The notes under the pieces are model-generated. The model saw only the letters and a program-made list of their open reading frames with translations. It did not search any database and was not told the DNA's origin. The position numbers were made by a program, and so were the translations under genes. DNA of 64,000 bases from an uncultured Bacteroidota bacterium (GTDB lineage: Bacteria > Bacteroidota > Ignavibacteria > Kryptoniales > JAKASW01): assembly GCA_963790995.1 (NCBI GenBank), contig CAWBQQ010000001.1:514034-578033 (forward strand), in the 5' to 3' direction. Shown here piece after piece: positions 1-64,000 of this stretch; the first letter of the stretch is position 1; each line of letters begins with the position of its first letter.

Positions 1-205
1 CCGGTATCAAGGAGAAAAGCCTGAGAGGATAGCGAAACGATTGATTAAATGGAACGGCAGGATAGCCAACTCGAAGCATGATTAAGTTAAGAGATAATAA
101 AGAGAACTGATAAAAAAATATGACTTTTATGAATACATACCAAATGGAAGCTGCCGATGGGATACCGTACTGCAAACTTGACCGGCTAACCAGGAATTCT
201 AAGCT

Positions 206-2381
206 ATGAGGGAATCGATCTCTACACTGAGCGAAGGATTCGTTACCGAATACAGCAGTGCAATACAAGATTATTTCTCTAACGGCGGCGAGTTTGCTCT
301 CCATCGTGCTTACGAACTCGGGCGAGAAGCGTTGGACAATGGTCAGCCCATATTGGATGTCGCAAAACTCCACGCCGATGTCTTGCTCAAATCGCTCAGC
401 GGGGCGAAACCCGATGATGCGGCGGCGTTAATTACATCCGCGGCAGCATTTCTATCCGAGTTCCTCTCGCCGTTCGAAATGACTTTCAGGGGATTTTTGG
501 AAGCCGTGACGAGCTTAAAATTTGAAATTGCCGAACGACAACGCGTAGAAGAGGCAATGAAAGAAAGCGAACGTTATTACAAATCGCTGCTGGAGAACAC
601 CCAGGATATTGTGGCACTATTAGATGCCAATGGTTATGTGAAATACACGAGTCCATCCGTCGAAAAAATCCTCGGATATGCGCAGGACGAACTTGTAGGT
701 AAGAACGTGTTTCAGTTTATCCATCCGGATGACGTCGATTCAGTCCTTGAAATTATAAGCAGAAGCAAAACTGTCACACGATACCTGTCGAAAGTCGAAT
801 ATCGTATCAGGCATAAAAGCAGGAAGTGGTCAATCTTTGAATCCATAGGCAAGAACCTGCTTGACGATCCTTTTATCAAAGGCATAATTATCAATTCAAG
901 GGATATTACCGTTCGAAGAAGCCTGGAAGACATTCGGCGTAAATACGAATTCATCGCCAACGCTTCAAAGGAATTAATGGTTCTAATCAATGCAGACTAC
1001 AAATGCGAAGGTGTCAACGAGGCATTTTGCGCTGCCCTATCGCATAACCGTGAAGATGTCGTCGGCAATTTTATTTCCGAAGTCATTGGCGAAAATATAT
1101 TCTCTGAGACATTCAAAGCACATATCGATACGTGCTTCACCGGAATTGAAATCCGGTTTGAAGGTTGGCTGGAACTGCCGGCATTTGGACGAAAGTTTCT
1201 CGATTTATATTTTTATCCTTATCGTAATACAAATTCAGCTGTCACGCATATCGTGATCGTTATTCGCGATGCCACAAGCCGGGAGCTCGCACAGCAAGAA
1301 ATCAAATCATCGGAGGAAAAGTATCGAAGACTTTTCGAGACCTCAAAAGAGGGGGTGCTTCTGCTGGATGCGTCGAACCGGAGTAATTGCCGATGTCAAT
1401 TCTTTTACCCTCGATTTCCTCGGATATTCAAGGACGGAGCTTCTCGGCAAGAAGTTGTGGGAGATCGAAGCGGTGAAAGACATCCCCGAATCCAAGTTGG
1501 CATTCGAAGAAGTCGTGGAGAAGAATTCGGCACGGTACGTTGAGATTGAGTTAACCACCGCCGAAAATCAAAAAGTAAAAGTCGAATTTGTCTGGGTGAC
1601 TTATGAAGTGAAAGGTTCCAGGATAATTCAATGTCATTTGTGGGACGTTACCGAACGCAAAAAATTACAGGAAGAGCTTAACAGGACCGCCAAGCAACGC
1701 ACCGAAGACTTAAAGAAATTCGCTTTGTTGGCGCAACAGGCACAGGAGGAAGAACGCCACAGAATTTCAAGAGAGCTGCACGATGACATCTGCCAACGAC
1801 TGACTGCGCTTAATCTAAGCTTGAATGTTTTTGAGGATGCTGTAGGGGAACTTAAGAAGATCAATGTCGCGCCACTCCGCTCGGTAAAGAAGGAAATCAA
1901 CAATCTAATTGCGGATGTTAGAAGAATGTCGTATAACTTGCGTCCGTCTGCCCTCGATCACTTCGGGCTCGTCACCGCGCTTAAAACGTTTTGTGCCGAA
2001 TTTGAAAAACTGCAGGGTGTAAAAGTTGAATTGGAAACGAACATTACGCCGCACCAACGATATGACCCCGATACTGAAATCGCTTTGTACCGGATCGCGC
2101 AGGAGGCGATAACTAATAGTGTTAAGCATTCAAAAGTCAAGAACGCATATTTCAAAATAACAGAGGAGGGTGGATATCTCGTGCTGACAGTTGTCAACCG
2201 TGGAACGGGTTTCGATCCTGCGCACTTCTATGGTAAAGCCGGATCCGAAAAACATTTTGGACTTATCAACATGCGGGAACGCACGGAGCTTCTCGGCGGC
2301 ACTTTCCGCCTCGAATCAGCGGTTGGAAAAGGGACAACGGTTAGCGTGAAGGTTCCAATTGGTGTATCAAATGAAAACTGA
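206..2381 (+). pseudogene. Multi-PAS sensor histidine kinase (HisKA_3 + HATPase_c) with the reading frame broken near 1373-1377
   Basis: ORF 206-1543 carries PAS repeats. ORF 1269-2381 continues mid-PAS (TGVIADVNSFTLDFLGYSRTELLGKKLWE), then has the H-box HRISRELHDD, N-box ITNSVKHS and G-boxes. Removing 1 nt at TCGAA gives LLLDASTGVIADVN. Confidence 0.85.
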
Positions 2382-3051
2382 AAAGATTAGAGTAATTTTT
2401 GCCGATGACCATGGCATAGTACGCGATGGACTCCGGGCATTATTCAAGAGCGACCCGGAATTTGTTATCCTGGGCGAAGCTGCCGATGGCGCGGAAGCCG
2501 TAAAACTTGTGGAAAAACACAAACCCGACGTGGCGATTCTCGATATCTCGATGCCGAACGTTAACGGCATCGAAGCTACCAGCATGATAAAGAAGAGCTA
2601 TCCGGCGACGAAAGTTCTCATACTTACGATCCATGATAACGAAGAGTATATTCAGGAAATGATCGTGGCGGGCGCCGATGGATATGTCGTGAAGAATGCG
2701 GAGAAGAGAGAGATATTCGACGGCGTGCGGGCGGTCGCAGGCGGCGCGACTTTCTTCAGCCCGAGCGTTTCAAAGGTTTTGCTGGAAGGCATTGTTAGAA
2801 GGACGAGAAACAAGGAGCCGATGTCGCTCAACGGGGGAGGAGATAAGCTGACGAAGCGTGAAATTGAAATCCTCCGCTTGATAGCAGACGGAATGACGAG
2901 CAAGCAAATTGCCAACAAATTATCACTGAGCGTTACAACCATAACAAGCCACCGCTCGAACATTATGAAAAAATTAGGAATACATGAAACTGTCGGCCTG
3001 ATAAAGTATGCAATTCAGAAGAATTTGGTGATCGTCAAGCAAAAGGGATAA
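2371..3051 (+). CDS. NarL/FixJ-type response regulator (REC + LuxR HTH)
   Basis: IRVIFADDH...VAILDISMP receiver motifs and C-terminal LTKREIEILRLIADGMTSKQIA HTH. ATG at 2371 overlaps the kinase stop. The ORF track starts at TTG 2359. Confidence 0.9.
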   Translation: MKTEKIRVIFADDHGIVRDGLRALFKSDPEFVILGEAADGAEAVKLVEKHKPDVAILDISMPNVNGIEATSMIKKSYPATKVLILTIHDNEEYIQEMIVAGADGYVVKNAEKREIFDGVRAVAGGATFFSPSVSKVLLEGIVRRTRNKEPMSLNGGGDKLTKREIEILRLIADGMTSKQIANKLSLSVTTITSHRSNIMKKLGIHETVGLIKYAIQKNLVIVKQKG

Positions 3052-3239
3052 AAATCAAGGAGATCGGAAAGCAGAGAGCCGCAATTATTGAACGAGGGGC
3101 AAAACTTGCAATTTTTTCTCTTCAATGATCTCATCATGGAGCTTGTTTTCCATACCTTTAGCCGACCCTCTCGAAGACATCCTCTTTTAAAAACTCTTAT
3201 CTACCCGGCTTCCTACGTCCAATTTTTTGCCGGGTGTGG

Positions 3240-4082
3240 TCAGTAACCGAGCGCTTTCAAATGTGCGGCAAGCAGCTCCGGATTCTCGTCGAGAAAATGC
3301 CGGGCAAAAAGCCGTGCCCTCTGAACCTCCGATAAATCGATCTCTGAATAAATAATGTCCTCATCGAATAATTTTACTTTCGAGATTATTTCACCATGCG
3401 GGGACACAACTTCCGAGCCGCCCCAAAAGTTTACTCCATCCTCAAAACCGACGCGGTTTGCGAAGGCAAGATAGACGCTGAGCAAGCGAGCAAAACTCTT
3501 ATGCTGCTCGCTGTTGGCAACGTATCCGGAATATTCTTCCGAACCACCGGAAAGTCTCGTGGGGCTTGCCGCTGATGCAAGAATGAGCATCGCTCCTTGA
3601 ACGGCTAAAATGTAAGGAAGTGAAATGTGCCAGAGGTCTTCACAGATCAAGAGTCCAAGTCTGCCAAATTTTGTGTCGAATGCCATCACTTCCCTTCCGG
3701 GCAGAAAATATCTTTGCTCTTCAAAAATTCCGTAAGTGGGCAAATAAACCTTGTGATGAACGTGCTTGATCGTTCCATCTTCAAAATAGATTAAGCTATT
3801 TCTTATCGCGCCGCTCGCATCCTTAATTATCGCGCCAACAGCAATAGAGATTTCCTTGCTGAGTAACTTCAGCGGATCGAACAAATTATCGCCGAGTTCC
3901 AGCGCAATTTCCGCATTCAAATCGCGAACGGAATATCCGGTTAAACTCAACTCAGGGAAAAGCACCAAGCGTGCTCCATTCTTCGCGGCTTGCTGCACAA
4001 TTTCAAAGTGGTGTTCAAGATTACATTTGATATCCCCAAGCTTCGGCCTGATTTGTCCGATTGCTAATGTGAACTTTGGCAA
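3240..4082 (-). CDS. Carbon-nitrogen hydrolase family protein (nitrilase/amidase-like)
   Basis: Glu-Lys-Cys triad context: FPELSLTGY, HHKVYLPTYG, LLICEDLWH. Confidence 0.85.
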   Translation of the reverse strand: MPKFTLAIGQIRPKLGDIKCNLEHHFEIVQQAAKNGARLVLFPELSLTGYSVRDLNAEIALELGDNLFDPLKLLSKEISIAVGAIIKDASGAIRNSLIYFEDGTIKHVHHKVYLPTYGIFEEQRYFLPGREVMAFDTKFGRLGLLICEDLWHISLPYILAVQGAMLILASAASPTRLSGGSEEYSGYVANSEQHKSFARLLSVYLAFANRVGFEDGVNFWGGSEVVSPHGEIISKVKLFDEDIIYSEIDLSEVQRARLFARHFLDENPELLAAHLKALGY

Positions 4083-4247
4083 AATGTGCTCCGATTATTT
4101 TTTACGCTATGCATTCCCGATTATTCAGATTTAACGGCTGAGACCGCCGTGCCTTGGCAAGCCTACCTTCAAATAGTTACGGTCTCTTTGCGCCGTACCC
4201 ATTTTCGGCGTCAACGATGTTCGAAACTATAAGCGAAACAGTCAAAA

Positions 4248-4697
4248 CTATTCCTCTAAAACATCGTTCGGAAGCTCCTCCTGCTCTCCGGCCACCGGCG
4301 GCAATTTGCTTTCCAACACCTCGCCGACTTCTGCAAGCGATGTCTTTAGGCCGTGGTAGAAATTACTCTTAGAAAAATGTTCCGTCAATTTTCCTGCAAT
4401 ATTTGTCCAAAATTCTTCGGGAAGGACGGAGATGATTCCGCGGTCGGCAAGCAATTCGAATTTTCTCTCGTTAAGAAGAATGAAGACAAGAATTCCCGTG
4501 CCGAGTTTCGTTTTGTTAATTCCGAGTGTCCCGAACTCGAGTTCTGCTACCTGGCGCGCCGTCAGCTTTCGTTCACTCCAGTGCTTTCTATGCCGTACCA
4601 CTATGCGAATCTCGGCGCTCGTTTTCTTCTCGATCTCGGCGATTTGCCCGCTGAGCTGGTGAAGCTCGATTTTTGTCAGAATTTTGTGTCGAATCAT
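4248..4697 (-). CDS. TPM-domain (TLP18.3/Psb32-like) protein
   Basis: EIRIVVR...[21 protein letters not shown] is typical of the TPM_phosphatase fold. 4-nt overlap with the upstream DAHP synthase gene. Confidence 0.7.
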
Positions 4698-5713
4698 AAA
4701 GAGAAACTCCTGTTAAAAACCGGAGCGATCTTCCTGAGCTTTTCCGTCAGCTCCGCAAACCTATCCGGTCGAAGCGACTGCCTGCCGTCCGACAACGCAT
4801 TCTCCGGGTGCGGATGCACTTCTACTAATAGTCCATCAGCCCCTGCGGCAACTGCCGCCAATGCCATCGGGGTGACAAGCTCCCAGCTTCCCGTACCATG
4901 GCTCGGATCGACTATCACGGGAAGGTGCGACAAATGTTTGACCATCGGGACGGCGTTCAAATCGAGTGTGCTCCTGGTGTAAGTCTCAAAGGTCCTGATT
5001 CCTCGCTCGCACAACACGATGTTGTAATTTCCCTGGGACGCTATATACTCTGCAGCCATCAGCCATTCTTCTATCGTCGCCGCCAAACCGCGCTTGAGAA
5101 GAACCGGTTTCCTGGTTCGTCCAACCGCCTCGAGTAATGAAAAGTTGTGCATGTTCCGCGCACCGATCTGAAGCATATCCGAGTATTCGCCGACGATCTG
5201 AACAGTTTCCGTATCTTTGACCTCGGTCACGACGCCCAGGTTGAATTTATCAGCCGCTTCGCGGAGATATTTTAGTCCTTCTTCTTTCAAACCCTGGAAT
5301 GAATACGGAGAAGTCCTCGGCTTGTAAGCGCCCCCCCGCAGGATTTTGGCACCTTGAGACTTCACAAATTCTGCCGTCTCCATGATTTGTGACTTACTTT
5401 CGACGGAACATGGACCGGCCATCATAACCAATTCTTCTCCGCCAATATCGACGTTCTTCAAACGAATTACCGTATCTTCCGGTTTCACATCGCGGCTGAC
5501 AAGCTTATACGGCTGGCTTACCGGAATGCACTCGACAACTGCGGGCAAATTCGAGAAGATACTTTGGTCAACAATTCCTTTATTGCCGGTAATTCCGATC
5601 GCGATTCGGAGCGAGCCGGGAATCTCGTGCGGTGTCCAGCCCATCGAGCGTACTTTATCCTTGACTTGCTCGATTTGTTCATCCGTCGCATTTTTATCCA
5701 TTATTATTAACAT
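4694..5713 (-). CDS. aroF: 3-deoxy-7-phosphoheptulonate (DAHP) synthase, type I-beta with N-terminal ferredoxin-like regulatory domain
   Basis: GPCSVES...[19 protein letters not shown]...DPSHGTG motifs, 339 aa. Confidence 0.9.
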
Positions 5714-5792
5714 ATGACTAAACTGTCAATCTGAGATCGTAATTGTAAATTCATTCTTGTCTTTCGCTTTGTCCACATCAACGGCTTCATAT

Positions 5793-6620
5793 TTACCAGC
5801 TTCCACCTGCTCCACCACCACCAAACGATCCACCGCCGCCGCTGAATCCGCCGCCACCGCCGCCTCCGAAGCCGCCAAACCCGCCCCCTCCAAAACCTCC
5901 CATCGGCGGAAAGAACCAGCCGCTCCTTCTAGCTCCACGAGAAGATGCCGAATATCGCCTGCTCCAGAACAGCATTCGAAAAACTGGCGCAATCAGGAAA
6001 AGGAAAAATAATGGATTGACTCCTCTTAACGGGTTGGAGTTACCTCGATCACTAACGTCGGCGTGAAAGGTTCCAGCAATCAATGCCGTGAGAGCGGTGA
6101 TACCTTTATCTATACCATCATAATAATCCCCCGACTTAAATTCAGGCACGACAATCTGGTCAGAGATATAACTCGCGTATGCATCTGTTACGACTCCTTC
6201 CAGTCCATACCCGACCTGAAACCATGTCTTATGGTCTCCGATGTCAACAAGAAAAACTATGCCGTTGTCCTTCCCTTTTTTGCCGACCTTATTTTTTTCG
6301 GCCACCGACATTGAATACGAAAAGACATCGGCGCCGGGAACGGAATCCACCACGAGGACAACAATCTGGTTTAACGTCGAATCTTGATAAGCCTTGAGGC
6401 GCGCATCTAACGTTCCTTGCTCCTCGGGACTGAGAACGCCTGCTTGATCGGTGACATACTGCGTGAGCGATGGGACATTCTCAGGATTATATTGCTGAAA
6501 TGAAAAAGCGGTGTGCGCGCCAAATGCGAAGGATAGGAAACCGGCAAGGAACAACATCTTGTATAGGGTCCCAGCATTCGCAGGTTTGGAAAATCGCGTC
6601 AATGGAAATATAGTGAGCAT
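5793..6620 (-). CDS. TPM-domain membrane protein (YgcG-like) with Gly-rich C-terminal tail
   Basis: Signal/TM segment, TPM core (IVVLVVDS...GIVFLVDIGDHK), TM segment, then a GGFGGGGFGG tail. The start abuts the LemA stop; an alternative ATG lies at 6557. Confidence 0.75.
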   Translation of the reverse strand: MLTIFPLTRFSKPANAGTLYKMLFLAGFLSFAFGAHTAFSFQQYNPENVPSLTQYVTDQAGVLSPEEQGTLDARLKAYQDSTLNQIVVLVVDSVPGADVFSYSMSVAEKNKVGKKGKDNGIVFLVDIGDHKTWFQVGYGLEGVVTDAYASYISDQIVVPEFKSGDYYDGIDKGITALTALIAGTFHADVSDRGNSNPLRGVNPLFFLFLIAPVFRMLFWSRRYSASSRGARRSGWFFPPMGGFGGGGFGGFGGGGGGGFSGGGGSFGGGGAGGSW

Positions 6621-7233
6621 CTAAAACTGTACTTTCGGAGCAGCGCTGGCACCTTCTTGTGCCTGGAAATATGGCCGCTCATGAAAACCTGTGAATGATG
6701 CGATGATCGAAGACGGTACTCTCCTTACAAGAACGTTATACCCCTGGACTGCCAAATTGAACCGTTCCCTTCCGACAGCTATTCGATTTTCGGTTCCCTC
6801 AAGCTGCGATTGCAGAGCTAGAAAATTTTGATCCGCCTTCAGATTCGGATAATTCTCAGAGACTGCAAGAAGATGAGTCAAGGCTCCGCTCAGTGCATCC
6901 TGAGCCTGCTGGAATCTCTGAAATGCTTGCGGGTTATTCAGCACTTCAGGTGTAATAGTCAATTTGCCCACGCTTCGATCGCGCGGCTGCAACGTTTTCA
7001 AAAACTTCCGACTCATGCTTCGCATAGCCTTTGACAGTTTCAACGAGATTCGGGATCAAATCGTATCTCCGCTGATATTGTGTTTCCACCTGTCCCCAGG
7101 CTTGCTTGACATTTTCGTCATTGGATACAAGATTGTTATAAGTCCCGAATACCCAGGCGAACACGCCAATAGCTATAAGGATAATAACGCCCACGATTGA
7201 TAATGCGATTATCGCTCCTCGCGACATGATCAA
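6621..7233 (-). pseudogene. lemA: LemA family protein, frame broken near 6974-6978
   Basis: The N-terminal half (ORF 6946-7233: TM + NNLV...[21 protein letters not shown]) and the C-terminal half (ORF 6621-7043: ...SENYPNLKADQNF...ENRIAVGRERFN) are in frames offset by 1. Total length 613 nt is not a multiple of 3. Confidence 0.85.
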
Positions 7234-7408
7234 CTCCTTTTTATTCTTTTTAATTTAGGTAAGGACTCTTTGAAACTCAAGTTTATTAGGTCAAAGTTAA
7301 AAACCCGCGGATTGGAAAATTTAGAATCCATAAACCTCCTCTTTTTACCTTATCTTGTTTAATTCTGCCTTCAATTTTAATTTGATCAAACGAGAAAGAA
7401 AACGCTAA

Positions 7409-8844
7409 ATGTCTGAAAAACTTATATTCGAACTAACGCACAAGGGACGAAAAGGTTACACTCTTCCGAAGCTCGACGTACCTCTCAATTCGGAAATTCA
7501 GGAAAATTTTCTGCGTTCTGCTCCCGCCGATTTGCCGGAGGTGAGCGAGAATGAAGTGGTACGCCACTTTGTTCGCCTGTCCACGATGAACTATCATATC
7601 GACAAAGGATTTTACCCGCTCGGCTCTTGTACCATGAAATACAACCCGAAAGTCAACGAGAAGACTTCGGCTATGCCTGGAAATGCCGACATCCATCCGC
7701 TTGAGCCGCAGGAAGCCGTTCAGGGCGCACTTGAGATTATGTACAATCTTTCGGAGATGCTGCGCGAAATCGCCGGCATGTCCGTGGTTTCGCTCCAGCC
7801 TGCTGCCGGCGCGCAGGGTGAACTGACGGGCATCATGCTCATAGAAAATATCACGAATCGAGAGGCAAGGTACGCAGCAAGATTCTTGTGCCCGATTCGG
7901 CTCATGGCACAAATCCGGCGAGCGTGGCAATCAGCGGGTATAAAGCCGTCAGCGTAAAGTCCAACGAAAACGGTACCGTCGATCTCGAAGATTTACAGGC
8001 GCATCTCGATGATGAAGTCGCAGGGATGATGCTGACGAATCCGAATACTCTCGGCATCTTCGAGAAAGACATCGTGAAGTATCTGTTTATGGTGCATGAT
8101 GCCGGCGGGCTCATGTACATGGATGGCGCAAACCTGAATGCAATCGTCGGACTCGTTCGGCCCGGCGATATGGGCTTCGATGTTGTCCACATAAATTTGC
8201 ACAAGACTTTCTCCACACCGCACGGCGGCGGCGGGCCCGGCTCCGGCCCTGTTGCGGTAAATGATAAACTACAAGATTTCCTTCCGGTGCCGGTAATTGA
8301 AAAACATGGCAACGATTTTATCTTGAACTTCAATAAACCAAACAGCATTGGAAAGATCCATTCTTTCTTCGGCAATTTCGGAATGCTTGTCCGTGCTTAC
8401 ACTTACATTCTCTCGCATGGACCCGATGGATTGAGAAACAACAGCATCAATGCGGTCATCAACGCAAATTATCTTCTCAGCAGACTCCGCAATTCATTCG
8501 TTCTTCCCTACAAGGCGACGCCGATGCACGAGTTTGTCCTCTCTGCGGACAAGCAGAAAGACCGCGGCGTAAAGACTATCGATATCGCAAAGAGGCTTCT
8601 CGATTACGGCTTTCATGCGCCCACGATTTACTTTCCGCTCATCGTTCACGAAGCATTGATGATCGAACCGACAGAAACGGAGGCCAAAGAGACTCTCGAC
8701 GAATTTGCGGACGCTCTGCTGAAAATTAACGAGGAGACAAAAACTTCACCTGACACCGTCCGCTCTGCACCGGCGACAACGCCTATTCACCGTTTGGATG
8801 ATGCGCTCGCCGCTCGCAATGTAAATGTTTGCTTTAAGGAATAA
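7409..8844 (+). pseudogene. gcvPB: Glycine dehydrogenase (decarboxylating) subunit 2, frame broken at 7841-7850
   Basis: ORF 7409-7957 and ORF 7888-8844 join as ...GELTGIMLI(x)[26 protein letters not shown] if one A is added in the run at 7845-7849. Confidence 0.9.
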
Positions 8845-9255
8845 ATGATAATTGCAGACGATAAACAGATTGCTGAAATACTCAAAAACTCAAAGACTAT
8901 AGCGGTTGTCGGAGCTTCACAGGATCCGAATAGAGACAGCAACGGGATAATGCGGTATCTTCTCGAGTGCGGATTTGAAGTTATTCCAGTCAATCCGAAA
9001 TACGACGAAGTCCTCGGCAAAAAATGCTATCCGACAGTATGCAGCATCGGGAAGCCGATTGATCTCGTCGATGTTTTCAGAAGAAGCGAGTTCGTCGATG
9101 AGGTCGCTAATGACGCAGTTGCAGCAAAGGCAAAGGTCCTTTGGATGCAATTAGGAGTGATAAACGAAACTGCGGCTCAGTACGCGACAGACCATGGCAT
9201 GAAGGTGGTCATGAACAAATGTATCGCGGTCGAGCACAGAAAGCTGATCAAATAG
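8845..9255 (+). CDS. CoA-binding domain protein (YccU-like)
   Basis: IAVVGASQDPNRDSNGIMRYL...VIPVNPKY...VDVFRRSE pattern. Confidence 0.8.
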   Translation: MIIADDKQIAEILKNSKTIAVVGASQDPNRDSNGIMRYLLECGFEVIPVNPKYDEVLGKKCYPTVCSIGKPIDLVDVFRRSEFVDEVANDAVAAKAKVLWMQLGVINETAAQYATDHGMKVVMNKCIAVEHRKLIK

Positions 9256-9384
9256 ACATTATTTGTCAACCTACTCAATTTTGACGTTTGAGTTACCACA
9301 AGTCACGTGCGAAAAAAAAGCCACGAAATCTACAAGTAAGAAGCGTCTTTTCGCTGTGTGTTAGTTGCAGTCGCGCGTCTCATT

Positions 9385-10620
9385 TCAAAAGTAGAAGCTT
9401 CTTGGTATCATGGTACGTCCCTGCTTCAAGTCTGTAGAAATATACTCCGCTCGGCAGGGGTTCCCGGCACTGAAGGAAACGGAATGCGTCCCCGCGATCT
9501 CACGTTCACTAACAAGTACTTTCACTTCTCTTCCGAGGACATCGTAAACTTTCAAGGTCACGAGGCTGTTCGTCGGTAGCAGATAACCGATAAAGGTGGT
9601 GGGATTGAACGGATTAGGGTAGTTCTGTTCCAGTGAAAAAGCACTTGGCAATTCTGAACGAGGCGTATCCCGCACTGCGGTTGCGATTTCGGACAGCGGC
9701 CGTCGCCACACCCCCGAACTATCCGCTACAAAAATATTACTATCGCTGACGACAAGACCGCCATGAGCGCCATAATAGTCCTCGGTTAGGCCGGAATTGA
9801 AGGCTATCCAGCTCGTACCGCTGTTAGTCGAAAGAAAAACACCGACAGGAGTGCTTGCAAATATATTGTTGCCGCTGGTGGCAAAATCAGAAACACCGCC
9901 GTCGGGCAAGCCGGATTTGGCAGCAGTCCAGATGGTGCCGTTATTGGTCGAAAGAAAAACACCGATAGGAGTGCCAGCAAAAATATTACCGCCGCTGATG
10001 GCGAGAGCAGTAATAATACTGTCGGTCAAGCCAGAATCCGCGGCTGTCCAGATCTTGCCGCTATTGGTCGAAACAAAGATGCCGCCGCTCCAAGTGCCTG
10101 CAAAGATATTACTGCCGCTGATGGCAAAATCCCAAAGGTACTCACTTGCCAATCCGGAATCGACGGCTGTCCAGCTTGTGCCGCTGTTGGTTGAAAGATA
10201 AACGCCGCCGGTATCAGGGCGCGGAACATCAGTGCCTGCAAAAATATTGTCGCCGCTGATGGCAAGAGCAAAAACATATCCGTCGGTCAAGCCGGAATCG
10301 CTAACGATCCAGCTTGTGCCGTTGTTGGTCGAAAGATAAACGCCGTTGCCATTAGTGCCTGCAAAAATATCATTGCCGCTGACGGCAAGAGCAACAACGA
10401 CGGTGTAGGGTGCCAGGCCGGAATCGACGGCTGTCCAGCTTGTGCCGCTATTAGTCGAAAGAAAGACGCCGTTACCTCCTGCAAATATATTACTGCCGTT
10501 GATAGCAAGGCAATTGACCTGTCCATGTGTTCCACTTGTTTGCACCCATTGTGCAAGCAGGGGATCTAAGTAAGCGGTTGATAAAGTCGCCGCCAAAAGA
10601 AACCTGAGAATGTGTTTCAT
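9385..10620 (-). CDS. Secreted BNR/Asp-box-like propeller repeat protein with T9SS C-terminal sorting domain
   Basis: Signal peptide, about 8 repeats of NIFAGT..GVFLSTNSGTSWTAxDSGL, then QNYPNPFNPTT...LKVYDVLGREV. Confidence 0.8.
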   Translation of the reverse strand: MKHILRFLLAATLSTAYLDPLLAQWVQTSGTHGQVNCLAINGSNIFAGGNGVFLSTNSGTSWTAVDSGLAPYTVVVALAVSGNDIFAGTNGNGVYLSTNNGTSWIVSDSGLTDGYVFALAISGDNIFAGTDVPRPDTGGVYLSTNSGTSWTAVDSGLASEYLWDFAISGSNIFAGTWSGGIFVSTNSGKIWTAADSGLTDSIITALAISGGNIFAGTPIGVFLSTNNGTIWTAAKSGLPDGGVSDFATSGNNIFASTPVGVFLSTNSGTSWIAFNSGLTEDYYGAHGGLVVSDSNIFVADSSGVWRRPLSEIATAVRDTPRSELPSAFSLEQNYPNPFNPTTFIGYLLPTNSLVTLKVYDVLGREVKVLVSEREIAGTHSVSFSAGNPCRAEYISTDLKQGRTMIPRSFYF

Positions 10621-10949
10621 TTGTATCTCCTTCAGTAAAAACCATAAAGCGCAATTGCAACTAAAAATTTGAACTCCTCCATATTGCGTGTTTCTGTCAT
10701 CTCCAACATGTGACGCCCACTTTTGCGGGATTCTGCTTTTTCACCGCCGTTCGCTTCACCTTCATCCCGTGGGATAAAATGAATCATGAACAAGAGGCAA
10801 TGTTTAGAAGCCCATCTCACGGGAATAATCTATTTCTTTAAGCCATGAACTTCAAATCACCGTCTTTGTCCGGCACACCAGGACAAAAGAAAATACGAGC
10901 ATAATGGTCACGAATTCCTTAACCTTTCAGACAGCCTAACTTCGCCGGC

Positions 10950-13900
10950 TCATTTCATCAACAAGAGCTTCTTCACCGATATAAATCTTTCACCGTTGTT
11001 CCCATCGGCCATGATGCGGCAGAAATAAACTCCGCTGGCAAGTTTCGACGCATCAAGAGTAACTCTGTAATATCCCGCATTTTGTTTGTCATTCACCAGC
11101 ATCTTTACCTCTCTTCCGAGTACATCGTAGATTTTCAAGGTAACATGGCTGGCAATCGACAACTGATAGTCGATGACAGTTGACGGGTTGAAAGGGTTCG
11201 GATAATTCTGACTCAACCCGAATGATTTCGGCACGTTATTCCCGATTTGTTTCACGCCAAGAATCGTTATGGTGTCGCTTCCGCCGGCTTCGATATACCT
11301 TGCCTTGAACTCTTGCAAATAAAGATTAGCGATGCGGGCACTGTGGATGATGAGCGTGTTTTCGTCGTTCACGGTTTCTGCAGAAGTTGACCAATTATGC
11401 GAGCCGGTAATGACGATTTCGTCAGCCCTCGAATTGTCGGCATCGATTACCGCATATTTGTGATGAAGAAGCCCCGTTCCGAGGGCGCTTCCCTTCAAGT
11501 GAACGTCGATTCCGTTCGTCTGCAAAAAGCTAAACTGATTCCCGCTGTCGGTGTTGTTGTCCATTACGACTCTGACTTTATCGCCTGCCGCGTTTTTTGA
11601 AACGAGCTCCTGTGCCAGATCGCTGCGAGTAAATGTAAACATGCAGATATTGATTGAGCTTGTAGCAGTGGCAAGCGTTTGATATATGTGAAGCGTCGTT
11701 TGGTCCGACGGGCTGAAGTAAAGTTCGACAGGCGTTCCATTGATATTAAACTTGTGCGGCGTAATATCCGTTTTGTCGGCGCCGAAACGGGATCGAGTTG
11801 AATCCGGTGTATCGGTCGAGCTTCCCCACATTTCGTTGAACTCCATCGTGTAAGCGTTCGCGAGCGCCTTATCCTGTATCTCGATTGAATTCTGCGCGTC
11901 ATCGTTGTCGCCCGGATCGGTGGCGTTCCATGATCCTGTCCAGACCCAATCGTCGGTGAAAGAGCTTGTGTCACGGAAATCGAATATCGCAAACTTGTTG
12001 TGCATCAATCCGTTTCCCGCGTCGATCGGATCGTAAGTGTCGGTGATGAACGGAACATTGCTTTTCATCGTGGTCATCGGAACTGTGCCGGCATTGTCGT
12101 TTTCGACGATCATTCTGATTTTCACGCCGCGGCTCTTCGCGCTGAGTAAGGCATTCGCGATATCGCTTCCGACGGTTCCGCTGAAGCTGTACAGTGCAAG
12201 GTCGATCGAATATTTGGCGGCATTTACTCTCGCGAGGAATTTGTTGACTATGTCCACCGTCTGAGCGTTCTCGCCGCTGGAAACGGAGGTATCGACGGAT
12301 TTGTTGAAGTAAACGTCCATGGTACCTGTCGTGCCCGAAGGAGAGGCAGTGCTGAAGATCGCGTCGCCGGTTTGGTTTGTGCCGGACGTGTCCGTGGCTG
12401 CAACCTGATAATGGTACACCGTTGCGGGCCATAAACCGCTCAATGTTATTTCCTGGGTAGTATCGGCGGATGTAAATACAACCGAATCTTTGTATGCGGC
12501 GGACGCACCGTATCTGACGACTCCGTGGGATGGTGAAGCCGTCTTGAATGAAATCGTGACAGAATTCGGCTGAATACTGTTTTCTGCCGGCCCGGAGACG
12601 AAGGCAGGTCCTCCGCCTGTAATAATGTCGGATTGACTTCTGGCGTCAACTTCATAGTTAGAAATGTACGGGGGCGTCATTGTAGAAGTAGTACCGGGTT
12701 TATATTGTTTTAAAATCCCGATCATGTCGAATGTACCTGTGGGAAATGTCAGGTTAGTCGGGACATAACCGCCGGTAGTGCCGGTAACATCTGTGATGGT
12801 CGTATTTGTGGAATTATACGTCACATTATTAACTCTGACGAGGCGTCCCTCGTTCGGCTCCGTGTAATCGTCATTGAAAGACTGGTTTACATCCGCACAG
12901 GTGAGAAGCAGCGGTTCCGGTAAAGGATTGCCGTGGGAATAGATGATCGTTTTCGACGAATCGGGAACAATCTCAATTGTGCCGCGAAACTGGTCTATTG
13001 TGCCGGTAAATATTACGGAGTCGCCCACCTGATAATCATAAGAATGCGTGTAGCTGAAAATGTTTACTCCGGCGGTTGCGTCCTGGATAAAAAGATTTGT
13101 CTGCGGCAGGACACTGAAATCAGCGGTGATTAATCCAGTCACTGTCACGACAGCTCCAACCTGGTACGGTGCGATAGGGACTCCCAGGGAATCATTAATA
13201 TGCAGATCGATGATCCGCACCACTTTAATGACCGTTACTGCGAGCTGGGAATTCACCGGCGACGGCAGGATTGCATCGATCGCAGTCTCGACGATAAAGT
13301 TTCCGGTCATGGATGAATCGGGCCCCGTCACGGAACGAATCAACACCTGCCCTGTGTCCGTTGCGGTAACGGCCGCGCCCGTAATGTTTATTGTATCCTG
13401 GTTGACACCGAAGTTCGCATTTGAAAAGGAATTTCCGGTGAGGGAAACGCCGGAAGCATTCATTGACCATGTGAAATCCGCCGGGACTATGACGATAATG
13501 TTGGCGATGGTGTCTTGTTGGTCGCTCGCGATCTTAATTGAGAAATCGGATGTTTGCTTCGCCGTTACCATGGCAGGTGATATTTGGGCGGATCCGATTC
13601 CGCTGCCGCTCGCAGCAATCGAAGCCACGCTGCCAATGATCACTATATTGTTCAATCGAAAATTACCGGTGCTTGAAGCTCCATACCCCCATATCCTGAA
13701 AGTTATGGTGCTTGCTGTTGCGGACGGCAATGCAGTAAGAGCAAACTGGGTCAATGAAGATGTATTTGTGTTGGGGGTTTCCCCAAGAGCCACTGTCCCC
13801 GAGGTTGCAAAACCGTCCAGACTATATTGCACCTGTACTTTCTGCGGACCCGTTGATGTACAGCCTGCCTTGAAAGTCAAAGACGAAATTGTTGCTTCAT

Positions 13901-14168
13901 AACCGGGGTTGGGTGTGATAGAAAACTGCCAGTATTTACCGGTCGCAGAAAACGTTGTGGACGTTGACCACGATCCACAATAAATGTCACCGGGGCTGGT
14001 CTGATAACCAATCGTGGTCGCGGGAACCACACTGATCGCACTTGCGGTCAGGTTGTTGTCTGTGGTCGTGGCATTCGTCACGGCAGAAGTCAAATCCCAC
14101 GCGGCAATCTGTCCCCATGCATTTGCGCTCGCAAGCGCGACGAAAAATAGTGCTGTTATAAATTTCAC
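10950..14168 (-). CDS. Large secreted PLD/HKD-superfamily protein (putative extracellular nuclease/phospholipase) with T9SS sorting domain
   Basis: Two HKD motifs (HNKFAIFD, HHKYAVID...GSHNWS), an OB-fold-like and an Fn3-like segment, C-terminal NYPNPFNPST...LKIYDVLGREV. GTG start at 14168 preceded by AGGAGG; signal peptide VKFITALFFVALASANA. Confidence 0.8.
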   Translation of the reverse strand: MKFITALFFVALASANAWGQIAAWDLTSAVTNATTTDNNLTASAISVVPATTIGYQTSPGDIYCGSWSTSTTFSATGKYWQFSITPNPGYEATISSLTFKAGCTSTGPQKVQVQYSLDGFATSGTVALGETPNTNTSSLTQFALTALPSATASTITFRIWGYGASSTGNFRLNNIVIIGSVASIAASGSGIGSAQISPAMVTAKQTSDFSIKIASDQQDTIANIIVIVPADFTWSMNASGVSLTGNSFSNANFGVNQDTINITGAAVTATDTGQVLIRSVTGPDSSMTGNFIVETAIDAILPSPVNSQLAVTVIKVVRIIDLHINDSLGVPIAPYQVGAVVTVTGLITADFSVLPQTNLFIQDATAGVNIFSYTHSYDYQVGDSVIFTGTIDQFRGTIEIVPDSSKTIIYSHGNPLPEPLLLTCADVNQSFNDDYTEPNEGRLVRVNNVTYNSTNTTITDVTGTTGGYVPTNLTFPTGTFDMIGILKQYKPGTTSTMTPPYISNYEVDARSQSDIITGGGPAFVSGPAENSIQPNSVTISFKTASPSHGVVRYGASAAYKDSVVFTSADTTQEITLSGLWPATVYHYQVAATDTSGTNQTGDAIFSTASPSGTTGTMDVYFNKSVDTSVSSGENAQTVDIVNKFLARVNAAKYSIDLALYSFSGTVGSDIANALLSAKSRGVKIRMIVENDNAGTVPMTTMKSNVPFITDTYDPIDAGNGLMHNKFAIFDFRDTSSFTDDWVWTGSWNATDPGDNDDAQNSIEIQDKALANAYTMEFNEMWGSSTDTPDSTRSRFGADKTDITPHKFNINGTPVELYFSPSDQTTLHIYQTLATATSSINICMFTFTRSDLAQELVSKNAAGDKVRVVMDNNTDSGNQFSFLQTNGIDVHLKGSALGTGLLHHKYAVIDADNSRADEIVITGSHNWSTSAETVNDENTLIIHSARIANLYLQEFKARYIEAGGSDTITILGVKQIGNNVPKSFGLSQNYPNPFNPSTVIDYQLSIASHVTLKIYDVLGREVKMLVNDKQNAGYYRVTLDASKLASGVYFCRIMADGNNGERFISVKKLLLMK

Positions 14169-14430
14169 GCTATCCTCCTGATTTCTTGACGGAATTGTCT
14201 TCGGAAGGCATAATTGTGTCATGATCCGGCACATTGCTTTTGAAACGGCTGTGTCGTCCCACACCACAAACAACCTTCATCTCTTGCCAGTACTGCGTAA
14301 TCAATTTGGAATTCGGCCGTCAAAATGTCAAGTGCAGGCAGTAAACAATTAGAAAATCAAGATATCTACGGAGAATTATATTAAACAACGTTCCAAATAA
14401 AACTCCAACCTTTTAAGAAGCTTCAAAGAT

Positions 14431-14650
14431 GGGTAGTGTCCTAATTTGATTTACGTTTCAGAACAAAAACGTTTAAACCGCAATGTGCCGCCTTTCGGCA
14501 TCCCACATTCCATAGACTATCGATGGTGAGCGGGAAACGCCACGATGCGCAAAGCTTATCATTGAAGGAACACTTGGCGAATCTTTGCGGTCTTGCGGTT
14601 AAGAAAGTCCTTTTGGGGTGTTGCAGAAGGTTGGAATTAGGACACCACGC
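14431..14650. mobile_element. MITE-like element, copy 1 (220 bp), with a nested hairpin module
   Basis: Terminal inverted repeats GGGTAGTGTCCTAATTTG ... CCAATTAGGACACCACGC (the right arm reads GCGTGGTGTCCTAATTGG on the opposite strand). Internal inverted repeat TTAAACCGCAA / TTGCGGTTAA. Second copy at 41967-42139. Confidence 0.6.
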
Positions 14651-14742
14651 AAGAATTTAACTCAATGGGCGCGAGCGCTTCCGCTGCTGGTTACGACTTT
14701 CAATCGGCCATCTATCCAGGGGTTCTGTTGACAAACGCTGTT

Positions 14743-14821
14743 AACCTTGTCAAGGCTTATTTATAAACGATGCATAGCTCCCAGCATTCAGAGAGCTATT
14801 GTCGAGAAGCTTGACAAGGTT
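14743..14821 (+). promoter_or_regulatory. 79-nt nested inverted repeat in the htrA 5' region
   Basis: AACCTTGTCAAGGCTT (14743-14758) is complementary to AAGCTTGACAAGGTT (14807-14821). Inner stem ATAGCTC/GAGCTAT. TTGACA lies within the right arm. Confidence 0.35.
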
Positions 14822-14932
14822 CGCTTTCGGCAATAGGTTGCTAATCGCCGTGAAAATCTTTTCATCCCGTTTTAATTGTGGCTTCACCTTTTTGCCGCAA
14901 TATTATTGACAGATAATAAAGGAGAGAAAGAA

Positions 14933-16471
14933 ATGGCTGAAATAATTAAACGAAAACTCGCATACGGGTTCGGAGCTCTCGGAGTGATAGCATTTATCTT
15001 TGCATTGACAATGGGTCTATCATTCGGAAAGTTCGGCGGCTCGATAAAGGATGTAAAGTTAGGCGCGGCAGATCCACCGATAACCCAACTGCCTCCCGCG
15101 GTAGAACAGCTGAGCAACGCTTTTATTACTGTGGCACATGCCGTAACGCCGGCTGTAGTGCAGATACAAGTAACATCGACGCCGAAGGCGGTGAACGTCC
15201 CGAACGGGCAGAATCCTCCCGACAATATGTTCAAATTCTTTTTCGGGCCGGATTTCCCTTTTCATAATTTCAATATGCCTTCGCCAGAGCCAAGCCCGGA
15301 ACACGCGCTCGGTTCGGGGGTCATAGTGAGCCCCGATGGATACATTATCACAAACAACCATGTTGTCCAGGATGCAGACCATGATGGAATCAAAGTGACG
15401 CTCTTAGACAAAAGGACGTTCGATGCAAAACTAATCGGCCGCGATCCGACGACAGATATCGCAGTGATAAAAATTAACGGGAGCGATCTTCCCGTGGTTT
15501 CATTGGGAAATTCGGACAGCGTCCATGTCGGAGAATGGGTAGTCGCAATCGGAAATCCGCTGGGACTCGACTACACCGTAACGCAGGGGATTATCAGCGC
15601 GCTCGGGCGAAATATAAACATAATTCGGAGTCGATACGGCATCGAGGACTTTATCCAGACAGACGCGGTTATTAATCCGGGAAACAGCGGCGGCCCGCTT
15701 GTTGATCTCCACGGTCAAGTAGTTGGGATCAATACCGCCATCGCTACAAACACCGGAACTTATGAAGGATATGGCTTTGCGGTTCCGATAGACCTCGCAC
15801 ATAAGGTCGCATTGGATTTAATCGATCATGGCAAAGTAATTCGACCCTACATCGGGGTTCAAATTCAAGATATCGATCAAACGATGGCAAAGGCTCTTGG
15901 AATGAAAGACGCTGACGGCGTGCTGGTACAAGCGGTTCAGGACAATTCACCTGCCGAAGAAGCCGGTATCAAGGCCGGCGATGTCATTTTGAAGTTTGGC
16001 GGAGAACCAATTGAACATGCCAACCAGCTTCAGACTCTTGTTGCATCCAAAAGTCCCGGCGACAAAGTTGATGTCGAAATCTTACGGGATGGCAAGGCCG
16101 AAAAGAAGACCGTCACTCTGAAGGAACGAAACGGCGAGGAATTCGCTTCCAATGACAATGAGTCAGGGAGCACTGCAACAACACTGCAATCACTCGGGCT
16201 ATCTGTTCAAAACGCGGACAACGCAACGCTCGAAAAGTACGATGCCAAACAGGGCGTGCTTGTGACCGGCGTTTCTTCCGGCAGCGAAGCTGACGATCGC
16301 GGCATAAAGCAAGGAGACCTGATTACAGGCGTTGACAATAAACCGATAGATTCTGCCGGCGAGATGGAAAAAATCGTCAACGCGCATAAGCCCGGCGATG
16401 CACTGCTCTTTCGCGTAGTTACCTCGAACAAAGTGAATGCATACCTCGCTCTTGAAATCCCTGAGAAATAA
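14933..16471 (+). CDS. htrA: HtrA/DegP-family periplasmic serine protease with two PDZ domains
   Basis: His (TNNHV), Asp (DIAV) and Ser (GNSGGPLV) triad contexts, two PDZ-like segments. ATG at 14933 preceded by AAGGAG. Confidence 0.92.
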   Translation: MAEIIKRKLAYGFGALGVIAFIFALTMGLSFGKFGGSIKDVKLGAADPPITQLPPAVEQLSNAFITVAHAVTPAVVQIQVTSTPKAVNVPNGQNPPDNMFKFFFGPDFPFHNFNMPSPEPSPEHALGSGVIVSPDGYIITNNHVVQDADHDGIKVTLLDKRTFDAKLIGRDPTTDIAVIKINGSDLPVVSLGNSDSVHVGEWVVAIGNPLGLDYTVTQGIISALGRNINIIRSRYGIEDFIQTDAVINPGNSGGPLVDLHGQVVGINTAIATNTGTYEGYGFAVPIDLAHKVALDLIDHGKVIRPYIGVQIQDIDQTMAKALGMKDADGVLVQAVQDNSPAEEAGIKAGDVILKFGGEPIEHANQLQTLVASKSPGDKVDVEILRDGKAEKKTVTLKERNGEEFASNDNESGSTATTLQSLGLSVQNADNATLEKYDAKQGVLVTGVSSGSEADDRGIKQGDLITGVDNKPIDSAGEMEKIVNAHKPGDALLFRVVTSNKVNAYLALEIPEK

Positions 16472-16483
16472 CTTTTTAAGATT

Positions 16484-16515
16484 CAGTAGGGGTTTAACCA
16501 ACTAAACCCCTACTG
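16484..16515 (+). terminator. Stem-loop between convergent htrA and the DUF971 gene
   Basis: CAGTAGGGGTTTA-accaac-TAAACCCCTACTG is a perfect 13-bp stem, followed by a T-containing tract. Confidence 0.5.
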
Positions 16516-16528
16516 TATAATTTGACTT

Positions 16529-16852
16529 TTAAGACCCCGCCAGATTCTTCTGCTCTTCGCAAATCCTCTTCAAGTAATCGAAAGCATAAAGACCCGTATT
16601 ATGGCCATCATCCCATGTTAATCCAATTGCGTAGTTGCCGACGACCTCCGCAGACTTGAGACCATATTTTCCCGGCGTAAGAATCTGTAAAGAAGAAGGT
16701 TTGTACTCACGCCAAAGGATCGATTCGCCCGTACACGCCGCACACGGACACCGGTCGCGCAAATATTTTGTCGATAAGGTGAATTCTGCGTCGTCGTCCC
16801 ACTTAATGAGTACGCTCTCATCGTTCATCTTCTGGAATTTTATCGGACGCAA
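16529..16852 (-). CDS. DUF971 (gamma-butyrobetaine hydroxylase-like N-terminal) domain protein
   Basis: IKWDDD...YLRDRCPCAACTGE...GNYAIGLTWDDGHNTGLY. Confidence 0.75.
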   Translation of the reverse strand: MRPIKFQKMNDESVLIKWDDDAEFTLSTKYLRDRCPCAACTGESILWREYKPSSLQILTPGKYGLKSAEVVGNYAIGLTWDDGHNTGLYAFDYLKRICEEQKNLAGS

Positions 16853-16940
16853 TCATTTTCCTTGTTCTTGTCCACTACGGCGGAGATCAGAATCATGGCC
16901 TTAAGCCATTTCATCGGGCAGGGAATCGCTCTATCCTATT

Positions 16941-17465
16941 TCAGCCTCTATTCTTGATTGCCTTCAACTCAACAAGGACTTCTTTGGCAGAAGTCTGTGG
17001 GTCAACTTTCGGAAATATCTTAACAATCCTCCCTTTCGGATTGATTATGAATGTGACCCTATCCGCCATTCCCCACTTAGAATTATACACACCGTATTCG
17101 TTTACGACTTTTTTGTCTATATCGGCGAGCAGCAAAAAGTTTAGGCCGTATTTCTTGACGAAGTCCTTGTGCGATTGAACATCCTGGACACTCACCCCGA
17201 TCACTTTCGCTCCTTCTTTGGTGATTGAAGAAATGTCGTCTCTGAAATTGCAGGCTTCGGTCGTGCAACCTTGAGTTTCATCTTTTGGGTAGAAGTACAA
17301 AACCACATATTTTCCCTCGAAATCGCTGAGCTTATGCATCCTCCCATCATTTCCTTTCAGGGCAAAATTTGGAGCCCTGTCTCCCTCTTTCATTGTTATT
17401 TGCGCGCTTGCACTTATCGCAAAAAATAGAAGCGCCATCGCGGATACAACCAATTTAGTTTTCAT
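16941..17465 (-). CDS. bcp: Secreted peroxiredoxin, Bcp/PrxQ type
   Basis: Signal peptide plus FYPKDETQGCTTEACNFRD active-site context. Confidence 0.85.
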   Translation of the reverse strand: MKTKLVVSAMALLFFAISASAQITMKEGDRAPNFALKGNDGRMHKLSDFEGKYVVLYFYPKDETQGCTTEACNFRDDISSITKEGAKVIGVSVQDVQSHKDFVKKYGLNFLLLADIDKKVVNEYGVYNSKWGMADRVTFIINPKGRIVKIFPKVDPQTSAKEVLVELKAIKNRG

Positions 17466-17480
17466 ATTTCCTCCTCTAAT

Positions 17481-18227
17481 TTATGTGAAATGTAAATGAC
17501 CAAGTTTCTGGTTCAAGTCGAATCCGAAAAAGTCATCGCCGTTGAAATCGAAATTCGTTTTGCTTTCGTAACCGAGCCAATTCCAATTTTCAACTACTCT
17601 CGCGCGTTCATCGGCCTGAAGTTCATTGAAATTATTAACACTATTCGTGAACTCTGAGTGCCCGTCGTACTTATCGGGATTTACTACAGCAAAAACCCTG
17701 TGAGTCTTTTTCACCTCTTCTAAGATTTCGACATCGACAGATTTTTCTATCAGAGTCCCATCGCCATTCTCCAGCCGGATGCTGTGCGTCTTCACGAAAT
17801 TTCCTTCGTCGTAAACTTCAAGCATCGCCGTCGCTGCGATGCGGGAGACTTTCAGCAGGAAATCAAGAACGAGAAACGCGTTGAACTCGTTGTCCGCAAC
17901 TCTCGTAAAACCGCTTCCGATCATCCCGTCCTCATAACCTCCGCGCTTTACTATGATCAAGCCGTTCGCTTCCAATCTATCGACGATCTCTTCTTCAGAA
18001 TAACCTGCTTTTTCAAGCCTGGAAAACTCTCGATTTATTTTTGCCGTTTCATTTCCGACACGGTCGTAATTCGGAAAAACGATGAACCGACGCAGATTGA
18101 GCTTCCCACCTGTCCAGAAAAACTCCGAGTTATACCAATGCTGCAAGCCGCGGATTGCATCCCACTCTTCCGAGGAGACAAAATTCCTCCCGTCATCAAC
18201 GATACGATAAAAGATACTTCGTGCCAT
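17481..18227 (-). CDS. Hypothetical protein (248 aa), no recognisable motif
   Basis: Long ORF with a 1-nt gap to ribE upstream and a 15-nt gap to bcp downstream. Confidence 0.6.
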   Translation of the reverse strand: MARSIFYRIVDDGRNFVSSEEWDAIRGLQHWYNSEFFWTGGKLNLRRFIVFPNYDRVGNETAKINREFSRLEKAGYSEEEIVDRLEANGLIIVKRGGYEDGMIGSGFTRVADNEFNAFLVLDFLLKVSRIAATAMLEVYDEGNFVKTHSIRLENGDGTLIEKSVDVEILEEVKKTHRVFAVVNPDKYDGHSEFTNSVNNFNELQADERARVVENWNWLGYESKTNFDFNGDDFFGFDLNQKLGHLHFT

Positions 18228-18228
18228 C

Positions 18229-18819
18229 TTACCTCTTTAAGAGACTCTCCACGTATTTTGCAATCATGTCGATCTCAATGTTGACGGATTCTCCGACTCT
18301 CAAATGACCGAAAGTAGTATTGTCGAAAGTATGCGGAATGATAGCAACCTTGAACGAGTCAGACAGTTTCTCCGCAACTGTCAGGCTGACCCCGTTGATA
18401 GAAACGCTTCCCACCGGAATCAAATATTTCATCAACGCCCGCGGAATTCGGAACCGGAACATCCGGCTCATAGGCAATCTCTCAATCGACGCCACCTTTC
18501 CTGTTGCATCGACGTGTCCCTGAACAAGATGGCCGCCCACCCTATCGTTTAAGCGAGCCGCTCTCTCCAGATTGACAAGACTACCCCGCATTAGATTACC
18601 TATCATCGTCTTCTTAATTGTTTCTTCTACTGCTTCGACTCCAACTTGAGTTCTATTTCTCTCAACAATTGTGAGGCAAACTCCGTTCACTGCAAGGCTG
18701 TCGCCTATTTTCAAATCGGCAATAACCTTTCGGCATCCGATAAATATTTTTCTCCCGCCGTTCGTGGAGCCCTTCACTTCATTTACATCGCCAACCTCTT
18801 CAATGATTCCTGTAAACAT
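18229..18819 (-). CDS. ribE: Riboflavin synthase alpha chain
   Basis: MFTGIIEEVG start and duplicated lumazine-binding halves (SLAVNGVCLT / SISINGVSLT). Confidence 0.92.
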   Translation of the reverse strand: MFTGIIEEVGDVNEVKGSTNGGRKIFIGCRKVIADLKIGDSLAVNGVCLTIVERNRTQVGVEAVEETIKKTMIGNLMRGSLVNLERAARLNDRVGGHLVQGHVDATGKVASIERLPMSRMFRFRIPRALMKYLIPVGSVSINGVSLTVAEKLSDSFKVAIIPHTFDNTTFGHLRVGESVNIEIDMIAKYVESLLKR

Positions 18820-18950
18820 TTTTAACCCTTCAAGTGACCCTTTCTCAAGAGAGAGACCTTGGCAAAACCCGTTTGGAGATAGTGCGAGTTTTCCGTGTCT
18901 TGTAACATTTTATCCATGACCATGGAAAAGATTCTTGCATCGAGAGACAT

Positions 18951-20051
18951 TTAGAAATATCCCATGATTGAATGATCAACCCCGACTTGAGAAATCTCGA
19001 TATCTTTCAGAACAAAAGCCTTGGACAAATCATTAATTTGGATTCCATCGCTAAAGCTTGCACCGCGGCCAAGAATTTTTGGCGCAACGAACAGCCAAAG
19101 TTTGTCGGCCATTCTTGATTTTATAAATTGAGAAAAGACATCCGCTCCTCCCTCGACCAAAACCGAAGCAATCCCCATCTCACCAATCCGGTTCAGAACG
19201 ACAGCCGGGGAAAACGTGCCGTTTATTTCACCTTTTAAAGGAATTACCTCGACTCCCTGCCGCTTGAGCGCGTTAATCTTCTTTCTCGCGGTCCTAGAAT
19301 GCTCCTCCAATCTTGATGAGCAGAATAGAATTGTCTTTGCCTTCCTGTCCGTGAAAATTCTTGAAGTAACCGGAGAAGACAAATTTCCGTCCAAGATTAT
19401 CCGAACCGGAGACCTTCCTTTGACCAAGCGGACAGTCAATTTCGGATCATCGATTTTAATCGTCCCTGCTCCGACGAGCACAGCATCATGTTCCGCACGC
19501 AGCTCATGAACTTTTCGCAGCGACTCCTTTGAGGTTATGTATTTAGACTTCCCATTTTTTAAGGCGATCCTCCCGTCAATCGATTGAGCAATCTTCAGAG
19601 TAACAAGCGGAAGCTTTTTTGTCATAAATTTTATGAACGCTTCGTTCAACTTTTCAGCGGGCTGTGATGCCAAGCCGATCTCCACTTCGATTCCAGCTTC
19701 TTTTAACTTCTTAGCACCTTTTCCATTCACAAGAGGATTTGGATCGAGCATCGCCACATAAATTTTCCCCACCTGCTTTTCAATAAGCAGATCGGTGCAC
19801 GGCGGCGTTTTTCCATAAAAACTGCACGGCTCAAGATTCACATAAACATTCGCCCCCGCGACACTTTCGGTAGCGGAACGAATTGCATTCACTTCTGCAT
19901 GTGCCCCGCCGAAATTCTCATGATACCCTTCACCGATTATCGAATTATCCTTCACTATCACGCATCCCACCATCGGATTCGGACTCACATTTCCTTTCCC
20001 ATTTCTTGCAAGTCGAATGCATCGCAGCATCAGGTCTTCGTTCGTAAACAT
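18951..20051 (-). CDS. ribD: Bifunctional riboflavin biosynthesis deaminase/reductase
   Basis: HAEVNAI...LEPCSFYGKTPPC deaminase motifs plus C-terminal reductase domain. Confidence 0.93.
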   Translation of the reverse strand: MFTNEDLMLRCIRLARNGKGNVSPNPMVGCVIVKDNSIIGEGYHENFGGAHAEVNAIRSATESVAGANVYVNLEPCSFYGKTPPCTDLLIEKQVGKIYVAMLDPNPLVNGKGAKKLKEAGIEVEIGLASQPAEKLNEAFIKFMTKKLPLVTLKIAQSIDGRIALKNGKSKYITSKESLRKVHELRAEHDAVLVGAGTIKIDDPKLTVRLVKGRSPVRIILDGNLSSPVTSRIFTDRKAKTILFCSSRLEEHSRTARKKINALKRQGVEVIPLKGEINGTFSPAVVLNRIGEMGIASVLVEGGADVFSQFIKSRMADKLWLFVAPKILGRGASFSDGIQINDLSKAFVLKDIEISQVGVDHSIMGYF

Positions 20052-20825
20052 TTATTTCAAATTGAGAGTTATCTTCTGCCCGATCTTCGACTTCAAAAAT
20101 TTTGAAGCATTGCCAAGGTTGACGGCAATTTCAATTAGTCCGCTGCTCCCATTAATACAGACAGGACCTTTTGTCTTTGCTTGAGAATAAGATTTATAGA
20201 ATTGTGCAATGACCTTCGAGTTGATCCTGAGACTTGCGTCTCCCCTGAGCAGTGAGTCATCCCATAGAAGACTTGTGTAAATATTCCCAAAATGGTCATG
20301 GTACACGATCTCACCGACGTTTTTACCATCGACAATCTTCCTGCAAAACGAACTCACGTGCGGATAATTGAACCTGTCGCCGAGTTCATTCAGTTTTGTG
20401 CCCCTTGACAAATACGCCGCCACTGGAGCAAATATGTCTCGCCCGTGGAAGGTTGTGCTGGCTCGTGAAAGGAAGAATTTTTCATTTGTCACCTCGTAAA
20501 ATTCGGTTCCGGCCGCTTCCGCAGCTACATAATCCAGCAACCCATTATCAGGGGCAAGAAAAATCCGATCCTCGATTCTCCCGCAGATTATTTTTCGTCC
20601 GCTCCCGACTCCCGGATCGACGACGTTTACAAAAATGGAATCTTCAGGGAAAAATCTTCGTGAAGCCCACAAAACAAAGGCGGCTTGTCGGACATTTTGC
20701 GGCTCTATCTCATGCGTGAGGTCGACAACCTTCAAAAGAGGATTTATCTGCGAGATAACGCCCTTCATCGTTCCGACAAAATAATCTCCTGCCCCAAAAT
20801 CGGTGAGAAGAATGACAAGAGACAT
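20052..20825 (-). CDS. SAM hydrolase / SAM-dependent halogenase family protein (DUF62)
   Basis: LVILLTDFGAGDYFVGTMKGVI N-terminus. The start ATG overlaps the upstream stop (TAATG). Confidence 0.85.
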   Translation of the reverse strand: MSLVILLTDFGAGDYFVGTMKGVISQINPLLKVVDLTHEIEPQNVRQAAFVLWASRRFFPEDSIFVNVVDPGVGSGRKIICGRIEDRIFLAPDNGLLDYVAAEAAGTEFYEVTNEKFFLSRASTTFHGRDIFAPVAAYLSRGTKLNELGDRFNYPHVSSFCRKIVDGKNVGEIVYHDHFGNIYTSLLWDDSLLRGDASLRINSKVIAQFYKSYSQAKTKGPVCINGSSGLIEIAVNLGNASKFLKSKIGQKITLNLK

Positions 20826-21826
20826 TACACCTTCACGGCATTTTCTCGTTTCGCCGACGCATAAGATACATCGACTATCTTCATAACATGGCACATCTGC
20901 GCAATTGTGGGCACGTCAGATTTGACCCCGGCCAACGATTTAATAAAGTTGGTGAGTTCAGCCTCGTAGCTTCTCTTAAAAATATTCTCAAATTTCGAAT
21001 TATGTACCGGCGTCAGGCTTTCAAGCTCATCTTTCACGCGATGATGAAGAACCAACGGACTCAACGTTGCGGTCCCGTTTGTTCCGTAAATCTCAAAGTG
21101 GAAGCTTTCGTCGGGTTGTTGGAGCCCCCAGCTCGCGTCTAATCGAATCATGGCTCCACCATGTGTTCTCATCGTGACAAGTGCGGTGTCCTCAATTTTC
21201 TTGAACCTGCGGCTGAAAAATGCTGCGTTAACCGCGCTCACAACAGGAAAATTCAGAAGCCACAAAGCAAGATCAACCAGGACGATCCCGAGATCGAGCA
21301 TGACGCCGCGCCTTGTCTGCGACCTTGAAGCCACGTGCATTTTTGTGCTCGGCTCTCTCTTGTGCCATGCTGCGTTGATGTAAAAAACTTCGCCGAGCTG
21401 CCCATCGCTTAGATAACTTTTAAGCATCATAAAGTCGCTCCTGAAGCGGTTGTTCATTGCCACCAACACGACCTTTCCCTTTTCACTAGCGATTTTAGAA
21501 AGAGTTTCGCATTGATTGTGATTGACCGTCGGCGATTTCTCCACCAACACGTTTTTCCCCGCATTCAAAGCGGCTAGCGCGATCTCGAAGTGGGTGTCTG
21601 TAGAAGTACAGATATCTACCGCATCTATCTCGGGGTCATTCAGCAGGTCTTCATACGCTGGGTATAACTTCTGGATGCCGTGCTGCTTGCCGAGAATCTG
21701 CAGCCGCTGTTTGTCCAACTCAGAGAGCGCGGTGACTTTCACGCCGGCCATTTTGTTCAATAACGGTAGATGAATAACCTGCGCAATTGCTCCCGCGCCT
21801 ATAACCCCTAATCTGATCTCTGACAC
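20825..21826 (-). CDS. Gfo/Idh/MocA family oxidoreductase
   Basis: IRLGVIGAGAIAQVIHLP Rossmann N-terminus and EKSP motif. Confidence 0.88.
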   Translation of the reverse strand: MSEIRLGVIGAGAIAQVIHLPLLNKMAGVKVTALSELDKQRLQILGKQHGIQKLYPAYEDLLNDPEIDAVDICTSTDTHFEIALAALNAGKNVLVEKSPTVNHNQCETLSKIASEKGKVVLVAMNNRFRSDFMMLKSYLSDGQLGEVFYINAAWHKREPSTKMHVASRSQTRRGVMLDLGIVLVDLALWLLNFPVVSAVNAAFFSRRFKKIEDTALVTMRTHGGAMIRLDASWGLQQPDESFHFEIYGTNGTATLSPLVLHHRVKDELESLTPVHNSKFENIFKRSYEAELTNFIKSLAGVKSDVPTIAQMCHVMKIVDVSYASAKRENAVKV

Positions 21827-21828
21827 AG

Positions 21829-23742
21829 TTATTTGCTCACCGATATTGTTTCCTTCGATGAAGCCCTTTCAATTTTGAGAAAATTTACGACCTTCCCGGC
21901 AATTCCCTCCGGATGCAGCCCGACGAGCTCATATAGCTGCTGCGGTGTTCCATGTTCCACAAAGGCGTCGGGCAAACCGAGATTAAGAACACGACGCGGC
22001 TTCCCGATTTCTTGCAGGCATTCCAAAACCGCACTGCCGAAACCGCCTTTCAATGTGTTGTCTTCGACGGTTACGATGTGATCAAACTTTTCCGCGACCT
22101 CTTCCATAAGCTCCGCATCAACCGGCTTGACGAAGCGCATGTTGACGACTTCAGCGTCTATCCCCTCTTTATCTAAAATCTCCACTGCTTTCATTGCATG
22201 CTGCACCATTATACCGACGGCTAAGATCGCAACGTCTCTCCCGCTCCTTAAGCGTTCTCCCCTGCCGATCGGTATATTCTGCATCTCTTTTTTCGGGAGG
22301 CCGAGAGCATTGCCGCGAGGATAGCGTATTGCGACCGGTCCGTCTTTATAATTCACGGCGGTCAGCAGCATATCGCGCAGCTCACCCTCATCTTTTGGAG
22401 CCATGACGACCATTCCGGGAACAAGGCGCAGATAGGTCAGGTCAAATGCTCCATGGTGGGTCGGACCATCTGCGCCCACCAGTCCCCCGCGGTCAAGCAC
22501 GAACACGACGTGGAGATGCTGAAGCGCGACGTCGTGGATTATTTGATCTAATGCGCGCTGCAAAAAGGTCGAATATATCGCGGCTACAGGGATATAACCC
22601 TCCGTTGCCATACCGGCGCAAAACGTCACGGCATGCTGTTCGGCGATGCCGACATCAAAAACCCTTTCGGGAAGTTCCTTCTGAAGAACATTCAAGCCGG
22701 TTCCGTCCGGCATTGCCGCGGTCACACCTACAACTTTGCCATTCTTCTTCGCAATCTCAACAAGCGCCTCGCCGAATACTTTCGTGAGTGCCGGTGGACC
22801 ATCTTTTTTAAACTGTGTCCCGGTAACCTTATCGAACGCCACCACTGCATGAAGCTTCTGCCTGTCCTCTTCGGCGGGCAAATATCCTTTCCCCTTTTCC
22901 GTAGTTACATGCACCAAGAGCGGCCCTTTTAAATCCTTCACTTCGCGGAAGGTCCTGATAAGCTGAACTACGTTATGACCGTTGAACGGCCCGAAGTATC
23001 TAAAGCCGAGAGCTTCGAAGAGCATGCCCGGAGTCACAACTGCCTTCATCCCGGTTTCCAGCCTGCCGGCAACTCTCCTCATCCTATCACCCACGGAATC
23101 CAACCTGCCTGCAATTTCCCAGACGTTGCTTTTAAATTTGTTATAGGCTCCCGTGGCGGCGATGCTGCTGAAATAATTCGATATTGCCCAAACATTCGGA
23201 GCGATCGACATCCGGTTGTCGTTTAACACGACTATAAGATTTTTTTTCAGGAGCCCCGCGTTGTTCATGGCCTCGTACGCCATACCTCCGGTCATTGCCC
23301 CGTCTCCGATAACTGCGATGACCTTGAATTTCTCTTTCATGAAGTCACGAGCCGTAGCAACTCCGAGCGCGGCTGAGACTGAAGTGCTCGCATGTCCCGC
23401 TCCGAAAACGTCATAAGGACTTTCCGAACGTTTCAGGAATCCGCTTATACCATGGTACTGTCTAATCGTCTGAAAATTATCTCTCCTGCCGGTGATAATT
23501 TTGTGAATGTATCCCTGGTGTCCCACATCCCACACAAGTTTATCCTCAGGCGTGTTGAATACATAATGCAGTGCCAGCGTCAATTCCACAGAGCCGAGAC
23601 TCGAGCCCAGATGACCGCCAACCTTCGAGATCGTATCTATGAGGAACTCGCGAATTTCCTGTCCGAGAACTTTTAGCTCACTCACGCTTAACTTGCGAAT
23701 ATCCGAGGGAGAATTTATAGAATAAAGATATTTATACTCCAT
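21829..23742 (-). CDS. dxs: 1-deoxy-D-xylulose-5-phosphate synthase
   Basis: 637 aa with GGHLGSSLG, VIGDGAMTGGMAYEA and a transketolase-like C-terminus. Confidence 0.95.
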   Translation of the reverse strand: MEYKYLYSINSPSDIRKLSVSELKVLGQEIREFLIDTISKVGGHLGSSLGSVELTLALHYVFNTPEDKLVWDVGHQGYIHKIITGRRDNFQTIRQYHGISGFLKRSESPYDVFGAGHASTSVSAALGVATARDFMKEKFKVIAVIGDGAMTGGMAYEAMNNAGLLKKNLIVVLNDNRMSIAPNVWAISNYFSSIAATGAYNKFKSNVWEIAGRLDSVGDRMRRVAGRLETGMKAVVTPGMLFEALGFRYFGPFNGHNVVQLIRTFREVKDLKGPLLVHVTTEKGKGYLPAEEDRQKLHAVVAFDKVTGTQFKKDGPPALTKVFGEALVEIAKKNGKVVGVTAAMPDGTGLNVLQKELPERVFDVGIAEQHAVTFCAGMATEGYIPVAAIYSTFLQRALDQIIHDVALQHLHVVFVLDRGGLVGADGPTHHGAFDLTYLRLVPGMVVMAPKDEGELRDMLLTAVNYKDGPVAIRYPRGNALGLPKKEMQNIPIGRGERLRSGRDVAILAVGIMVQHAMKAVEILDKEGIDAEVVNMRFVKPVDAELMEEVAEKFDHIVTVEDNTLKGGFGSAVLECLQEIGKPRRVLNLGLPDAFVEHGTPQQLYELVGLHPEGIAGKVVNFLKIERASSKETISVSK

Positions 23743-23753
23743 TTACATTCTGC

Positions 23754-24041
23754 TCATAATTCAAGATCTGTCTCCTCCAGCGCGCCGCCGGAATTCTTTT
23801 GAATTTTCTTTAACTTCAATTTAGCTTCATTCAACTGCGTCATGCAAGACTTTGCAAGCGTCATCCCTTCTTCGTAGAGCTTGATAGAGCCATCCAACGG
23901 AGAGTTCCCAGCTTCAAGAGTTTCGACAATCTCTTCAAGCCTTCTTAATGCTTCCTCAAATTGGGGCAAGGCGCCTGCTTCGCTTTTACCGGATTTATTG
24001 TTCCCAGCGAGCGGGTTCTTCGATTTGCTCATGTTTCCCAA
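23754..24041 (-). CDS. xseB: Exodeoxyribonuclease VII small subunit
   Basis: FEEALRRLEEIVETLEAGNSPLDGSIKLYEEG. Overlaps the xseA 3' end; an alternative ATG lies at 24032. Confidence 0.85.
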   Translation of the reverse strand: MGNMSKSKNPLAGNNKSGKSEAGALPQFEEALRRLEEIVETLEAGNSPLDGSIKLYEEGMTLAKSCMTQLNEAKLKLKKIQKNSGGALEETDLEL

Positions 24042-25260
24042 TTATATTTGAATCGAGTGTTCCATCATGTAAATGTATTATTGCAGTTTCTCCGACTTGA
24101 ATTTTGGTGACCGACCCTACAAAACCGCGCGAACTTTCGATGAAGGCATAGCCGCGTCTCAGCACTCCACGCGGACTCAGAGCGTTCAAATGCGAAGCTA
24201 CGGACGACAGCCTCTGCGATTTTGTTTCAAAAAAATGCGCCATCTCATTTTGCGCCCTCCTTGTCAGGTCATCGACAAACTGCAACTTCTGCTCAACAAG
24301 TGAAGCCGGCTGCTGAAGCGCATAATGATTTGTCAAAGTATCAAGTTTCAACTTCAGTTCATTCAACCCTTGTTCGACAGATTTTGTCATTTCCCGAAAT
24401 AATCCCCGCACCGTATCAAGAATTTCAAGCTTATCCGGCACGACCAACTCTGCTGCAGCGCTCGGTGTTGCGGCGCGAACATCTGCAACAAAGTCCGCAA
24501 TCGTAAAATCCACTTGATGACCGACGGCACTGATAACTGGGATTTTACTTTCGTAAATAGCGCGTGCCACGATCTCTTCGTTAAAAGCCCAGAGATCTTC
24601 CAAGCTTCCGCCTCCTCTTCCGACAATCATAACATCGATGTTAGGCACTTTATTGAAACCTTTTATCGCCTCTGCTATCTCTTCTGCGGCCCCGTCTCCC
24701 TGAACTTTGACCGGATAAATGATAAGCTCCACAGCCGGGAATCTTCTATTTATGATACTGATGATGTCACGAACAGCGGCGCCTTCTAGAGAAGTAACCG
24801 CGCCAATCCTTTTTGGAAATTCGGGGAGCGGCTTCTTATGCTCTTCGCTAAAAAGTCCTTCATCATCCAATTTCTTTTTCAATTGTTCAAACGCAAGCTG
24901 CAGCGATCCTTCTCCCACGGGCAAAATATTTGCCGCATACAACTGAAAATCTCCGCGCGGCTCATAGATGGAAATTTTTCCCTTTACAAGGACATTCATC
25001 CCATCGCTGATATTGAATCGAACCCGCGCCGCATCGGATCGCCACATTACAACGCGAACCTGTGCCTGGTCGTCCTTCAGCGTGAAATAGAGATGACCCG
25101 ACGGCATATGTCTCTTGAAATTAGAAATCTCCCCCTCGACCACCACTGCCGGAAAATTTCGCTCGAGAGCCCCTTTCACAAGCCGCAACAGATCTTTTAC
25201 CTTAAGAGTGTTTTCTTCCGATGATGCCGGTTGCGCTTCATCTAACAATTCATAGCTCAT
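23995..25260 (-). CDS. xseA: Exodeoxyribonuclease VII large subunit
   Basis: OB-fold N-terminus (VVVEGEISNFKRHMPSGHLYFTLKD) and catalytic core (IGAVTS...VGRGGGSLEDLW). Confidence 0.92.
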   Translation of the reverse strand: MSYELLDEAQPASSEENTLKVKDLLRLVKGALERNFPAVVVEGEISNFKRHMPSGHLYFTLKDDQAQVRVVMWRSDAARVRFNISDGMNVLVKGKISIYEPRGDFQLYAANILPVGEGSLQLAFEQLKKKLDDEGLFSEEHKKPLPEFPKRIGAVTSLEGAAVRDIISIINRRFPAVELIIYPVKVQGDGAAEEIAEAIKGFNKVPNIDVMIVGRGGGSLEDLWAFNEEIVARAIYESKIPVISAVGHQVDFTIADFVADVRAATPSAAAELVVPDKLEILDTVRGLFREMTKSVEQGLNELKLKLDTLTNHYALQQPASLVEQKLQFVDDLTRRAQNEMAHFFETKSQRLSSVASHLNALSPRGVLRRGYAFIESSRGFVGSVTKIQVGETAIIHLHDGTLDSNIIGKHEQIEEPARWEQ

Positions 25261-25505
25261 AGCCGAGTACCACTAACCTCTTGCGGTCAACTTATGCAGG
25301 TATGCCGTTCGCCGGCATCTGAATTATTGAACCTATAACTTCAGTTAGCGGGATAATTGGACCTCCTCACTTTTGGGAATTATAAACATTCTGAATATCA
25401 AGTAAAAGGCATTTCCGCCGGAGATTGACACGCCTTTAGCTCAGGCAAAGAATAGGTCTTTATTCAAATTGAAACTTAGGAATCATTGACGTTATATTAC
25501 CTCGC

Positions 25506-26507
25506 ATGTTGCGAAAATTAAGACTGAATTCCCCCGAGCCAATCCGACGGATCATTGTCTCACGAACCGACCATATCGGCGATGTCGTTCTTTCGCTCCC
25601 GGTTTTTGCCTCCCTGAAAAAGTGTTTGCCGGAATCCGAAATCATGGCATTCGTAAGCGATTACACTGCCGATGTGGCTCGTTCTTCGCCGTACGTCAAC
25701 GACGTAATTACCTACAAGGCAGGTGACTCGATAATATCGACGATGATGAGATTCAAGATTTTCCAGCCCGACGCGATACTATTCCTTTTTCCGCGATTCC
25801 GGCTTTCAGCCGCAGCCTTCCTCGCGGGTATTCCGATAAGAGTCGGCACCAATCACCGGTGGTATTCATTCCTCTTCAACAAGAAGGTCAGCGAGCACAG
25901 GAAATACTCCGTAAAGAACGAAGCTGAATATAATACCGCGCTCGCCGAAGTTTTAGGGTGTAAAGAAAAATCTTTCGACATTACTTTAAAATTAGATGTC
26001 GCTGCCCTCGATCATGTAAAAAATTTCCTCCGTGAGAACAATCTGAATAAATTTATAGTGGTACACCCCGGCAGCAGCGGCTCGGCTTTCGATTGGAGCG
26101 CCGACAGATTTCGGGACTTAGTAACGCGCCTTCCTGACAATTTGCAGACAAAGGTTCTTGTGAGCGGCACCGTTGAGGAACATTCACTTTGCGAGAGCAT
26201 ATCAAAAGGGATCCCGGGAGTGATCAACACGGCAGGAAAATTCTCTTTGCTCGAATTCATCGCTCTTCTTTCGGAAGCAGAAGCATTCATTTCAAGCTCA
26301 ACCGGCCCTATTCATCTTGCCGCAGCAGTTGGGACACCCGTGATCGGGATTTATCCGAACAAAAGACCGATGACTCCTGTAAGGTGGGCGCCGCTCACCG
26401 ATAAAAAGATAATCTTGACACCCAAAGACGGCTCCGATAATTTGACCTTAATAACGGTTGATGAAGTGCTTCGATCGGCGCGCGAGCTCATGCCGGTAAA
26501 TTCATAA
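25506..26507 (+). CDS. Glycosyltransferase family 9 (LPS heptosyltransferase-like)
   Basis: RRIIVSRTDHIGDVVLSLPVF ... FISSSTGPIHLAAAVGTPVIGIY. Confidence 0.85.
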   Translation: MLRKLRLNSPEPIRRIIVSRTDHIGDVVLSLPVFASLKKCLPESEIMAFVSDYTADVARSSPYVNDVITYKAGDSIISTMMRFKIFQPDAILFLFPRFRLSAAAFLAGIPIRVGTNHRWYSFLFNKKVSEHRKYSVKNEAEYNTALAEVLGCKEKSFDITLKLDVAALDHVKNFLRENNLNKFIVVHPGSSGSAFDWSADRFRDLVTRLPDNLQTKVLVSGTVEEHSLCESISKGIPGVINTAGKFSLLEFIALLSEAEAFISSSTGPIHLAAAVGTPVIGIYPNKRPMTPVRWAPLTDKKIILTPKDGSDNLTLITVDEVLRSARELMPVNS

Positions 26508-27298
26508 TGAAGCTTCAGGCGTTTCTTCCGTTATTCATTCTCGTTATTTTCGTCTTTCAGCCGACGGCTATCAGCCGAGATAACGACTTGCGCATTCTTA
26601 ACAACCCTGCTTTTACTGCCGGCGAGAATCTCAGCTATGATATTTATTATGGACCGATTGTGGCCGGAAGTGCAACCATCGCCGTCCCATCATACATATA
26701 TTACGGCGACCGGAAATGCTACAAGGTTGAATTCTCAATGCGTTCCGCAAAATTTTTCGATATATTCTTCAAAGTCAGGGATTATTATTGCTCCTTGGTG
26801 GACGCCCGCGGGCTTTTCCCCTGGAAATTTGAGCAGCACACTAGAGAAGGCGCGTACAAAAAAGACTTTACCGCATGGTTCGATCAGATAAACCATACAG
26901 CCAAAACAAGTGAGGGCGGCCCTTATGCGATTCAACCTTACACACAGGATATTGTCAGCACTTTTTTCTATGCAAGAACGCTCGACTATGATAAATTTAA
27001 AATCGGACAGGAAATTCACTTCTCTAATTTTTATGAGAGTAAGGTTTATCCTTTGGATGTGAAGTATCTCGGACGGGAAGACGTGAAAACAAAAGCAGGT
27101 AAATTCCATTGCCAAATAATTGAGCCGATCATCGTAAAGGGTGGATTATTCAGAAACACGGGCAAGATCGTCGTATGGATAACCGACGATTCATTAAAAG
27201 TCCCGGTGAAAGTGCAGACTCAAGTCGTGATCGGTTCAGTTGTAGCGGAGCTTTCAAAATACAGCGGTTTGGCGGGAACGCTCACGGCGAAATATTAG
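26507..27298 (+). CDS. DUF3108-like secreted protein
   Basis: Signal peptide and the GENLSYDIYYGPIVAGSATI pattern. The assignment is from memory of the family. Confidence 0.6.
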   Translation: MKLQAFLPLFILVIFVFQPTAISRDNDLRILNNPAFTAGENLSYDIYYGPIVAGSATIAVPSYIYYGDRKCYKVEFSMRSAKFFDIFFKVRDYYCSLVDARGLFPWKFEQHTREGAYKKDFTAWFDQINHTAKTSEGGPYAIQPYTQDIVSTFFYARTLDYDKFKIGQEIHFSNFYESKVYPLDVKYLGREDVKTKAGKFHCQIIEPIIVKGGLFRNTGKIVVWITDDSLKVPVKVQTQVVIGSVVAELSKYSGLAGTLTAKY

Positions 27299-27433
27299 AT
27301 GCTTAGAATTGATGTTTGTGCAATAGAAGCAAAAATGTCATATAACCAGACGGAAAGCAAAAGACACGATAATAAATCGATCATCGATGCGAAGTCTGCG
27401 TCTCAAATAGCTGTGCCGCGATAGGAGCTAAAT

Positions 27434-28417
27434 ATGCCGGAAGAACAAGACACACGACCTGACGATTCTTCGAAGGATACGCCGCGCAGGTCAACTTCTA
27501 CGAACGGAACGTTTGACGGGCCGCAAAATAAGCAGCCGACGAGATTCAAACCCGTTTCGTTTGCATTGGTCTCGCTCTTAATAATCTTTTTCTTGTACCA
27601 GTTTGTTGCAGGTGGAATCACCGTTTTGTTGTTCGGCGCTGTTCCTGCGTCCAATCAGACTTCCGTCTTCAGGCTTGCGATGATGTTTGCAGAAATCTTA
27701 TTCATTCTGCTGCCCACTATCTTACTCGCAAAAATTCAGGTGAAAGAATGGAAGGAGCTTCTGCATATCCGGAGGACAGATTTGTTTTATATTATCCTTG
27801 CGGTAATCGGCGTCGTCTCTTTGCAACAGCTTCTTGAAATCTATCTATACATCCAGGGGCTTATTCCCCTTCCGCCGCAGCTGAGGCAAATCATGGAACA
27901 GCTGCAGAAAGCGATCGAGGAAACATATAAGGTTTTGATCACCGCGCATTCATCATCAGAATTCCTTCTTGTCGTGCTGGTCGTTGCAGTAACGCCGGCG
28001 ATATGCGAGGAGGCTTTATTCCGGGGACTCGTGCATGGGAACTTCGAGATCCGTATGTCGAAAACGCAGGCAATAATATTTACCGGCATAATTTTCGGAG
28101 TGTACCATCTCGACCCCTTTACTCTTGTTCCACTTTGTATCCTCGGCATTTATTTGACTTACCTCGTATCCCTTACGCAAAGCATTTTCGTCCCTGTGGC
28201 GGCGCACTTCACGAACAATTTGGTCTCCACATTGGTCTATTATGGATTAGGAAAAGATAGCATGCTCACTCCGTCCGACAACGCGAAGTTAAGCCTCGGA
28301 TACATAGCCGGGTGGTCGATCGCGTTTGCCATAATCTTCCTTGCGACCATTAAACTCATGACCGAATACCACCGCCGATTGTCTAAAAGACCCGAGCAGG
28401 AGATAAAACAGGCGTGA
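27434..28417 (+). CDS. CPBP family intramembrane glutamic endopeptidase
   Basis: Polytopic protein with EEALFRG and FGVYHL / AHFTNN motifs. Confidence 0.8.
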   Translation: MPEEQDTRPDDSSKDTPRRSTSTNGTFDGPQNKQPTRFKPVSFALVSLLIIFFLYQFVAGGITVLLFGAVPASNQTSVFRLAMMFAEILFILLPTILLAKIQVKEWKELLHIRRTDLFYIILAVIGVVSLQQLLEIYLYIQGLIPLPPQLRQIMEQLQKAIEETYKVLITAHSSSEFLLVVLVVAVTPAICEEALFRGLVHGNFEIRMSKTQAIIFTGIIFGVYHLDPFTLVPLCILGIYLTYLVSLTQSIFVPVAAHFTNNLVSTLVYYGLGKDSMLTPSDNAKLSLGYIAGWSIAFAIIFLATIKLMTEYHRRLSKRPEQEIKQA

Positions 28418-28912
28418 GCGAAAACGACATATCGTCACCCGGAATCTGCAGCAACTGCGGAGAGGCGCTCGATACTGAGACTTTTCTCTATTGCCCGGCA
28501 TGTGGTGCCCTAAATCTAAAAAAGGCAAATGAAGAAGGGACAGTCTGCGATCTTCACATTGAAAATCGCGCAATCGGATTCTGTGCCGTCTGCGGGAAAG
28601 CGGTTTGCGAAGAATGTGCGGAGAATTCCGGTAAGAAGATTCTCTGCAGTGATCCGACTCATAGAGAATATCTGGATGCATGGACGATCGTACACAGATT
28701 CGATTTTGAGTACGAGGCGGCGATGCTTTACGCAAATCTCGAGGCAGAAAGAAATCGAGACACAAGTTTTTACGAAATTAAATCCCGACACGACTGATGC
28801 CGTCCAGCGGCCGAGTATCGTCGAAGTATGGGTGCCGTTTAAAGATGATAACGCAGCCGCGGAAATTCTAAAACTATTGGGGCTTGACGAAGAAGAGGAG
28901 AATGAAACCTAA
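28414..28912 (+). pseudogene. Zinc-ribbon/B-box plus DUF2007-like protein, frame broken near 28746-28756
   Basis: ORF 28414-28797 (CSNCG...CPACG...CAVCGKAVCEEC...AMLYANLEAE) continues in the +1 frame as IETQVFTKL...VEVWVPFKDDNAAAEILKLLGL (tail of ORF 28529-28912). Confidence 0.65.
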
Positions 28913-29748
28913 TGTCAAATCTTACCATCCGGATCCTTGTTGCAGTCGTTGCGATTCCGCTGATTGCAGGTGCCTGCTATTTTGGCGGACCATATTTTTT
29001 CCTTTTCACGACCGCAGTAATAGTAATATCCACTAATGAATTCTATTTGCTCGCTAAGACAAAAAACATCGAAGCTTCCGCATATCTCGGAATTACTCTC
29101 TCGGGAGTTCTTAATGCAATTGTGTATTCATCCGGCCTGAACAACGCTTTCGATTTCTTGGTAGTGATAATAGCTTTTGTATTGTTATCTGAATTATCCA
29201 GGAAGAGGACTGACAAAGTGAGCAGCGTCTTCGAGAACGTCGGCACAACACTGACGGGAATCGTTTACATCGGGCTCTTCGGAGCAATACTGACCGCGAT
29301 CAGACAGCGCCTCGGACTCGGACGAGTTTTTCCCGATGGTAAAGATGCAGGAGTTTTCTTAATAGCTGTTCTCGCCTCCATCTGGATTTGCGACTCTGCC
29401 GCCTATTTCGTCGGGAAAGCGATCGGTAGGCACAAGATGAGCAAATTCGTCAGCCCGAATAAAAGCTGGGAAGGCGCTTTTGCCGGATTTGTTTTTGCAA
29501 TAGCGACTTCGGCTGCGGCAAAGTATTTAGTCTTGCCCGAACTCAGCCTGAGACTCATGCTTGGAACAGGAGCCATCATCGGTATATTCGGACAGGCCGG
29601 CGATTTCGTCGAATCACTTTTCAAAAGGGACGCAGGTGCAAAAGATTCCTCCAGCTTAATACCAGGCCATGGTGGTGTGCTTGATAGATTCGACAGTCTC
29701 TTATTCTCAGCGCCGTTTATTTATCTGCTGCTGAGACATTTTCATTAG
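28912..29748 (+). CDS. cdsA: Phosphatidate cytidylyltransferase
   Basis: SLFKRDAGAKDSSSLIPGHGGVLDRFDS signature. Confidence 0.92.
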   Translation: MSNLTIRILVAVVAIPLIAGACYFGGPYFFLFTTAVIVISTNEFYLLAKTKNIEASAYLGITLSGVLNAIVYSSGLNNAFDFLVVIIAFVLLSELSRKRTDKVSSVFENVGTTLTGIVYIGLFGAILTAIRQRLGLGRVFPDGKDAGVFLIAVLASIWICDSAAYFVGKAIGRHKMSKFVSPNKSWEGAFAGFVFAIATSAAAKYLVLPELSLRLMLGTGAIIGIFGQAGDFVESLFKRDAGAKDSSSLIPGHGGVLDRFDSLLFSAPFIYLLLRHFH

Positions 29749-29889
29749 AGGCAAAAGCAGTACTTATCCGAGATGCATTCATCATAGTGTGCTTAAGGCG
29801 CACAATAAACTTCCATAATAAAACCTCTCCCAGCGGCGCCATCGGTACACAGAGGTAAAATTTTCTATTCGAGTACCCGAATATTTCTT

Positions 29890-32364
29890 CTACATCGTCG
29901 TGGCCGGATCAACATCCGGGAAGAAGCTCACCGAATTTCCGTAAACTCGTTTCAGATCTAAATCGATTTCATCGAGGACTGATTCAAGCCTTTCACCGGC
30001 TTTGTCGAGCTGTTTGCTCATTTTGATTACAATCTGAAATCTAAATCTGCCCAGGAGTCTTCCGATGATTGCCGGTGCCGGGCCGAGCACGGCTATTACA
30101 GGAAGTCTCCTCTTTATTCTCATCGCAGCTCTTTCTGCGGCAGCTGCCGTATCCTTGAAATGCACTCCTCGAAATTCCAGGACAACCATTCGTGAAAAGG
30201 GAGGGTAGTTCAACTGCCTGCGTTCTTCAATTTCTTTATTATAAAAACTTAAATAGTCGTGAGCAGCTACGAACTTCAGAATTTCTTCATCGCTGTTTGA
30301 AACTTGAATGACAACGTCGCCCTGCTTCTCCCGTCTGCCTGCTCTGCCTGAAACTTGCGTCAAAAGCTGGAACGTTCGTTCGTTCGACCTAAAGTCCGGC
30401 ATGAGCATAGTCGAGTCCGCCGATACGACTCCGACTAAAGTCACGCGCGCGAAATCAAGTCCTTTCGCGACCAGCTGCGTTCCGACGAGCATATCGGCTT
30501 CTCCGGTTCCGAATTCCGACAGGATCTTGTCGTGCGCCCCGCGTGCCGTTGTTGTATCGAGGTCCATGCGAATTATCCTCGCCTCCGGGAAGTATTTGCT
30601 CAATTCTTCCTCAACTTTCTGCGTGCCCGTGCCACCATAGTAAAGTTTTTCGCTTTCACATTTAGCGCACCGCACCGGCGGTTCTTTGACAAAGCCGCAA
30701 TAATGACACCGCAAATGCCTTTTCTTTTTGTGAAACGTAAGAGCAACATCACAGTTCGGGCACATCTCGGTCGTGCCGCACTCGCTGCACTGAAGGTACG
30801 TAGAGAATCCTCTCCTGTTCCTGAGTATGATAATTCCTTCTCTCTTTGCGAGGCGGTCGTCAATTCTTGATTTCAGCTCATCACTGAGACTGCCGAACAC
30901 CAATTTTTCTTTCCGCTTCTTCTTCATGTCTATAATTTCAATCTTCGGCATTTTTGCATTATCGATTCTTTCCGGCAGGTTAAGAAGCGTATATTTTCCG
31001 GCCGTGGCGTTATAATACGATTCTACAGACGGAGTCGCGCTGCCGAGAACTGCTGTCGCTTTTTCAATCGAGCAGCGCATCACTGCTACGTCTCTTGCAT
31101 TGTATCGTGGGACAGCGTCGCTTTGTTTGTAGTTTGATTCATGCTCCTCATCAACCACTATCAATCCTAAGTCCTTTACCGGGGCAAACACCGCGCTTCG
31201 TGCCCCGATGACGACTCTTGCCTCACCTCTATGAATACGACGCCATGAGTCGTACCTTTCTCCGAGGGACATCCTGCTGTGCATAACGGCGACGTTCTCT
31301 CCGAATCGCCTCCTGAAACGATCCACAATTTGAGGCGTCAAAGAGATCTCGGGCACAAGAACGATTGCGTTCTTATTCTCTTGAAGCGCGAAGTCGATGG
31401 CTTCGATATATACCTGGGTTTTCCCGCTTCCTGTAACCCCGTGCAGCAGAAAGGTCGAATATTTTTTCGACGACAATGCATCCTTAATTTTATCGACCGC
31501 CTCGATCTGATGCGCCGTCAAATCGAATTTTTTGCCCGCTTCGTGATAGCTGTACTCGGGTTCCCTATAACTTTCCTTATCGTAGAGCTCAACTATTCCC
31601 TTTTCGGCCAGGGCCGTTAATGAGCTCATTTTAGATCTCGTTTGAGCGAGAAGCTCGACTACGCTTACGCCACCTTCCGAAACTTTCAAAAGCTGACCCA
31701 GCTTCAACACGATTTCTGATTGCTTGGGTGCCCTCTTATCGAGTTCTATTAACACGGACGATATCTTTTCGGGCGTGTTATATTTTTCCGTGAATTGGAC
31801 ATAACTCTCGTACCTGATCGAGACCCGGGGCTCGTTAATTTCTTCCGATATTTCCACCATACCGCCCGCCTGCAACTTCCCGACGTGATATCTTATGCCG
31901 CCGAAGCCGACTTTTTTCGCGAGCTGCTTTACCGTCAATTCTTCATTCGCTTTGAGCAATTGAATAATCTTCAAGCGAATCAAATTCTTCTCTTCTGTAC
32001 CATCTTTGATCAATTTCACGACTTGCCTGCTTTCGACGGATGTACCCGTCGGACTGGCAGCCCGGAGCGCCTCACCCCACGAGCTTAAATAATAATCGGA
32101 TATCCAATTTGTCAACCGCAGTATCTCATCAGAAAAGATCGGCTCATCATCGATTACGTCATGGATGGACTTCAGCTCTTTAATTTCGGTTTTGAGAGGC
32201 AAACCGACGACTACGCCGGTGACGAATCTTCTTCTGAAAGGCGCAGTAACTCGTGCACCGATCTTTACGCCTTCGCTTAGATCGCCCGGAATTTCATACG
32301 TGAATTGCCGGTGGACGGGGATTGGAAATGCCACATCGCAGAGTTTTTTCCCACTTACGATCAC
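29890..32364 (-). CDS. priA: Primosomal protein N' (replication restart helicase)
   Basis: Walker A GVTGSGKT, DEEH box, Cys-rich zinc region CSECG..CPNCD..CHYCG..CAKC. Confidence 0.93.
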   Translation of the reverse strand: MIVSGKKLCDVAFPIPVHRQFTYEIPGDLSEGVKIGARVTAPFRRRFVTGVVVGLPLKTEIKELKSIHDVIDDEPIFSDEILRLTNWISDYYLSSWGEALRAASPTGTSVESRQVVKLIKDGTEEKNLIRLKIIQLLKANEELTVKQLAKKVGFGGIRYHVGKLQAGGMVEISEEINEPRVSIRYESYVQFTEKYNTPEKISSVLIELDKRAPKQSEIVLKLGQLLKVSEGGVSVVELLAQTRSKMSSLTALAEKGIVELYDKESYREPEYSYHEAGKKFDLTAHQIEAVDKIKDALSSKKYSTFLLHGVTGSGKTQVYIEAIDFALQENKNAIVLVPEISLTPQIVDRFRRRFGENVAVMHSRMSLGERYDSWRRIHRGEARVVIGARSAVFAPVKDLGLIVVDEEHESNYKQSDAVPRYNARDVAVMRCSIEKATAVLGSATPSVESYYNATAGKYTLLNLPERIDNAKMPKIEIIDMKKKRKEKLVFGSLSDELKSRIDDRLAKREGIIILRNRRGFSTYLQCSECGTTEMCPNCDVALTFHKKKRHLRCHYCGFVKEPPVRCAKCESEKLYYGGTGTQKVEEELSKYFPEARIIRMDLDTTTARGAHDKILSEFGTGEADMLVGTQLVAKGLDFARVTLVGVVSADSTMLMPDFRSNERTFQLLTQVSGRAGRREKQGDVVIQVSNSDEEILKFVAAHDYLSFYNKEIEERRQLNYPPFSRMVVLEFRGVHFKDTAAAAERAAMRIKRRLPVIAVLGPAPAIIGRLLGRFRFQIVIKMSKQLDKAGERLESVLDEIDLDLKRVYGNSVSFFPDVDPATTM

Positions 32365-32536
32365 GAAGAGTTCCTCAGCTGCTAATTTTTAGTAAAGAAT
32401 GGAGACATTTGTCCCCGCTAAGATTGCAAAGAGACTGTAACTATCTATTTATTATAAGTAACGCTCGCGCACACAGCAAGTGTCGCAGATGCATTCTGTC
32501 GTCGAAGCCACGTTGCATGCCCCGCATTTTCGGCTT

Positions 32537-33823
32537 TCACTCGCGATTCAACTCCGCATTCAGCTTTTGCATCACTTCGGAAAGAGGAAGCGACAATGAT
32601 TCTGCAACGCGTTTGCATTCCTCAAATTCAGCCGCCACCCTTATTCTACCGTTGACGCTGCTCTCTTTGACTTTTATATCTCCGAAGCTGGTCTTTGCAA
32701 TCTTAGTTTCCCTGTGAACTTTGATCCGCCTTATATTTTGGATCCGTAGCCCGAGCGTAGTCGTCTGCGAGAAAATTTCATCTGAAATTTTCTCAAGCGA
32801 AGATTCGCCGGTCAAAACCGAAAGAAGAAACCCTGGCCTTCCTTTCTTCATAATGACCGGCACGACGAACGCATCTGTCGCTCCGGCAGAAATCACTTTT
32901 TCAATTACGTGCGGGATCAGCTGCGGGTTTATGTCGTCCATGTTGGTCTCAACCAGGACAGTATGGTCTTCCTCATGATCCGATTTCAATTCCCCGATTA
33001 CGACTCGCAACAAATTCGGCAGGCGGCCTAAATCTCTTGTGCCGGCTCCATATCCGATTTTTTCAATCTTTATGGGTCTGTTCTTAAGAACGCCTTTGGA
33101 AAGTGCAGCTACAATTGCTGCTCCGGTCGGAGTAGTCAATTCGTAAGGAAGATCGTTGAACACAACCGGATATTCTTTCAATATCTCGAGTGCAGCGGGA
33201 GCTGGAACAGGCAGGATGCCGTGCTTCGCTTCTATATATCCGTTCGAGCCGACGCGAACCGGAGAAGTAAACACATCTTCGACTCTGCTGAGCTCAAGAC
33301 AAACCGCAGTCCCGACTATATCGATTATCGAATCGACCGCACCGACCTCATGGAAGTGGATTTTGTCGATGGTCGTGTCGTGAACTTTAGATTCGGCTTC
33401 TGCAAGTTTGAGAAAAATGGCAAGCGACTTCAACTTCACGTAATCCGACAAGCCTGAATTTTCAATAAGGTGTTTTATTTCGAGATAATTCCTGCTCCCT
33501 TGAACAATGTCTTCTCCGTGACCATGATGATGACCATGAGATTTACCCTGCTTCTCATGAGAAGTATCTTGCGCGGTAGAATGTTGATGGACATCTGCGC
33601 CAAGGTCGGTTACATTTTCTATTTCGCCGGAAACCTGCACGTCAACCTTCGCAGCAGTAATTCCGCTCCGAACAACTTTCCCGATTTTTAATTCCCAGTT
33701 CCCGATTCCTAATTTTGCGAGCTCATCTTTCAATTGCTGCGCATCCACACCTGCAGATATGAATGCTCCGAGTACCATGTCGCCGGCTATGCCCGCAAAT
33801 GTATCGAAATATGCTATTTTCAT
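32537..33823 (-). CDS. larC: Nickel-pincer cofactor biosynthesis protein LarC (DUF111)
   Basis: MKIAYFDTFAGIAGDMVLGAFISAGV N-terminus and a His-rich insert. Confidence 0.88.
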   Translation of the reverse strand: MKIAYFDTFAGIAGDMVLGAFISAGVDAQQLKDELAKLGIGNWELKIGKVVRSGITAAKVDVQVSGEIENVTDLGADVHQHSTAQDTSHEKQGKSHGHHHGHGEDIVQGSRNYLEIKHLIENSGLSDYVKLKSLAIFLKLAEAESKVHDTTIDKIHFHEVGAVDSIIDIVGTAVCLELSRVEDVFTSPVRVGSNGYIEAKHGILPVPAPAALEILKEYPVVFNDLPYELTTPTGAAIVAALSKGVLKNRPIKIEKIGYGAGTRDLGRLPNLLRVVIGELKSDHEEDHTVLVETNMDDINPQLIPHVIEKVISAGATDAFVVPVIMKKGRPGFLLSVLTGESSLEKISDEIFSQTTTLGLRIQNIRRIKVHRETKIAKTSFGDIKVKESSVNGRIRVAAEFEECKRVAESLSLPLSEVMQKLNAELNRE

Positions 33824-33881
33824 TACTTTCCGTCGTCCTTATATCCGTTTATTGCTTTGTCACGCGGTCACATATTGCTAT

Positions 33882-34880
33882 CTAGTACTCGTCTTTGCCG
33901 GGTCTTGTCATCAAGTCACGAACGGCCTTCCGCGGATCCTTTCCGTTGAAGAGAACTTCATACACCTGTTCCATGATAGGCATCTCGACGCCGAATTTCT
34001 TTGCAAGCTGGTTCGCCGCCTTCGCCGTCGGAACTCCCTCGGCTACCATTTTGATTTCGTCCAAAACTTCATCCAACTTCCTACCGCCTGCGACTTGCTC
34101 GCCGACGAATCTATTCCTGCTGTACCGGCTCATGCAAGTGACGATCAAATCTCCCATGCCCGCAAGACCGGAAAATGTTTTATGATGCGAACCGAGAGTT
34201 TCTCCGAGTCTTGTTATCTCCACCATGCCGCGTGTCATCAATGCGGCTTTTGTGTTGTCGCCGTAGCCGGCACCATCGCTCATCCCCGCGGCTAATGCAA
34301 TGACGTTCTTCAGCGCCCCGCAAAGTTCGACGCCTTTCACATCCCTATTCAAATAAACTCTGAAATAAGAATTCATGAAAAGCTTCTGGACAAGCTCCGC
34401 GCTCTTTCTGTGGTGCGACGCGGCAACGATAGCCGTCGGCATTCTCCGGCTTACTTCTTCCGCATGACTCGGCCCGGAGAGAACCACATAATTTTCTAAC
34501 GGGCATTTTGCTAAAGATGATTGGACCACGTCCGACATCGTGCAAAGTGTCGCGGCTTCGATCCCCTTCGCTGTATTGACAAATAGTTTTTTCCGAAAAT
34601 CGAGGACAGAAATTTTCTTCAGTTGATCGCGGAGAAATTGAGAGGGAATGGAAGCGACAACGATGTCAGCAGAAGCAGAAGCAGCTTCGATGTCGAAAGT
34701 TATTTCAATCTCACGAGGGATTGTAACTCCGCGAAGATAAGTGCGATTTTCCCTCGTCTCCGAAATCTCACGGGCAAAATCTTCATTGTACGCCCAAAGT
34801 TTAACGCTTGCCCCATTATCAAGAAGAAGAATTGAGAGCGCCGTTCCCCAACCGCCGGCGCCAAGCACGGTGACATTCAT
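33882..34880 (-). CDS. gpsA: NAD(P)H-dependent glycerol-3-phosphate dehydrogenase
   Basis: VLGAGGWGTAL, GALKNVIALAAG. Confidence 0.93.
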   Translation of the reverse strand: MNVTVLGAGGWGTALSILLLDNGASVKLWAYNEDFAREISETRENRTYLRGVTIPREIEITFDIEAASASADIVVASIPSQFLRDQLKKISVLDFRKKLFVNTAKGIEAATLCTMSDVVQSSLAKCPLENYVVLSGPSHAEEVSRRMPTAIVAASHHRKSAELVQKLFMNSYFRVYLNRDVKGVELCGALKNVIALAAGMSDGAGYGDNTKAALMTRGMVEITRLGETLGSHHKTFSGLAGMGDLIVTCMSRYSRNRFVGEQVAGGRKLDEVLDEIKMVAEGVPTAKAANQLAKKFGVEMPIMEQVYEVLFNGKDPRKAVRDLMTRPGKDEY

Positions 34881-35572
34881 TTACCTGAGATAGTGCGCGT
34901 CTTTGATTTGTGGAAAAATTCTAATTCCCCGAGCCGATGCTCTTGTCCATGCAAAAGACGAGCTATATTTGAGCGATGATTGTATATCAAGAAAATTGAA
35001 ATCGCAATGCTGAAAAAAATCATCGAGTGGTAATATCTCGTCACGACTTCAAACACATTTGCCCTAACGAACATCGCGAGCGGGAAGGCGATTGCCGCAC
35101 TAACCGAACCGAGTGAAACATACTTTGAACTTGCGACGACTATTGCAAAAACGCCCGCGGCGATCGCGACCTCTATCGGCGCAATTCCTATCAACATGCC
35201 GGCTGCCGTGGCGATTCCCTTCCCACCTTTGAAGCCGGCGAAGACCGTCCATGTATGACCGAGAATCGCACTTATTCCTGCGATGATTTGGACCACTGTG
35301 AAATCTGAAAATGGCGTTCCATTGGTGAGCGGAAAATTGCCGAAAAATAACCGGGAAAGTACAACAGCCGCAAGAAAACCCTTCAACGCGTCAAACAAAA
35401 TCACAAATACTCCCGGCCCCCAACCGAGCACACGAATTACATTCGTGCCGCCCGCGTTTCCGCTCCCATAATTCCGTATGTCAATACCTCTTACGACTTT
35501 GGTAAGGATGATACTTGTCGGAATCGAACCGACTAAGAAACTCAAGAGCACCACAATAATAAGTGAAACCAA
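34877..35572 (-). CDS. plsY: Glycerol-3-phosphate acyltransferase
   Basis: GSGNAGGTNV and FKGGKGIATAAG motifs. 4-nt overlap with gpsA. Confidence 0.92.
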   Translation of the reverse strand: MVSLIIVVLLSFLVGSIPTSIILTKVVRGIDIRNYGSGNAGGTNVIRVLGWGPGVFVILFDALKGFLAAVVLSRLFFGNFPLTNGTPFSDFTVVQIIAGISAILGHTWTVFAGFKGGKGIATAAGMLIGIAPIEVAIAAGVFAIVVASSKYVSLGSVSAAIAFPLAMFVRANVFEVVTRYYHSMIFFSIAISIFLIYNHRSNIARLLHGQEHRLGELEFFHKSKTRTISGK

Positions 35573-35713
35573 AACTACCTCCTTAAGACCTTATAAATTT
35601 AGATGCTCAGGCTGTCAAATGCAATGCAAGACGGCGGGAATAGGGATAGCTTTAACGACAAAATCGGAAAAAGTCCCGCAAGAATGCCCCCGAGGTTCGC
35701 GCAACGGTCATCG

Positions 35714-36272
35714 TCACGAGTGCTTTTTATAGTGAAGGGCAACGACACCGGATTGGAAGGCTTTCAAACCGACAAAGTCGAGCGCAATCCTATCCTGCGG
35801 CTTCACGGTTTCGAATAACCGCGGTCCTTTTCCGGCAACGACCGGATGAATCACGAAATGATACTCGTCAATCAAACCGCGCTGTGAAAGTTGCGACGCA
35901 ATGCTCAAACTACCTGCGGAAATGTCTTTCCCGGGCTGCTGCTTCAGCCCGAGCACCTATTCCGCAATGTTTGCGCGCACGATTCTTGTATTGCTGCTCC
36001 CAGCTTGTTTCAATGCGGTGGAGAATACGACCTTGTTCGAGCGAATCGAACAGGCGAGCGAACTCATAGTTTGCTTGCGTGCCCGATTGGTTCCTGGCGA
36101 CATCGGGCCCATAGGGCACCATTAATTCATACGTCTTCCGTCCAAAGAGAAGAACATCCATGTCGCGTAGCAGCGTGGTGAAATACTCGAGGATCTCGTC
36201 GTCGGCGATCATGTCTGTGTGATTGCAATACCCGTCAGCGGTTATGTTTATGGCAAAAACGACTTTTCTCAT
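35714..36272 (-). pseudogene. Dihydrofolate reductase family (RibD C-terminal domain) gene with one frameshift and one in-frame TAG
   Basis: [15 protein letters not shown]...LLFGRKTYE in frame 1. [46 protein letters not shown]...[17 protein letters not shown] in frame 2. TAG at 35957-35959 sits where homologues have Glu. Confidence 0.8.
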
Positions 36273-36348
36273 AGACGTCCTTATATGATGTTATATAAAA
36301 AGCCCAGGCGCCGCTTGATCGAATTTCTAAGTACCGAGTACGGCGGCG

Positions 36349-36544
36349 GCGCATGTCGGTTAACGCATGATGGAACAAGGTCGTGCCATGCTCCTTCTTG
36401 ATATTATGCGCGCGCGATGAAGCGAGCACCATGATATATGCCGCCTTGCGGCATCCCGCGTACCACAACTATAATGATGAGCGGGACAATAATGTGGAGC
36501 GTCTTTCTTTCGCATGTTAGCCGACGCGCAACCCGTTGTTGGGA
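36349..36544 (-). repeat. Modular palindromic spacer A (contains the 80-nt core hairpin module at 36418-36499)
   Basis: Arms 36349-36369 and 36511-36529 are complementary (GCGC(AT)GTCGGTTAAC(GC)ATG vs CGCATGTTAGCCGACGCGC). End boxes are GGTTAAC and GTTGGGA on the plus strand. Confidence 0.6.
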
Positions 36545-36575
36545 CCTTGGTCTGCACATTTGCCATGACCAGAGC

Positions 36576-37052
36576 TCAATTTACTTCGAACTTCAGCGAA
36601 AATATTCCACAGTACTCATTCGCAGTCAGCACATACGGACCTGGAGCTGTCTGTGCGTCTCCAAGGTCTGCTATTGGGATGATGAAAGTGCATGGCCCAA
36701 TCTGTTGTGATTGATGCGGAACAATCGTATGGTCACTCCCGTGTTCGCAGGTTCCTCCTCTTTGGTACGACAATCTGGTCTTGCCAGTGTCGTCTTGAAC
36801 CTGCCACGAACCTACTGGATCGCAGTCAAAAACAAAATACTCCACGGTATCTTCTCCTGGGTTATATACCGTCGTCGTTGCGACCAAAGTGTCATGGATT
36901 CCATATGAGGTTCGCGGGATAGCAAATGTGAACTGCAAGCCATTGGATTTAAGAGTGTCAGTAATTGGCGATACGGGGTTAACCTTCGTGCAGCCAGCCC
37001 ATAATAGAAATAGACTTAGGATAACGATGGTACGCCTCATAAATACCTCCAT
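36576..37052 (-). CDS. Hypothetical lipoprotein (158 aa)
   Basis: Signal peptide with lipobox-like LWAGC. RBS GGAGG upstream. Confidence 0.6.
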   Translation of the reverse strand: MEVFMRRTIVILSLFLLWAGCTKVNPVSPITDTLKSNGLQFTFAIPRTSYGIHDTLVATTTVYNPGEDTVEYFVFDCDPVGSWQVQDDTGKTRLSYQRGGTCEHGSDHTIVPHQSQQIGPCTFIIPIADLGDAQTAPGPYVLTANEYCGIFSLKFEVN

Positions 37053-37134
37053 ATTATGTCCTTCAAACTACAAGGTTCTGTTTCGTTGCGTGTCGGCAGT
37101 CCACCACAAAGAAGCCGTGGCGCGTTTCGCGCCG

Positions 37135-37237
37135 TGAAGCGAGTACCATGATATATGCCGCCTTGCGGCATCCCGCGTGCCACATATATAATGATGAGCG
37201 GGATAATAATCGAGCATCGTGATTGCCGTTGTTATGT
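37135..37237 (-). repeat. Spacer B (core hairpin module plus the CCGTTGTT-type end)
   Basis: TGAAGCGAGTACCATGATATATGCCGCCTTGCGGCATCCCGCGTGCCACA...GATTGCCGTTGTTATGT. It lacks the other-end block seen in spacers A, C and D. Confidence 0.55.
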
Positions 37238-37260
37238 TAAGTTTTTGGCTGAATGTCATT

Positions 37261-37749
37261 CTAACATTCCTCTTTCTTTAGTTCCATCCTCACGGAGGCT
37301 CCTTGGCTGACGAGCCATTTTGCTTCGTAGCTTCCAGCGCCATCAGAAAAGTGGCCTGTGACAACAAAGCCGCCCTCAACTTGCTCAAGTGAGAAGAATT
37401 TGCTGTCAACAGAATCAAACCAGGGATCAAACATACAAGAAACATCAAGATTGACGGTATCGCCTCCAACTACTACGAACGCCTTGTCTAAAACTGTCAA
37501 AGGGGTTTCCCAATCTGTGCCAAAGTAAGGGCGTCCATCAATCAAACAGACACCTTTCCACCGATCCTTTGGAGGACCAACCACACAATACTTTATCGAA
37601 TGCTTTGTCGAGTCGAACCACGAAGCCTGCATATGGAGAACCACATCGGTGCTAAGCCGAATCACTGCAGAACGTTTGAGCTTAAACTCATGTCTGCCTC
37701 CCTGTTGAAGAAGGAGCAGAGTAAACAAGATTACTTTCAAATATCCCAT
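37261..37749 (-). CDS. Hypothetical secreted protein (162 aa)
   Basis: N-terminal hydrophobic segment and an ORF bounded by the repeat spacers. Confidence 0.55.
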   Translation of the reverse strand: MGYLKVILFTLLLLQQGGRHEFKLKRSAVIRLSTDVVLHMQASWFDSTKHSIKYCVVGPPKDRWKGVCLIDGRPYFGTDWETPLTVLDKAFVVVGGDTVNLDVSCMFDPWFDSVDSKFFSLEQVEGGFVVTGHFSDGAGSYEAKWLVSQGASVRMELKKEEC

Positions 37750-37770
37750 TGTGCCCTAGCCAAAAATTTC

Positions 37771-37811
37771 GCATAACGTCCTGCCGGACAGAGTCGTCCC
37801 GCGCTCCTTCT
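37771..37811 (-). repeat. Spacer B2, carrying only the GCATAACGTCCTGCC...TCGTCCCGCGCTCCTTCT block
   Basis: Near-identical block at 39016-39050 in spacer D (GCCTAACGTCCTGCC...TCGTCCCGC). Confidence 0.4.
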
Positions 37812-37854
37812 CCTATTATGTTCGCGCCATGTCCGCCTCCGATAATGGCACAGC

Positions 37855-38418
37855 TTACTTTTCAATATTAACTTCCTTAGCGACAAACGAGTATGATGCC
37901 ACAAGTTCCTTGAACGCGGGAAACGCGCTTTGGAAAGCCTCCTCTGTGCGTGCGCTTAAGACAATCATGGAAACAATCGTTTCTTCGTCAATATAAGCAA
38001 CGGCTTCGTGTTGCGAGTAGTCAAATATCCTCACAAACGCCTTTTTCCCATCCTTGGTCAGCAACGTTTCGGAGTCGGTGATTTCAATTCCAGGATGCTC
38101 AGTCTTAAATTGTTGCATGTCATACGCCATGACTTTGTCCACTGTCTCGTTGCCCTCGGTTGATTTGCTGGACGTGTTAGCATACATGACAGCTTCGGAC
38201 TCCCGCCAGCTGCCGCCTCGTGGATAAAAGACAGCATAGAGCCCATCGGGGACACCGCTTGAATTGTCGAGCACCCAGCCATGTGGCGCGGTTAGGAAAA
38301 ACGCATGGTCGCTGCCGTAAACGAGTCCTGTATTATAATCTGAACTATCTTGTGTTGCTTCCTGGCCAAATGCGATACCAACAAACAGCGTTAGAAAAAC
38401 TATACTTAACCTCTTCAT
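37855..38418 (-). CDS. Hypothetical secreted protein (187 aa)
   Basis: Signal peptide MKRLSIVFLTLFVGIAFGQ. RBS AAGGAG 6 nt upstream of the ATG. Confidence 0.6.
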   Translation of the reverse strand: MKRLSIVFLTLFVGIAFGQEATQDSSDYNTGLVYGSDHAFFLTAPHGWVLDNSSGVPDGLYAVFYPRGGSWRESEAVMYANTSSKSTEGNETVDKVMAYDMQQFKTEHPGIEITDSETLLTKDGKKAFVRIFDYSQHEAVAYIDEETIVSMIVLSARTEEAFQSAFPAFKELVASYSFVAKEVNIEK

Positions 38419-38448
38419 TATTTCTCCTTTATTTTTGTCAGCAATTGT

Positions 38449-38611
38449 AGCTAACTTCCACGGGAATCACGTCGTCGCACGCTCCTTCTTCATATGATGT
38501 GTGCGGCATGAAGCGAGCACCATGATATATGCCGCCTTGCGGCATCCCGCGTACCACATATACAATTATGAGCCGGATGGTAATCCAGAGTCGTGATTGC
38601 CGTTGTTGGGC
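38449..38611 (-). repeat. Modular palindromic spacer C (best attC-like geometry; core module at 38509-38590)
   Basis: In ORF orientation: GCCCAAC-AACGG-CAATCACGAC ... GACGTGATTCCCGTGGAA-GTTAGCT. It starts 10 nt after the upstream stop and ends 30 nt before the next ATG. Confidence 0.6.
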
Positions 38612-38621
38612 GCTCGTGCCA

Positions 38622-38978
38622 CTACTCGCACTCCATGATCATCATGATTACGGCGATCGGGAGATTTCCTTCTATAACATAAAGCCGTGTGCCTCGCGAG
38701 CAATCCTTGACATACTGTCCATCAAATTCATACAGGCGTGCACCACTGGAGTATTTCTTCATGTACTTGCCATCCCACTCCAGAACTCTCTTTCCGTCAT
38801 GGTACCGCTTCAAGTACTTGCCGTCCCATTCGTACTGTCTGGTTCCATCAGCATATGCCTTTATGTATTTGCCGTCAAACTGCGCAACTCTGACACCACC
38901 CGAATATTTCTTTAACTACTGGCCATCCCATTCAAAAATCCTCGCGCCACGAGAATACTATTTGATATAACTACTCAT
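38622..38978 (-). pseudogene. 17-residue-repeat protein gene with two in-frame TAG codons
   Basis: MSSYIK-TAG-YSRGARIFEWDGQ-TAG-LKKYSGGVRVAQFDGKYIKAYADGTRQYEWDGKYLKRYHDGKRVLEWDGKYMKKYSSGARLYEFDGQYVKD... TAGs at 38958-38960 and 38916-38918. The second replaces the repeat-conserved Tyr. Confidence 0.6.
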
Positions 38979-39015
38979 GAATGCCTACCAGTTTTGCTGA
39001 GTGTGCTGGCATGAC

Positions 39016-39198
39016 GCCTAACGTCCTGCCCAAAAGAGTTCGTCCCGCTTGTCGCTATAAATATTGCTTGGCATCCACGAAGCGGCAAAGCTGGATGAAG
39101 CGAGCACCATGATATACGCCGCGTCGCGGCATCCTGTATACCACATACATAACGATGAGCGGGACGATAATTGAGCGCCTTCCTTGCGTTTTTTACGC
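39016..39198 (-). repeat. Modular spacer D (diverged core module at 39096-39177)
   Basis: Ends in ORF orientation with GGCAGGAC-GTTAGGC. Inner pair TCGTCCCGCT / AGCGGGACGA. The core hairpin is changed to GCCGCG-AC-GCGGC. Confidence 0.55.
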
Positions 39199-39206
39199 GA
39201 AGTTCG

Positions 39207-39854
39207 CTAATGGCCATTTAGTAGACTGTCAGAGCTTGGGGGATAGGAACCCCATGCCTCGTGTTGCCAATCGTAGTTACCAACAGTTGGCATTTTTCCG
39301 TTCAGCTTAGCCTTTGAGAAGATATAAAAGTCAATATATTTGGTGTTTGCATCCCAATGGGCCTGAAACTGCTTTACAGAGGCAGCGATGTTGTCGTGCG
39401 AGAAATAATTACGATAATCCATGTAGACCCTATCGTTGTAGTGTGAAACGACTTTTACTATGTTTGTGTCTGAGTCAAGAGTGTAAACCACTACCGTGGG
39501 CGGTCCCGCTTCAAGGCTCACGAACAGGGAATCATCGGAATCATAATGGGTCTCAATGACTTGGTTCCTTTGATAGGCGAACGTGACGTAGGGCGTAAAA
39601 TCAGCCTCTCCACAGTTGCACGTGTGGCCGTGGTCCGTGAACCTGATAGATTGGACGCGGTGCTTGCTGTCGACCTTCTCGACAACGTAGTATCGAGTTT
39701 CAGGAGTTAGAGCAATATCCCATTGGGTGAGCACAGGATCACTGTCGGTATTGGAGAAGGCGTGATAATATGTTCGAACCTGCGCCCGCGTAGCGGATGA
39801 AGCAACCAAGAAAGCGAGTGTGAATAAAGCTAGCTTCAGTATTCGGCTACTCAT
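39207..39854 (-). CDS. Hypothetical secreted protein (215 aa)
   Basis: Signal peptide MSSRILKLALFTLAFLVASSATRA from ATG 39854. The ORF track start is 39872. Confidence 0.6.
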   Translation of the reverse strand: MSSRILKLALFTLAFLVASSATRAQVRTYYHAFSNTDSDPVLTQWDIALTPETRYYVVEKVDSKHRVQSIRFTDHGHTCNCGEADFTPYVTFAYQRNQVIETHYDSDDSLFVSLEAGPPTVVVYTLDSDTNIVKVVSHYNDRVYMDYRNYFSHDNIAASVKQFQAHWDANTKYIDFYIFSKAKLNGKMPTVGNYDWQHEAWGSYPPSSDSLLNGH

Positions 39855-40028
39855 CTTTTCCTCGTTGAACAATTAGCGAATTGCGTATAACTACTGGAAA
39901 AACGCACCTAAGTATGTTTTTGTCCTTAATGAACGCCTCTCCTCTACTCGATCGTAGACCTGACTTCATGCTTTCCCTCACTCTCAAATTTATCCCTTCC
40001 ATCCATGAAATTCAAATCGCGTAACATG

Positions 40029-40526
40029 TTAGGTCACTTCTTCTTTAGATGCCCATCTTGACGGATTGTCTATGATGTATTTGCGTGTGCGATTCAATTC
40101 ATCGTCGTTCCGAATTATATGTTCATAGTAATTGCGCTGCCAAACGGAGACGCCGCCTGCACCACGTATTTCATTAATGCGGCGTGCGGAAAATGTTTTG
40201 AATGCTCGAACAATTTCCGATAATGGATAATGTTTATATGATAACGCATTTGTAGGGGCAGGTTTCAAACCTGCCCCTACCATGGTTGATTCATCATCAT
40301 CCATAATGATAATTATTCCATGTACATGATTCGGCATCACGACAAATTCATCTAATTCAACGTTCGGATAATGATTAGGCAAATCAACCCACGCATCTTG
40401 TACAATTAAGCCAAATTCGTTTAATCGCATTTCCATGTCGATAATTTCACCAAAGATACATTCGTGTTTGAATGCATCAATCGTTACAAAATATCCACCT
40501 TGCTGTGAATAATCGTACCCCTTCAA
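40029..40526 (-). CDS. REP-associated tyrosine transposase (RAYT; IS200/Y1-transposase-like HUH enzyme)
   Basis: HUH motif MPNHVHGII and catalytic Tyr context WQRNYYEHIIR. 165 aa, single gene with no tnpB. Confidence 0.85.
   Translation of the reverse strand: MKGYDYSQQGGYFVTIDAFKHECIFGEIIDMEMRLNEFGLIVQDAWVDLPNHYPNVELDEFVVMPNHVHGIIIIMDDDESTMVGAGLKPAPTNALSYKHYPLSEIVRAFKTFSARRINEIRGAGGVSVWQRNYYEHIIRNDDELNRTRKYIIDNPSRWASKEEVT
40252..40280. repeat. REP-type perfect palindrome inside the RAYT ORF
   Basis: GTAGGGGCAGGTTT-C-AAACCTGCCCCTAC with 14-nt arms. It encodes VGAGLKPAPT between the HUH and Tyr motifs. Confidence 0.7.
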
Positions 40527-40582
40527 TCGAATCGAACGGCGATGGTGAATGTGCGGATCCTATTTCATGATATTTTTCTTTT

Positions 40583-40611
40583 GTACGGGCGGGTTTAAAA
40601 CCCGCCCATAC
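40583..40611. repeat. REP-type palindrome, second copy, 57 nt upstream of the RAYT start
   Basis: GTACGGGCGGGTTT-A-AAACCCGCCCATAC. The A>G change in one arm is matched by T>C in the other relative to the first copy. Confidence 0.7.
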
Positions 40612-40618
40612 CATCATA

Positions 40619-41350
40619 TCACTTCTTCACCTTCTTTGCTGCTTTCGTTGCGGCAGCCTTTTTCGGCGCGCTGCGCTGCGCCTTCGTCTTCGTGGTGCGG
40701 GCGGCTATTCCAAGCTTCGTCAGCGCCCCTTTGTTATTCGCCAGCGCTATCTTCGCTATGTTGATGTACTGGCTCATCCACGTCTTCAATTCACCGACCG
40801 CATCCTTCTTGCCCGACGTCGATTGTTTCGCCGTGCCTTTCGCCTTGACTTCGGCGTCATACTCGCTCTCGAAATCGAGTATCTTCTGCTTTTCGGATGT
40901 CAGCGTTGCAACGCTGTAATTATACTTCGCAAGCGCGGTCTTGATCTCGTCATCCGCCAATGCGTTGTTGAAGAGCGTCTTGCCCGATTCAATGAACCCC
41001 GCAATGGTTCGCGGCATTTCGCCATTCAATCCTAATTTCACCAATTGCTCTTTCTGACCCCTGAATTCCGTGCGCGCGATTTTTGCAAGCGATTCGTAAG
41101 CCGTCTCCGCTGTCTTTCTCAGCGACTTCGCTTGATCCGTCTCTTCCTCTTCCGCACCTTTGGTTTTTTCCCGCGTGTCAACCGAATCGTTTGCGGCGTC
41201 CAACAGCGCCTGCCCCTGGTTCAGCTTGTCGGTAGTGTAGCCATAATTACCTACTGCCGCCTGGATTTCTTCGTCCGAAAGTGAATTTTTGATGATCGTT
41301 CCGCACCTTTTCAGGTATGCGGCAATTGCGTTCGATAGTCGTTTTGCCAT
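40619..41350 (-). CDS. Hypothetical protein with internal duplication and Lys/Ala-rich basic tail
   Basis: Two repeats of about 110 aa (SDEEIQAAVGNYGYTTDKL... / ADDEIKTALAKYNYSVATL...). C-terminus TKTKAQRSAPKKAAATKAAKKVKK. Confidence 0.6.
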   Translation of the reverse strand: MAKRLSNAIAAYLKRCGTIIKNSLSDEEIQAAVGNYGYTTDKLNQGQALLDAANDSVDTREKTKGAEEEETDQAKSLRKTAETAYESLAKIARTEFRGQKEQLVKLGLNGEMPRTIAGFIESGKTLFNNALADDEIKTALAKYNYSVATLTSEKQKILDFESEYDAEVKAKGTAKQSTSGKKDAVGELKTWMSQYINIAKIALANNKGALTKLGIAARTTKTKAQRSAPKKAAATKAAKKVKK

Positions 41351-41538
41351 TTTTGACTCCTTCTTAAAAAGAATTTACTTCGGTTCATTTTAGTTTGATT
41401 TTAGCCGTCCCCGCATCGACGCGGCGGCGGAGTGAGACCTACCTCTTCATTGACCTATTTTCCCTTAAAATATGCCTAAATCGACACATTCCGATTTAAG
41501 CACGTTGTTTTTTGCCTGATTAACCCTCCTTTCCATCT

Positions 41539-41748
41539 GGTGCGGCTCCCATTGTGTTCGGTGCAGCTCCCATTCTGTATGGTGCATGTTCCATCGCGTT
41601 CGGCGCGGCTCCCATTCTGTTTGGTGCATCTTCCATCGCGTCAGGCGCAGCTTTCATTTTGTCCGGTGCACGTCGCATCGCATTCGGTGCATCTCCCATT
41701 TTCTCCGGTGCATGTCTCATCGCGTTTGGTGCATCTCCCTTTGAATTG
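41539..41748. repeat. Tandem repeat, 21 nt x 10
   Basis: Units GGTGCRNCTCCCATNNNGTTN. Open in at least three frames. On the minus strand it reads the heptad AP(N/D)xMxx within ORF 41520-41900. Confidence 0.85.
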
Positions 41749-41966
41749 AACACCGCCGCATCGATGACATTGTGGCACTTCGGAATGTCATTGCATCTAG
41801 CTCTTGAAGAGGAAGCGAAGCCATGCCTCGCTGCCGCCGTTCCCTGATACATACTGTGCAGCCACGATGTTAATTTACGAGATGGATATGGCAAATGCAA
41901 ACAAAAGATAGTGGATCGGTTTGGTTCTCTTTTGTAAAGCTGCGGTTAAACCGCAAAGGACAAACC

Positions 41967-42139
41967 GGGTGGTGTCCTAATTTGATTTGTATTTCGTAGA
42001 GCGATCAAATAAACCGCAAAGGTCACGAAGGTGCACAAAGATTGTCATCAGAAAAACATACTTAGCGACTCTTGGCGATCATTGCGGTTAAAAAGTGTCT
42101 CTGGAATTCGTGGAGAATTGAAATTAGGGCACTACCCGC
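41967..42139. mobile_element. MITE-like element, copy 2 (173 bp)
   Basis: GGGTGGTGTCCTAATTTGATTT ... AAATTAGGGCACTACCCGC. Shares the TIRs and the AAACCGCAAAG / TTGCGGTTAA internal repeats with copy 1. Confidence 0.6.
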
Positions 42140-42270
42140 TTGTCAAGTTTCTTGTATATGGCTCATGGAGACGCACGGTCTCGTCAGCCCGCTGCATCAT
42201 GGACTGACGGACCTAATTACTCATCGCTTCCCAATAAAGCGAGATCAGTATCGTTATCTGTAGCAGCCGC

Positions 42271-43819
42271 TCATTTCAGAAGCAAAAGCTTCATCGTCTT
42301 AGTGTAATTTCCTGCCTGAAGCCTGTAGAAGTACACCCCGCTCGGCAATCTCTCTGCATTGAACGTGCTCTTGTAATATCCTGCACTTTGTTTTTCATTG
42401 ATAAGGGTAGCCACCTCTCTGCCAAGTACGTCGTAAACTTTCAGCGTTACGTAACTGTTCACTGGCAATTGATAACTGATCATTGTAGAAGGGTTGAACG
42501 GGTTCGGATAATTCTGGTAAAGAGAATATTTCTCGGGTGTTTCGGAGCCATTTTCCTTAACAGCCGTTGTCATCTCAGAAAGCGGCCGCCTCCAGATGCC
42601 GCTGGAAACTGTCGCTGCAAAGAGGTTTGTGCCTTTGACAACAAGAGAAATTACATTCTGGTCGATCAGCCCGGAGTTAACGTTAGTCCAGCTTTTGCCG
42701 TTATTGGTGGAAAGAAAAACGCCTCCGCCAGTCGCGGCAAAGAGGTTCGTGGAGCCTGCCCCGCCGGAGGCGGGAGAAACCGCAAAAGCACTAATTGTAT
42801 CTTTTGTCAATCCGGCGGCAGTCCAGCTTGCACCGTTGTTGGTCGATAGAAAAACGCCGCCAAAAGTGCCGAGAAAGATATTACCGGTGGAGACGGCAAA
42901 AGCTTCTACAACAGTCCCCGCGGGCAATCCTGAATTGATCCCTGTCCAGTTTGCACCACTGTTGGTCGAAAGAAAAACGCTGTCACTTGTGCCGGCAAAG
43001 ATATTCAGGCCCGAGACGGCAAAAGCGCCCACAAAAGCGTTTGATGGCAATCCTGAATTTACCGCAGTCCAGCCTGTGCCGTTATTAGTGGACAAAAAGA
43101 CACCACCGCCATTAGTCCCGGCAAAGATATTCGCGCCTGAGGCGTCAAGGGAGTAGACATTTTTGTTCGTCAACCCTGTGTTAACAGCTTTCCAGCTTGT
43201 ACCGTTATTCGTCGAGAGATAGACACCGGCACCATAGCCCGCGGCAAAGAGATTCGTGTCGGAGATTGCAAAAGCATCGGGAACACAGGTTGTTGGAAAT
43301 CCTGAATTGACCTGAGTCCAGTTCACGCCGTCGTTCGTCGATAGGAAGACGCCGTTGTAATCGGCACCGGCAAAGAGGTCTGGGCCGGAGGCGATGGTAC
43401 TACTAATAGAAACGTCCGGCACGCCGACTTGAGTCCAGCCTGTGCCGTTGTTGGTGGAGAGAAAGACACCGCCGCCATTTGTTCCGGCAAAGAGACTCGT
43501 GCCGGAAAAGGCGAGAGAGCCCACTGTTGTATTTGTCAAGCCTGTATTGACTGATGTCCAGCTTGTGCCATTATTTGTCGATAGATAAACGCCGTCACCT
43601 GAAGTCCCGGCAAAGAGGTTCGGGCCCGATGCAGCAAGAGCCTTGACGGTAACATTTGGCAAGCCCGAATTGACCGCAGTCCAGCTTGTGCCATTGTTTG
43701 TTGAAAGAAAGACTCCTCCTCCGGCAGTCCCTGCGAATAGGTTTTTTCCGGAGAAGACAAGGGCACCGACATTCTTGTTGGTCAAGCCGGCGGTATCTGC
43801 TGTCCAGCTTGTCCCGTTG
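42271..43819 (-). pseudogene. C-terminal fragment of a BNR-like propeller / T9SS protein split by an IS
   Basis: Repeat units from NGTSWTADTAGL onward plus the T9SS tail. The first ~100 residues of track ORF 42271-44145 are antisense to the IS transposase. Confidence 0.8.
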
Positions 43820-45252
43820 ATATTTACAAAAAGGTCTCCTTTGAGTCGAGAGAAATAGTTATGATTAGTTGTCAAATGAAAACCATAAAACAACTCACAA
43901 ACCCAAAGGAGAAAGCCATGTTGTACACCGGTATCGATCTTCATCGAAGAATTATCGCTCTCTGCACCGTCAATGACGGTGGAACCGTTATCGCAAGAAC
44001 TAAAATAAAAACAGACCCTCAAGCTATTCTCACCTATTTTCACCAATGGCCTGAGCCGCATCGTGCCGTCGTAGAATCTACTACCGGCTGGTACTGGTTC
44101 TGCGACCTTCTTCATTCTGCCGGTATCGATATTATTCTCGCTCATGCAAAGTATTTAAAAGCCATCTCATATGCAAAAGTCAAAACCGACGCCGTCGATG
44201 CTCACACTCTCGCTCAACTCCTTCGTATGGGCTTTGTTCCGGAAGCTCACCAGCTCCCTATCGAATATCGACCCCTTCGCGATCTCCTTCGTCAACGAAT
44301 GGTCATGGAACACAAACGTACCAATATCATCCAACGAGTCGCAAGCATCCTCGCTCAATTTAACATCGCTCCTGTACCTGTCTCTCCTTATAAACCAGCC
44401 TTTGCTCAGTTCCTCGAAAGCTTATCTCTTCCTGAAGAGTACCGTATGACGCTCTCTTTCTATCACCAGCAATGTCTACAAACTACCAACCATAGAAAAG
44501 AACTCGAGAAATACTTCGAATCTCGTCTCAGGAAAACTCCTACTGTCCAGCTGCTCATGTCCATACCGGGCATCGGGGACATCTCCGGCTCTATCATCGC
44601 CATGGAGACTGGTGACATCCATCGCTTTGCTGATGCTAAACATTACTCGTCGTACTGTCGCCTCGCTCCTGGAGCAAAAGACTCAGGAGGTAAATACAGT
44701 CACCGTTCCGGTTCCAAAGATGGAAACGAATATCTCAAGTATGCTTTCACAGAGGTCGCGATTAAAGCCATGATGTTTTATCCTGAGATAAAACAGTTTG
44801 CACAACGTGTCGAACATCGTTCCAACAAAACTATCGCTCGTACTGTCGTTGCTAAAGAACTCGCTAAGTGTGCTTATTATGTCCTAGCTAAACAAGAAGA
44901 ATTTAAAACTTTTAAAGGCATCAAGATCGATAAGCTTCGTGACTGGCCTCGTGCCCGCAAGCCCGTGCGCCTAACTGGAGATGCTCCTATTTCTCCCATC
45001 GGTTGATTGGGATACGGGCACGTCGCCGATTAAACATCTGGGATAGTCTGCCATTATACAATCCATGGCAGCATAAGCCCGATAAAGTGTTTGGGACCAG
45101 TCCCGAAGTAATAGAGTCCCCAGCTGCGATGCCTTCTCGGCGGCCCGTGCAACTTACGATCTCTGCCGTCAAATTGTTAATGAACTATCGCCATCGCTAT
45201 TAAAGCGATGAAGGGGGAATTTTGTCTCTTGACTCGGACCTTTTATAAAGTG
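43820..45252 (+). mobile_element. IS110/IS1111-family insertion sequence (1433 bp)
   Basis: Deleting 43820-45252 rejoins ...GVFLSTN|NGTSWTADT... in frame (563+1549 nt = 704 codons). Subterminal inverted repeats TTTACAAAAAGGTC..GAGTCGAGAGAAA / TTTGTCTCTTGACTC..GACCTTTTATAAA. No clear target duplication (at most TG). Confidence 0.85.
43918..45006 (+). CDS. IS110-family DEDD transposase
   Basis: MLYTGIDLHRR N-terminus, C-terminal IPGIGDISGSIIAMETGDIHRF (Transposase_20-like). RBS AAAGGAG. Confidence 0.9.
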   Translation: MLYTGIDLHRRIIALCTVNDGGTVIARTKIKTDPQAILTYFHQWPEPHRAVVESTTGWYWFCDLLHSAGIDIILAHAKYLKAISYAKVKTDAVDAHTLAQLLRMGFVPEAHQLPIEYRPLRDLLRQRMVMEHKRTNIIQRVASILAQFNIAPVPVSPYKPAFAQFLESLSLPEEYRMTLSFYHQQCLQTTNHRKELEKYFESRLRKTPTVQLLMSIPGIGDISGSIIAMETGDIHRFADAKHYSSYCRLAPGAKDSGGKYSHRSGSKDGNEYLKYAFTEVAIKAMMFYPEIKQFAQRVEHRSNKTIARTVVAKELAKCAYYVLAKQEEFKTFKGIKIDKLRDWPRARKPVRLTGDAPISPIG

Positions 45253-45815
45253 TTAGTTGAGAGAAACACGCCGGCATTAGTCCCGGCAAAGGCATTTATG
45301 CCGGAGAATGCAAAAGCATTTATAATCATCGGGGACAAGCTTCCAGTCCAGCTTGTGCCGTTGTTCGTCAACACAAAAACGCCGCCGCCGTAGCCGCCAT
45401 AGGTTCCGACAAACAGATTGGCTCCTGATAGGGCAAGAACATCGATAATGTTGCTCGTCAGCCCGTTATTGACCGCAGTCCAGCTTGTGCTGTTGTCGGT
45501 CGAGAGAAACATCCCAGCACGATTGACGCCGGCAAACAGATTCGTGCCTGAGAGAACAACTCCCATGACATTCAAGCTTGTCAACCCTGTACCGGGCAAC
45601 GCACTCCAGTTTGTACCGTTGTTCGTCGATAGGAAGACGCCGTTGCCAAAAGCTCCGGCATAGATGTTCGTGCCGGAAACGAAAAAAGAATTGACATCGC
45701 CGCCGTAAGGACCTGTTTGGATCCATTGAGCTTGCAATGAATTCGTGCTGGTGAATAGACAAAATACCACAAACAAGAATCCGTCGCAGCGGACATACTG
45801 TAAAATGTTTTTCAT
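45253..45815 (-). pseudogene. N-terminal fragment of the IS-split BNR-like propeller protein
   Basis: MKNILQYVRCDGFLFVVFCLFTSTNSLQAQW signal peptide as in the two intact paralogues. RBS AGGAGG. Confidence 0.8.
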
Positions 45816-45925
45816 TTGTTCCTCCTTATGTGAAACAATAATGAGCTGCGTCAGCAAACGAAGGAATATTGTCATTCCGAACCTCGTCATGTCTCACATC
45901 TTTTGTTGTTAGTCACCTCTCCAGA

Positions 45926-48400
45926 TTATTTGATCACAACTAACTTCTTCGTTTGCGTGAATGATCCGGCTTGCAGTCGGTAGAAATATACTCCACTCGG
46001 CAATCTCTCCGCATTGAACGTAGTCTTGTAATATCCTGCACTTTGTTTCCCATTAATAAGAGTAGCCACCTCTCTTCCAAGCACGTCGTAAACTTTCAGC
46101 GTTACGTAACTGTTCATTGGTAATTGATAACTGATCATTGTAGAAGGGTTGAACGGGTTCGGATAGTTCTGTGATATCGCATAACTCTTCGGGGTACCTA
46201 CATTTTGGGAAACGGCAGTTATAATTCCACTGCCGCTCAATGGTGTCGACGAAGCGATGGAGTTGCTCAGCATGTGAAGAGTGTCCGAATACGCCTTTGA
46301 CGAGTCCGGGGTAAATGAGATTAGCAGCTTCAGCGTATCCCCTGCTCGAAGCGTGTCATGCACGGATTTCACTGAGAACCATTTTGTGCTCGTGTAAACT
46401 GAGTCGATTATCAATGGAAACGACGAACCGTTCGTCGCTTTAAGAGTGTCTGTCTTTACAAAGTGAGTCACAACTGAGCCGAAGGCAACGGCAGATTGAC
46501 TCACCACAAGAGTCGGTATCATTTGAGACAGTGGCCTTCTCCAGACGCCACTAACATTAGTGCTTGCAAAGAGGTTGGTGCCGGAGACCGTAAGAGCAGA
46601 GATATCGGTGTTTGTCAGGCCTGCTGTGTCTGCAGTCCATATTGTACCGTTGTTGGTTGATAGGAAGACGCCGGCATCCGTACCAGCAAAGACATTTGTG
46701 CCGTAAACGGCAAACGATAAGACATACAGATTCGTCAATCCTGAATTGGCAGCCATCCATTTTGTGCCATTATCTGTCGAGAGGAATACCCCGCCGCCGG
46801 AAGTCCCGGCAAAGAGATATGCGCCCCCTGCCCCATTGGGGCAATCTGCAAGACTTTCGACATATTTGTTAGTGAAGCCTGCAGTGTCTGCAGTCCAGCT
46901 TGTGCCGTTGTTGCTTGACAGGAAGACGCCGCCGCCGTAAGTGCCGGCGAAGAGATTCTCGCCGCCTGCGCCGTTGGGGGAAAAGGCAAGAGCATCGACA
47001 TTCTTATTGCTCAATCCTGCAGTGTCTGCAATCCATGTTGCGCCGCCATTGGTCGATAGAAAGACGCCGTACCCATAGGACCCGGCAATGAGATTTGCGG
47101 ACGATGCCCCGCCGGAAGCCGGGGAGAAAGCAAAAGAAGAAACAGGATAGTACATGTCTGAACTCCACCAAGTTGTACCATCGTCTGTGGATAAGGCGGC
47201 TCCGTCATTGGTCCCGGCGAAGAGATTCGTACCTTCAGCCCCGTTCGGAAGGGCAGCAAGAGCGTAGACATAATTGGTCGTCAAGCCTGCGGTGGACTGA
47301 GTCCAGCTTGTGCCGTTGTTCGTTGACAGATAGACGCCGCTGCCATAAATCCCTGCGAAGAGATCTGTGGAGCCCGCCCCGGGCGGGGCGAGTGAGAATG
47401 TAAGAGCATTGACTTGAGTGTTCGTTATGCCCGTAGTGACCTCGGTCCAGCTTGTGCCGTTATTTGTGGAAAGATAGACGCCGCCGCTATAGGTCCCTGC
47501 AAAGAGATTATTACCGGAATCGGCAAGAGAATAAACATTATTATTTGTCAAGCCCGTATTCACCCCGGTCCAGCTTGTCCCGTTGTTCGTCAACAGATAG
47601 ACGCCGCCCTGTGTCCCGGCAAATAGATTCTTGCCGGAGACCAATAGTGCACGGACATACGTGTACGACAAGCCCGTATTGACCCCGGTCCAGCTTGTGC
47701 CGTTGTTTGTCGATAGAAAGACGCCGCCGCCATAGGTCCCTGCAAAGAGATTCTTCCCTGAATCGGCAAGACTAATGACGTATTTGTTAGTCAACCCGGC
47801 AGTGTCTGCAGTCCAGCTTGTGCCATCGTTCGTGGAAAGATAGACGCCGCCGCCATAGGTCCCGGCAAAGAGATTCTTGCCGGAATCCGCAAAAGCAATG
47901 ACGTATTTGTTCGTCAACCCAGAAGTGTCTGCAGTCCACGTTGTCCCGTTGTTAGTCGATAGGAAGATGCCGTAGCCGTATGTGCCTGCAAAGATGTTCT
48001 TGCCGGAATCGACGAGAGAATAAACTCCATAGCTTGTCAAGCCAATCTGAGTCCAGCTTGTACCATTGTTGGTGGAGAGATATATGCCGCTCTGAGTGCC
48101 GGCAAAGAGATTCTTGCCGGAATCGACAAGGACATTCAAGGAAGTATTGGCCAAGCCCGCGCTCGCGCTGGTCCAGATTGTACCGCTATTGGTAGATCGG
48201 AAAATGCCCGCTCCCCAGGTTCCAGCAAACACATTCGTCTCGCCTGCCCCGTTCGGTGAGACAGCAAGAGCAGTGACGTCACCGCCGTAAGGGCCATTTG
48301 TTTGAACCCATTGAGCGCGCAATGAATTCGCACCAGTGAGTAAACAAAACACTACAAACAAGAATCCGCCGCAGCGGACATGCTGTAAAATATTTTTCAT
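45926..48400 (-). CDS. BNR/Asp-box-like double-propeller protein with an Ig-like (choice-of-anchor-D-like) domain and T9SS tail, 824 aa
   Basis: About 14 STNNGTSWT repeats, then AFGSVV...LISFTPDSSKAYSDTL, then NYPNPFNPSTMISYQLP...LKVYDVLGREV. Confidence 0.85.
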   Translation of the reverse strand: MKNILQHVRCGGFLFVVFCLLTGANSLRAQWVQTNGPYGGDVTALAVSPNGAGETNVFAGTWGAGIFRSTNSGTIWTSASAGLANTSLNVLVDSGKNLFAGTQSGIYLSTNNGTSWTQIGLTSYGVYSLVDSGKNIFAGTYGYGIFLSTNNGTTWTADTSGLTNKYVIAFADSGKNLFAGTYGGGVYLSTNDGTSWTADTAGLTNKYVISLADSGKNLFAGTYGGGVFLSTNNGTSWTGVNTGLSYTYVRALLVSGKNLFAGTQGGVYLLTNNGTSWTGVNTGLTNNNVYSLADSGNNLFAGTYSGGVYLSTNNGTSWTEVTTGITNTQVNALTFSLAPPGAGSTDLFAGIYGSGVYLSTNNGTSWTQSTAGLTTNYVYALAALPNGAEGTNLFAGTNDGAALSTDDGTTWWSSDMYYPVSSFAFSPASGGASSANLIAGSYGYGVFLSTNGGATWIADTAGLSNKNVDALAFSPNGAGGENLFAGTYGGGVFLSSNNGTSWTADTAGFTNKYVESLADCPNGAGGAYLFAGTSGGGVFLSTDNGTKWMAANSGLTNLYVLSFAVYGTNVFAGTDAGVFLSTNNGTIWTADTAGLTNTDISALTVSGTNLFASTNVSGVWRRPLSQMIPTLVVSQSAVAFGSVVTHFVKTDTLKATNGSSFPLIIDSVYTSTKWFSVKSVHDTLRAGDTLKLLISFTPDSSKAYSDTLHMLSNSIASSTPLSGSGIITAVSQNVGTPKSYAISQNYPNPFNPSTMISYQLPMNSYVTLKVYDVLGREVATLINGKQSAGYYKTTFNAERLPSGVYFYRLQAGSFTQTKKLVVIK

Positions 48401-48510
48401 TTGTGGCTCCTTTTGCGAAATAGTATTGGGCTATTTCAATTGATGAACGAACAGTTCCAATTCGAAACTCGTCATGTCTCACATCTTTTGTTGTTAGTCA
48501 CCTCTCCAGA

Positions 48511-50934
48511 TTATTTGATCACAACTAACTTCCTTGTTTGCGTAAATGTGCCTGCCTGCAGACGGTAGAAGTACACTCCACTCGGTAGTCTCTCTGCGTT
48601 GAACGCCGTCTTGTAGTATCCTGCACTTTGTTTTTCATTTATAGGAGTAGCCACTTCCCTGCCAAGTACGTCGTAAACTTTCAGCGTTACGTAACTGTTC
48701 AGCGGTAATTGATAACTGATCATTGTAGAAGGGTTGAACGGGTTTGGATAATTCTGTGAAAGCCCGTAGCTCTTCGGGAGATTTCCGTTTTGAAAAACTG
48801 CCGTTATCGTTCCACTCCCACTCAATGGTACTTTCGTCAGCGAAACCGTGGCGTTACTTACAATGTAAAGCGTATCTAAATATGCCTTTGACGTGTCCGG
48901 AGTAAAAATGACCTGCAGCCTGATTGTATCCGCTTTGGTAACCGTCTCTTGAGTGGACGCCACTGTGAACCATTTTGTGTTTGTGTAAACCGTATCGATT
49001 ATCAGTGGAGTCGCAGAACTGTTCGCTATTCTAAGAGTATCTATCTTTGTAAGGTGAGCCGGAACTGAACCGAATGCAATGGCGGGTTGACTCAATACAA
49101 CACTTGGAATAATCTCGGACAGCGATCGTTTCCAGACACCGCTGCTGGTCCCCGCAAAGAGATTTGTGCCCATGACGGCAAAAGAATTGACATCAAGATT
49201 CGACAAGCCTGCATTGACCGCATTCCAGCTCGTGCCGTTGTTGGTTGATAGGAAGACGCCGCCCCCGCCAGTCCCGGCAAAGAGATTCATACCGGAGACC
49301 GAAAGAGTATAGACAAAAGTGTTCGTCAGGCCTGAGGTGTCTGCCGTCCAGTTCGTGCCATTGTTGGTCGATAGAAAGACGCCGCCGCCATAAGTCCCGG
49401 CAAAGAGATTCGTGGAGCCTGCTCCGCCGGAGGCGGGGGAGACGGCAAGAGCATAGACTTCCTTGTTCCTCAAGCCTGATGTGTCTGCAGTCCAGCTTGT
49501 GCCGTTGTTGGTCGATAGAAAGACGCCGTCGTCATTACTCCCGGCAAAGAGATTCGCGCCGGAGAACGTAAGAGCTGTGATTTCACTGCTCGGCAAGCCT
49601 GTACTCGCCGTGCTCCAGCTCGTGCCGTTGTTGGTCGATAGATAGACTCCGACAACGTTCCCGGCAAAGAGATCCGGGCCCATGACCGCAAGAGCATGGA
49701 TGTAATAGTTCGTCAAGCCTGCAGTGTCTGCCGTCCAGCTCGTTCCGTTGTTGGTCGATAGGAAGACACCGCTGCCCTCAGTCCCGGCAAAGAGATTCGT
49801 GCCGGAGAACGCAAGAGCTTTGACGTCTTTGTTCGCCAGGCCTGCAGTGTCCGCAGTCCAGGTTGTGCCGTTGTCAGTCGATAGGAAGACGCCGCTGTAA
49901 GAAGTCCCCACAAAGAGATTCGTGCCGGAGACTGCAAGAGCGTTGACATAAATGTTCGCCAAGCCTGTGTTGACAGCAGCCCAGCTCGTTCCGTTGTTGG
50001 TTGATAGGAAGATACCACCGCCTTGCGTTGCGGCAAAGAGACTCGTACCTATGACGGCAAGAGCATTGATATAGCCGTTCGTCAAACCTGTAGGCACCGC
50101 ACTCCAACTTGTGCCGTTGTTGGTCGATAGATAGACGCCGCCGGAAGTCCCGGCGAAGAGATCCGCGCCGGAGAATGTAAAAGCGTTGACAACGTTATTC
50201 GTCAAACCGTTATTGACCTTCGTCCAGCTCGTTCCGTTGTTAGTCGATAGGAAGACACCGCCAAGAGTCGCCGCAAAGAGGTTCGTGCCGGAGACGGTTA
50301 GAGAATAGACAGCTTCGTCCGCGCCTTTGTTCGGCAATCCTGAAGTGTCCGGAGTCCAGCTTGCGCCGCTGTTGGTGGAAAGATAAACGCCATCGCCAAG
50401 AGTCGCCGCAAAGAGATTCGTGCCTGAAAACGTAAGGGCCGTGATTTCAAGGCCCGGCAAGCCTGTGTTGACCGCGCTCCAGCTCGTGCCGTTGTTGGTC
50501 GATAGGAAGACACCACCTATGGTCCCGGCAAAGAGATTCGCGCCGGAGACGGTAAGAGAAAGGACAATAGTGCTCGTTAGGCCTGCAGTGTCCGCCGTCC
50601 AGCTCGTTCCGTTGTTGGTCGATAGGAAAACACCGCTGCCCTCAGTCCCGGCAAAGAGATTCGCGCCGGAGACGGTAAGAGCATTGACAAAAGTGTTCGT
50701 CAAACCTTTATTGACCGCACTCCAGCTCGTGCCGTTGTTGGTCGATAGGAAGACGCCGCTGCCCTCAGTCCCGGCAAAGAGATTTGTGCCTGAGACGGCA
50801 AAGCTAAGAACGTCACCTCCGTAGGGTCCATTGCCCTGCGTCCATTGGGCATGCAATGAATTCATGTTTGTAAATAGACAAGACACTACTAATAGGAATC
50901 CGCTGCAGCGGACATGTCGTAAAATGTTCTTCAT
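48511..50934 (-). CDS. Paralogous BNR/Asp-box-like double-propeller T9SS protein, 807 aa
   Basis: Same architecture, with near-identical signal peptide, tail and 3' flank as 45926-48400. Confidence 0.85.
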   Translation of the reverse strand: MKNILRHVRCSGFLLVVSCLFTNMNSLHAQWTQGNGPYGGDVLSFAVSGTNLFAGTEGSGVFLSTNNGTSWSAVNKGLTNTFVNALTVSGANLFAGTEGSGVFLSTNNGTSWTADTAGLTSTIVLSLTVSGANLFAGTIGGVFLSTNNGTSWSAVNTGLPGLEITALTFSGTNLFAATLGDGVYLSTNSGASWTPDTSGLPNKGADEAVYSLTVSGTNLFAATLGGVFLSTNNGTSWTKVNNGLTNNVVNAFTFSGADLFAGTSGGVYLSTNNGTSWSAVPTGLTNGYINALAVIGTSLFAATQGGGIFLSTNNGTSWAAVNTGLANIYVNALAVSGTNLFVGTSYSGVFLSTDNGTTWTADTAGLANKDVKALAFSGTNLFAGTEGSGVFLSTNNGTSWTADTAGLTNYYIHALAVMGPDLFAGNVVGVYLSTNNGTSWSTASTGLPSSEITALTFSGANLFAGSNDDGVFLSTNNGTSWTADTSGLRNKEVYALAVSPASGGAGSTNLFAGTYGGGVFLSTNNGTNWTADTSGLTNTFVYTLSVSGMNLFAGTGGGGVFLSTNNGTSWNAVNAGLSNLDVNSFAVMGTNLFAGTSSGVWKRSLSEIIPSVVLSQPAIAFGSVPAHLTKIDTLRIANSSATPLIIDTVYTNTKWFTVASTQETVTKADTIRLQVIFTPDTSKAYLDTLYIVSNATVSLTKVPLSGSGTITAVFQNGNLPKSYGLSQNYPNPFNPSTMISYQLPLNSYVTLKVYDVLGREVATPINEKQSAGYYKTAFNAERLPSGVYFYRLQAGTFTQTRKLVVIK

Positions 50935-51259
50935 TTGATCCTCCTTTTGTGAAACAGTGATGAGCCATTTCAGCTAATTATCGTGTTGTGAAAGAACGAG
51001 GGGATAATTTCAACCAGCGTTTGTCTCAAGAAGGAAGATTAGCACTCCCGCGAGTTCCCCCTGTTGCATACTCAGTCTAAGGATATTAAGCCTCGGGCTC
51101 AGATGATCTGCTATTTCCCCCGGAAGCGGGGTTTTCGACAATCATCATGTATGAATATAACCTGCCTGCTCCGCCCTTGTCAAGCCCTCCCAGGCAACTC
51201 ATAGAGAATCAGCATCAATGAGGACTTCTCCGAGCAGGCAAATTGGCTCAGCCTACAAG

Positions 51260-53590
51260 TTAGAACACCATGTCGCAGGTCAGACGAATGCCGCGCCCGG
51301 GCTGTGGTATGAAGTCCTTGATTACAGATAAGTTGTCGCGATAAACCTGATTGAAGAGGTTGTCGCAGTGTATGCCGATGTCGTGTACCAAATCGCCGCC
51401 GCTGAATCGCGTGTCCGCGCCGATATCGACGACTCCGTAACCTGCGGTATATGTGTCGCCCGTTCCCAGCCGCGTCTGGCTTGCAGCTAAACGCCATTCG
51501 ACCGTCCCCGAGTAAAGAGCGCTTCCTGCGGAAGGAACATATTGATAGATTAGTTTCAGCAGCCCGTGAAGCGGCGGGATAAAGGGCAGCGGTATGTTAT
51601 TTTTAGTGTCCTGCGCATTCACATAATCCGCACTTGCCTGCACCGCGACATTCCTAACAGGCTGCACCATCATGGTCGCTTCGAAACCCATCAGGCGCGC
51701 GTCAGCGGCTGAAAACTGTCTGACCGGCAGCGCATCGATCGTGTCGCCTCTCAGGTAAGCGTAGATATAGTTATTGATGAAATTGATATAAGGCGATACC
51801 TCGAACATAAAATCGGTATAGTGCCCTTTCAACGATGCATCCACGCCGAGGCATGTTTCAGGAGAGAGGTCGGGGTCGCCGATCGAGTACGTGTTGCTCG
51901 CGGCGTCCGCTCCGTTCGCGAAAAGCTCCTGCACCGTCGGGGCACGGAATGAACGTCCGATGCTCAACGAAGCAATGAGATCGGGCGTGATATTTTGAAT
52001 CATCCCTAATGAAGCGGTAACTGCATTGGACAGCTTCGTCACGTTTAGAACTTGAAAGACGGAATCCAGCGAAGCCCCATACGGCAATGTGTGGATGCGG
52101 CTGTCATCATAGCGAACCGCTCCCTGCAAACGGGTGTCCGCGCTGAGTAAATATTCTTCGAAGACATAAGCCGCGATATCCGCAGTCGTGGAATTCGGGC
52201 CCAGGGGCTGCTGGCCTTCGATGGAAAGATTCTCGAAGTTCGTCCAGACACCGATTGTACCCTGAAGCTGTCCGAAGCGTTCGTGCTGGAGCTGCAGAGA
52301 TGCATTCACCGAACGCTTATTGAAATGGTTTGCCTCGGGGTTGGAAACTATTCCGGCCGAATCCTGCGTCGGGTACTCTTCATGGTTGTAATCCACGTAA
52401 TTCGCGCTCAGCTTCACCTCTCTTAAAAAATCTCCGTCAACCGCGAAGAGGCTCCTCATCTCGACCATGTTTTTGTTCTGGGCGATGAGCGATGTCGTCG
52501 GCGGATCGTCCATCCAATCCGGATTCGGCGGCGTGCCCGGGACGCCGTATCTCATCTGGTAATGTTCATACCCGACGCCGACCATTCCGAAATCGCCTTG
52601 ATATGAATAACCCGCCGCTTCCCTCTGGCTTTGGTCGAAAGATTGCGGCATCTTGTCGAGGTTGAAAGTCTGTACCCCATCGGAATAATTCCCCGCCGGT
52701 ATGCTTATGTCCTGCGAATGGAGCCCGCCCGCAGATATGCCGAACGCCTGGCCGCCGTCGCTGTAAACTCCATCGAATGATCCGGTGTATTCATCGCTTA
52801 CTCCATCACCTGTCAAAGAAACTGTACCGGAAAACGGCTTCGTCGATGGAGTCGGGATCGTGTTCGTTATGACGTTGATCAGTCCGCCGATTGCATTCGG
52901 ACCGTACATGACGGATGCAGGCCCGCGTACCACGTCGATCTGTGAAATGCTGATCGGTAAAATCGGAACCGAATGTGCCGGGTCGTAGGTTGAAACGTCG
53001 CCGCTTCGGAGCCCGTCTTCCAGGACCAGGACTTCATTATCCGAGAGCCCGCGGATCATCGGGCGCGCCGGAGCGGAGCCGTTGTAGCGAACGTCAACGC
53101 CGGGAAGGTCGGATATTTCTTCCGCGAAGCTTGCGCCGGGATTTTCATGAAGCTCCAGCATCGACATCGATTCGGCGGGCTGGTATAGTTCGTCTGCCTC
53201 GCGCGCGTACGGCGAAGCAGATACGACTACTTCTTCAGATTGAATTGCGGACTCGTGAAGCGCGAAGGACGCTTCAGATACATTGTTCTCGACTTCAACT
53301 TTCTTAGTCCCGGACGTGTATCCGATGCAGCGAACGAAGACAGTATAAGTCCCGTTCGGCAAATCCGGAAAAGAGAACTCGCCTTTCGCATCGGAGTAAC
53401 TCGCGCGGTCAAGCTCGAGCAGTCGAACCGTCGCGCCAACGACGGGTCTGCCATCGCATTGTACCACACCGTGAATGCCGGTGGCTGTTCTTGCGGATTC
53501 CTGAGAATAAGCAATGACAGAAAGCTGAAGAGTCATTACCAACACGAGAATAATCTGAAATAACCTTAATTTGCGCGATTCCATTTCCAC
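51260..53590 (-). CDS. TonB-dependent receptor with N-terminal CarboxypepD_reg domain
   Basis: Plug motifs (DVRYNGS, LVLEDG), beta-barrel, terminal ...LTCDMVF. Confidence 0.9.
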   Translation of the reverse strand: MEMESRKLRLFQIILVLVMTLQLSVIAYSQESARTATGIHGVVQCDGRPVVGATVRLLELDRASYSDAKGEFSFPDLPNGTYTVFVRCIGYTSGTKKVEVENNVSEASFALHESAIQSEEVVVSASPYAREADELYQPAESMSMLELHENPGASFAEEISDLPGVDVRYNGSAPARPMIRGLSDNEVLVLEDGLRSGDVSTYDPAHSVPILPISISQIDVVRGPASVMYGPNAIGGLINVITNTIPTPSTKPFSGTVSLTGDGVSDEYTGSFDGVYSDGGQAFGISAGGLHSQDISIPAGNYSDGVQTFNLDKMPQSFDQSQREAAGYSYQGDFGMVGVGYEHYQMRYGVPGTPPNPDWMDDPPTTSLIAQNKNMVEMRSLFAVDGDFLREVKLSANYVDYNHEEYPTQDSAGIVSNPEANHFNKRSVNASLQLQHERFGQLQGTIGVWTNFENLSIEGQQPLGPNSTTADIAAYVFEEYLLSADTRLQGAVRYDDSRIHTLPYGASLDSVFQVLNVTKLSNAVTASLGMIQNITPDLIASLSIGRSFRAPTVQELFANGADAASNTYSIGDPDLSPETCLGVDASLKGHYTDFMFEVSPYINFINNYIYAYLRGDTIDALPVRQFSAADARLMGFEATMMVQPVRNVAVQASADYVNAQDTKNNIPLPFIPPLHGLLKLIYQYVPSAGSALYSGTVEWRLAASQTRLGTGDTYTAGYGVVDIGADTRFSGGDLVHDIGIHCDNLFNQVYRDNLSVIKDFIPQPGRGIRLTCDMVF

Positions 53591-53797
53591 CTCCGGGTTA
53601 AAAGATTCATTGTTCCAAGATCGAACGCTTCAAATAAGATTGTGCGGTTACGTTAAACCGGTCAATTCTTTTCCTACTCCTATCAATGCCTCACCAAAGA
53701 TAAATGCCGCAGGCATGCTATTATTGTGGGGTCGGACTTTTTCTGTCATAAGCGAATTCGCATAGAAAACCAAATTCATTCAATAAATTCCGATACA

Positions 53798-55048
53798 TCA
53801 AATAGCAGCCTGATGAGATACTCCCTTCCTCAAACTCAAAAAGACCGGGATCGCAATCAGCTGGACTGCGACGGAGAAAATTACTACCGCTGGAATCCAT
53901 AAATCATATAACATTCCCAGCGCCACGCTTCCGATAAACCAGGAAACTCCATACGCGGCGGTGAATAGTCCGTACGCAGAAGGCCTTCGTTCGCGAGGCA
54001 CCATGGTCGCAACCGCCGCAGGTATAATTGATTCGTGAACACCCATTCCAAGTCCCCATAGAGCAGAGCCTGCGAGAGCCAGCGGGAACCCGCCGAAGAA
54101 CACAAGAGGCGCCGACGCTGCGGAAATAACAGTCAACGGGACTAAAATCCAGAGACCGACCCGGTCAAACAGGCGTCCGAAAAGAAGCGATCCGCCCCCG
54201 CTCACCGCCATGGCGACCGAGTAGAAAATAGGGATCCATGCGCTCGGGACGGTGGAAGTCTTTTGAAAGTGGAATGCAATCAAAGAAAAATCCGCGAATC
54301 CTGCCGCGACCAAAGCCGCTCCGATTAGATAAACCCAGAATGTGCGCGGCAAACCGGCGCTCCGGACGTTTGGCAGATTTGCTTCTTCCTGGGACAAATC
54401 TTCCGGCTTTGGGTACAAAAATCGAGCTGTAAAGATGAGGACAAGTGTGATGATTGCCGGCACAAGCAGGACGGCGAACGCAATCTTATAGCTTCCACGG
54501 GCGGCAAGTACAAGTGCGACCACGATAGGGCCGATAAGTGCACCTGCCTGATCCATTCCCTCATGCAGCCCGAACACCCATCCGAAACCGCCAAGCTGTT
54601 TCCCGGCATGAGAGAGCATCACATCCCGCGGCGGATTGCGTGTAGCTTTACCCACCCGTTCCATGATAATCAGCAAACCGGCTATTTGCCAAGTCGGAGC
54701 AAGTGCCAATAACGGAACAGCACACATCTGGATGACATAACCCATTAATGTAATAAACCAGAACTTGCCTGTGTGCTCGCTGATTTTACCGGAGACAAGA
54801 CGCAGCCCGTAACCGAGCAGTTCGCCAAGCCCGCCGATGATTCCCACGAGGGTTGCGTTCGCACCCAGGACGGCGAGAAACGGACCGGTGACGCTGCGTG
54901 CCCCTTCGTACGCGCAGTCCGCAAAGAGACTCACCACTCCGATCATGATCACAAATCTTAAAGCGGTGCGCCTAACATCTGGTTTATCGCTAATCATTGC
55001 TTCAATTTCCGCGATTGACTTTGACTTGCTTTCATCATGGGTCTGCAC
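53798..55048 (-). CDS. MFS transporter
   Basis: 416 aa with about 12 predicted TM segments. Confidence 0.85.
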   Translation of the reverse strand: MQTHDESKSKSIAEIEAMISDKPDVRRTALRFVIMIGVVSLFADCAYEGARSVTGPFLAVLGANATLVGIIGGLGELLGYGLRLVSGKISEHTGKFWFITLMGYVIQMCAVPLLALAPTWQIAGLLIIMERVGKATRNPPRDVMLSHAGKQLGGFGWVFGLHEGMDQAGALIGPIVVALVLAARGSYKIAFAVLLVPAIITLVLIFTARFLYPKPEDLSQEEANLPNVRSAGLPRTFWVYLIGAALVAAGFADFSLIAFHFQKTSTVPSAWIPIFYSVAMAVSGGGSLLFGRLFDRVGLWILVPLTVISAASAPLVFFGGFPLALAGSALWGLGMGVHESIIPAAVATMVPRERRPSAYGLFTAAYGVSWFIGSVALGMLYDLWIPAVVIFSVAVQLIAIPVFLSLRKGVSHQAAI

Positions 55049-55066
55049 GAAAGGCCCAATGCCACC

Positions 55067-55447
55067 TCACAATTGGAACGCATTACCGGTTTTGCCGTGA
55101 GTATAATGGATCACATTCACCTTCTCTTCCGTGATCATTCCACCGCATCCTGCTTTTTCGAAAAGCTCTTCCACTTCCGGCAGAAATTTATCGACCTTAG
55201 CTTCGGTATCGACAATTTCGATCACTAACGGCAGGTCCTCGCTGAGCTCGAGCAGCTTTGCCGTATGAATCATGCTGCCGGCGCCGAAGCTTTCCACTCC
55301 GCGAACCACTGTCGCACCAGCCATCCCGGATGCGCGTGCACGCTCGACAAATATCTGATAGAGCGGTTTTCTGTTCAGATGATCGTCTTCACCAATAAAA
55401 ATACGGAGAAGCTTCCCTGTCCCTTCTAATTTCATTTTTGGCTCCAT
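55067..55447 (-). CDS. DUF190 (PII-like) protein, commonly linked to crcB
   Basis: LLRIFIGEDDHLNRKPLY...GMAGATVVRGVESFG. The start overlaps the crcB stop (TAATG). Confidence 0.8.
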   Translation of the reverse strand: MEPKMKLEGTGKLLRIFIGEDDHLNRKPLYQIFVERARASGMAGATVVRGVESFGAGSMIHTAKLLELSEDLPLVIEIVDTEAKVDKFLPEVEELFEKAGCGGMITEEKVNVIHYTHGKTGNAFQL

Positions 55448-55821
55448 TAAATTACTCTACCGATGATCGCCCCGGCCCATACCGCACATAGGCCGATGAT
55501 TATCGAAGCACCAATATTCAGCAGCCCCAAAGCAAACGCGCCATTCTTCAAAAGTTCGAACGTTTCAAAATTGAATGTCGAGAAAGTGGTGAATCCTCCG
55601 ATTATCCCGACAGCAACGAATACTCTTACCGAAGGGCTTACAAGAAATCTACCTTCTGACATCGTCAAGAACAACCCGATGACAAAACATCCGAGTACAT
55701 TTACTGCAAGAGTTCCGTACGGAAAGTCGCTGCCGATTACTTTGTACACCCAACCCGCCAACAAATATCTGAAGACGGCACCTATCCCGCCGCCGATAAA
55801 AACCAAAAAACTCTTAAACAT
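55447..55821 (-). CDS. crcB: Fluoride ion channel CrcB/FluC
   Basis: 124 aa, 4 TM segments, GGGIGAVFRY and GGFTTFSTF motifs. Confidence 0.9.
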   Translation of the reverse strand: MFKSFLVFIGGGIGAVFRYLLAGWVYKVIGSDFPYGTLAVNVLGCFVIGLFLTMSEGRFLVSPSVRVFVAVGIIGGFTTFSTFNFETFELLKNGAFALGLLNIGASIIIGLCAVWAGAIIGRVI

Positions 55822-55868
55822 TTTCGTTCACTTTCTTATGAAAACATTCCTTGCCTTGACTGTGACAT

Positions 55869-57671
55869 CTATAATTCCGCAAGTTTTTTCTCAAGCTCAG
55901 CAAGTTTGGAAAGCTTCCCTTCGTACTCCGCAATTTTCACCGAGGCCTCGGATGTGGTTTTCTCCCGAATCGCCATGGCATCTGCAATTATTTTCTCGAT
56001 TTTTTCGAGATGCTCGTTTACAATATCGCTCAAGGTGTTGCCGACCTTCATCATGCTCTTGTCGATCCGCCTTATAAAATCGTAACGCGCCCTTCCGCAT
56101 TGCCTGTCGAATTCGACCCTGAGAGTGTCCAGCTCTTTTCTGTGGATCAGATGTTTGGCAAGCCCTCCCGGAAGCATCTTCACAATCGCATCGGAAAGTT
56201 CTTCGAGAGACGGTTTTATGTCTTCTAAAATGAAATAATAAAATTCGGTCTCGTCGGTGAAAAGCGGATAACTCTCCACTCTCTGGAATTCGACGCTAAA
56301 CAGCTCCGCAGCGTGCTGGTACACATCGTCTATAAGAGAGTTCATCCTGTTGAACAACTCCTCTACTCCCGCGTTGAATTTACCTTTTACTTTTGCTTCC
56401 TCATCGTAACGCCATTTGTCCACAAATTCAGTTACAAGCTGCACGATCGCTTTGTTAAGCGCCTTAACAAACCTGGTGGAGCTCAAATGTTTGTCTCTTG
56501 CGGCGATCTCCTCAAAACGTCTTTCAACCTCGGGCTGGGTTCTCTTCTCAAAGATCGCGGTGTCTTCATTTATCATCGTCGTGATGTTATAGGCTGTATA
56601 AATGACCCCGGAAATATCTTCCTGCCTCTTTTGAATTTCTTTCTTGAACTGCCTGAACTCGTCTATCTTCTTCCGGAGGCTCTCCATTGATTCCGAATAT
56701 GCTTTCAATCGAAGCCGCGCGAGTGTAGACGCCTCGACGACGATCCTTCGAGCACGCCTTGATGCCACATCCATCATGACACCGGTTTTTTCTCTTGATA
56801 GAAAACCGGTCAAAGCATTTTCGAGCGATTGGAATTCCCGATTGAAGCGTTCGAGAACAGGATTGCTTTTCTCTTCTAATTCCTCGCCGGCATTCTTCCT
56901 TGCAAGCAGCGCAGATTTCGAGCTTACAAGAAAAAGTTTAATGCTATTCTGTGTCACTTCCATTTCATTCGCCAGCGATTCGTTTACGAACTCTGCCGCT
57001 TCCCTTCGTTCTGCCTCTGAGAGCAGATCCACTTTATTCAATACAAAAAATATCTTAGTGACATGCTCGCGAACGTTACGAAGAAATTCGACTTCGCCAA
57101 TACTGAGCGGCTGGTCGGCAGTCATTAGAAAAATCGTCGCGTCGGACTCAGGCAGGAACCGGGTTGCCGCATCTGTGTTGTGGGCGTAAATGGATCCAAC
57201 ACCGGGCGTATCGACAAGATAGACACCGTTTCTTAGAAAGTCACACGGCAGCGTGATATCGACTTCCCCGACGTTCTTCACATTTTCGGGATTTAGTCTT
57301 TCGGTAACGTATTCCGGCAGCCTGGCGCGCTCGATGGTTTCCGTGTGTCCATCGGTAAAAGTAACGGTTATTTTCTCGCTTGTGCCATGATGTAAGATAG
57401 TTACAATTGAGGTGAGCGGCACGACGGCGGTCGGAAGTATATTTTCGCCCACGAGTGCATTTATGAGCGTTGATTTTCCCCGCTTGAACTGGCCGACTAC
57501 GACGAGATTGAACTTTTCATCGGATATTTTTGCTGCTATGCTCTCAAGCCTCGACAGGAGATCGGGGAAGGATGCTGATAACTGCTGACGAAGGTTTTCG
57601 ATCAGCTCAAGAAATGCCGTCTTCTTTTCGCTTCCGCGGTGGGTTCTTTGCACATTCACAGCCGATGTCAT
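55869..57671 (-). CDS. Bacterial dynamin-like GTPase
   Basis: G1 GQFKRGKST, G3 DTPG, G4 NKVD, long helical C-terminus. 600 aa. Confidence 0.85.
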   Translation of the reverse strand: MTSAVNVQRTHRGSEKKTAFLELIENLRQQLSASFPDLLSRLESIAAKISDEKFNLVVVGQFKRGKSTLINALVGENILPTAVVPLTSIVTILHHGTSEKITVTFTDGHTETIERARLPEYVTERLNPENVKNVGEVDITLPCDFLRNGVYLVDTPGVGSIYAHNTDAATRFLPESDATIFLMTADQPLSIGEVEFLRNVREHVTKIFFVLNKVDLLSEAERREAAEFVNESLANEMEVTQNSIKLFLVSSKSALLARKNAGEELEEKSNPVLERFNREFQSLENALTGFLSREKTGVMMDVASRRARRIVVEASTLARLRLKAYSESMESLRKKIDEFRQFKKEIQKRQEDISGVIYTAYNITTMINEDTAIFEKRTQPEVERRFEEIAARDKHLSSTRFVKALNKAIVQLVTEFVDKWRYDEEAKVKGKFNAGVEELFNRMNSLIDDVYQHAAELFSVEFQRVESYPLFTDETEFYYFILEDIKPSLEELSDAIVKMLPGGLAKHLIHRKELDTLRVEFDRQCGRARYDFIRRIDKSMMKVGNTLSDIVNEHLEKIEKIIADAMAIREKTTSEASVKIAEYEGKLSKLAELEKKLAEL

Positions 57672-57680
57672 AAAATAAAA

Positions 57681-57706
57681 ACTCCTACTTTTGATTTAGT
57701 AGGAGT
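57681..57706 (-). promoter_or_regulatory. SD-sequestering, terminator-like hairpin immediately 5' of the dynamin-like gene
   Basis: Minus strand: ACTCCTAC-taaatcaaaa-GTAGGAGT-TTTTATTTT-ATG. The only AGGAG lies in the 3' arm of the stem. Confidence 0.4.
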
Positions 57707-58139
57707 CATCAACCGCTAAACTTTGCGATAATTCTTCGGCGAACTCCATCGCCGTACTGCAATTTAATAACCAGCCGGAAATCGAACAAGCGCCGCAAAA
57801 TGTCGAAGGTCAAAAAGCAAAAGTCATGAAAGCCATTAGCTATTAAAGTTTGAAAGCGGGAGTTAATTTTGAATTCCGATGTTCGCGAGATTCGAGCAGC
57901 GGCGTCTTGGAAGGTTGAGACGTTTTCTTGGCATCACGTAAACGATCGGGGCAGGATCGACAGGTCTCGAGTCAACGTTCGAGACGGCCGAGTAAAAAGT
58001 GAATGCGATGAAAAACACCAGTGCTCTCATGTGCCTAATTAAAATCACGATGTTTTTATTTGAAAGTCGAGGATTCAATCGGCGGGGATGGCACAAACGG
58101 ATGTCATTGATTCGAATCAATGGTTTATTAAATTTCGAC

Positions 58140-58541
58140 ATGAAAAAAGTTTTTGTAATTTTAGCTGCATTAATCGCCCTTTTATCCCTTGCATTATCAG
58201 CTTGCAAGAATGATTTGACGGGAAATGCTCCTATAGTGTTCCCGCCCTCAAACGTCAGCTACAGTAAGCAAGTTCAGCCCTTCATGGACGAGAAATGTGC
58301 TTTCCCCGGCTGCCACGATGACAATGCTCCAGGTACACCTGCAACGGTAAGCTTCACGACGTATGACAACATTTGCTATTCAGTGTCAGGAATAGTGGAA
58401 AAGGGAGATGCTAATGGGAGTTTGCTTGGAGAATATGTAAATGGCAAGTTCCAACACGACCCGCTGATGTCATCACTCATGAATCAAAATCAGGTTCAGG
58501 GAATAATAACGTGGATAAACGAAGGAGCTCCCGAGAACTAA
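58140..58541 (+). CDS. Lipoprotein with a PSCyt1-like (planctomycete cytochrome c-like) domain
   Basis: Lipobox LALSAC, CAFPGCH motif, C-terminal ITWINEGAP. The ORF track start 57999 is unlikely. Confidence 0.6.
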   Translation: MKKVFVILAALIALLSLALSACKNDLTGNAPIVFPPSNVSYSKQVQPFMDEKCAFPGCHDDNAPGTPATVSFTTYDNICYSVSGIVEKGDANGSLLGEYVNGKFQHDPLMSSLMNQNQVQGIITWINEGAPEN

Positions 58542-58605
58542 AATATTTCAAGAGTGAAAAAGTCGCTCTCCCACCTGTACAAAATATTTAGACGGGAATT
58601 CTCTT

Positions 58606-59553
58606 TTAGTTTTTGATCTCTAGCTTTGATTTTCGGTCGTATCTTCGCCCGCTCTTAACGGGGAATTTGGATCTCAATGTCTCCCAATCATCGTCTATGT
58701 TTCTTTGAATGATTTCGATTTGCTCATTCTTTAGATGTCGAAATCTCCCCTGCACTTTCAGATAATCACCGACATGCGTTCCGGCCGGTTCATGAGTTAA
58801 CCTGTAATCGACTCCGTCGAAAATCTCTATTAAAGGGAAAATCTTGCTTTCCACTGCCATCCGGGAAATCTTAATCGAGTCTTCCGGCTCGAATTTCCAT
58901 CCCGGCGGACATGGCGAAAAAACGTGAATGAATCTTGTGCCGTGAATACCTTTCGCTCTTTTAAGCTTCGCAACCATATCGTCCGGATAACCGACGCTTG
59001 CCGTTGCGATGTAGGGAATCCGGTGAGCGGCAAGAATTTCAATCATATTCTTTTTACGTTCCGACTTCGGCGAATTAGACGGTGTCGTAGTGGTCGATGC
59101 GCCGAGCGGCGTCGCCGAACTTCGCTGGTTGCCGGTGTTCATGTACGCCTCGTTGTCGTAACAAACGAAGATAAAATCATCATTGCGCTCGGCAGCGCCG
59201 GAGAGCGCTTGAAGCCCGATGTCGAACGTGCCGCCGTCTCCTGCAAAAGCGACGACTGTCGTTTCATGGTCGCCCTGCATTTCAAGGCCTGCTTTCACTC
59301 CGCTTGAAACGGATGCTGCAGTTTCAAATGCCGTGTGAAATACCGGTACACCCGCTGCAGAATACGGAACAGGCCCGTCGATTACCGACCAGCAAGAGGC
59401 AGGAATCACCAGGATTGTTTCCCTGCCGAGCGCCTTCAGCACAAAACGCATCGCCAGAGTTCCGCCGCAGCCAGGACACGCGTAATGACCCGGCGAAAGA
59501 ATCTCTTCGGACGGCAAATCATATTTTATTTGTGCCATGGCCTCTCTCTTCAA
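58606..59553 (-). CDS. 2-oxoacid:ferredoxin oxidoreductase beta (TPP-binding) subunit
   Basis: CPGCGGT and GDGGTFDIG...YDNEAYMNTGNQ motifs. Confidence 0.9.
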   Translation of the reverse strand: MKREAMAQIKYDLPSEEILSPGHYACPGCGGTLAMRFVLKALGRETILVIPASCWSVIDGPVPYSAAGVPVFHTAFETAASVSSGVKAGLEMQGDHETTVVAFAGDGGTFDIGLQALSGAAERNDDFIFVCYDNEAYMNTGNQRSSATPLGASTTTTPSNSPKSERKKNMIEILAAHRIPYIATASVGYPDDMVAKLKRAKGIHGTRFIHVFSPCPPGWKFEPEDSIKISRMAVESKIFPLIEIFDGVDYRLTHEPAGTHVGDYLKVQGRFRHLKNEQIEIIQRNIDDDWETLRSKFPVKSGRRYDRKSKLEIKN

Positions 59554-60830
59554 TTCCGCTCAGCCTCAGGCTGGCGTTTCTCAGAGGCGCTCTCTGAATC
59601 CGAAATCCGGCACACATCAGGACCATCTCCGGAATTCAAGCCGACCCAGTTCGTTTCGCTTTCCGGTGCATCATGGTTCATGACATACGAGAAAACCCCT
59701 CTGATAGTTTCGACAGTTATGTCGCGCCCGCCAAGCCCGGCAATAAACCCGAACAGCTTCGGCCTATCGGGAGAATTATAAAGAACTGCCTTTGCCTCTT
59801 GATAAATCATTCCGGTGGCGCCGAATGAAATATTCCTATCCAGTACTCCTATTTTGCCGACCCGCCGGGCGATCGAACGAATTTCCTCGACAGGAAACGG
59901 CCGAAACGTGCGCAATTTGGCAAGCCCGACTGGCAATCCGAGCCTTCGCATTTCGTCAACGGCAATACGCGCGGTACTCGCCGCGGTTGCAGATGTCAGG
60001 AGAACAACTTCCGCACCGTCCGTGCAATATTCTTCGACCAGGCCGCCGTAAGCACGTCCGAATTTGTCCGAATATTCGGCATCAACTCTGCGAATGACTT
60101 CTCGCGAATCCTCCATCGCCTGAAATAATTTGTAGCGCATCTCCATGTAGGCATCCGGTCCCATCAAAGCACCGAATGCGTGCGGATCACTAGGATCGAC
60201 TTTGAAGAAAGATTTTCTTGCCGGGAGAAATTCATCTACAATTTCCTGTTTAGGAATTGCGACCGGCTCCGACGTGTGGCTCAAGACAAACGCGTCAAGA
60301 TTTATCATAACCGGGAGCGAGACCGTTTCGGCAATTTTATACGCCTGCAAAACCGTGTCTAGAACTTCCTGGTTACTCTCTGCATAAAACTGAAGCCATC
60401 CGGTGTCGCGCTGCGAAAGGCTGTCATTATGGTCGACGTAGATTGACCATGGCGGGGCCATGGCACGATTGACATTAACCATCACAATCGGAAGCCTGCT
60501 TCCGGAAGCCCAGTGGAGAAGCTCATGCATGAGTGCAAGTCCCTGCGACGATGTTGCCGTAAATGCTCTTGCACCGCTTATTGAGGCACCGATACAACAT
60601 GCCATTGCCGAATGTTCGGATTCCACTTTTATGAATTTTGCGTTTAACTCGCCGCGGCTGACGATCTCGGAGAGCTTCTCCACGACTCCGGTCTGCGGAG
60701 TTATCGGATAGGCCGCGATCACTTGAACGCGCGATAATCTCACCGCGTGAGACGCAGCATGCGTTCCCTCGATGACAAGCACTTTGGCGATCGAGGGATG
60801 AGCCAGCCCCCGTTTTTCGTTTACGCCCAT
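59550..60830 (-). CDS. 2-oxoacid:ferredoxin oxidoreductase alpha subunit
   Basis: VIAAYPITPQT and the ...SSQGLALM pattern. 4-nt overlap with the beta subunit gene. Confidence 0.9.
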   Translation of the reverse strand: MGVNEKRGLAHPSIAKVLVIEGTHAASHAVRLSRVQVIAAYPITPQTGVVEKLSEIVSRGELNAKFIKVESEHSAMACCIGASISGARAFTATSSQGLALMHELLHWASGSRLPIVMVNVNRAMAPPWSIYVDHNDSLSQRDTGWLQFYAESNQEVLDTVLQAYKIAETVSLPVMINLDAFVLSHTSEPVAIPKQEIVDEFLPARKSFFKVDPSDPHAFGALMGPDAYMEMRYKLFQAMEDSREVIRRVDAEYSDKFGRAYGGLVEEYCTDGAEVVLLTSATAASTARIAVDEMRRLGLPVGLAKLRTFRPFPVEEIRSIARRVGKIGVLDRNISFGATGMIYQEAKAVLYNSPDRPKLFGFIAGLGGRDITVETIRGVFSYVMNHDAPESETNWVGLNSGDGPDVCRISDSESASEKRQPEAERN

Positions 60831-62554
60831 TTCTCGCCCTGTTCTCCTTCAAAATGAGATCCTTCCGGAATCAATTGCATTGCTCCGCGCGGGCATTCGC
60901 TGACACAAATTCCACAGCCTTTGCAATGCTCGTAATCGATCATATACTCTCCAGATTCATCCTTCTGAATCGCAACGTCGGGACAGAACGTCAGACAAAC
61001 GTCGCAATGTGTACATGTTCCACAATCGAAGCACCTATCTGCTTCTTCAATTGCACGCTCTTCGCTCAAGGTTTTGTTGACTTCACGAAATGACGATCTA
61101 CTTTTATCCAATGCAATTCTGGGAGCGGCGGCTTTTTTCCCATGCGGAAAATAAAAAGTGTTTATCTCATCGGCCCTGACGACATCATGGCTCAAGCCGT
61201 TTGTTCTCGTCCGCCATCCTAAATATTCATCTATTGATGTTGCGGCTTTCTTCCCTGCCATGATCGCATTCACAACAGTTCCGTTAGGATTTGTCGCCGC
61301 ATCTCCGCCCGCAAAGATTCCGGGTACGCCGGTTGCATGGTCTTCGTCAATAAATATTCTAATGCCTTTTCTCAAAAATGAATACGGCAGGAAAGACAAA
61401 TCCGGCTCTTCGCCGATCGAAGAAATCATTGTGTCTGCATGAATCGTAAAGTTGGAGCCTTTCACCGGGACCGGTTTTCTTCTGCCGCTCTCATCCGGCT
61501 CGCCAAGCTGCATTCGCATCAGCTCGATTCCGGAAATTCTTCCACGATTGCCGGTAATTCGAACCGGCGCGACAAGCAATTGAAACTTTACACCCTCTTT
61601 TTCAGCTTCTCCAACTTCCTCCGGCACTGCAGGCATCTCGGCGCGCGTTCGCCTATAAAGCAAAGTTACACTGCAGCGTGCTCCAGCTTTTTTCGCGAGA
61701 CGGAGCGCACTTCTTGCCGCATCGACAGCTGTATTGCCCCCGCCTATGACCAAAACGTTGCGGCCAATTTTTGGAATATCCCCTGTATTTAGTCGATATA
61801 GAAATTCAACCCCGTTGTAAACTCCCTTCAGGTCTCCGCCTTCGACTTCCAATTTTTTGCTTCGCATCGCGCCGACGGCTACAAAGACAGCGTCATATTT
61901 TTCAAGTTCGTTCCATAGGACGTTGCTACCTATCCTTGAGTCGGTCCGGATGTCAACACCAATGCTAACGATGTCGGCAATTTCTTTGTCAAGGACTTTT
62001 TCCGGCAGCCGGTAGCGAGGGATTCCATAACGAAGCATTCCTCCTGCCTGACGCTCCGCCTCATAAATGACCGCGCGATAGCCTTTTCTTGCAAGCTGGT
62101 ACGCACACGAAAGACCGGCAGGGCCGGAACCTACAACCGCGACCTTCTCACTTTTAGATACGTCGGTAATCGCCTGGATATTTTTATTATGAAAGTTTTT
62201 ATCGGCAACGAACCTTTCTATCGAGTGAATCGCGGCAGGTTCATCGTAAGCAGCTCTGTTGCACCCATTTTCGCAGGGGTGGTAGCAGACTCGCCCGGTG
62301 ACGCCCGGGATTGGATTATCTTCCAGTATTTTGTGCCATGCCTCTTCATATTTCTTCTCACGCACCAAATCGAAATATGCGGGTATTTTTTCTCCCGCCG
62401 GGCAACCCGCTTCACATGGCGATGTCCTATTTTTGTAAACGGGCCTCACGTGCCGCCAGCTTCCCGTCGATATTTGGCGTGTTGAGTCGAGCGAGAATGC
62501 CATCGGCGGCATCTCCTCTACATCTGTGAATTTATATCGTGCCACTTTGCTCAC
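60821..62554 (-). CDS. Chimeric GltD/NfnB-like NAD(P)H flavoprotein carrying PorD (delta, 2x[4Fe-4S]) elements
   Basis: N-terminal STGSWRHVRPVY (PorD-like). GltD core (GRVCYHPCENGC, VAVVGSGPAGL, GGMLRYGIPRYRLP). C-terminal CFDCGTCTHCDVCLTFCP...CKGCGICVSECP. Confidence 0.85.
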   Translation of the reverse strand: MSKVARYKFTDVEEMPPMAFSLDSTRQISTGSWRHVRPVYKNRTSPCEAGCPAGEKIPAYFDLVREKKYEEAWHKILEDNPIPGVTGRVCYHPCENGCNRAAYDEPAAIHSIERFVADKNFHNKNIQAITDVSKSEKVAVVGSGPAGLSCAYQLARKGYRAVIYEAERQAGGMLRYGIPRYRLPEKVLDKEIADIVSIGVDIRTDSRIGSNVLWNELEKYDAVFVAVGAMRSKKLEVEGGDLKGVYNGVEFLYRLNTGDIPKIGRNVLVIGGGNTAVDAARSALRLAKKAGARCSVTLLYRRTRAEMPAVPEEVGEAEKEGVKFQLLVAPVRITGNRGRISGIELMRMQLGEPDESGRRKPVPVKGSNFTIHADTMISSIGEEPDLSFLPYSFLRKGIRIFIDEDHATGVPGIFAGGDAATNPNGTVVNAIMAGKKAATSIDEYLGWRTRTNGLSHDVVRADEINTFYFPHGKKAAAPRIALDKSRSSFREVNKTLSEERAIEEADRCFDCGTCTHCDVCLTFCPDVAIQKDESGEYMIDYEHCKGCGICVSECPRGAMQLIPEGSHFEGEQGEKWA

Positions 62555-63164
62555 TATTAATCTGTTGTGCCAAATGCGGCTCCGCCTGCGGCGGACATTT
62601 TATGTCAACCCGGCTCATTGCTTCAACTGCTTCGTAGGCTTCCAGCGCTGCTGAGGCATTTTCATCGCGCTTGATCGGAACACCTTCGCGGATAGCCTCC
62701 ACTACGGCATCAATGCCGACCAGCCCGGTAAACTTTGCAAAAGCTCCAAGTATCGAAGTATTGACAATCGGCATGCTCCTCGTCCCGAGATTATGCCTCG
62801 CTGCAATTCCGGCCGCGTCCACTGCGGCAGCAAAATATTCTTCGGGAAAATCAAAAAGGCTTGCCGCGCCCGGCGAGTTCACGATGACCGTTCCACCATT
62901 CTTCAACCCTGAAAAAACATTCGTCGATTTGATCAGCGCGACGTTGAGAACTAGAAGATGGTCGGGCTCATATATTGCGGTTCGCAGCCGGACAGGTTTC
63001 TCATCGATTCTCGTGAACGCGAGAACCGGCGCGCCCCTTCTTTCGACTCCGAATGAAGGAAATGACTGCGCGAATTTTCCCTCCTTGAAAATTGCGGATG
63101 CAAGAATCTTCGCCGCGATGACTGCGCCCTGACCGCCACGACCATGCATACGAATTTCAATCAT
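62532..63164 (-). CDS. 2-oxoacid:ferredoxin oxidoreductase gamma subunit
   Basis: IRMHGRGGQGAVIAAKILA...FPSFGVERRGAPV. ATG at 63164 with RBS AAGGTGG; the track ORF extends to 63251. Confidence 0.88.
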   Translation of the reverse strand: MIEIRMHGRGGQGAVIAAKILASAIFKEGKFAQSFPSFGVERRGAPVLAFTRIDEKPVRLRTAIYEPDHLLVLNVALIKSTNVFSGLKNGGTVIVNSPGAASLFDFPEEYFAAAVDAAGIAARHNLGTRSMPIVNTSILGAFAKFTGLVGIDAVVEAIREGVPIKRDENASAALEAYEAVEAMSRVDIKCPPQAEPHLAQQINSEQSGTI

Positions 63165-63601
63165 GAGTTCTTCGTTCCACCTTTTTTGGAAAGCGCATCT
63201 TTCGACTCCTTTTCTCTCCGTGGGACCGCTTTGCTGATCCAGTAGATCCATTTTCGAGTGAGGGCTTTACATCCACACCCTTTTGCGTCAAATGCCGTGC
63301 CCGCAAAAACCTTAAATTTAGAGTGAATTAACCTGTCGCAGGATAAATATTCCACATTTTCCTGCGACAACATGCCACACGCCCGCCCGGAAAACACCCC
63401 GGCTCAAAAACAGAAGCGAAAATCAAAATTCAAAAGCTTATGAAATCACCAATCCGGCCACTTAGCACTCGACCGAGAAGTTTTTGTTTGATTATTGGGC
63501 TGCGTTTTTGGTTCGCTTTATGCCATGAATCTAAACTTTTCATTAGCGAAATTATTGCACGAAATTATAAATTCGAAGTTCACAAGTAAAAATAATTTAA
63601 G

Positions 63602-64000
63602 ATGAGTTATCTGGTCGATACGCATTCTCATTTAAATCACGGGAAATTCGTGAATGCCGGCGAAGTCCTGGACAAAGCCGCAGCTGCCGGCGTCGAGTTT
63701 GTCATAGTTCCCGGCTGGGATGTACCATCAAGTGAAAAAGCGATTGATCTTGCGGATAGATTCGAAAATGTCTTTGCGGCTGTCGGTGTTCATCCGCATG
63801 ATGCCTCGAAAGCCGATGATACTTCGCTGAAGAGAATTGCGGACCTTTCTTACAACAAAAAAGTCGTTGCCATCGGGGAAATCGGGCTTGACTACCATTA
63901 TGATTTCTCTCCGCCCGATGTCCAGAGAACGATTTTCGAAGAACAAATCGAAATTGCAAAATCAGCGAACCTTCCCGTCTCGGTTCACAACCGGGAGTCC
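63602..64000 (+). CDS. tatD: TatD-family metal-dependent hydrolase (5' partial, runs off the window)
   Basis: MSYLVDTHSHL...GVHPHDA...GEIGLDYHYD. Not in the ORF track because there is no stop in the window. Confidence 0.85.
   Translation, partial: MSYLVDTHSHLNHGKFVNAGEVLDKAAAAGVEFVIVPGWDVPSSEKAIDLADRFENVFAAVGVHPHDASKADDTSLKRIADLSYNKKVVAIGEIGLDYHYDFSPPDVQRTIFEEQIEIAKSANLPVSVHNRES

Follow-up and report, generated by a model that had tools for sequence, protein, structure and literature searches.

A probable degraded integron-type cassette array with lineage-specific attC-like sites upstream of plsY in a Candidatus Kryptoniota chromosome

Sedentary chromosomal integrons and the integrase-free clusters of attC sites that IntegronFinder terms CALINs, for example the VCR arrays of Vibrio, consist of co-oriented small ORFs, mostly of unknown function, each with an imperfect palindromic site. 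The sequence of these sites is conserved per lineage and their structure is maintained by compensatory changes; in their hybrid 3' box, TTRRRY is already part of the following cassette, and pseudogenes and broken sites are encountered where the integrase is missing. Integrons have been reported in Chlorobi and Ignavibacteriae (PMC4889954, PMC9024848). Here, we describe a locus in a Candidatus Kryptoniota chromosome, together with a family of related arrays, in which these traits recur, and which is very probably a degraded integron-type cassette array (CALIN).

The window, that is, the whole 64-kb stretch of DNA analysed, holds five co-oriented repeat elements between small minus-strand ORFs at 36.3-39.2 kb (Table 1); the small ORFs and a RibD_C pseudogene all lie on the minus strand, upstream of plsY. 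The ORF layout described in a previous, sequence-only reading agrees with the ORF list (the RibD_C pseudogene, ORFs of 158, 162, 187 and 221 aa, and a 17-aa-repeat pseudogene), and all seven heptamers that it had claimed are present when the minus strand is read. Its proposal that the spacers are built from common sequence also held, the repeat being far above chance expectation: a repeat search found a ~125-nt repeat in four copies in the spacers, a 40-nt core pattern gave four matches against 0.00 expected, and the spacer copies were recovered by nhmmer at E=1e-34 to 1e-37. A family profile applied to the window identified exactly five copies, every one of them on the minus strand and within the array, the fifth being a truncated copy (site X) in the short spacer 37750-37854.

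Table 1. Coordinates of the array features in the window, listed from upstream to downstream, with the heptamers last.
Feature	Position	Strand	Basis or detail
Upstream array boundary	40019-40034	-	ACCTAAC (40028-40034), then AT, then GTTACGC (40019-40025)
221-aa cassette ORF	39207-39872	-	ORF list; N-terminal signal-like sequence
attC-like site D, 183 nt	39016-39198	-	3' box GTTAGGC (39016-39022); H1-H2 module 39107-39164
Decayed-gene cassette, 51-nt (17-aa) repeats	38622-38974	-	Direct repeat family D2
attC-like site C, 163 nt	38449-38611	-	5' box GCCCAAC, 3' box GTTAGCT; H1-H2 module 38520-38577
187-aa cassette ORF	37855-38418	-	Secreted protein family, 43 homologs
attC-like site X, ~85 nt, internal deletion	37771-37855	-	Profile positions 54-115, E=5e-9; 3' box GTTATGC (37771-37777)
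162-aa cassette ORF	37261-37749	-	ORF list; signal-like N-terminus
attC-like site B	37092-37237	-	5' box ACATAAC (37231-37237); H1-H2 module 37146-37203; without 3' box
158-aa cassette ORF	36576-37052	-	ORF list; lipoprotein-type signal (LWAGC)
attC-like site A, 165 nt	36358-36522	-	5' box GGCTAAC (36516-36522), 3' box GTTAACC (36358-36364); H1-H2 module 36429-36486
RibD_C (dihydrofolate-reductase-like) pseudogene	35714-36272	-	Pfam RibD_C E=2e-10; two overlapping frames/pieces
Heptamers, 5'-box type	GCCCAAC 38605-38611; TCCCAAC 36538-36544; ACATAAC 37231-37237	-	Sequence reading
Heptamers, 3'-box type	GTTAGGC 39016-39022; GTTAGCT 38449-38455; GTTATGC 37771-37777; GTTAACC 36358-36364	-	Sequence reading

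Intact boxes and pairing arms are combined in only one of the five sites, site C, which is the best preserved copy (profile E=4e-16). Its arms (ACGG.AATCACG / CGTGATT.CCGT) form a closing stem in both the MFE and the centroid ssDNA folds, and the same arm type (GGCAATCACG / CGTGATTGCC) is found again in L105_2914. In site D, the 5' box is degraded to GCGTAAAAAAC (39188-39198) and the ssDNA fold (z=-1.6) uses an alternative stem, TCGTCCCGC / GCGGGACGA; in site X, the 3' box is intact and the 5' box is reduced to AGCT (37852-37855). The arms of site B are chimeric (a 5' arm of the GGCAATCACG type and a 3' arm of the CTTCTTTG type), so that pairing is impossible, and the closing stem is absent from its fold. 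The inner arms of site A are decayed, with flanks (GCGCGTCGG / CCGAC(AT)GCGC) that still pair; its 5' context, GCGCGTCGGCTAAC, is identical in L104_6040, and its 3' arm, CGACCTTGTTCCATCATGCGTTA, is homologous to the 3' arm of L017. The inverse-core box of this site had been misplaced at TCCCAAC, and homology with ~70 family members moves it to GGCTAAC. The weakness of the ssDNA folds in the window (z=-0.9 to -1.6), the mismatched arms of site B and the truncation of site X together point to decay. Unlike canonical attC sites, the window copies are 163-183 nt long because an extra hairpin module of ~58 nt (H1-H2) is inserted in four of them; the lengths of 160-190 nt remarked on previously stem from this module and are not the family norm.

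The sites form a lineage-specific attC-like family, here named K-attC, with ~70 non-redundant profile matches in 24 loci besides the window. These loci come from soil metagenomes or Kryptoniota genomes and comprise 18 JGI metagenome contigs, four Kryptoniota loci upstream of plsY (L010, which is weak, L017, L024 and L026) and two recombinase loci (L109 and L111); L110, L112 and L113 are repeats of L109 and L104. Across the window and these loci, every match covering most of the profile lies within a co-oriented array. Copies are spaced 0.6-1.2 kb apart (seven in L104, six in L105 and 12 in L111), with one ORF, occasionally two, between neighbours, and the gene content between them is unrelated from array to array; as in integron arrays, it includes toxin-antitoxin and defence-type cassettes (HicAB in L017; AbiGi, TIR and methyltransferase in L111 and L109). 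The locus itself is not invariant: the plsY-gpsA-larC block is conserved in Kryptoniota relatives and the DNA upstream of plsY is different in each, the same element being present there in four of them, while five near-identical contigs of the source species revealed no presence/absence polymorphism.

A typical K-attC copy measures 112-117 nt and carries a 5' box G[CGT][CA]TAAC and a 3' box GTTA[GT][GC][CT], which match or nearly match the RYYYAAC and GTTRRRY of integron arrays. When 24 complete sites were aligned, 85% of cells were paired and double (compensatory) changes occurred in 14 of 27 pairs; the observed covariation score of the arms was reached by none of 500 shuffles, and sliding the partner columns as a control gave only 29-44% pairing. 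The ssDNA folds of typical sites have z-scores of -3.5 to -5.2 (none of 200 shuffles folded equally well); in some members of the family (L101_1082, L103_1632), the arms are chimeric and do not pair. The hairpin predicted by the folds of typical sites consists of an extended R-box stem in which a C.A mismatch is invariant, an internal loop that is asymmetric (2 x 5 nt), a stem of 11-13 bp that varies in sequence while its pairing is kept, and a conserved branched tip. The extrahelical bases of canonical attC sites lie near L'' (PMC5027507), whereas K-attC has neither extrahelical bases on the R''-L'' arm nor bulged bases in the stem beside the loop, the excess of its asymmetric loop (5 vs 2) falling on the R' arm. 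Its R-box complementarity, including the mismatch, spans ~18 nt where canonical sites have 7, and conservation is found in the centre instead of at the ends. Of the R''-L''/L'-R' pairing with extrahelical bases suggested previously, the closing stem is found in site C; the unpaired bases of the family are on the arm opposite to that of canonical extrahelical bases.

The cassette-boundary signature is decisive, being what a crossover at G|TT predicts. Breakpoints had been expected at the GTTRRRY-like boxes, and unit boundaries coincide with them, the 5' box of site n being complementary to the 3' box of site n-1, not to its own. All 7/7 positions of R''(n) and R'(n-1) are complementary in 14 of 22 adjacent pairs, with a mean of 6.59, whereas R'' and its own R' reach this in 6 of 35 cases (mean 5.4), and the observed value was reached by none of 20,000 permutations. 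When 33 pairs were compared, complementarity could be traced to about position 18, with position 11 never taking part. The same rule can be followed through the window. At the upstream boundary, where ACCTAAC overlaps the stop codon of a RAYT-like gene, GTTACGC is the crossover-type box that opens the 221-aa cassette; its complement is GCGTAAC, from which the 5' box of site D, GCGTAA[AAAA]C, differs by an inserted run of A. In site C, the 5' box is complementary at 6/7 positions to GTTAGGC of site D (vs 4/7 to its own 3' box), the AGCT of site X is the start of AGCTAAC, the complement of GTTAGCT of site C, and the 5' box of site B is complementary at 6/7 positions to GTTATGC of site X. The RAYT-like gene was also considered as a cassette and rejected, the required GTTAGGT being absent upstream of it.

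On this basis, we propose that each unit consists of one promoter-less small ORF followed by a folded K-attC recombination site, and that cassettes would leave and enter the array through a single crossover at G|TT in the 3' box. Such a crossover would leave the cassette start (TTRRRY plus ~12 nt) complementary to the surroundings of its own 5' box, and in the circular cassette the two halves would rejoin as one ~150-nt hairpin. In intact relatives, a co-oriented tyrosine recombinase and an attI-like site stand immediately 5' of the array, with this recombinase as the presumed catalyst of exchange and folded single-stranded DNA as its likely substrate.

The 64-kb window holds no tyrosine recombinase, in agreement with the sequence-only reading. 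Intact arrays with a recovered 5' end all have one first: a co-oriented recombinase stands at the array head in four independent loci (the full gene in L104/L112, L109/L110 and L111, and its C-terminal part in L106), and in a fifth, L017, a 37-aa N-terminal remnant directly precedes the single site upstream of plsY. As with IntI (VchIntIA), the recombinase adjoins an attI-like site with a GTTRRRY box that matches the first cassette. In L104, the sequence ~60 nt past the stop codon of the recombinase is GTTAGCT, complementary to the R'' of the first site there (AGCTAAC), an identical GTTAGCT follows the recombinase in L109, and GTTATGC in L111 matches the first R'', GCATAAC. VchIntIA (PDB 2A3V) is the best solved relative (E=1e-40 to 4e-42), and the protein possesses a Phage_int_SAM_4 N-terminal domain and the catalytic residues R-K-H-R-H-Y. 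Unlike IntI, it lacks ~42 residues between aligned blocks (VchIntIA 179/181-235/238), corresponding to the IntI-specific I2 domain region, scores below the cut-off of the integron integrase model (TIGR02249; 214-222 bits, cut-off 265) and above that of the XerA-type model (NF040815; 226-229 bits, cut-off 220), and is encoded co-oriented with the cassettes, not divergently. Co-orientation is likewise a feature of the 'inverted integrase' integrons of Treponema and Chlorobium. The recombinase family is very large (7624 proteins at E<=1e-40, with genomic context sampled for a handful). Recombination of attC sites has been attributed to the I2 domain (PMC7790495). The integron-like recombinase next to intact arrays of the present family is without this domain, which is thought essential for integron integrases.

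The XerA-type score, the missing I2 domain, which adapts IntI to folded single strands, the lack of canonical extrahelical bases and a possible resemblance of the box context GCGCATAA to the XerC arm of dif would all suit units moved as double strands by an Xer-like recombinase at their terminal boxes, as dif/pdif modules or IMEX, with the hairpin potential serving another purpose (e.g., transcript termination or stabilisation between cassettes). We consider this unlikely. The complementarity of a cassette's first ~18 nt to its own 5'-box flank indicates that the R-box stem is selected for intramolecular pairing, needless in a pure duplex site, and the stem next to it (11-13 bp) shows free covariation in sequence, as in an L box that is recognised through its shape; moreover, the duplex offers no second inverted binding arm beside either box, and the hairpins are without the following T-run needed by a terminator. 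A conserved centre with a covarying closing stem is also typical of RNAs, several pairs are G.U on the coding strand, and the inner hairpin loop has a conserved AAGAAGGAG. However, a structured RNA motif for processing, stabilisation or regulation, repeated between operon genes and unrelated to DNA recombination, is hardly credible: Rfam gave zero family matches even at E<=10, the genes between copies differ across arrays, and such a motif accounts neither for a 5' box that matches the 3' box of the unit upstream and not its own nor for the invariable association with a tyrosine recombinase and its matching attI-like box.

A BIME/REP mosaic had been raised as the competing explanation, with the spacers as REP-like palindromes of intergenic structural or regulatory role, spread by the adjacent RAYT (an IS200-like Y1 transposase). 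Palindromic intergenic repeats are indeed common to both, the array is directly preceded by a RAYT-like gene (40029-40526; Pfam Y1_Tnp E=2e-6; NCBIfam REP_Tyr_transpos 58.8 bits, below the cut-off of 80), and the H1-H2 module of the four sites stands alone at 14477-14542, within a small palindromic element. This last match, which had been noticed before, is real (E=3e-6) but covers only the optional hairpin module, not the site. The explanation fails on the other evidence and is very improbable: the RAYT has a different palindrome of its own, GGCGGGTTTAAAACCCGCC, in its flank (40588-40606) and inside the gene (40257-40275), which is absent from the spacers; the elements, at 112-183 nt with a conserved centre and variable, covarying arms, are the reverse of REPs; the copies are all co-oriented and restricted to arrays, and none of the other arrays has a RAYT; and the cassette-boundary signature is left unexplained.

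The attC/CALIN reading is supported by the arrayed copies, the variability of the locus, the boundary signature and the recombinase heading intact arrays of the family. The missing recombinase, the extra module and the broken sites suggest a fossil CALIN of a non-canonical integron lineage, and, with a RAYT in place of the recombinase, two pseudogenes and one good site, the array is most likely immobile, its surviving ORFs being expressed as ordinary genes. One pseudogene, the 17-aa-repeat cassette, contains eight stop codons when translated in the repeat frame and retains a 63-aa ORF at 38622-38813. The other, RibD_C, is without a downstream site and is either the last array unit or a native plsY neighbour; it may not be a cassette because intact homologs sit just upstream of plsY in the relatives L019 and L022. 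No known family in Pfam or NCBIfam was matched by the 221-, 162- or 158-aa ORFs. One homolog of the 187-aa ORF (P0008, 54% identity) favours the cassette reading, being itself a genuine cassette of a canonical attC array (L006), with G|TTAGGC upstream and an attC with R'' GCCTAAC downstream; other homologs occur in ordinary contexts.

The DNA upstream of plsY carries five co-oriented copies of a repeated element between positions 36358 and 39198, with one ORF or pseudogene in each interval (see the table). A sequence-only reading had taken this run of small genes for an array of integron cassettes separated by attC sites and lacking an integrase (a CALIN), and all seven of the heptamers that it had named as site boxes are present where it placed them. 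The repeat common to the spacers occurs in four copies of about 125 nt each, well above chance: its 40-nt core gives 4 matches against 0.00 expected, and the copies are recovered by nhmmer at E = 1e-34 to 1e-37. Internal deletion has shortened a fifth copy, the 105-nt spacer at 37750-37854, and a profile of the wider family described below finds these five copies and no others in the 64-kb window. Of the 5' boxes, GCCCAAC, ACATAAC, and GGCTAAC are intact and the other two survive as remnants; the 3' box is found in four sites (as GTTAGGC, GTTAGCT, GTTATGC, and GTTAACC) and is missing from site B, and several boxes depart at one position from the strict purine/pyrimidine consensus.

Features of the small-gene array, its attC-like sites and the unit boundaries between them, with the flanking transposase and the control array
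Feature	Position	Strand	Remark
plsY	34877-35572	minus	array lies upstream of it
RibD_C-family pseudogene	35714-36272	minus	two frames; Pfam E=2e-10
Site A	36358-36522	minus
H1-H2 module, site A	36429-36486	minus
Site B	37092-37237	minus
H1-H2 module, site B	37146-37203	minus
Site X	37771-37855	minus
Site C	38449-38611	minus
H1-H2 module, site C	38520-38577	minus
Site D	39016-39198	minus
H1-H2 module, site D	39107-39164	minus
ORFs of 158, 162, and 187 aa		minus	in that order upstream of the RibD_C pseudogene
Gene of 17-aa repeats		minus	many internal stops; between the 187-aa and 221-aa ORFs
221-aa ORF		minus	outermost array ORF, farthest from plsY
Boundary into site D	40019-40025		GTTACGC -> GCGTAA[AAAA]C
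Boundary, site D to site C			GTTAGGC -> GCCCAAC, 6/7
Boundary, site C to site X			GTTAGCT -> AGCT remnant
Boundary, site X to site B			GTTATGC -> ACATAAC, 6/7
RAYT-like Y1 transposase gene	40029-40526	minus	below NCBIfam cut-off
RAYT palindrome GGCGGGTTTAAAACCCGCC	40588-40606		just upstream of RAYT gene
Palindrome variant GGCAGGTTTGAAACCTGCC	40257-40275		inside RAYT coding sequence
Canonical attC cassette array (L006)	1100-9000		JGI 3300057060, contig Ga0573185_23533

Judged by its plsY, gpsA, and larC genes, the window belongs to Candidatus Kryptoniota. Metagenome-assembled genomes of relatives encode PlsY proteins 75-90% identical to that of the window. About 20 relatives keep the plsY-gpsA-larC block in synteny, and in each of them the region upstream of plsY is different, often holding runs of small co-oriented ORFs. 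One such locus, L017, has just one copy of the element, 113 nt long, directly upstream of plsY, and the part common to L017 and the window supplied a search pattern (TCGCTTCA-N17-23-GAAGGAGC-N5-ACGAC) that returned 20 JGI metagenome contigs. True copies are present in 18 of the 20, the remaining two (L096 and L097) being chance pattern matches with no profile hit. An exact scan of genome and metagenome contig collections with the window-type core GGATGCCGCNNNGCGGCNTATATCATGGT returned nothing; this core was later seen to be an optional module rather than the site itself. Members of the family, here termed K-attC, also lie upstream of plsY in L024 and L026, with a weak copy in L010. In K-attC arrays, co-oriented copies recur every 0.6-1.2 kb and the intervals hold one ORF, occasionally two, with 7 copies in L104, 6 in L105, 4 each in L090 and L093, and 12 in L111.

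K-attC sites span 95-185 nt, set against a length of about 57-141 nt for attC. The element lengths of 160-190 nt given in the sequence-only reading apply to window sites C, A, and D (163, 165, and 183 nt) but not to the family, whose members are typically 112-117 nt long; most of the extra length in the window sites (163-183 nt) comes from an additional module of about 58 nt, composed of two hairpins (H1, CCCGC...GCGGG; H2, ATGCCGC-AAG-GCGGCAT) and found in 4 of the 5 window sites. The module is also present inside K-attC sites of L099 (1076-1117) and L112 (17538-17589), and a lone copy stands on the minus strand of the window at 14477-14542 (hairpin module 14483-14535), in a divergent intergenic region, enclosed by the inverted repeat TTAACCGCAAG / CATTGCGGTTTAA. 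Possibly, the module is a small mobile hairpin which inserts itself into the loops of attC sites.

Across 24 sites the box consensus is G[CGT][CA]TAAC for the 5' box (R'') and GTTA[GT][GC][CT] for the 3' box (R'), with TAAC and GTTA at least 90% conserved. The 5' half of the element consists, in order, of the 5' box, 2 nt, an 11-nt arm, A, and CG; next comes the conserved centre, GCTCGACATTTGTATA...TCGCTTCATGG and then a hairpin of 7 bp with the loop ACATTATATAAAGAAGGA, and the 3' half reads CG, A, an 11-nt arm complementary to the first, 5 nt with AC at their end, and the 3' box. At least eight different arm sequences occur, every one with a perfect complement (for example, GCCGGACAAAG / CTTTGTCCGGC, GGCAATCACG / CGTGATTGCC, and GATGGAACAAAG / CTTTGTTCCATC). 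When covariation was assessed on a 24-sequence alignment with the structure specified explicitly, 85% of cells paired and 14 of the 27 pairs showed changes on both sides, and the covariation seen was reached by none of 500 shuffles; sliding the partner columns by 1-3 positions reduced pairing to only 29-44%. Folds of typical K-attC sites as single-stranded DNA give the same architecture (z = -3.5 to -5.2). RNAalifold recovered the inner hairpin alone, as chimeric copies blur the arms, and the structure was therefore written by hand and its pairs counted.

The 11-bp stem adjoining the R box has no bulge, and the unpaired loop is asymmetric, with 2 nt on the R'' arm versus 5 nt on the R' arm. 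Extrahelical bases, defined as lying on the R''-L'' arm (PMC5027507), are absent from that arm of the folded bottom strand of K-attC. A MITE was considered and rejected, given that the terminal arms vary while the centre is conserved and that no flanking duplication accompanies the copies. The 18-nt loop of the inner hairpin (alignment columns 65-83; in the window, for example, 38480-38490) contains a near-invariant Shine-Dalgarno-like AAGAAGGAG, which lies about 40 nt ahead of the 3' box, a distance too great for it to act on the following ORF. Some sites (L101 1050-1165, L103 1602-1709, L104 7074-7189, and window site B) have unlike arms that make a closing stem impossible; their sequences suggest homologous recombination between sites via the conserved centres, which would offer a route to the reshuffling or inactivation of arrays.

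The decisive evidence comes from the boundaries between units. In integrons, the crossover falls between the G and TT of the 3' box, so that TTRRRY is part of the following cassette, whose own 5' box complements it. When the 5' box of each K-attC site was compared with the 3' box of its upstream neighbour, all seven positions were complementary in 14 of 22 adjacent pairs (mean 6.59), whereas the 5' box and the 3' box of the same site matched fully in only 6 of 35 cases, with a mean (5.4) equal to the all-against-all background. The boundary score was reached by 0 of 20,000 permutations, and even rare variants pair exactly, as in L090 (GTTAGAC with GTCTAAC; GTTAGCG with CGCTAAC). The same boundary rule holds in the positive control, the canonical attC array of L006, whose sites (CCTAAC-..GCGGCT(G)CACCTG(A)CGCCGC...GCGGCGCAGGTGAGCCGC..GTTAGGC) have bulged bases in the 5' arm. 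K-attC arrays thus behave as a G/TT crossover predicts, and so do the unit boundaries of the window (see the table). In 33 adjacent pairs (from L090, L093, L095, L100, L101, L105, L108, L109, L111, and L112), complementarity runs to about position 18 past the G, and position 11 is never complementary, presenting C.A on the coding strand, that is, G.T on the other. This mismatch could act as a strand-choice signal in place of extrahelical bases. Beside position 11, many sites also show a 1-nt length difference (TTCG opposite TCAT).

A recombinase accompanies several of these arrays. In L104, groEL is followed by a 300-aa tyrosine recombinase co-oriented with the cassettes and then by the array; in L106 a C-terminus 70% identical to this protein lies upstream of a site, and in L017 a 37-aa N-terminal remnant stands immediately 5' of the site upstream of plsY. 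On the closed chromosome of a Kryptoniota relative, the gene for P0054 (67% identity) is followed within 10 kb by 12 co-oriented sites (L111; OY969888.1), and sites also follow the gene for P0046 (79% identity) in L109 and L110; the contig with P0048 ends about 500 nt past the gene. The linkage between recombinase and array recurs independently. A GTTRRRY box lies 60-70 nt past the recombinase stop codon in L104, L109, and L111, and a short motif occurs twice in front of it, giving an attI-like arrangement. The box is the exact complement of the 5' box of the first cassette in L104 (GTTAGCT / AGCTAAC) and in L111 (GTTATGC / GCATAAC); in L109 the box is also GTTAGCT.

Among proteins of solved structure, the recombinase is closest to VchIntIA, the integron integrase of Vibrio (E=1e-40 and 4e-42), to which it aligns in two blocks that skip residues 179/181-235/238 against 15-16 residues in the query. 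About 42 residues of VchIntIA, at the position of the IntI-specific additional domain I2, are thus missing, and the array-linked recombinases lack I2 by this alignment. Their scores are in line with this absence: 214-222 bits against the integron integrase model TIGR02249, below its cut-off of 265, and 226-229 bits against the XerA-type model NF040815, just above its cut-off of 220. The family numbers 7624 proteins at E<=1e-40, of which only a few genomic contexts were examined.

Measured against this family, the window array is in poor condition. Site C, which keeps both boxes and the pairing stem, is the sole window site with a closing stem; site A has lost the inner arm pairing, site B combines arms of two differing types with an absent 3' box, in site D the 5' box is degraded and the fold takes an alternative stem, and site X is truncated. 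Folded singly, the window spacers are not significant (z = -0.9 to -1.6), and such single-sequence folds would mislead if the family were not at hand for comparison. A tblastn scan of the whole 64 kb with the family recombinase gave nothing better than E=4; by this search the window holds no recombinase. The weak folding scores, the two pseudogenes, and the lack of a recombinase point to a fossil CALIN, and such an array accounts for the orphan genes for secreted proteins and the pseudogenes lined up beside plsY. The attC and CALIN interpretation is supported in this corrected form, with five co-oriented sites, hairpins that covary across the family, and the boundary rule. Same-species contigs (L001-L005), 99.9-100% identical to the window, show no cassette polymorphism; Logan contigs break within the repeat.

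Intact homologs of the RibD_C pseudogene stand at the same position in L019 and L022, so this gene may be a native neighbour of plsY and not a cassette. No homologs of the 158-, 162-, and 221-aa ORFs were found in any fetched array. The canonical attC array of L006 carries a 54%-identical homolog of the 187-aa gene; the two contexts of this gene family without attC features (L007 and L008) indicate that it is not exclusively cassette-borne.

The competing explanation put forward in the sequence-only reading was a BIME-type mosaic of REP-like modules, prompted by the nearby RAYT, a REP-associated Y1-type transposase, and the RAYT does stand where relatives have the array recombinase and attI. 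We reject this explanation, since the RAYT is flanked by a palindrome of its own, GGCGGGTTTAAAACCCGCC, which is unrelated to the spacers and has, with its variant GGCAGGTTTGAAACCTGCC, only these two copies in the window; moreover, the conservation pattern of the spacers is the opposite of that of REPs, and the spacers are confined to arrays and to a single orientation. Neither is the RAYT bounded in cassette fashion; as a candidate cassette it was discarded, with no GTTAGGT upstream to match. A structured RNA element is likewise rejected, because it would leave both the boundary rule and the recombinase linkage without explanation. Rfam has no family for the spacers, either at the gathering threshold across the whole window or at E<=10 across 35.5-40.1 kb, which rules out known ribozymes and riboswitches for them.

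Recombination of duplex sites in the manner of Xer enzymes deserves more weight, as the array-linked enzyme lacks I2. The intramolecular complementarity of the R-box region and the neighbouring stem, which is under selection, nevertheless argues for a folded substrate, and we regard the duplex route as a minority possibility next to cassette recombination through folded sites.

The architecture is that of an integron cassette array. As in integrons, which have been reported in Chlorobi and Ignavibacteriae (PMC9024848), K-attC arrays combine one-ORF cassettes, RYYYAAC / GTTRRRY boxes, covarying hairpins, the footprint of a G/TT crossover, and an attI-like site. They differ from canonical integrons in that the R''-L'' arm has no extrahelical bases, the unpaired loop has its asymmetry reversed, and the R-box stem, which includes an invariant mismatch, is far longer; the linked integrase lacks I2 and is co-oriented with the cassettes. 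IntI is held to have gained recombination of folded single strands through the I2 helix, and the "lack of intermediates" in its evolution has been stressed, natural intermediates being wanting (PMC7790495). Tentatively, and with somewhat more doubt than conviction, we propose that Kryptoniota, and possibly many other bacteria with this large "tyrosine recombinase/integron integrase" family, host a lineage of integrons whose integrase never had or has lost I2 and whose attC sites are without extrahelical bases, the choice of strand and orientation perhaps being made through the extended R-box stem with its unvarying mismatch (C.A read on the coding strand, G.T on its complement) and the asymmetric loop. 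In an incomplete literature search, which leaves an earlier description possible, we found none of I2-less members tied to cassette arrays or of Kryptoniota integrons.

If the proposal is true, these systems would stand between Xer-type and IntI-type recombination, either as a natural intermediate or as a solution reached in parallel, and searches of the IntegronFinder type would list such arrays merely as CALINs or overlook them. The cassette family would also extend integrons to the candidate phylum Kryptoniota, and it suggests that integron surveys based on an I2-specific integrase profile undercount. The need for I2 in cassette recombination becomes directly testable with defined natural sequences, and the K-attC family is a promising test case for integron recombination without this domain. 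Taken alone, the window gives a more modest result, that of a decayed member of the family.

Several minor observations concern the plsY locus and the rest of the window. Upstream of plsY in L017 (3327-4500), the 37-aa recombinase remnant and the single K-attC site are followed by four GC-rich hairpins (3930-4070), HicB, and a HicA that seems decayed by eye, and the region resembles the same integron platform in a more reduced state. Across L013-L029, the gap between gpsA and larC measures 1.1-1.3 kb in most relatives and about 5 kb in L017, against about 55 nt in the window and in L010, and is a second variable spot of the plsY-gpsA-larC block. In L022, a pair of 103-nt repeats (4207-4309 and 5457-5559; 85% identity) lies upstream of plsY, and a low-complexity block of the TTTAGAGTTTAGGATTTCG type is repeated four times within 4355-5698, with several RibD_C paralogs nearby. 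On the minus strand of the window, an ORF with a degenerate repeat unit some 8-9 aa long (xAPNAMxxAP...) occupies 41520-41900, where both strands carry overlapping ORFs in further frames, suggesting a repeat region; it adjoins a PQLLE-family protein (40619-41350, minus strand; NCBIfam, 163 bits). Finally, a fluoride riboswitch (crcB motif) is present on the minus strand at 57693-57762, scoring 44.7 bits where the gathering cut-off is 34 (E=4e-9).
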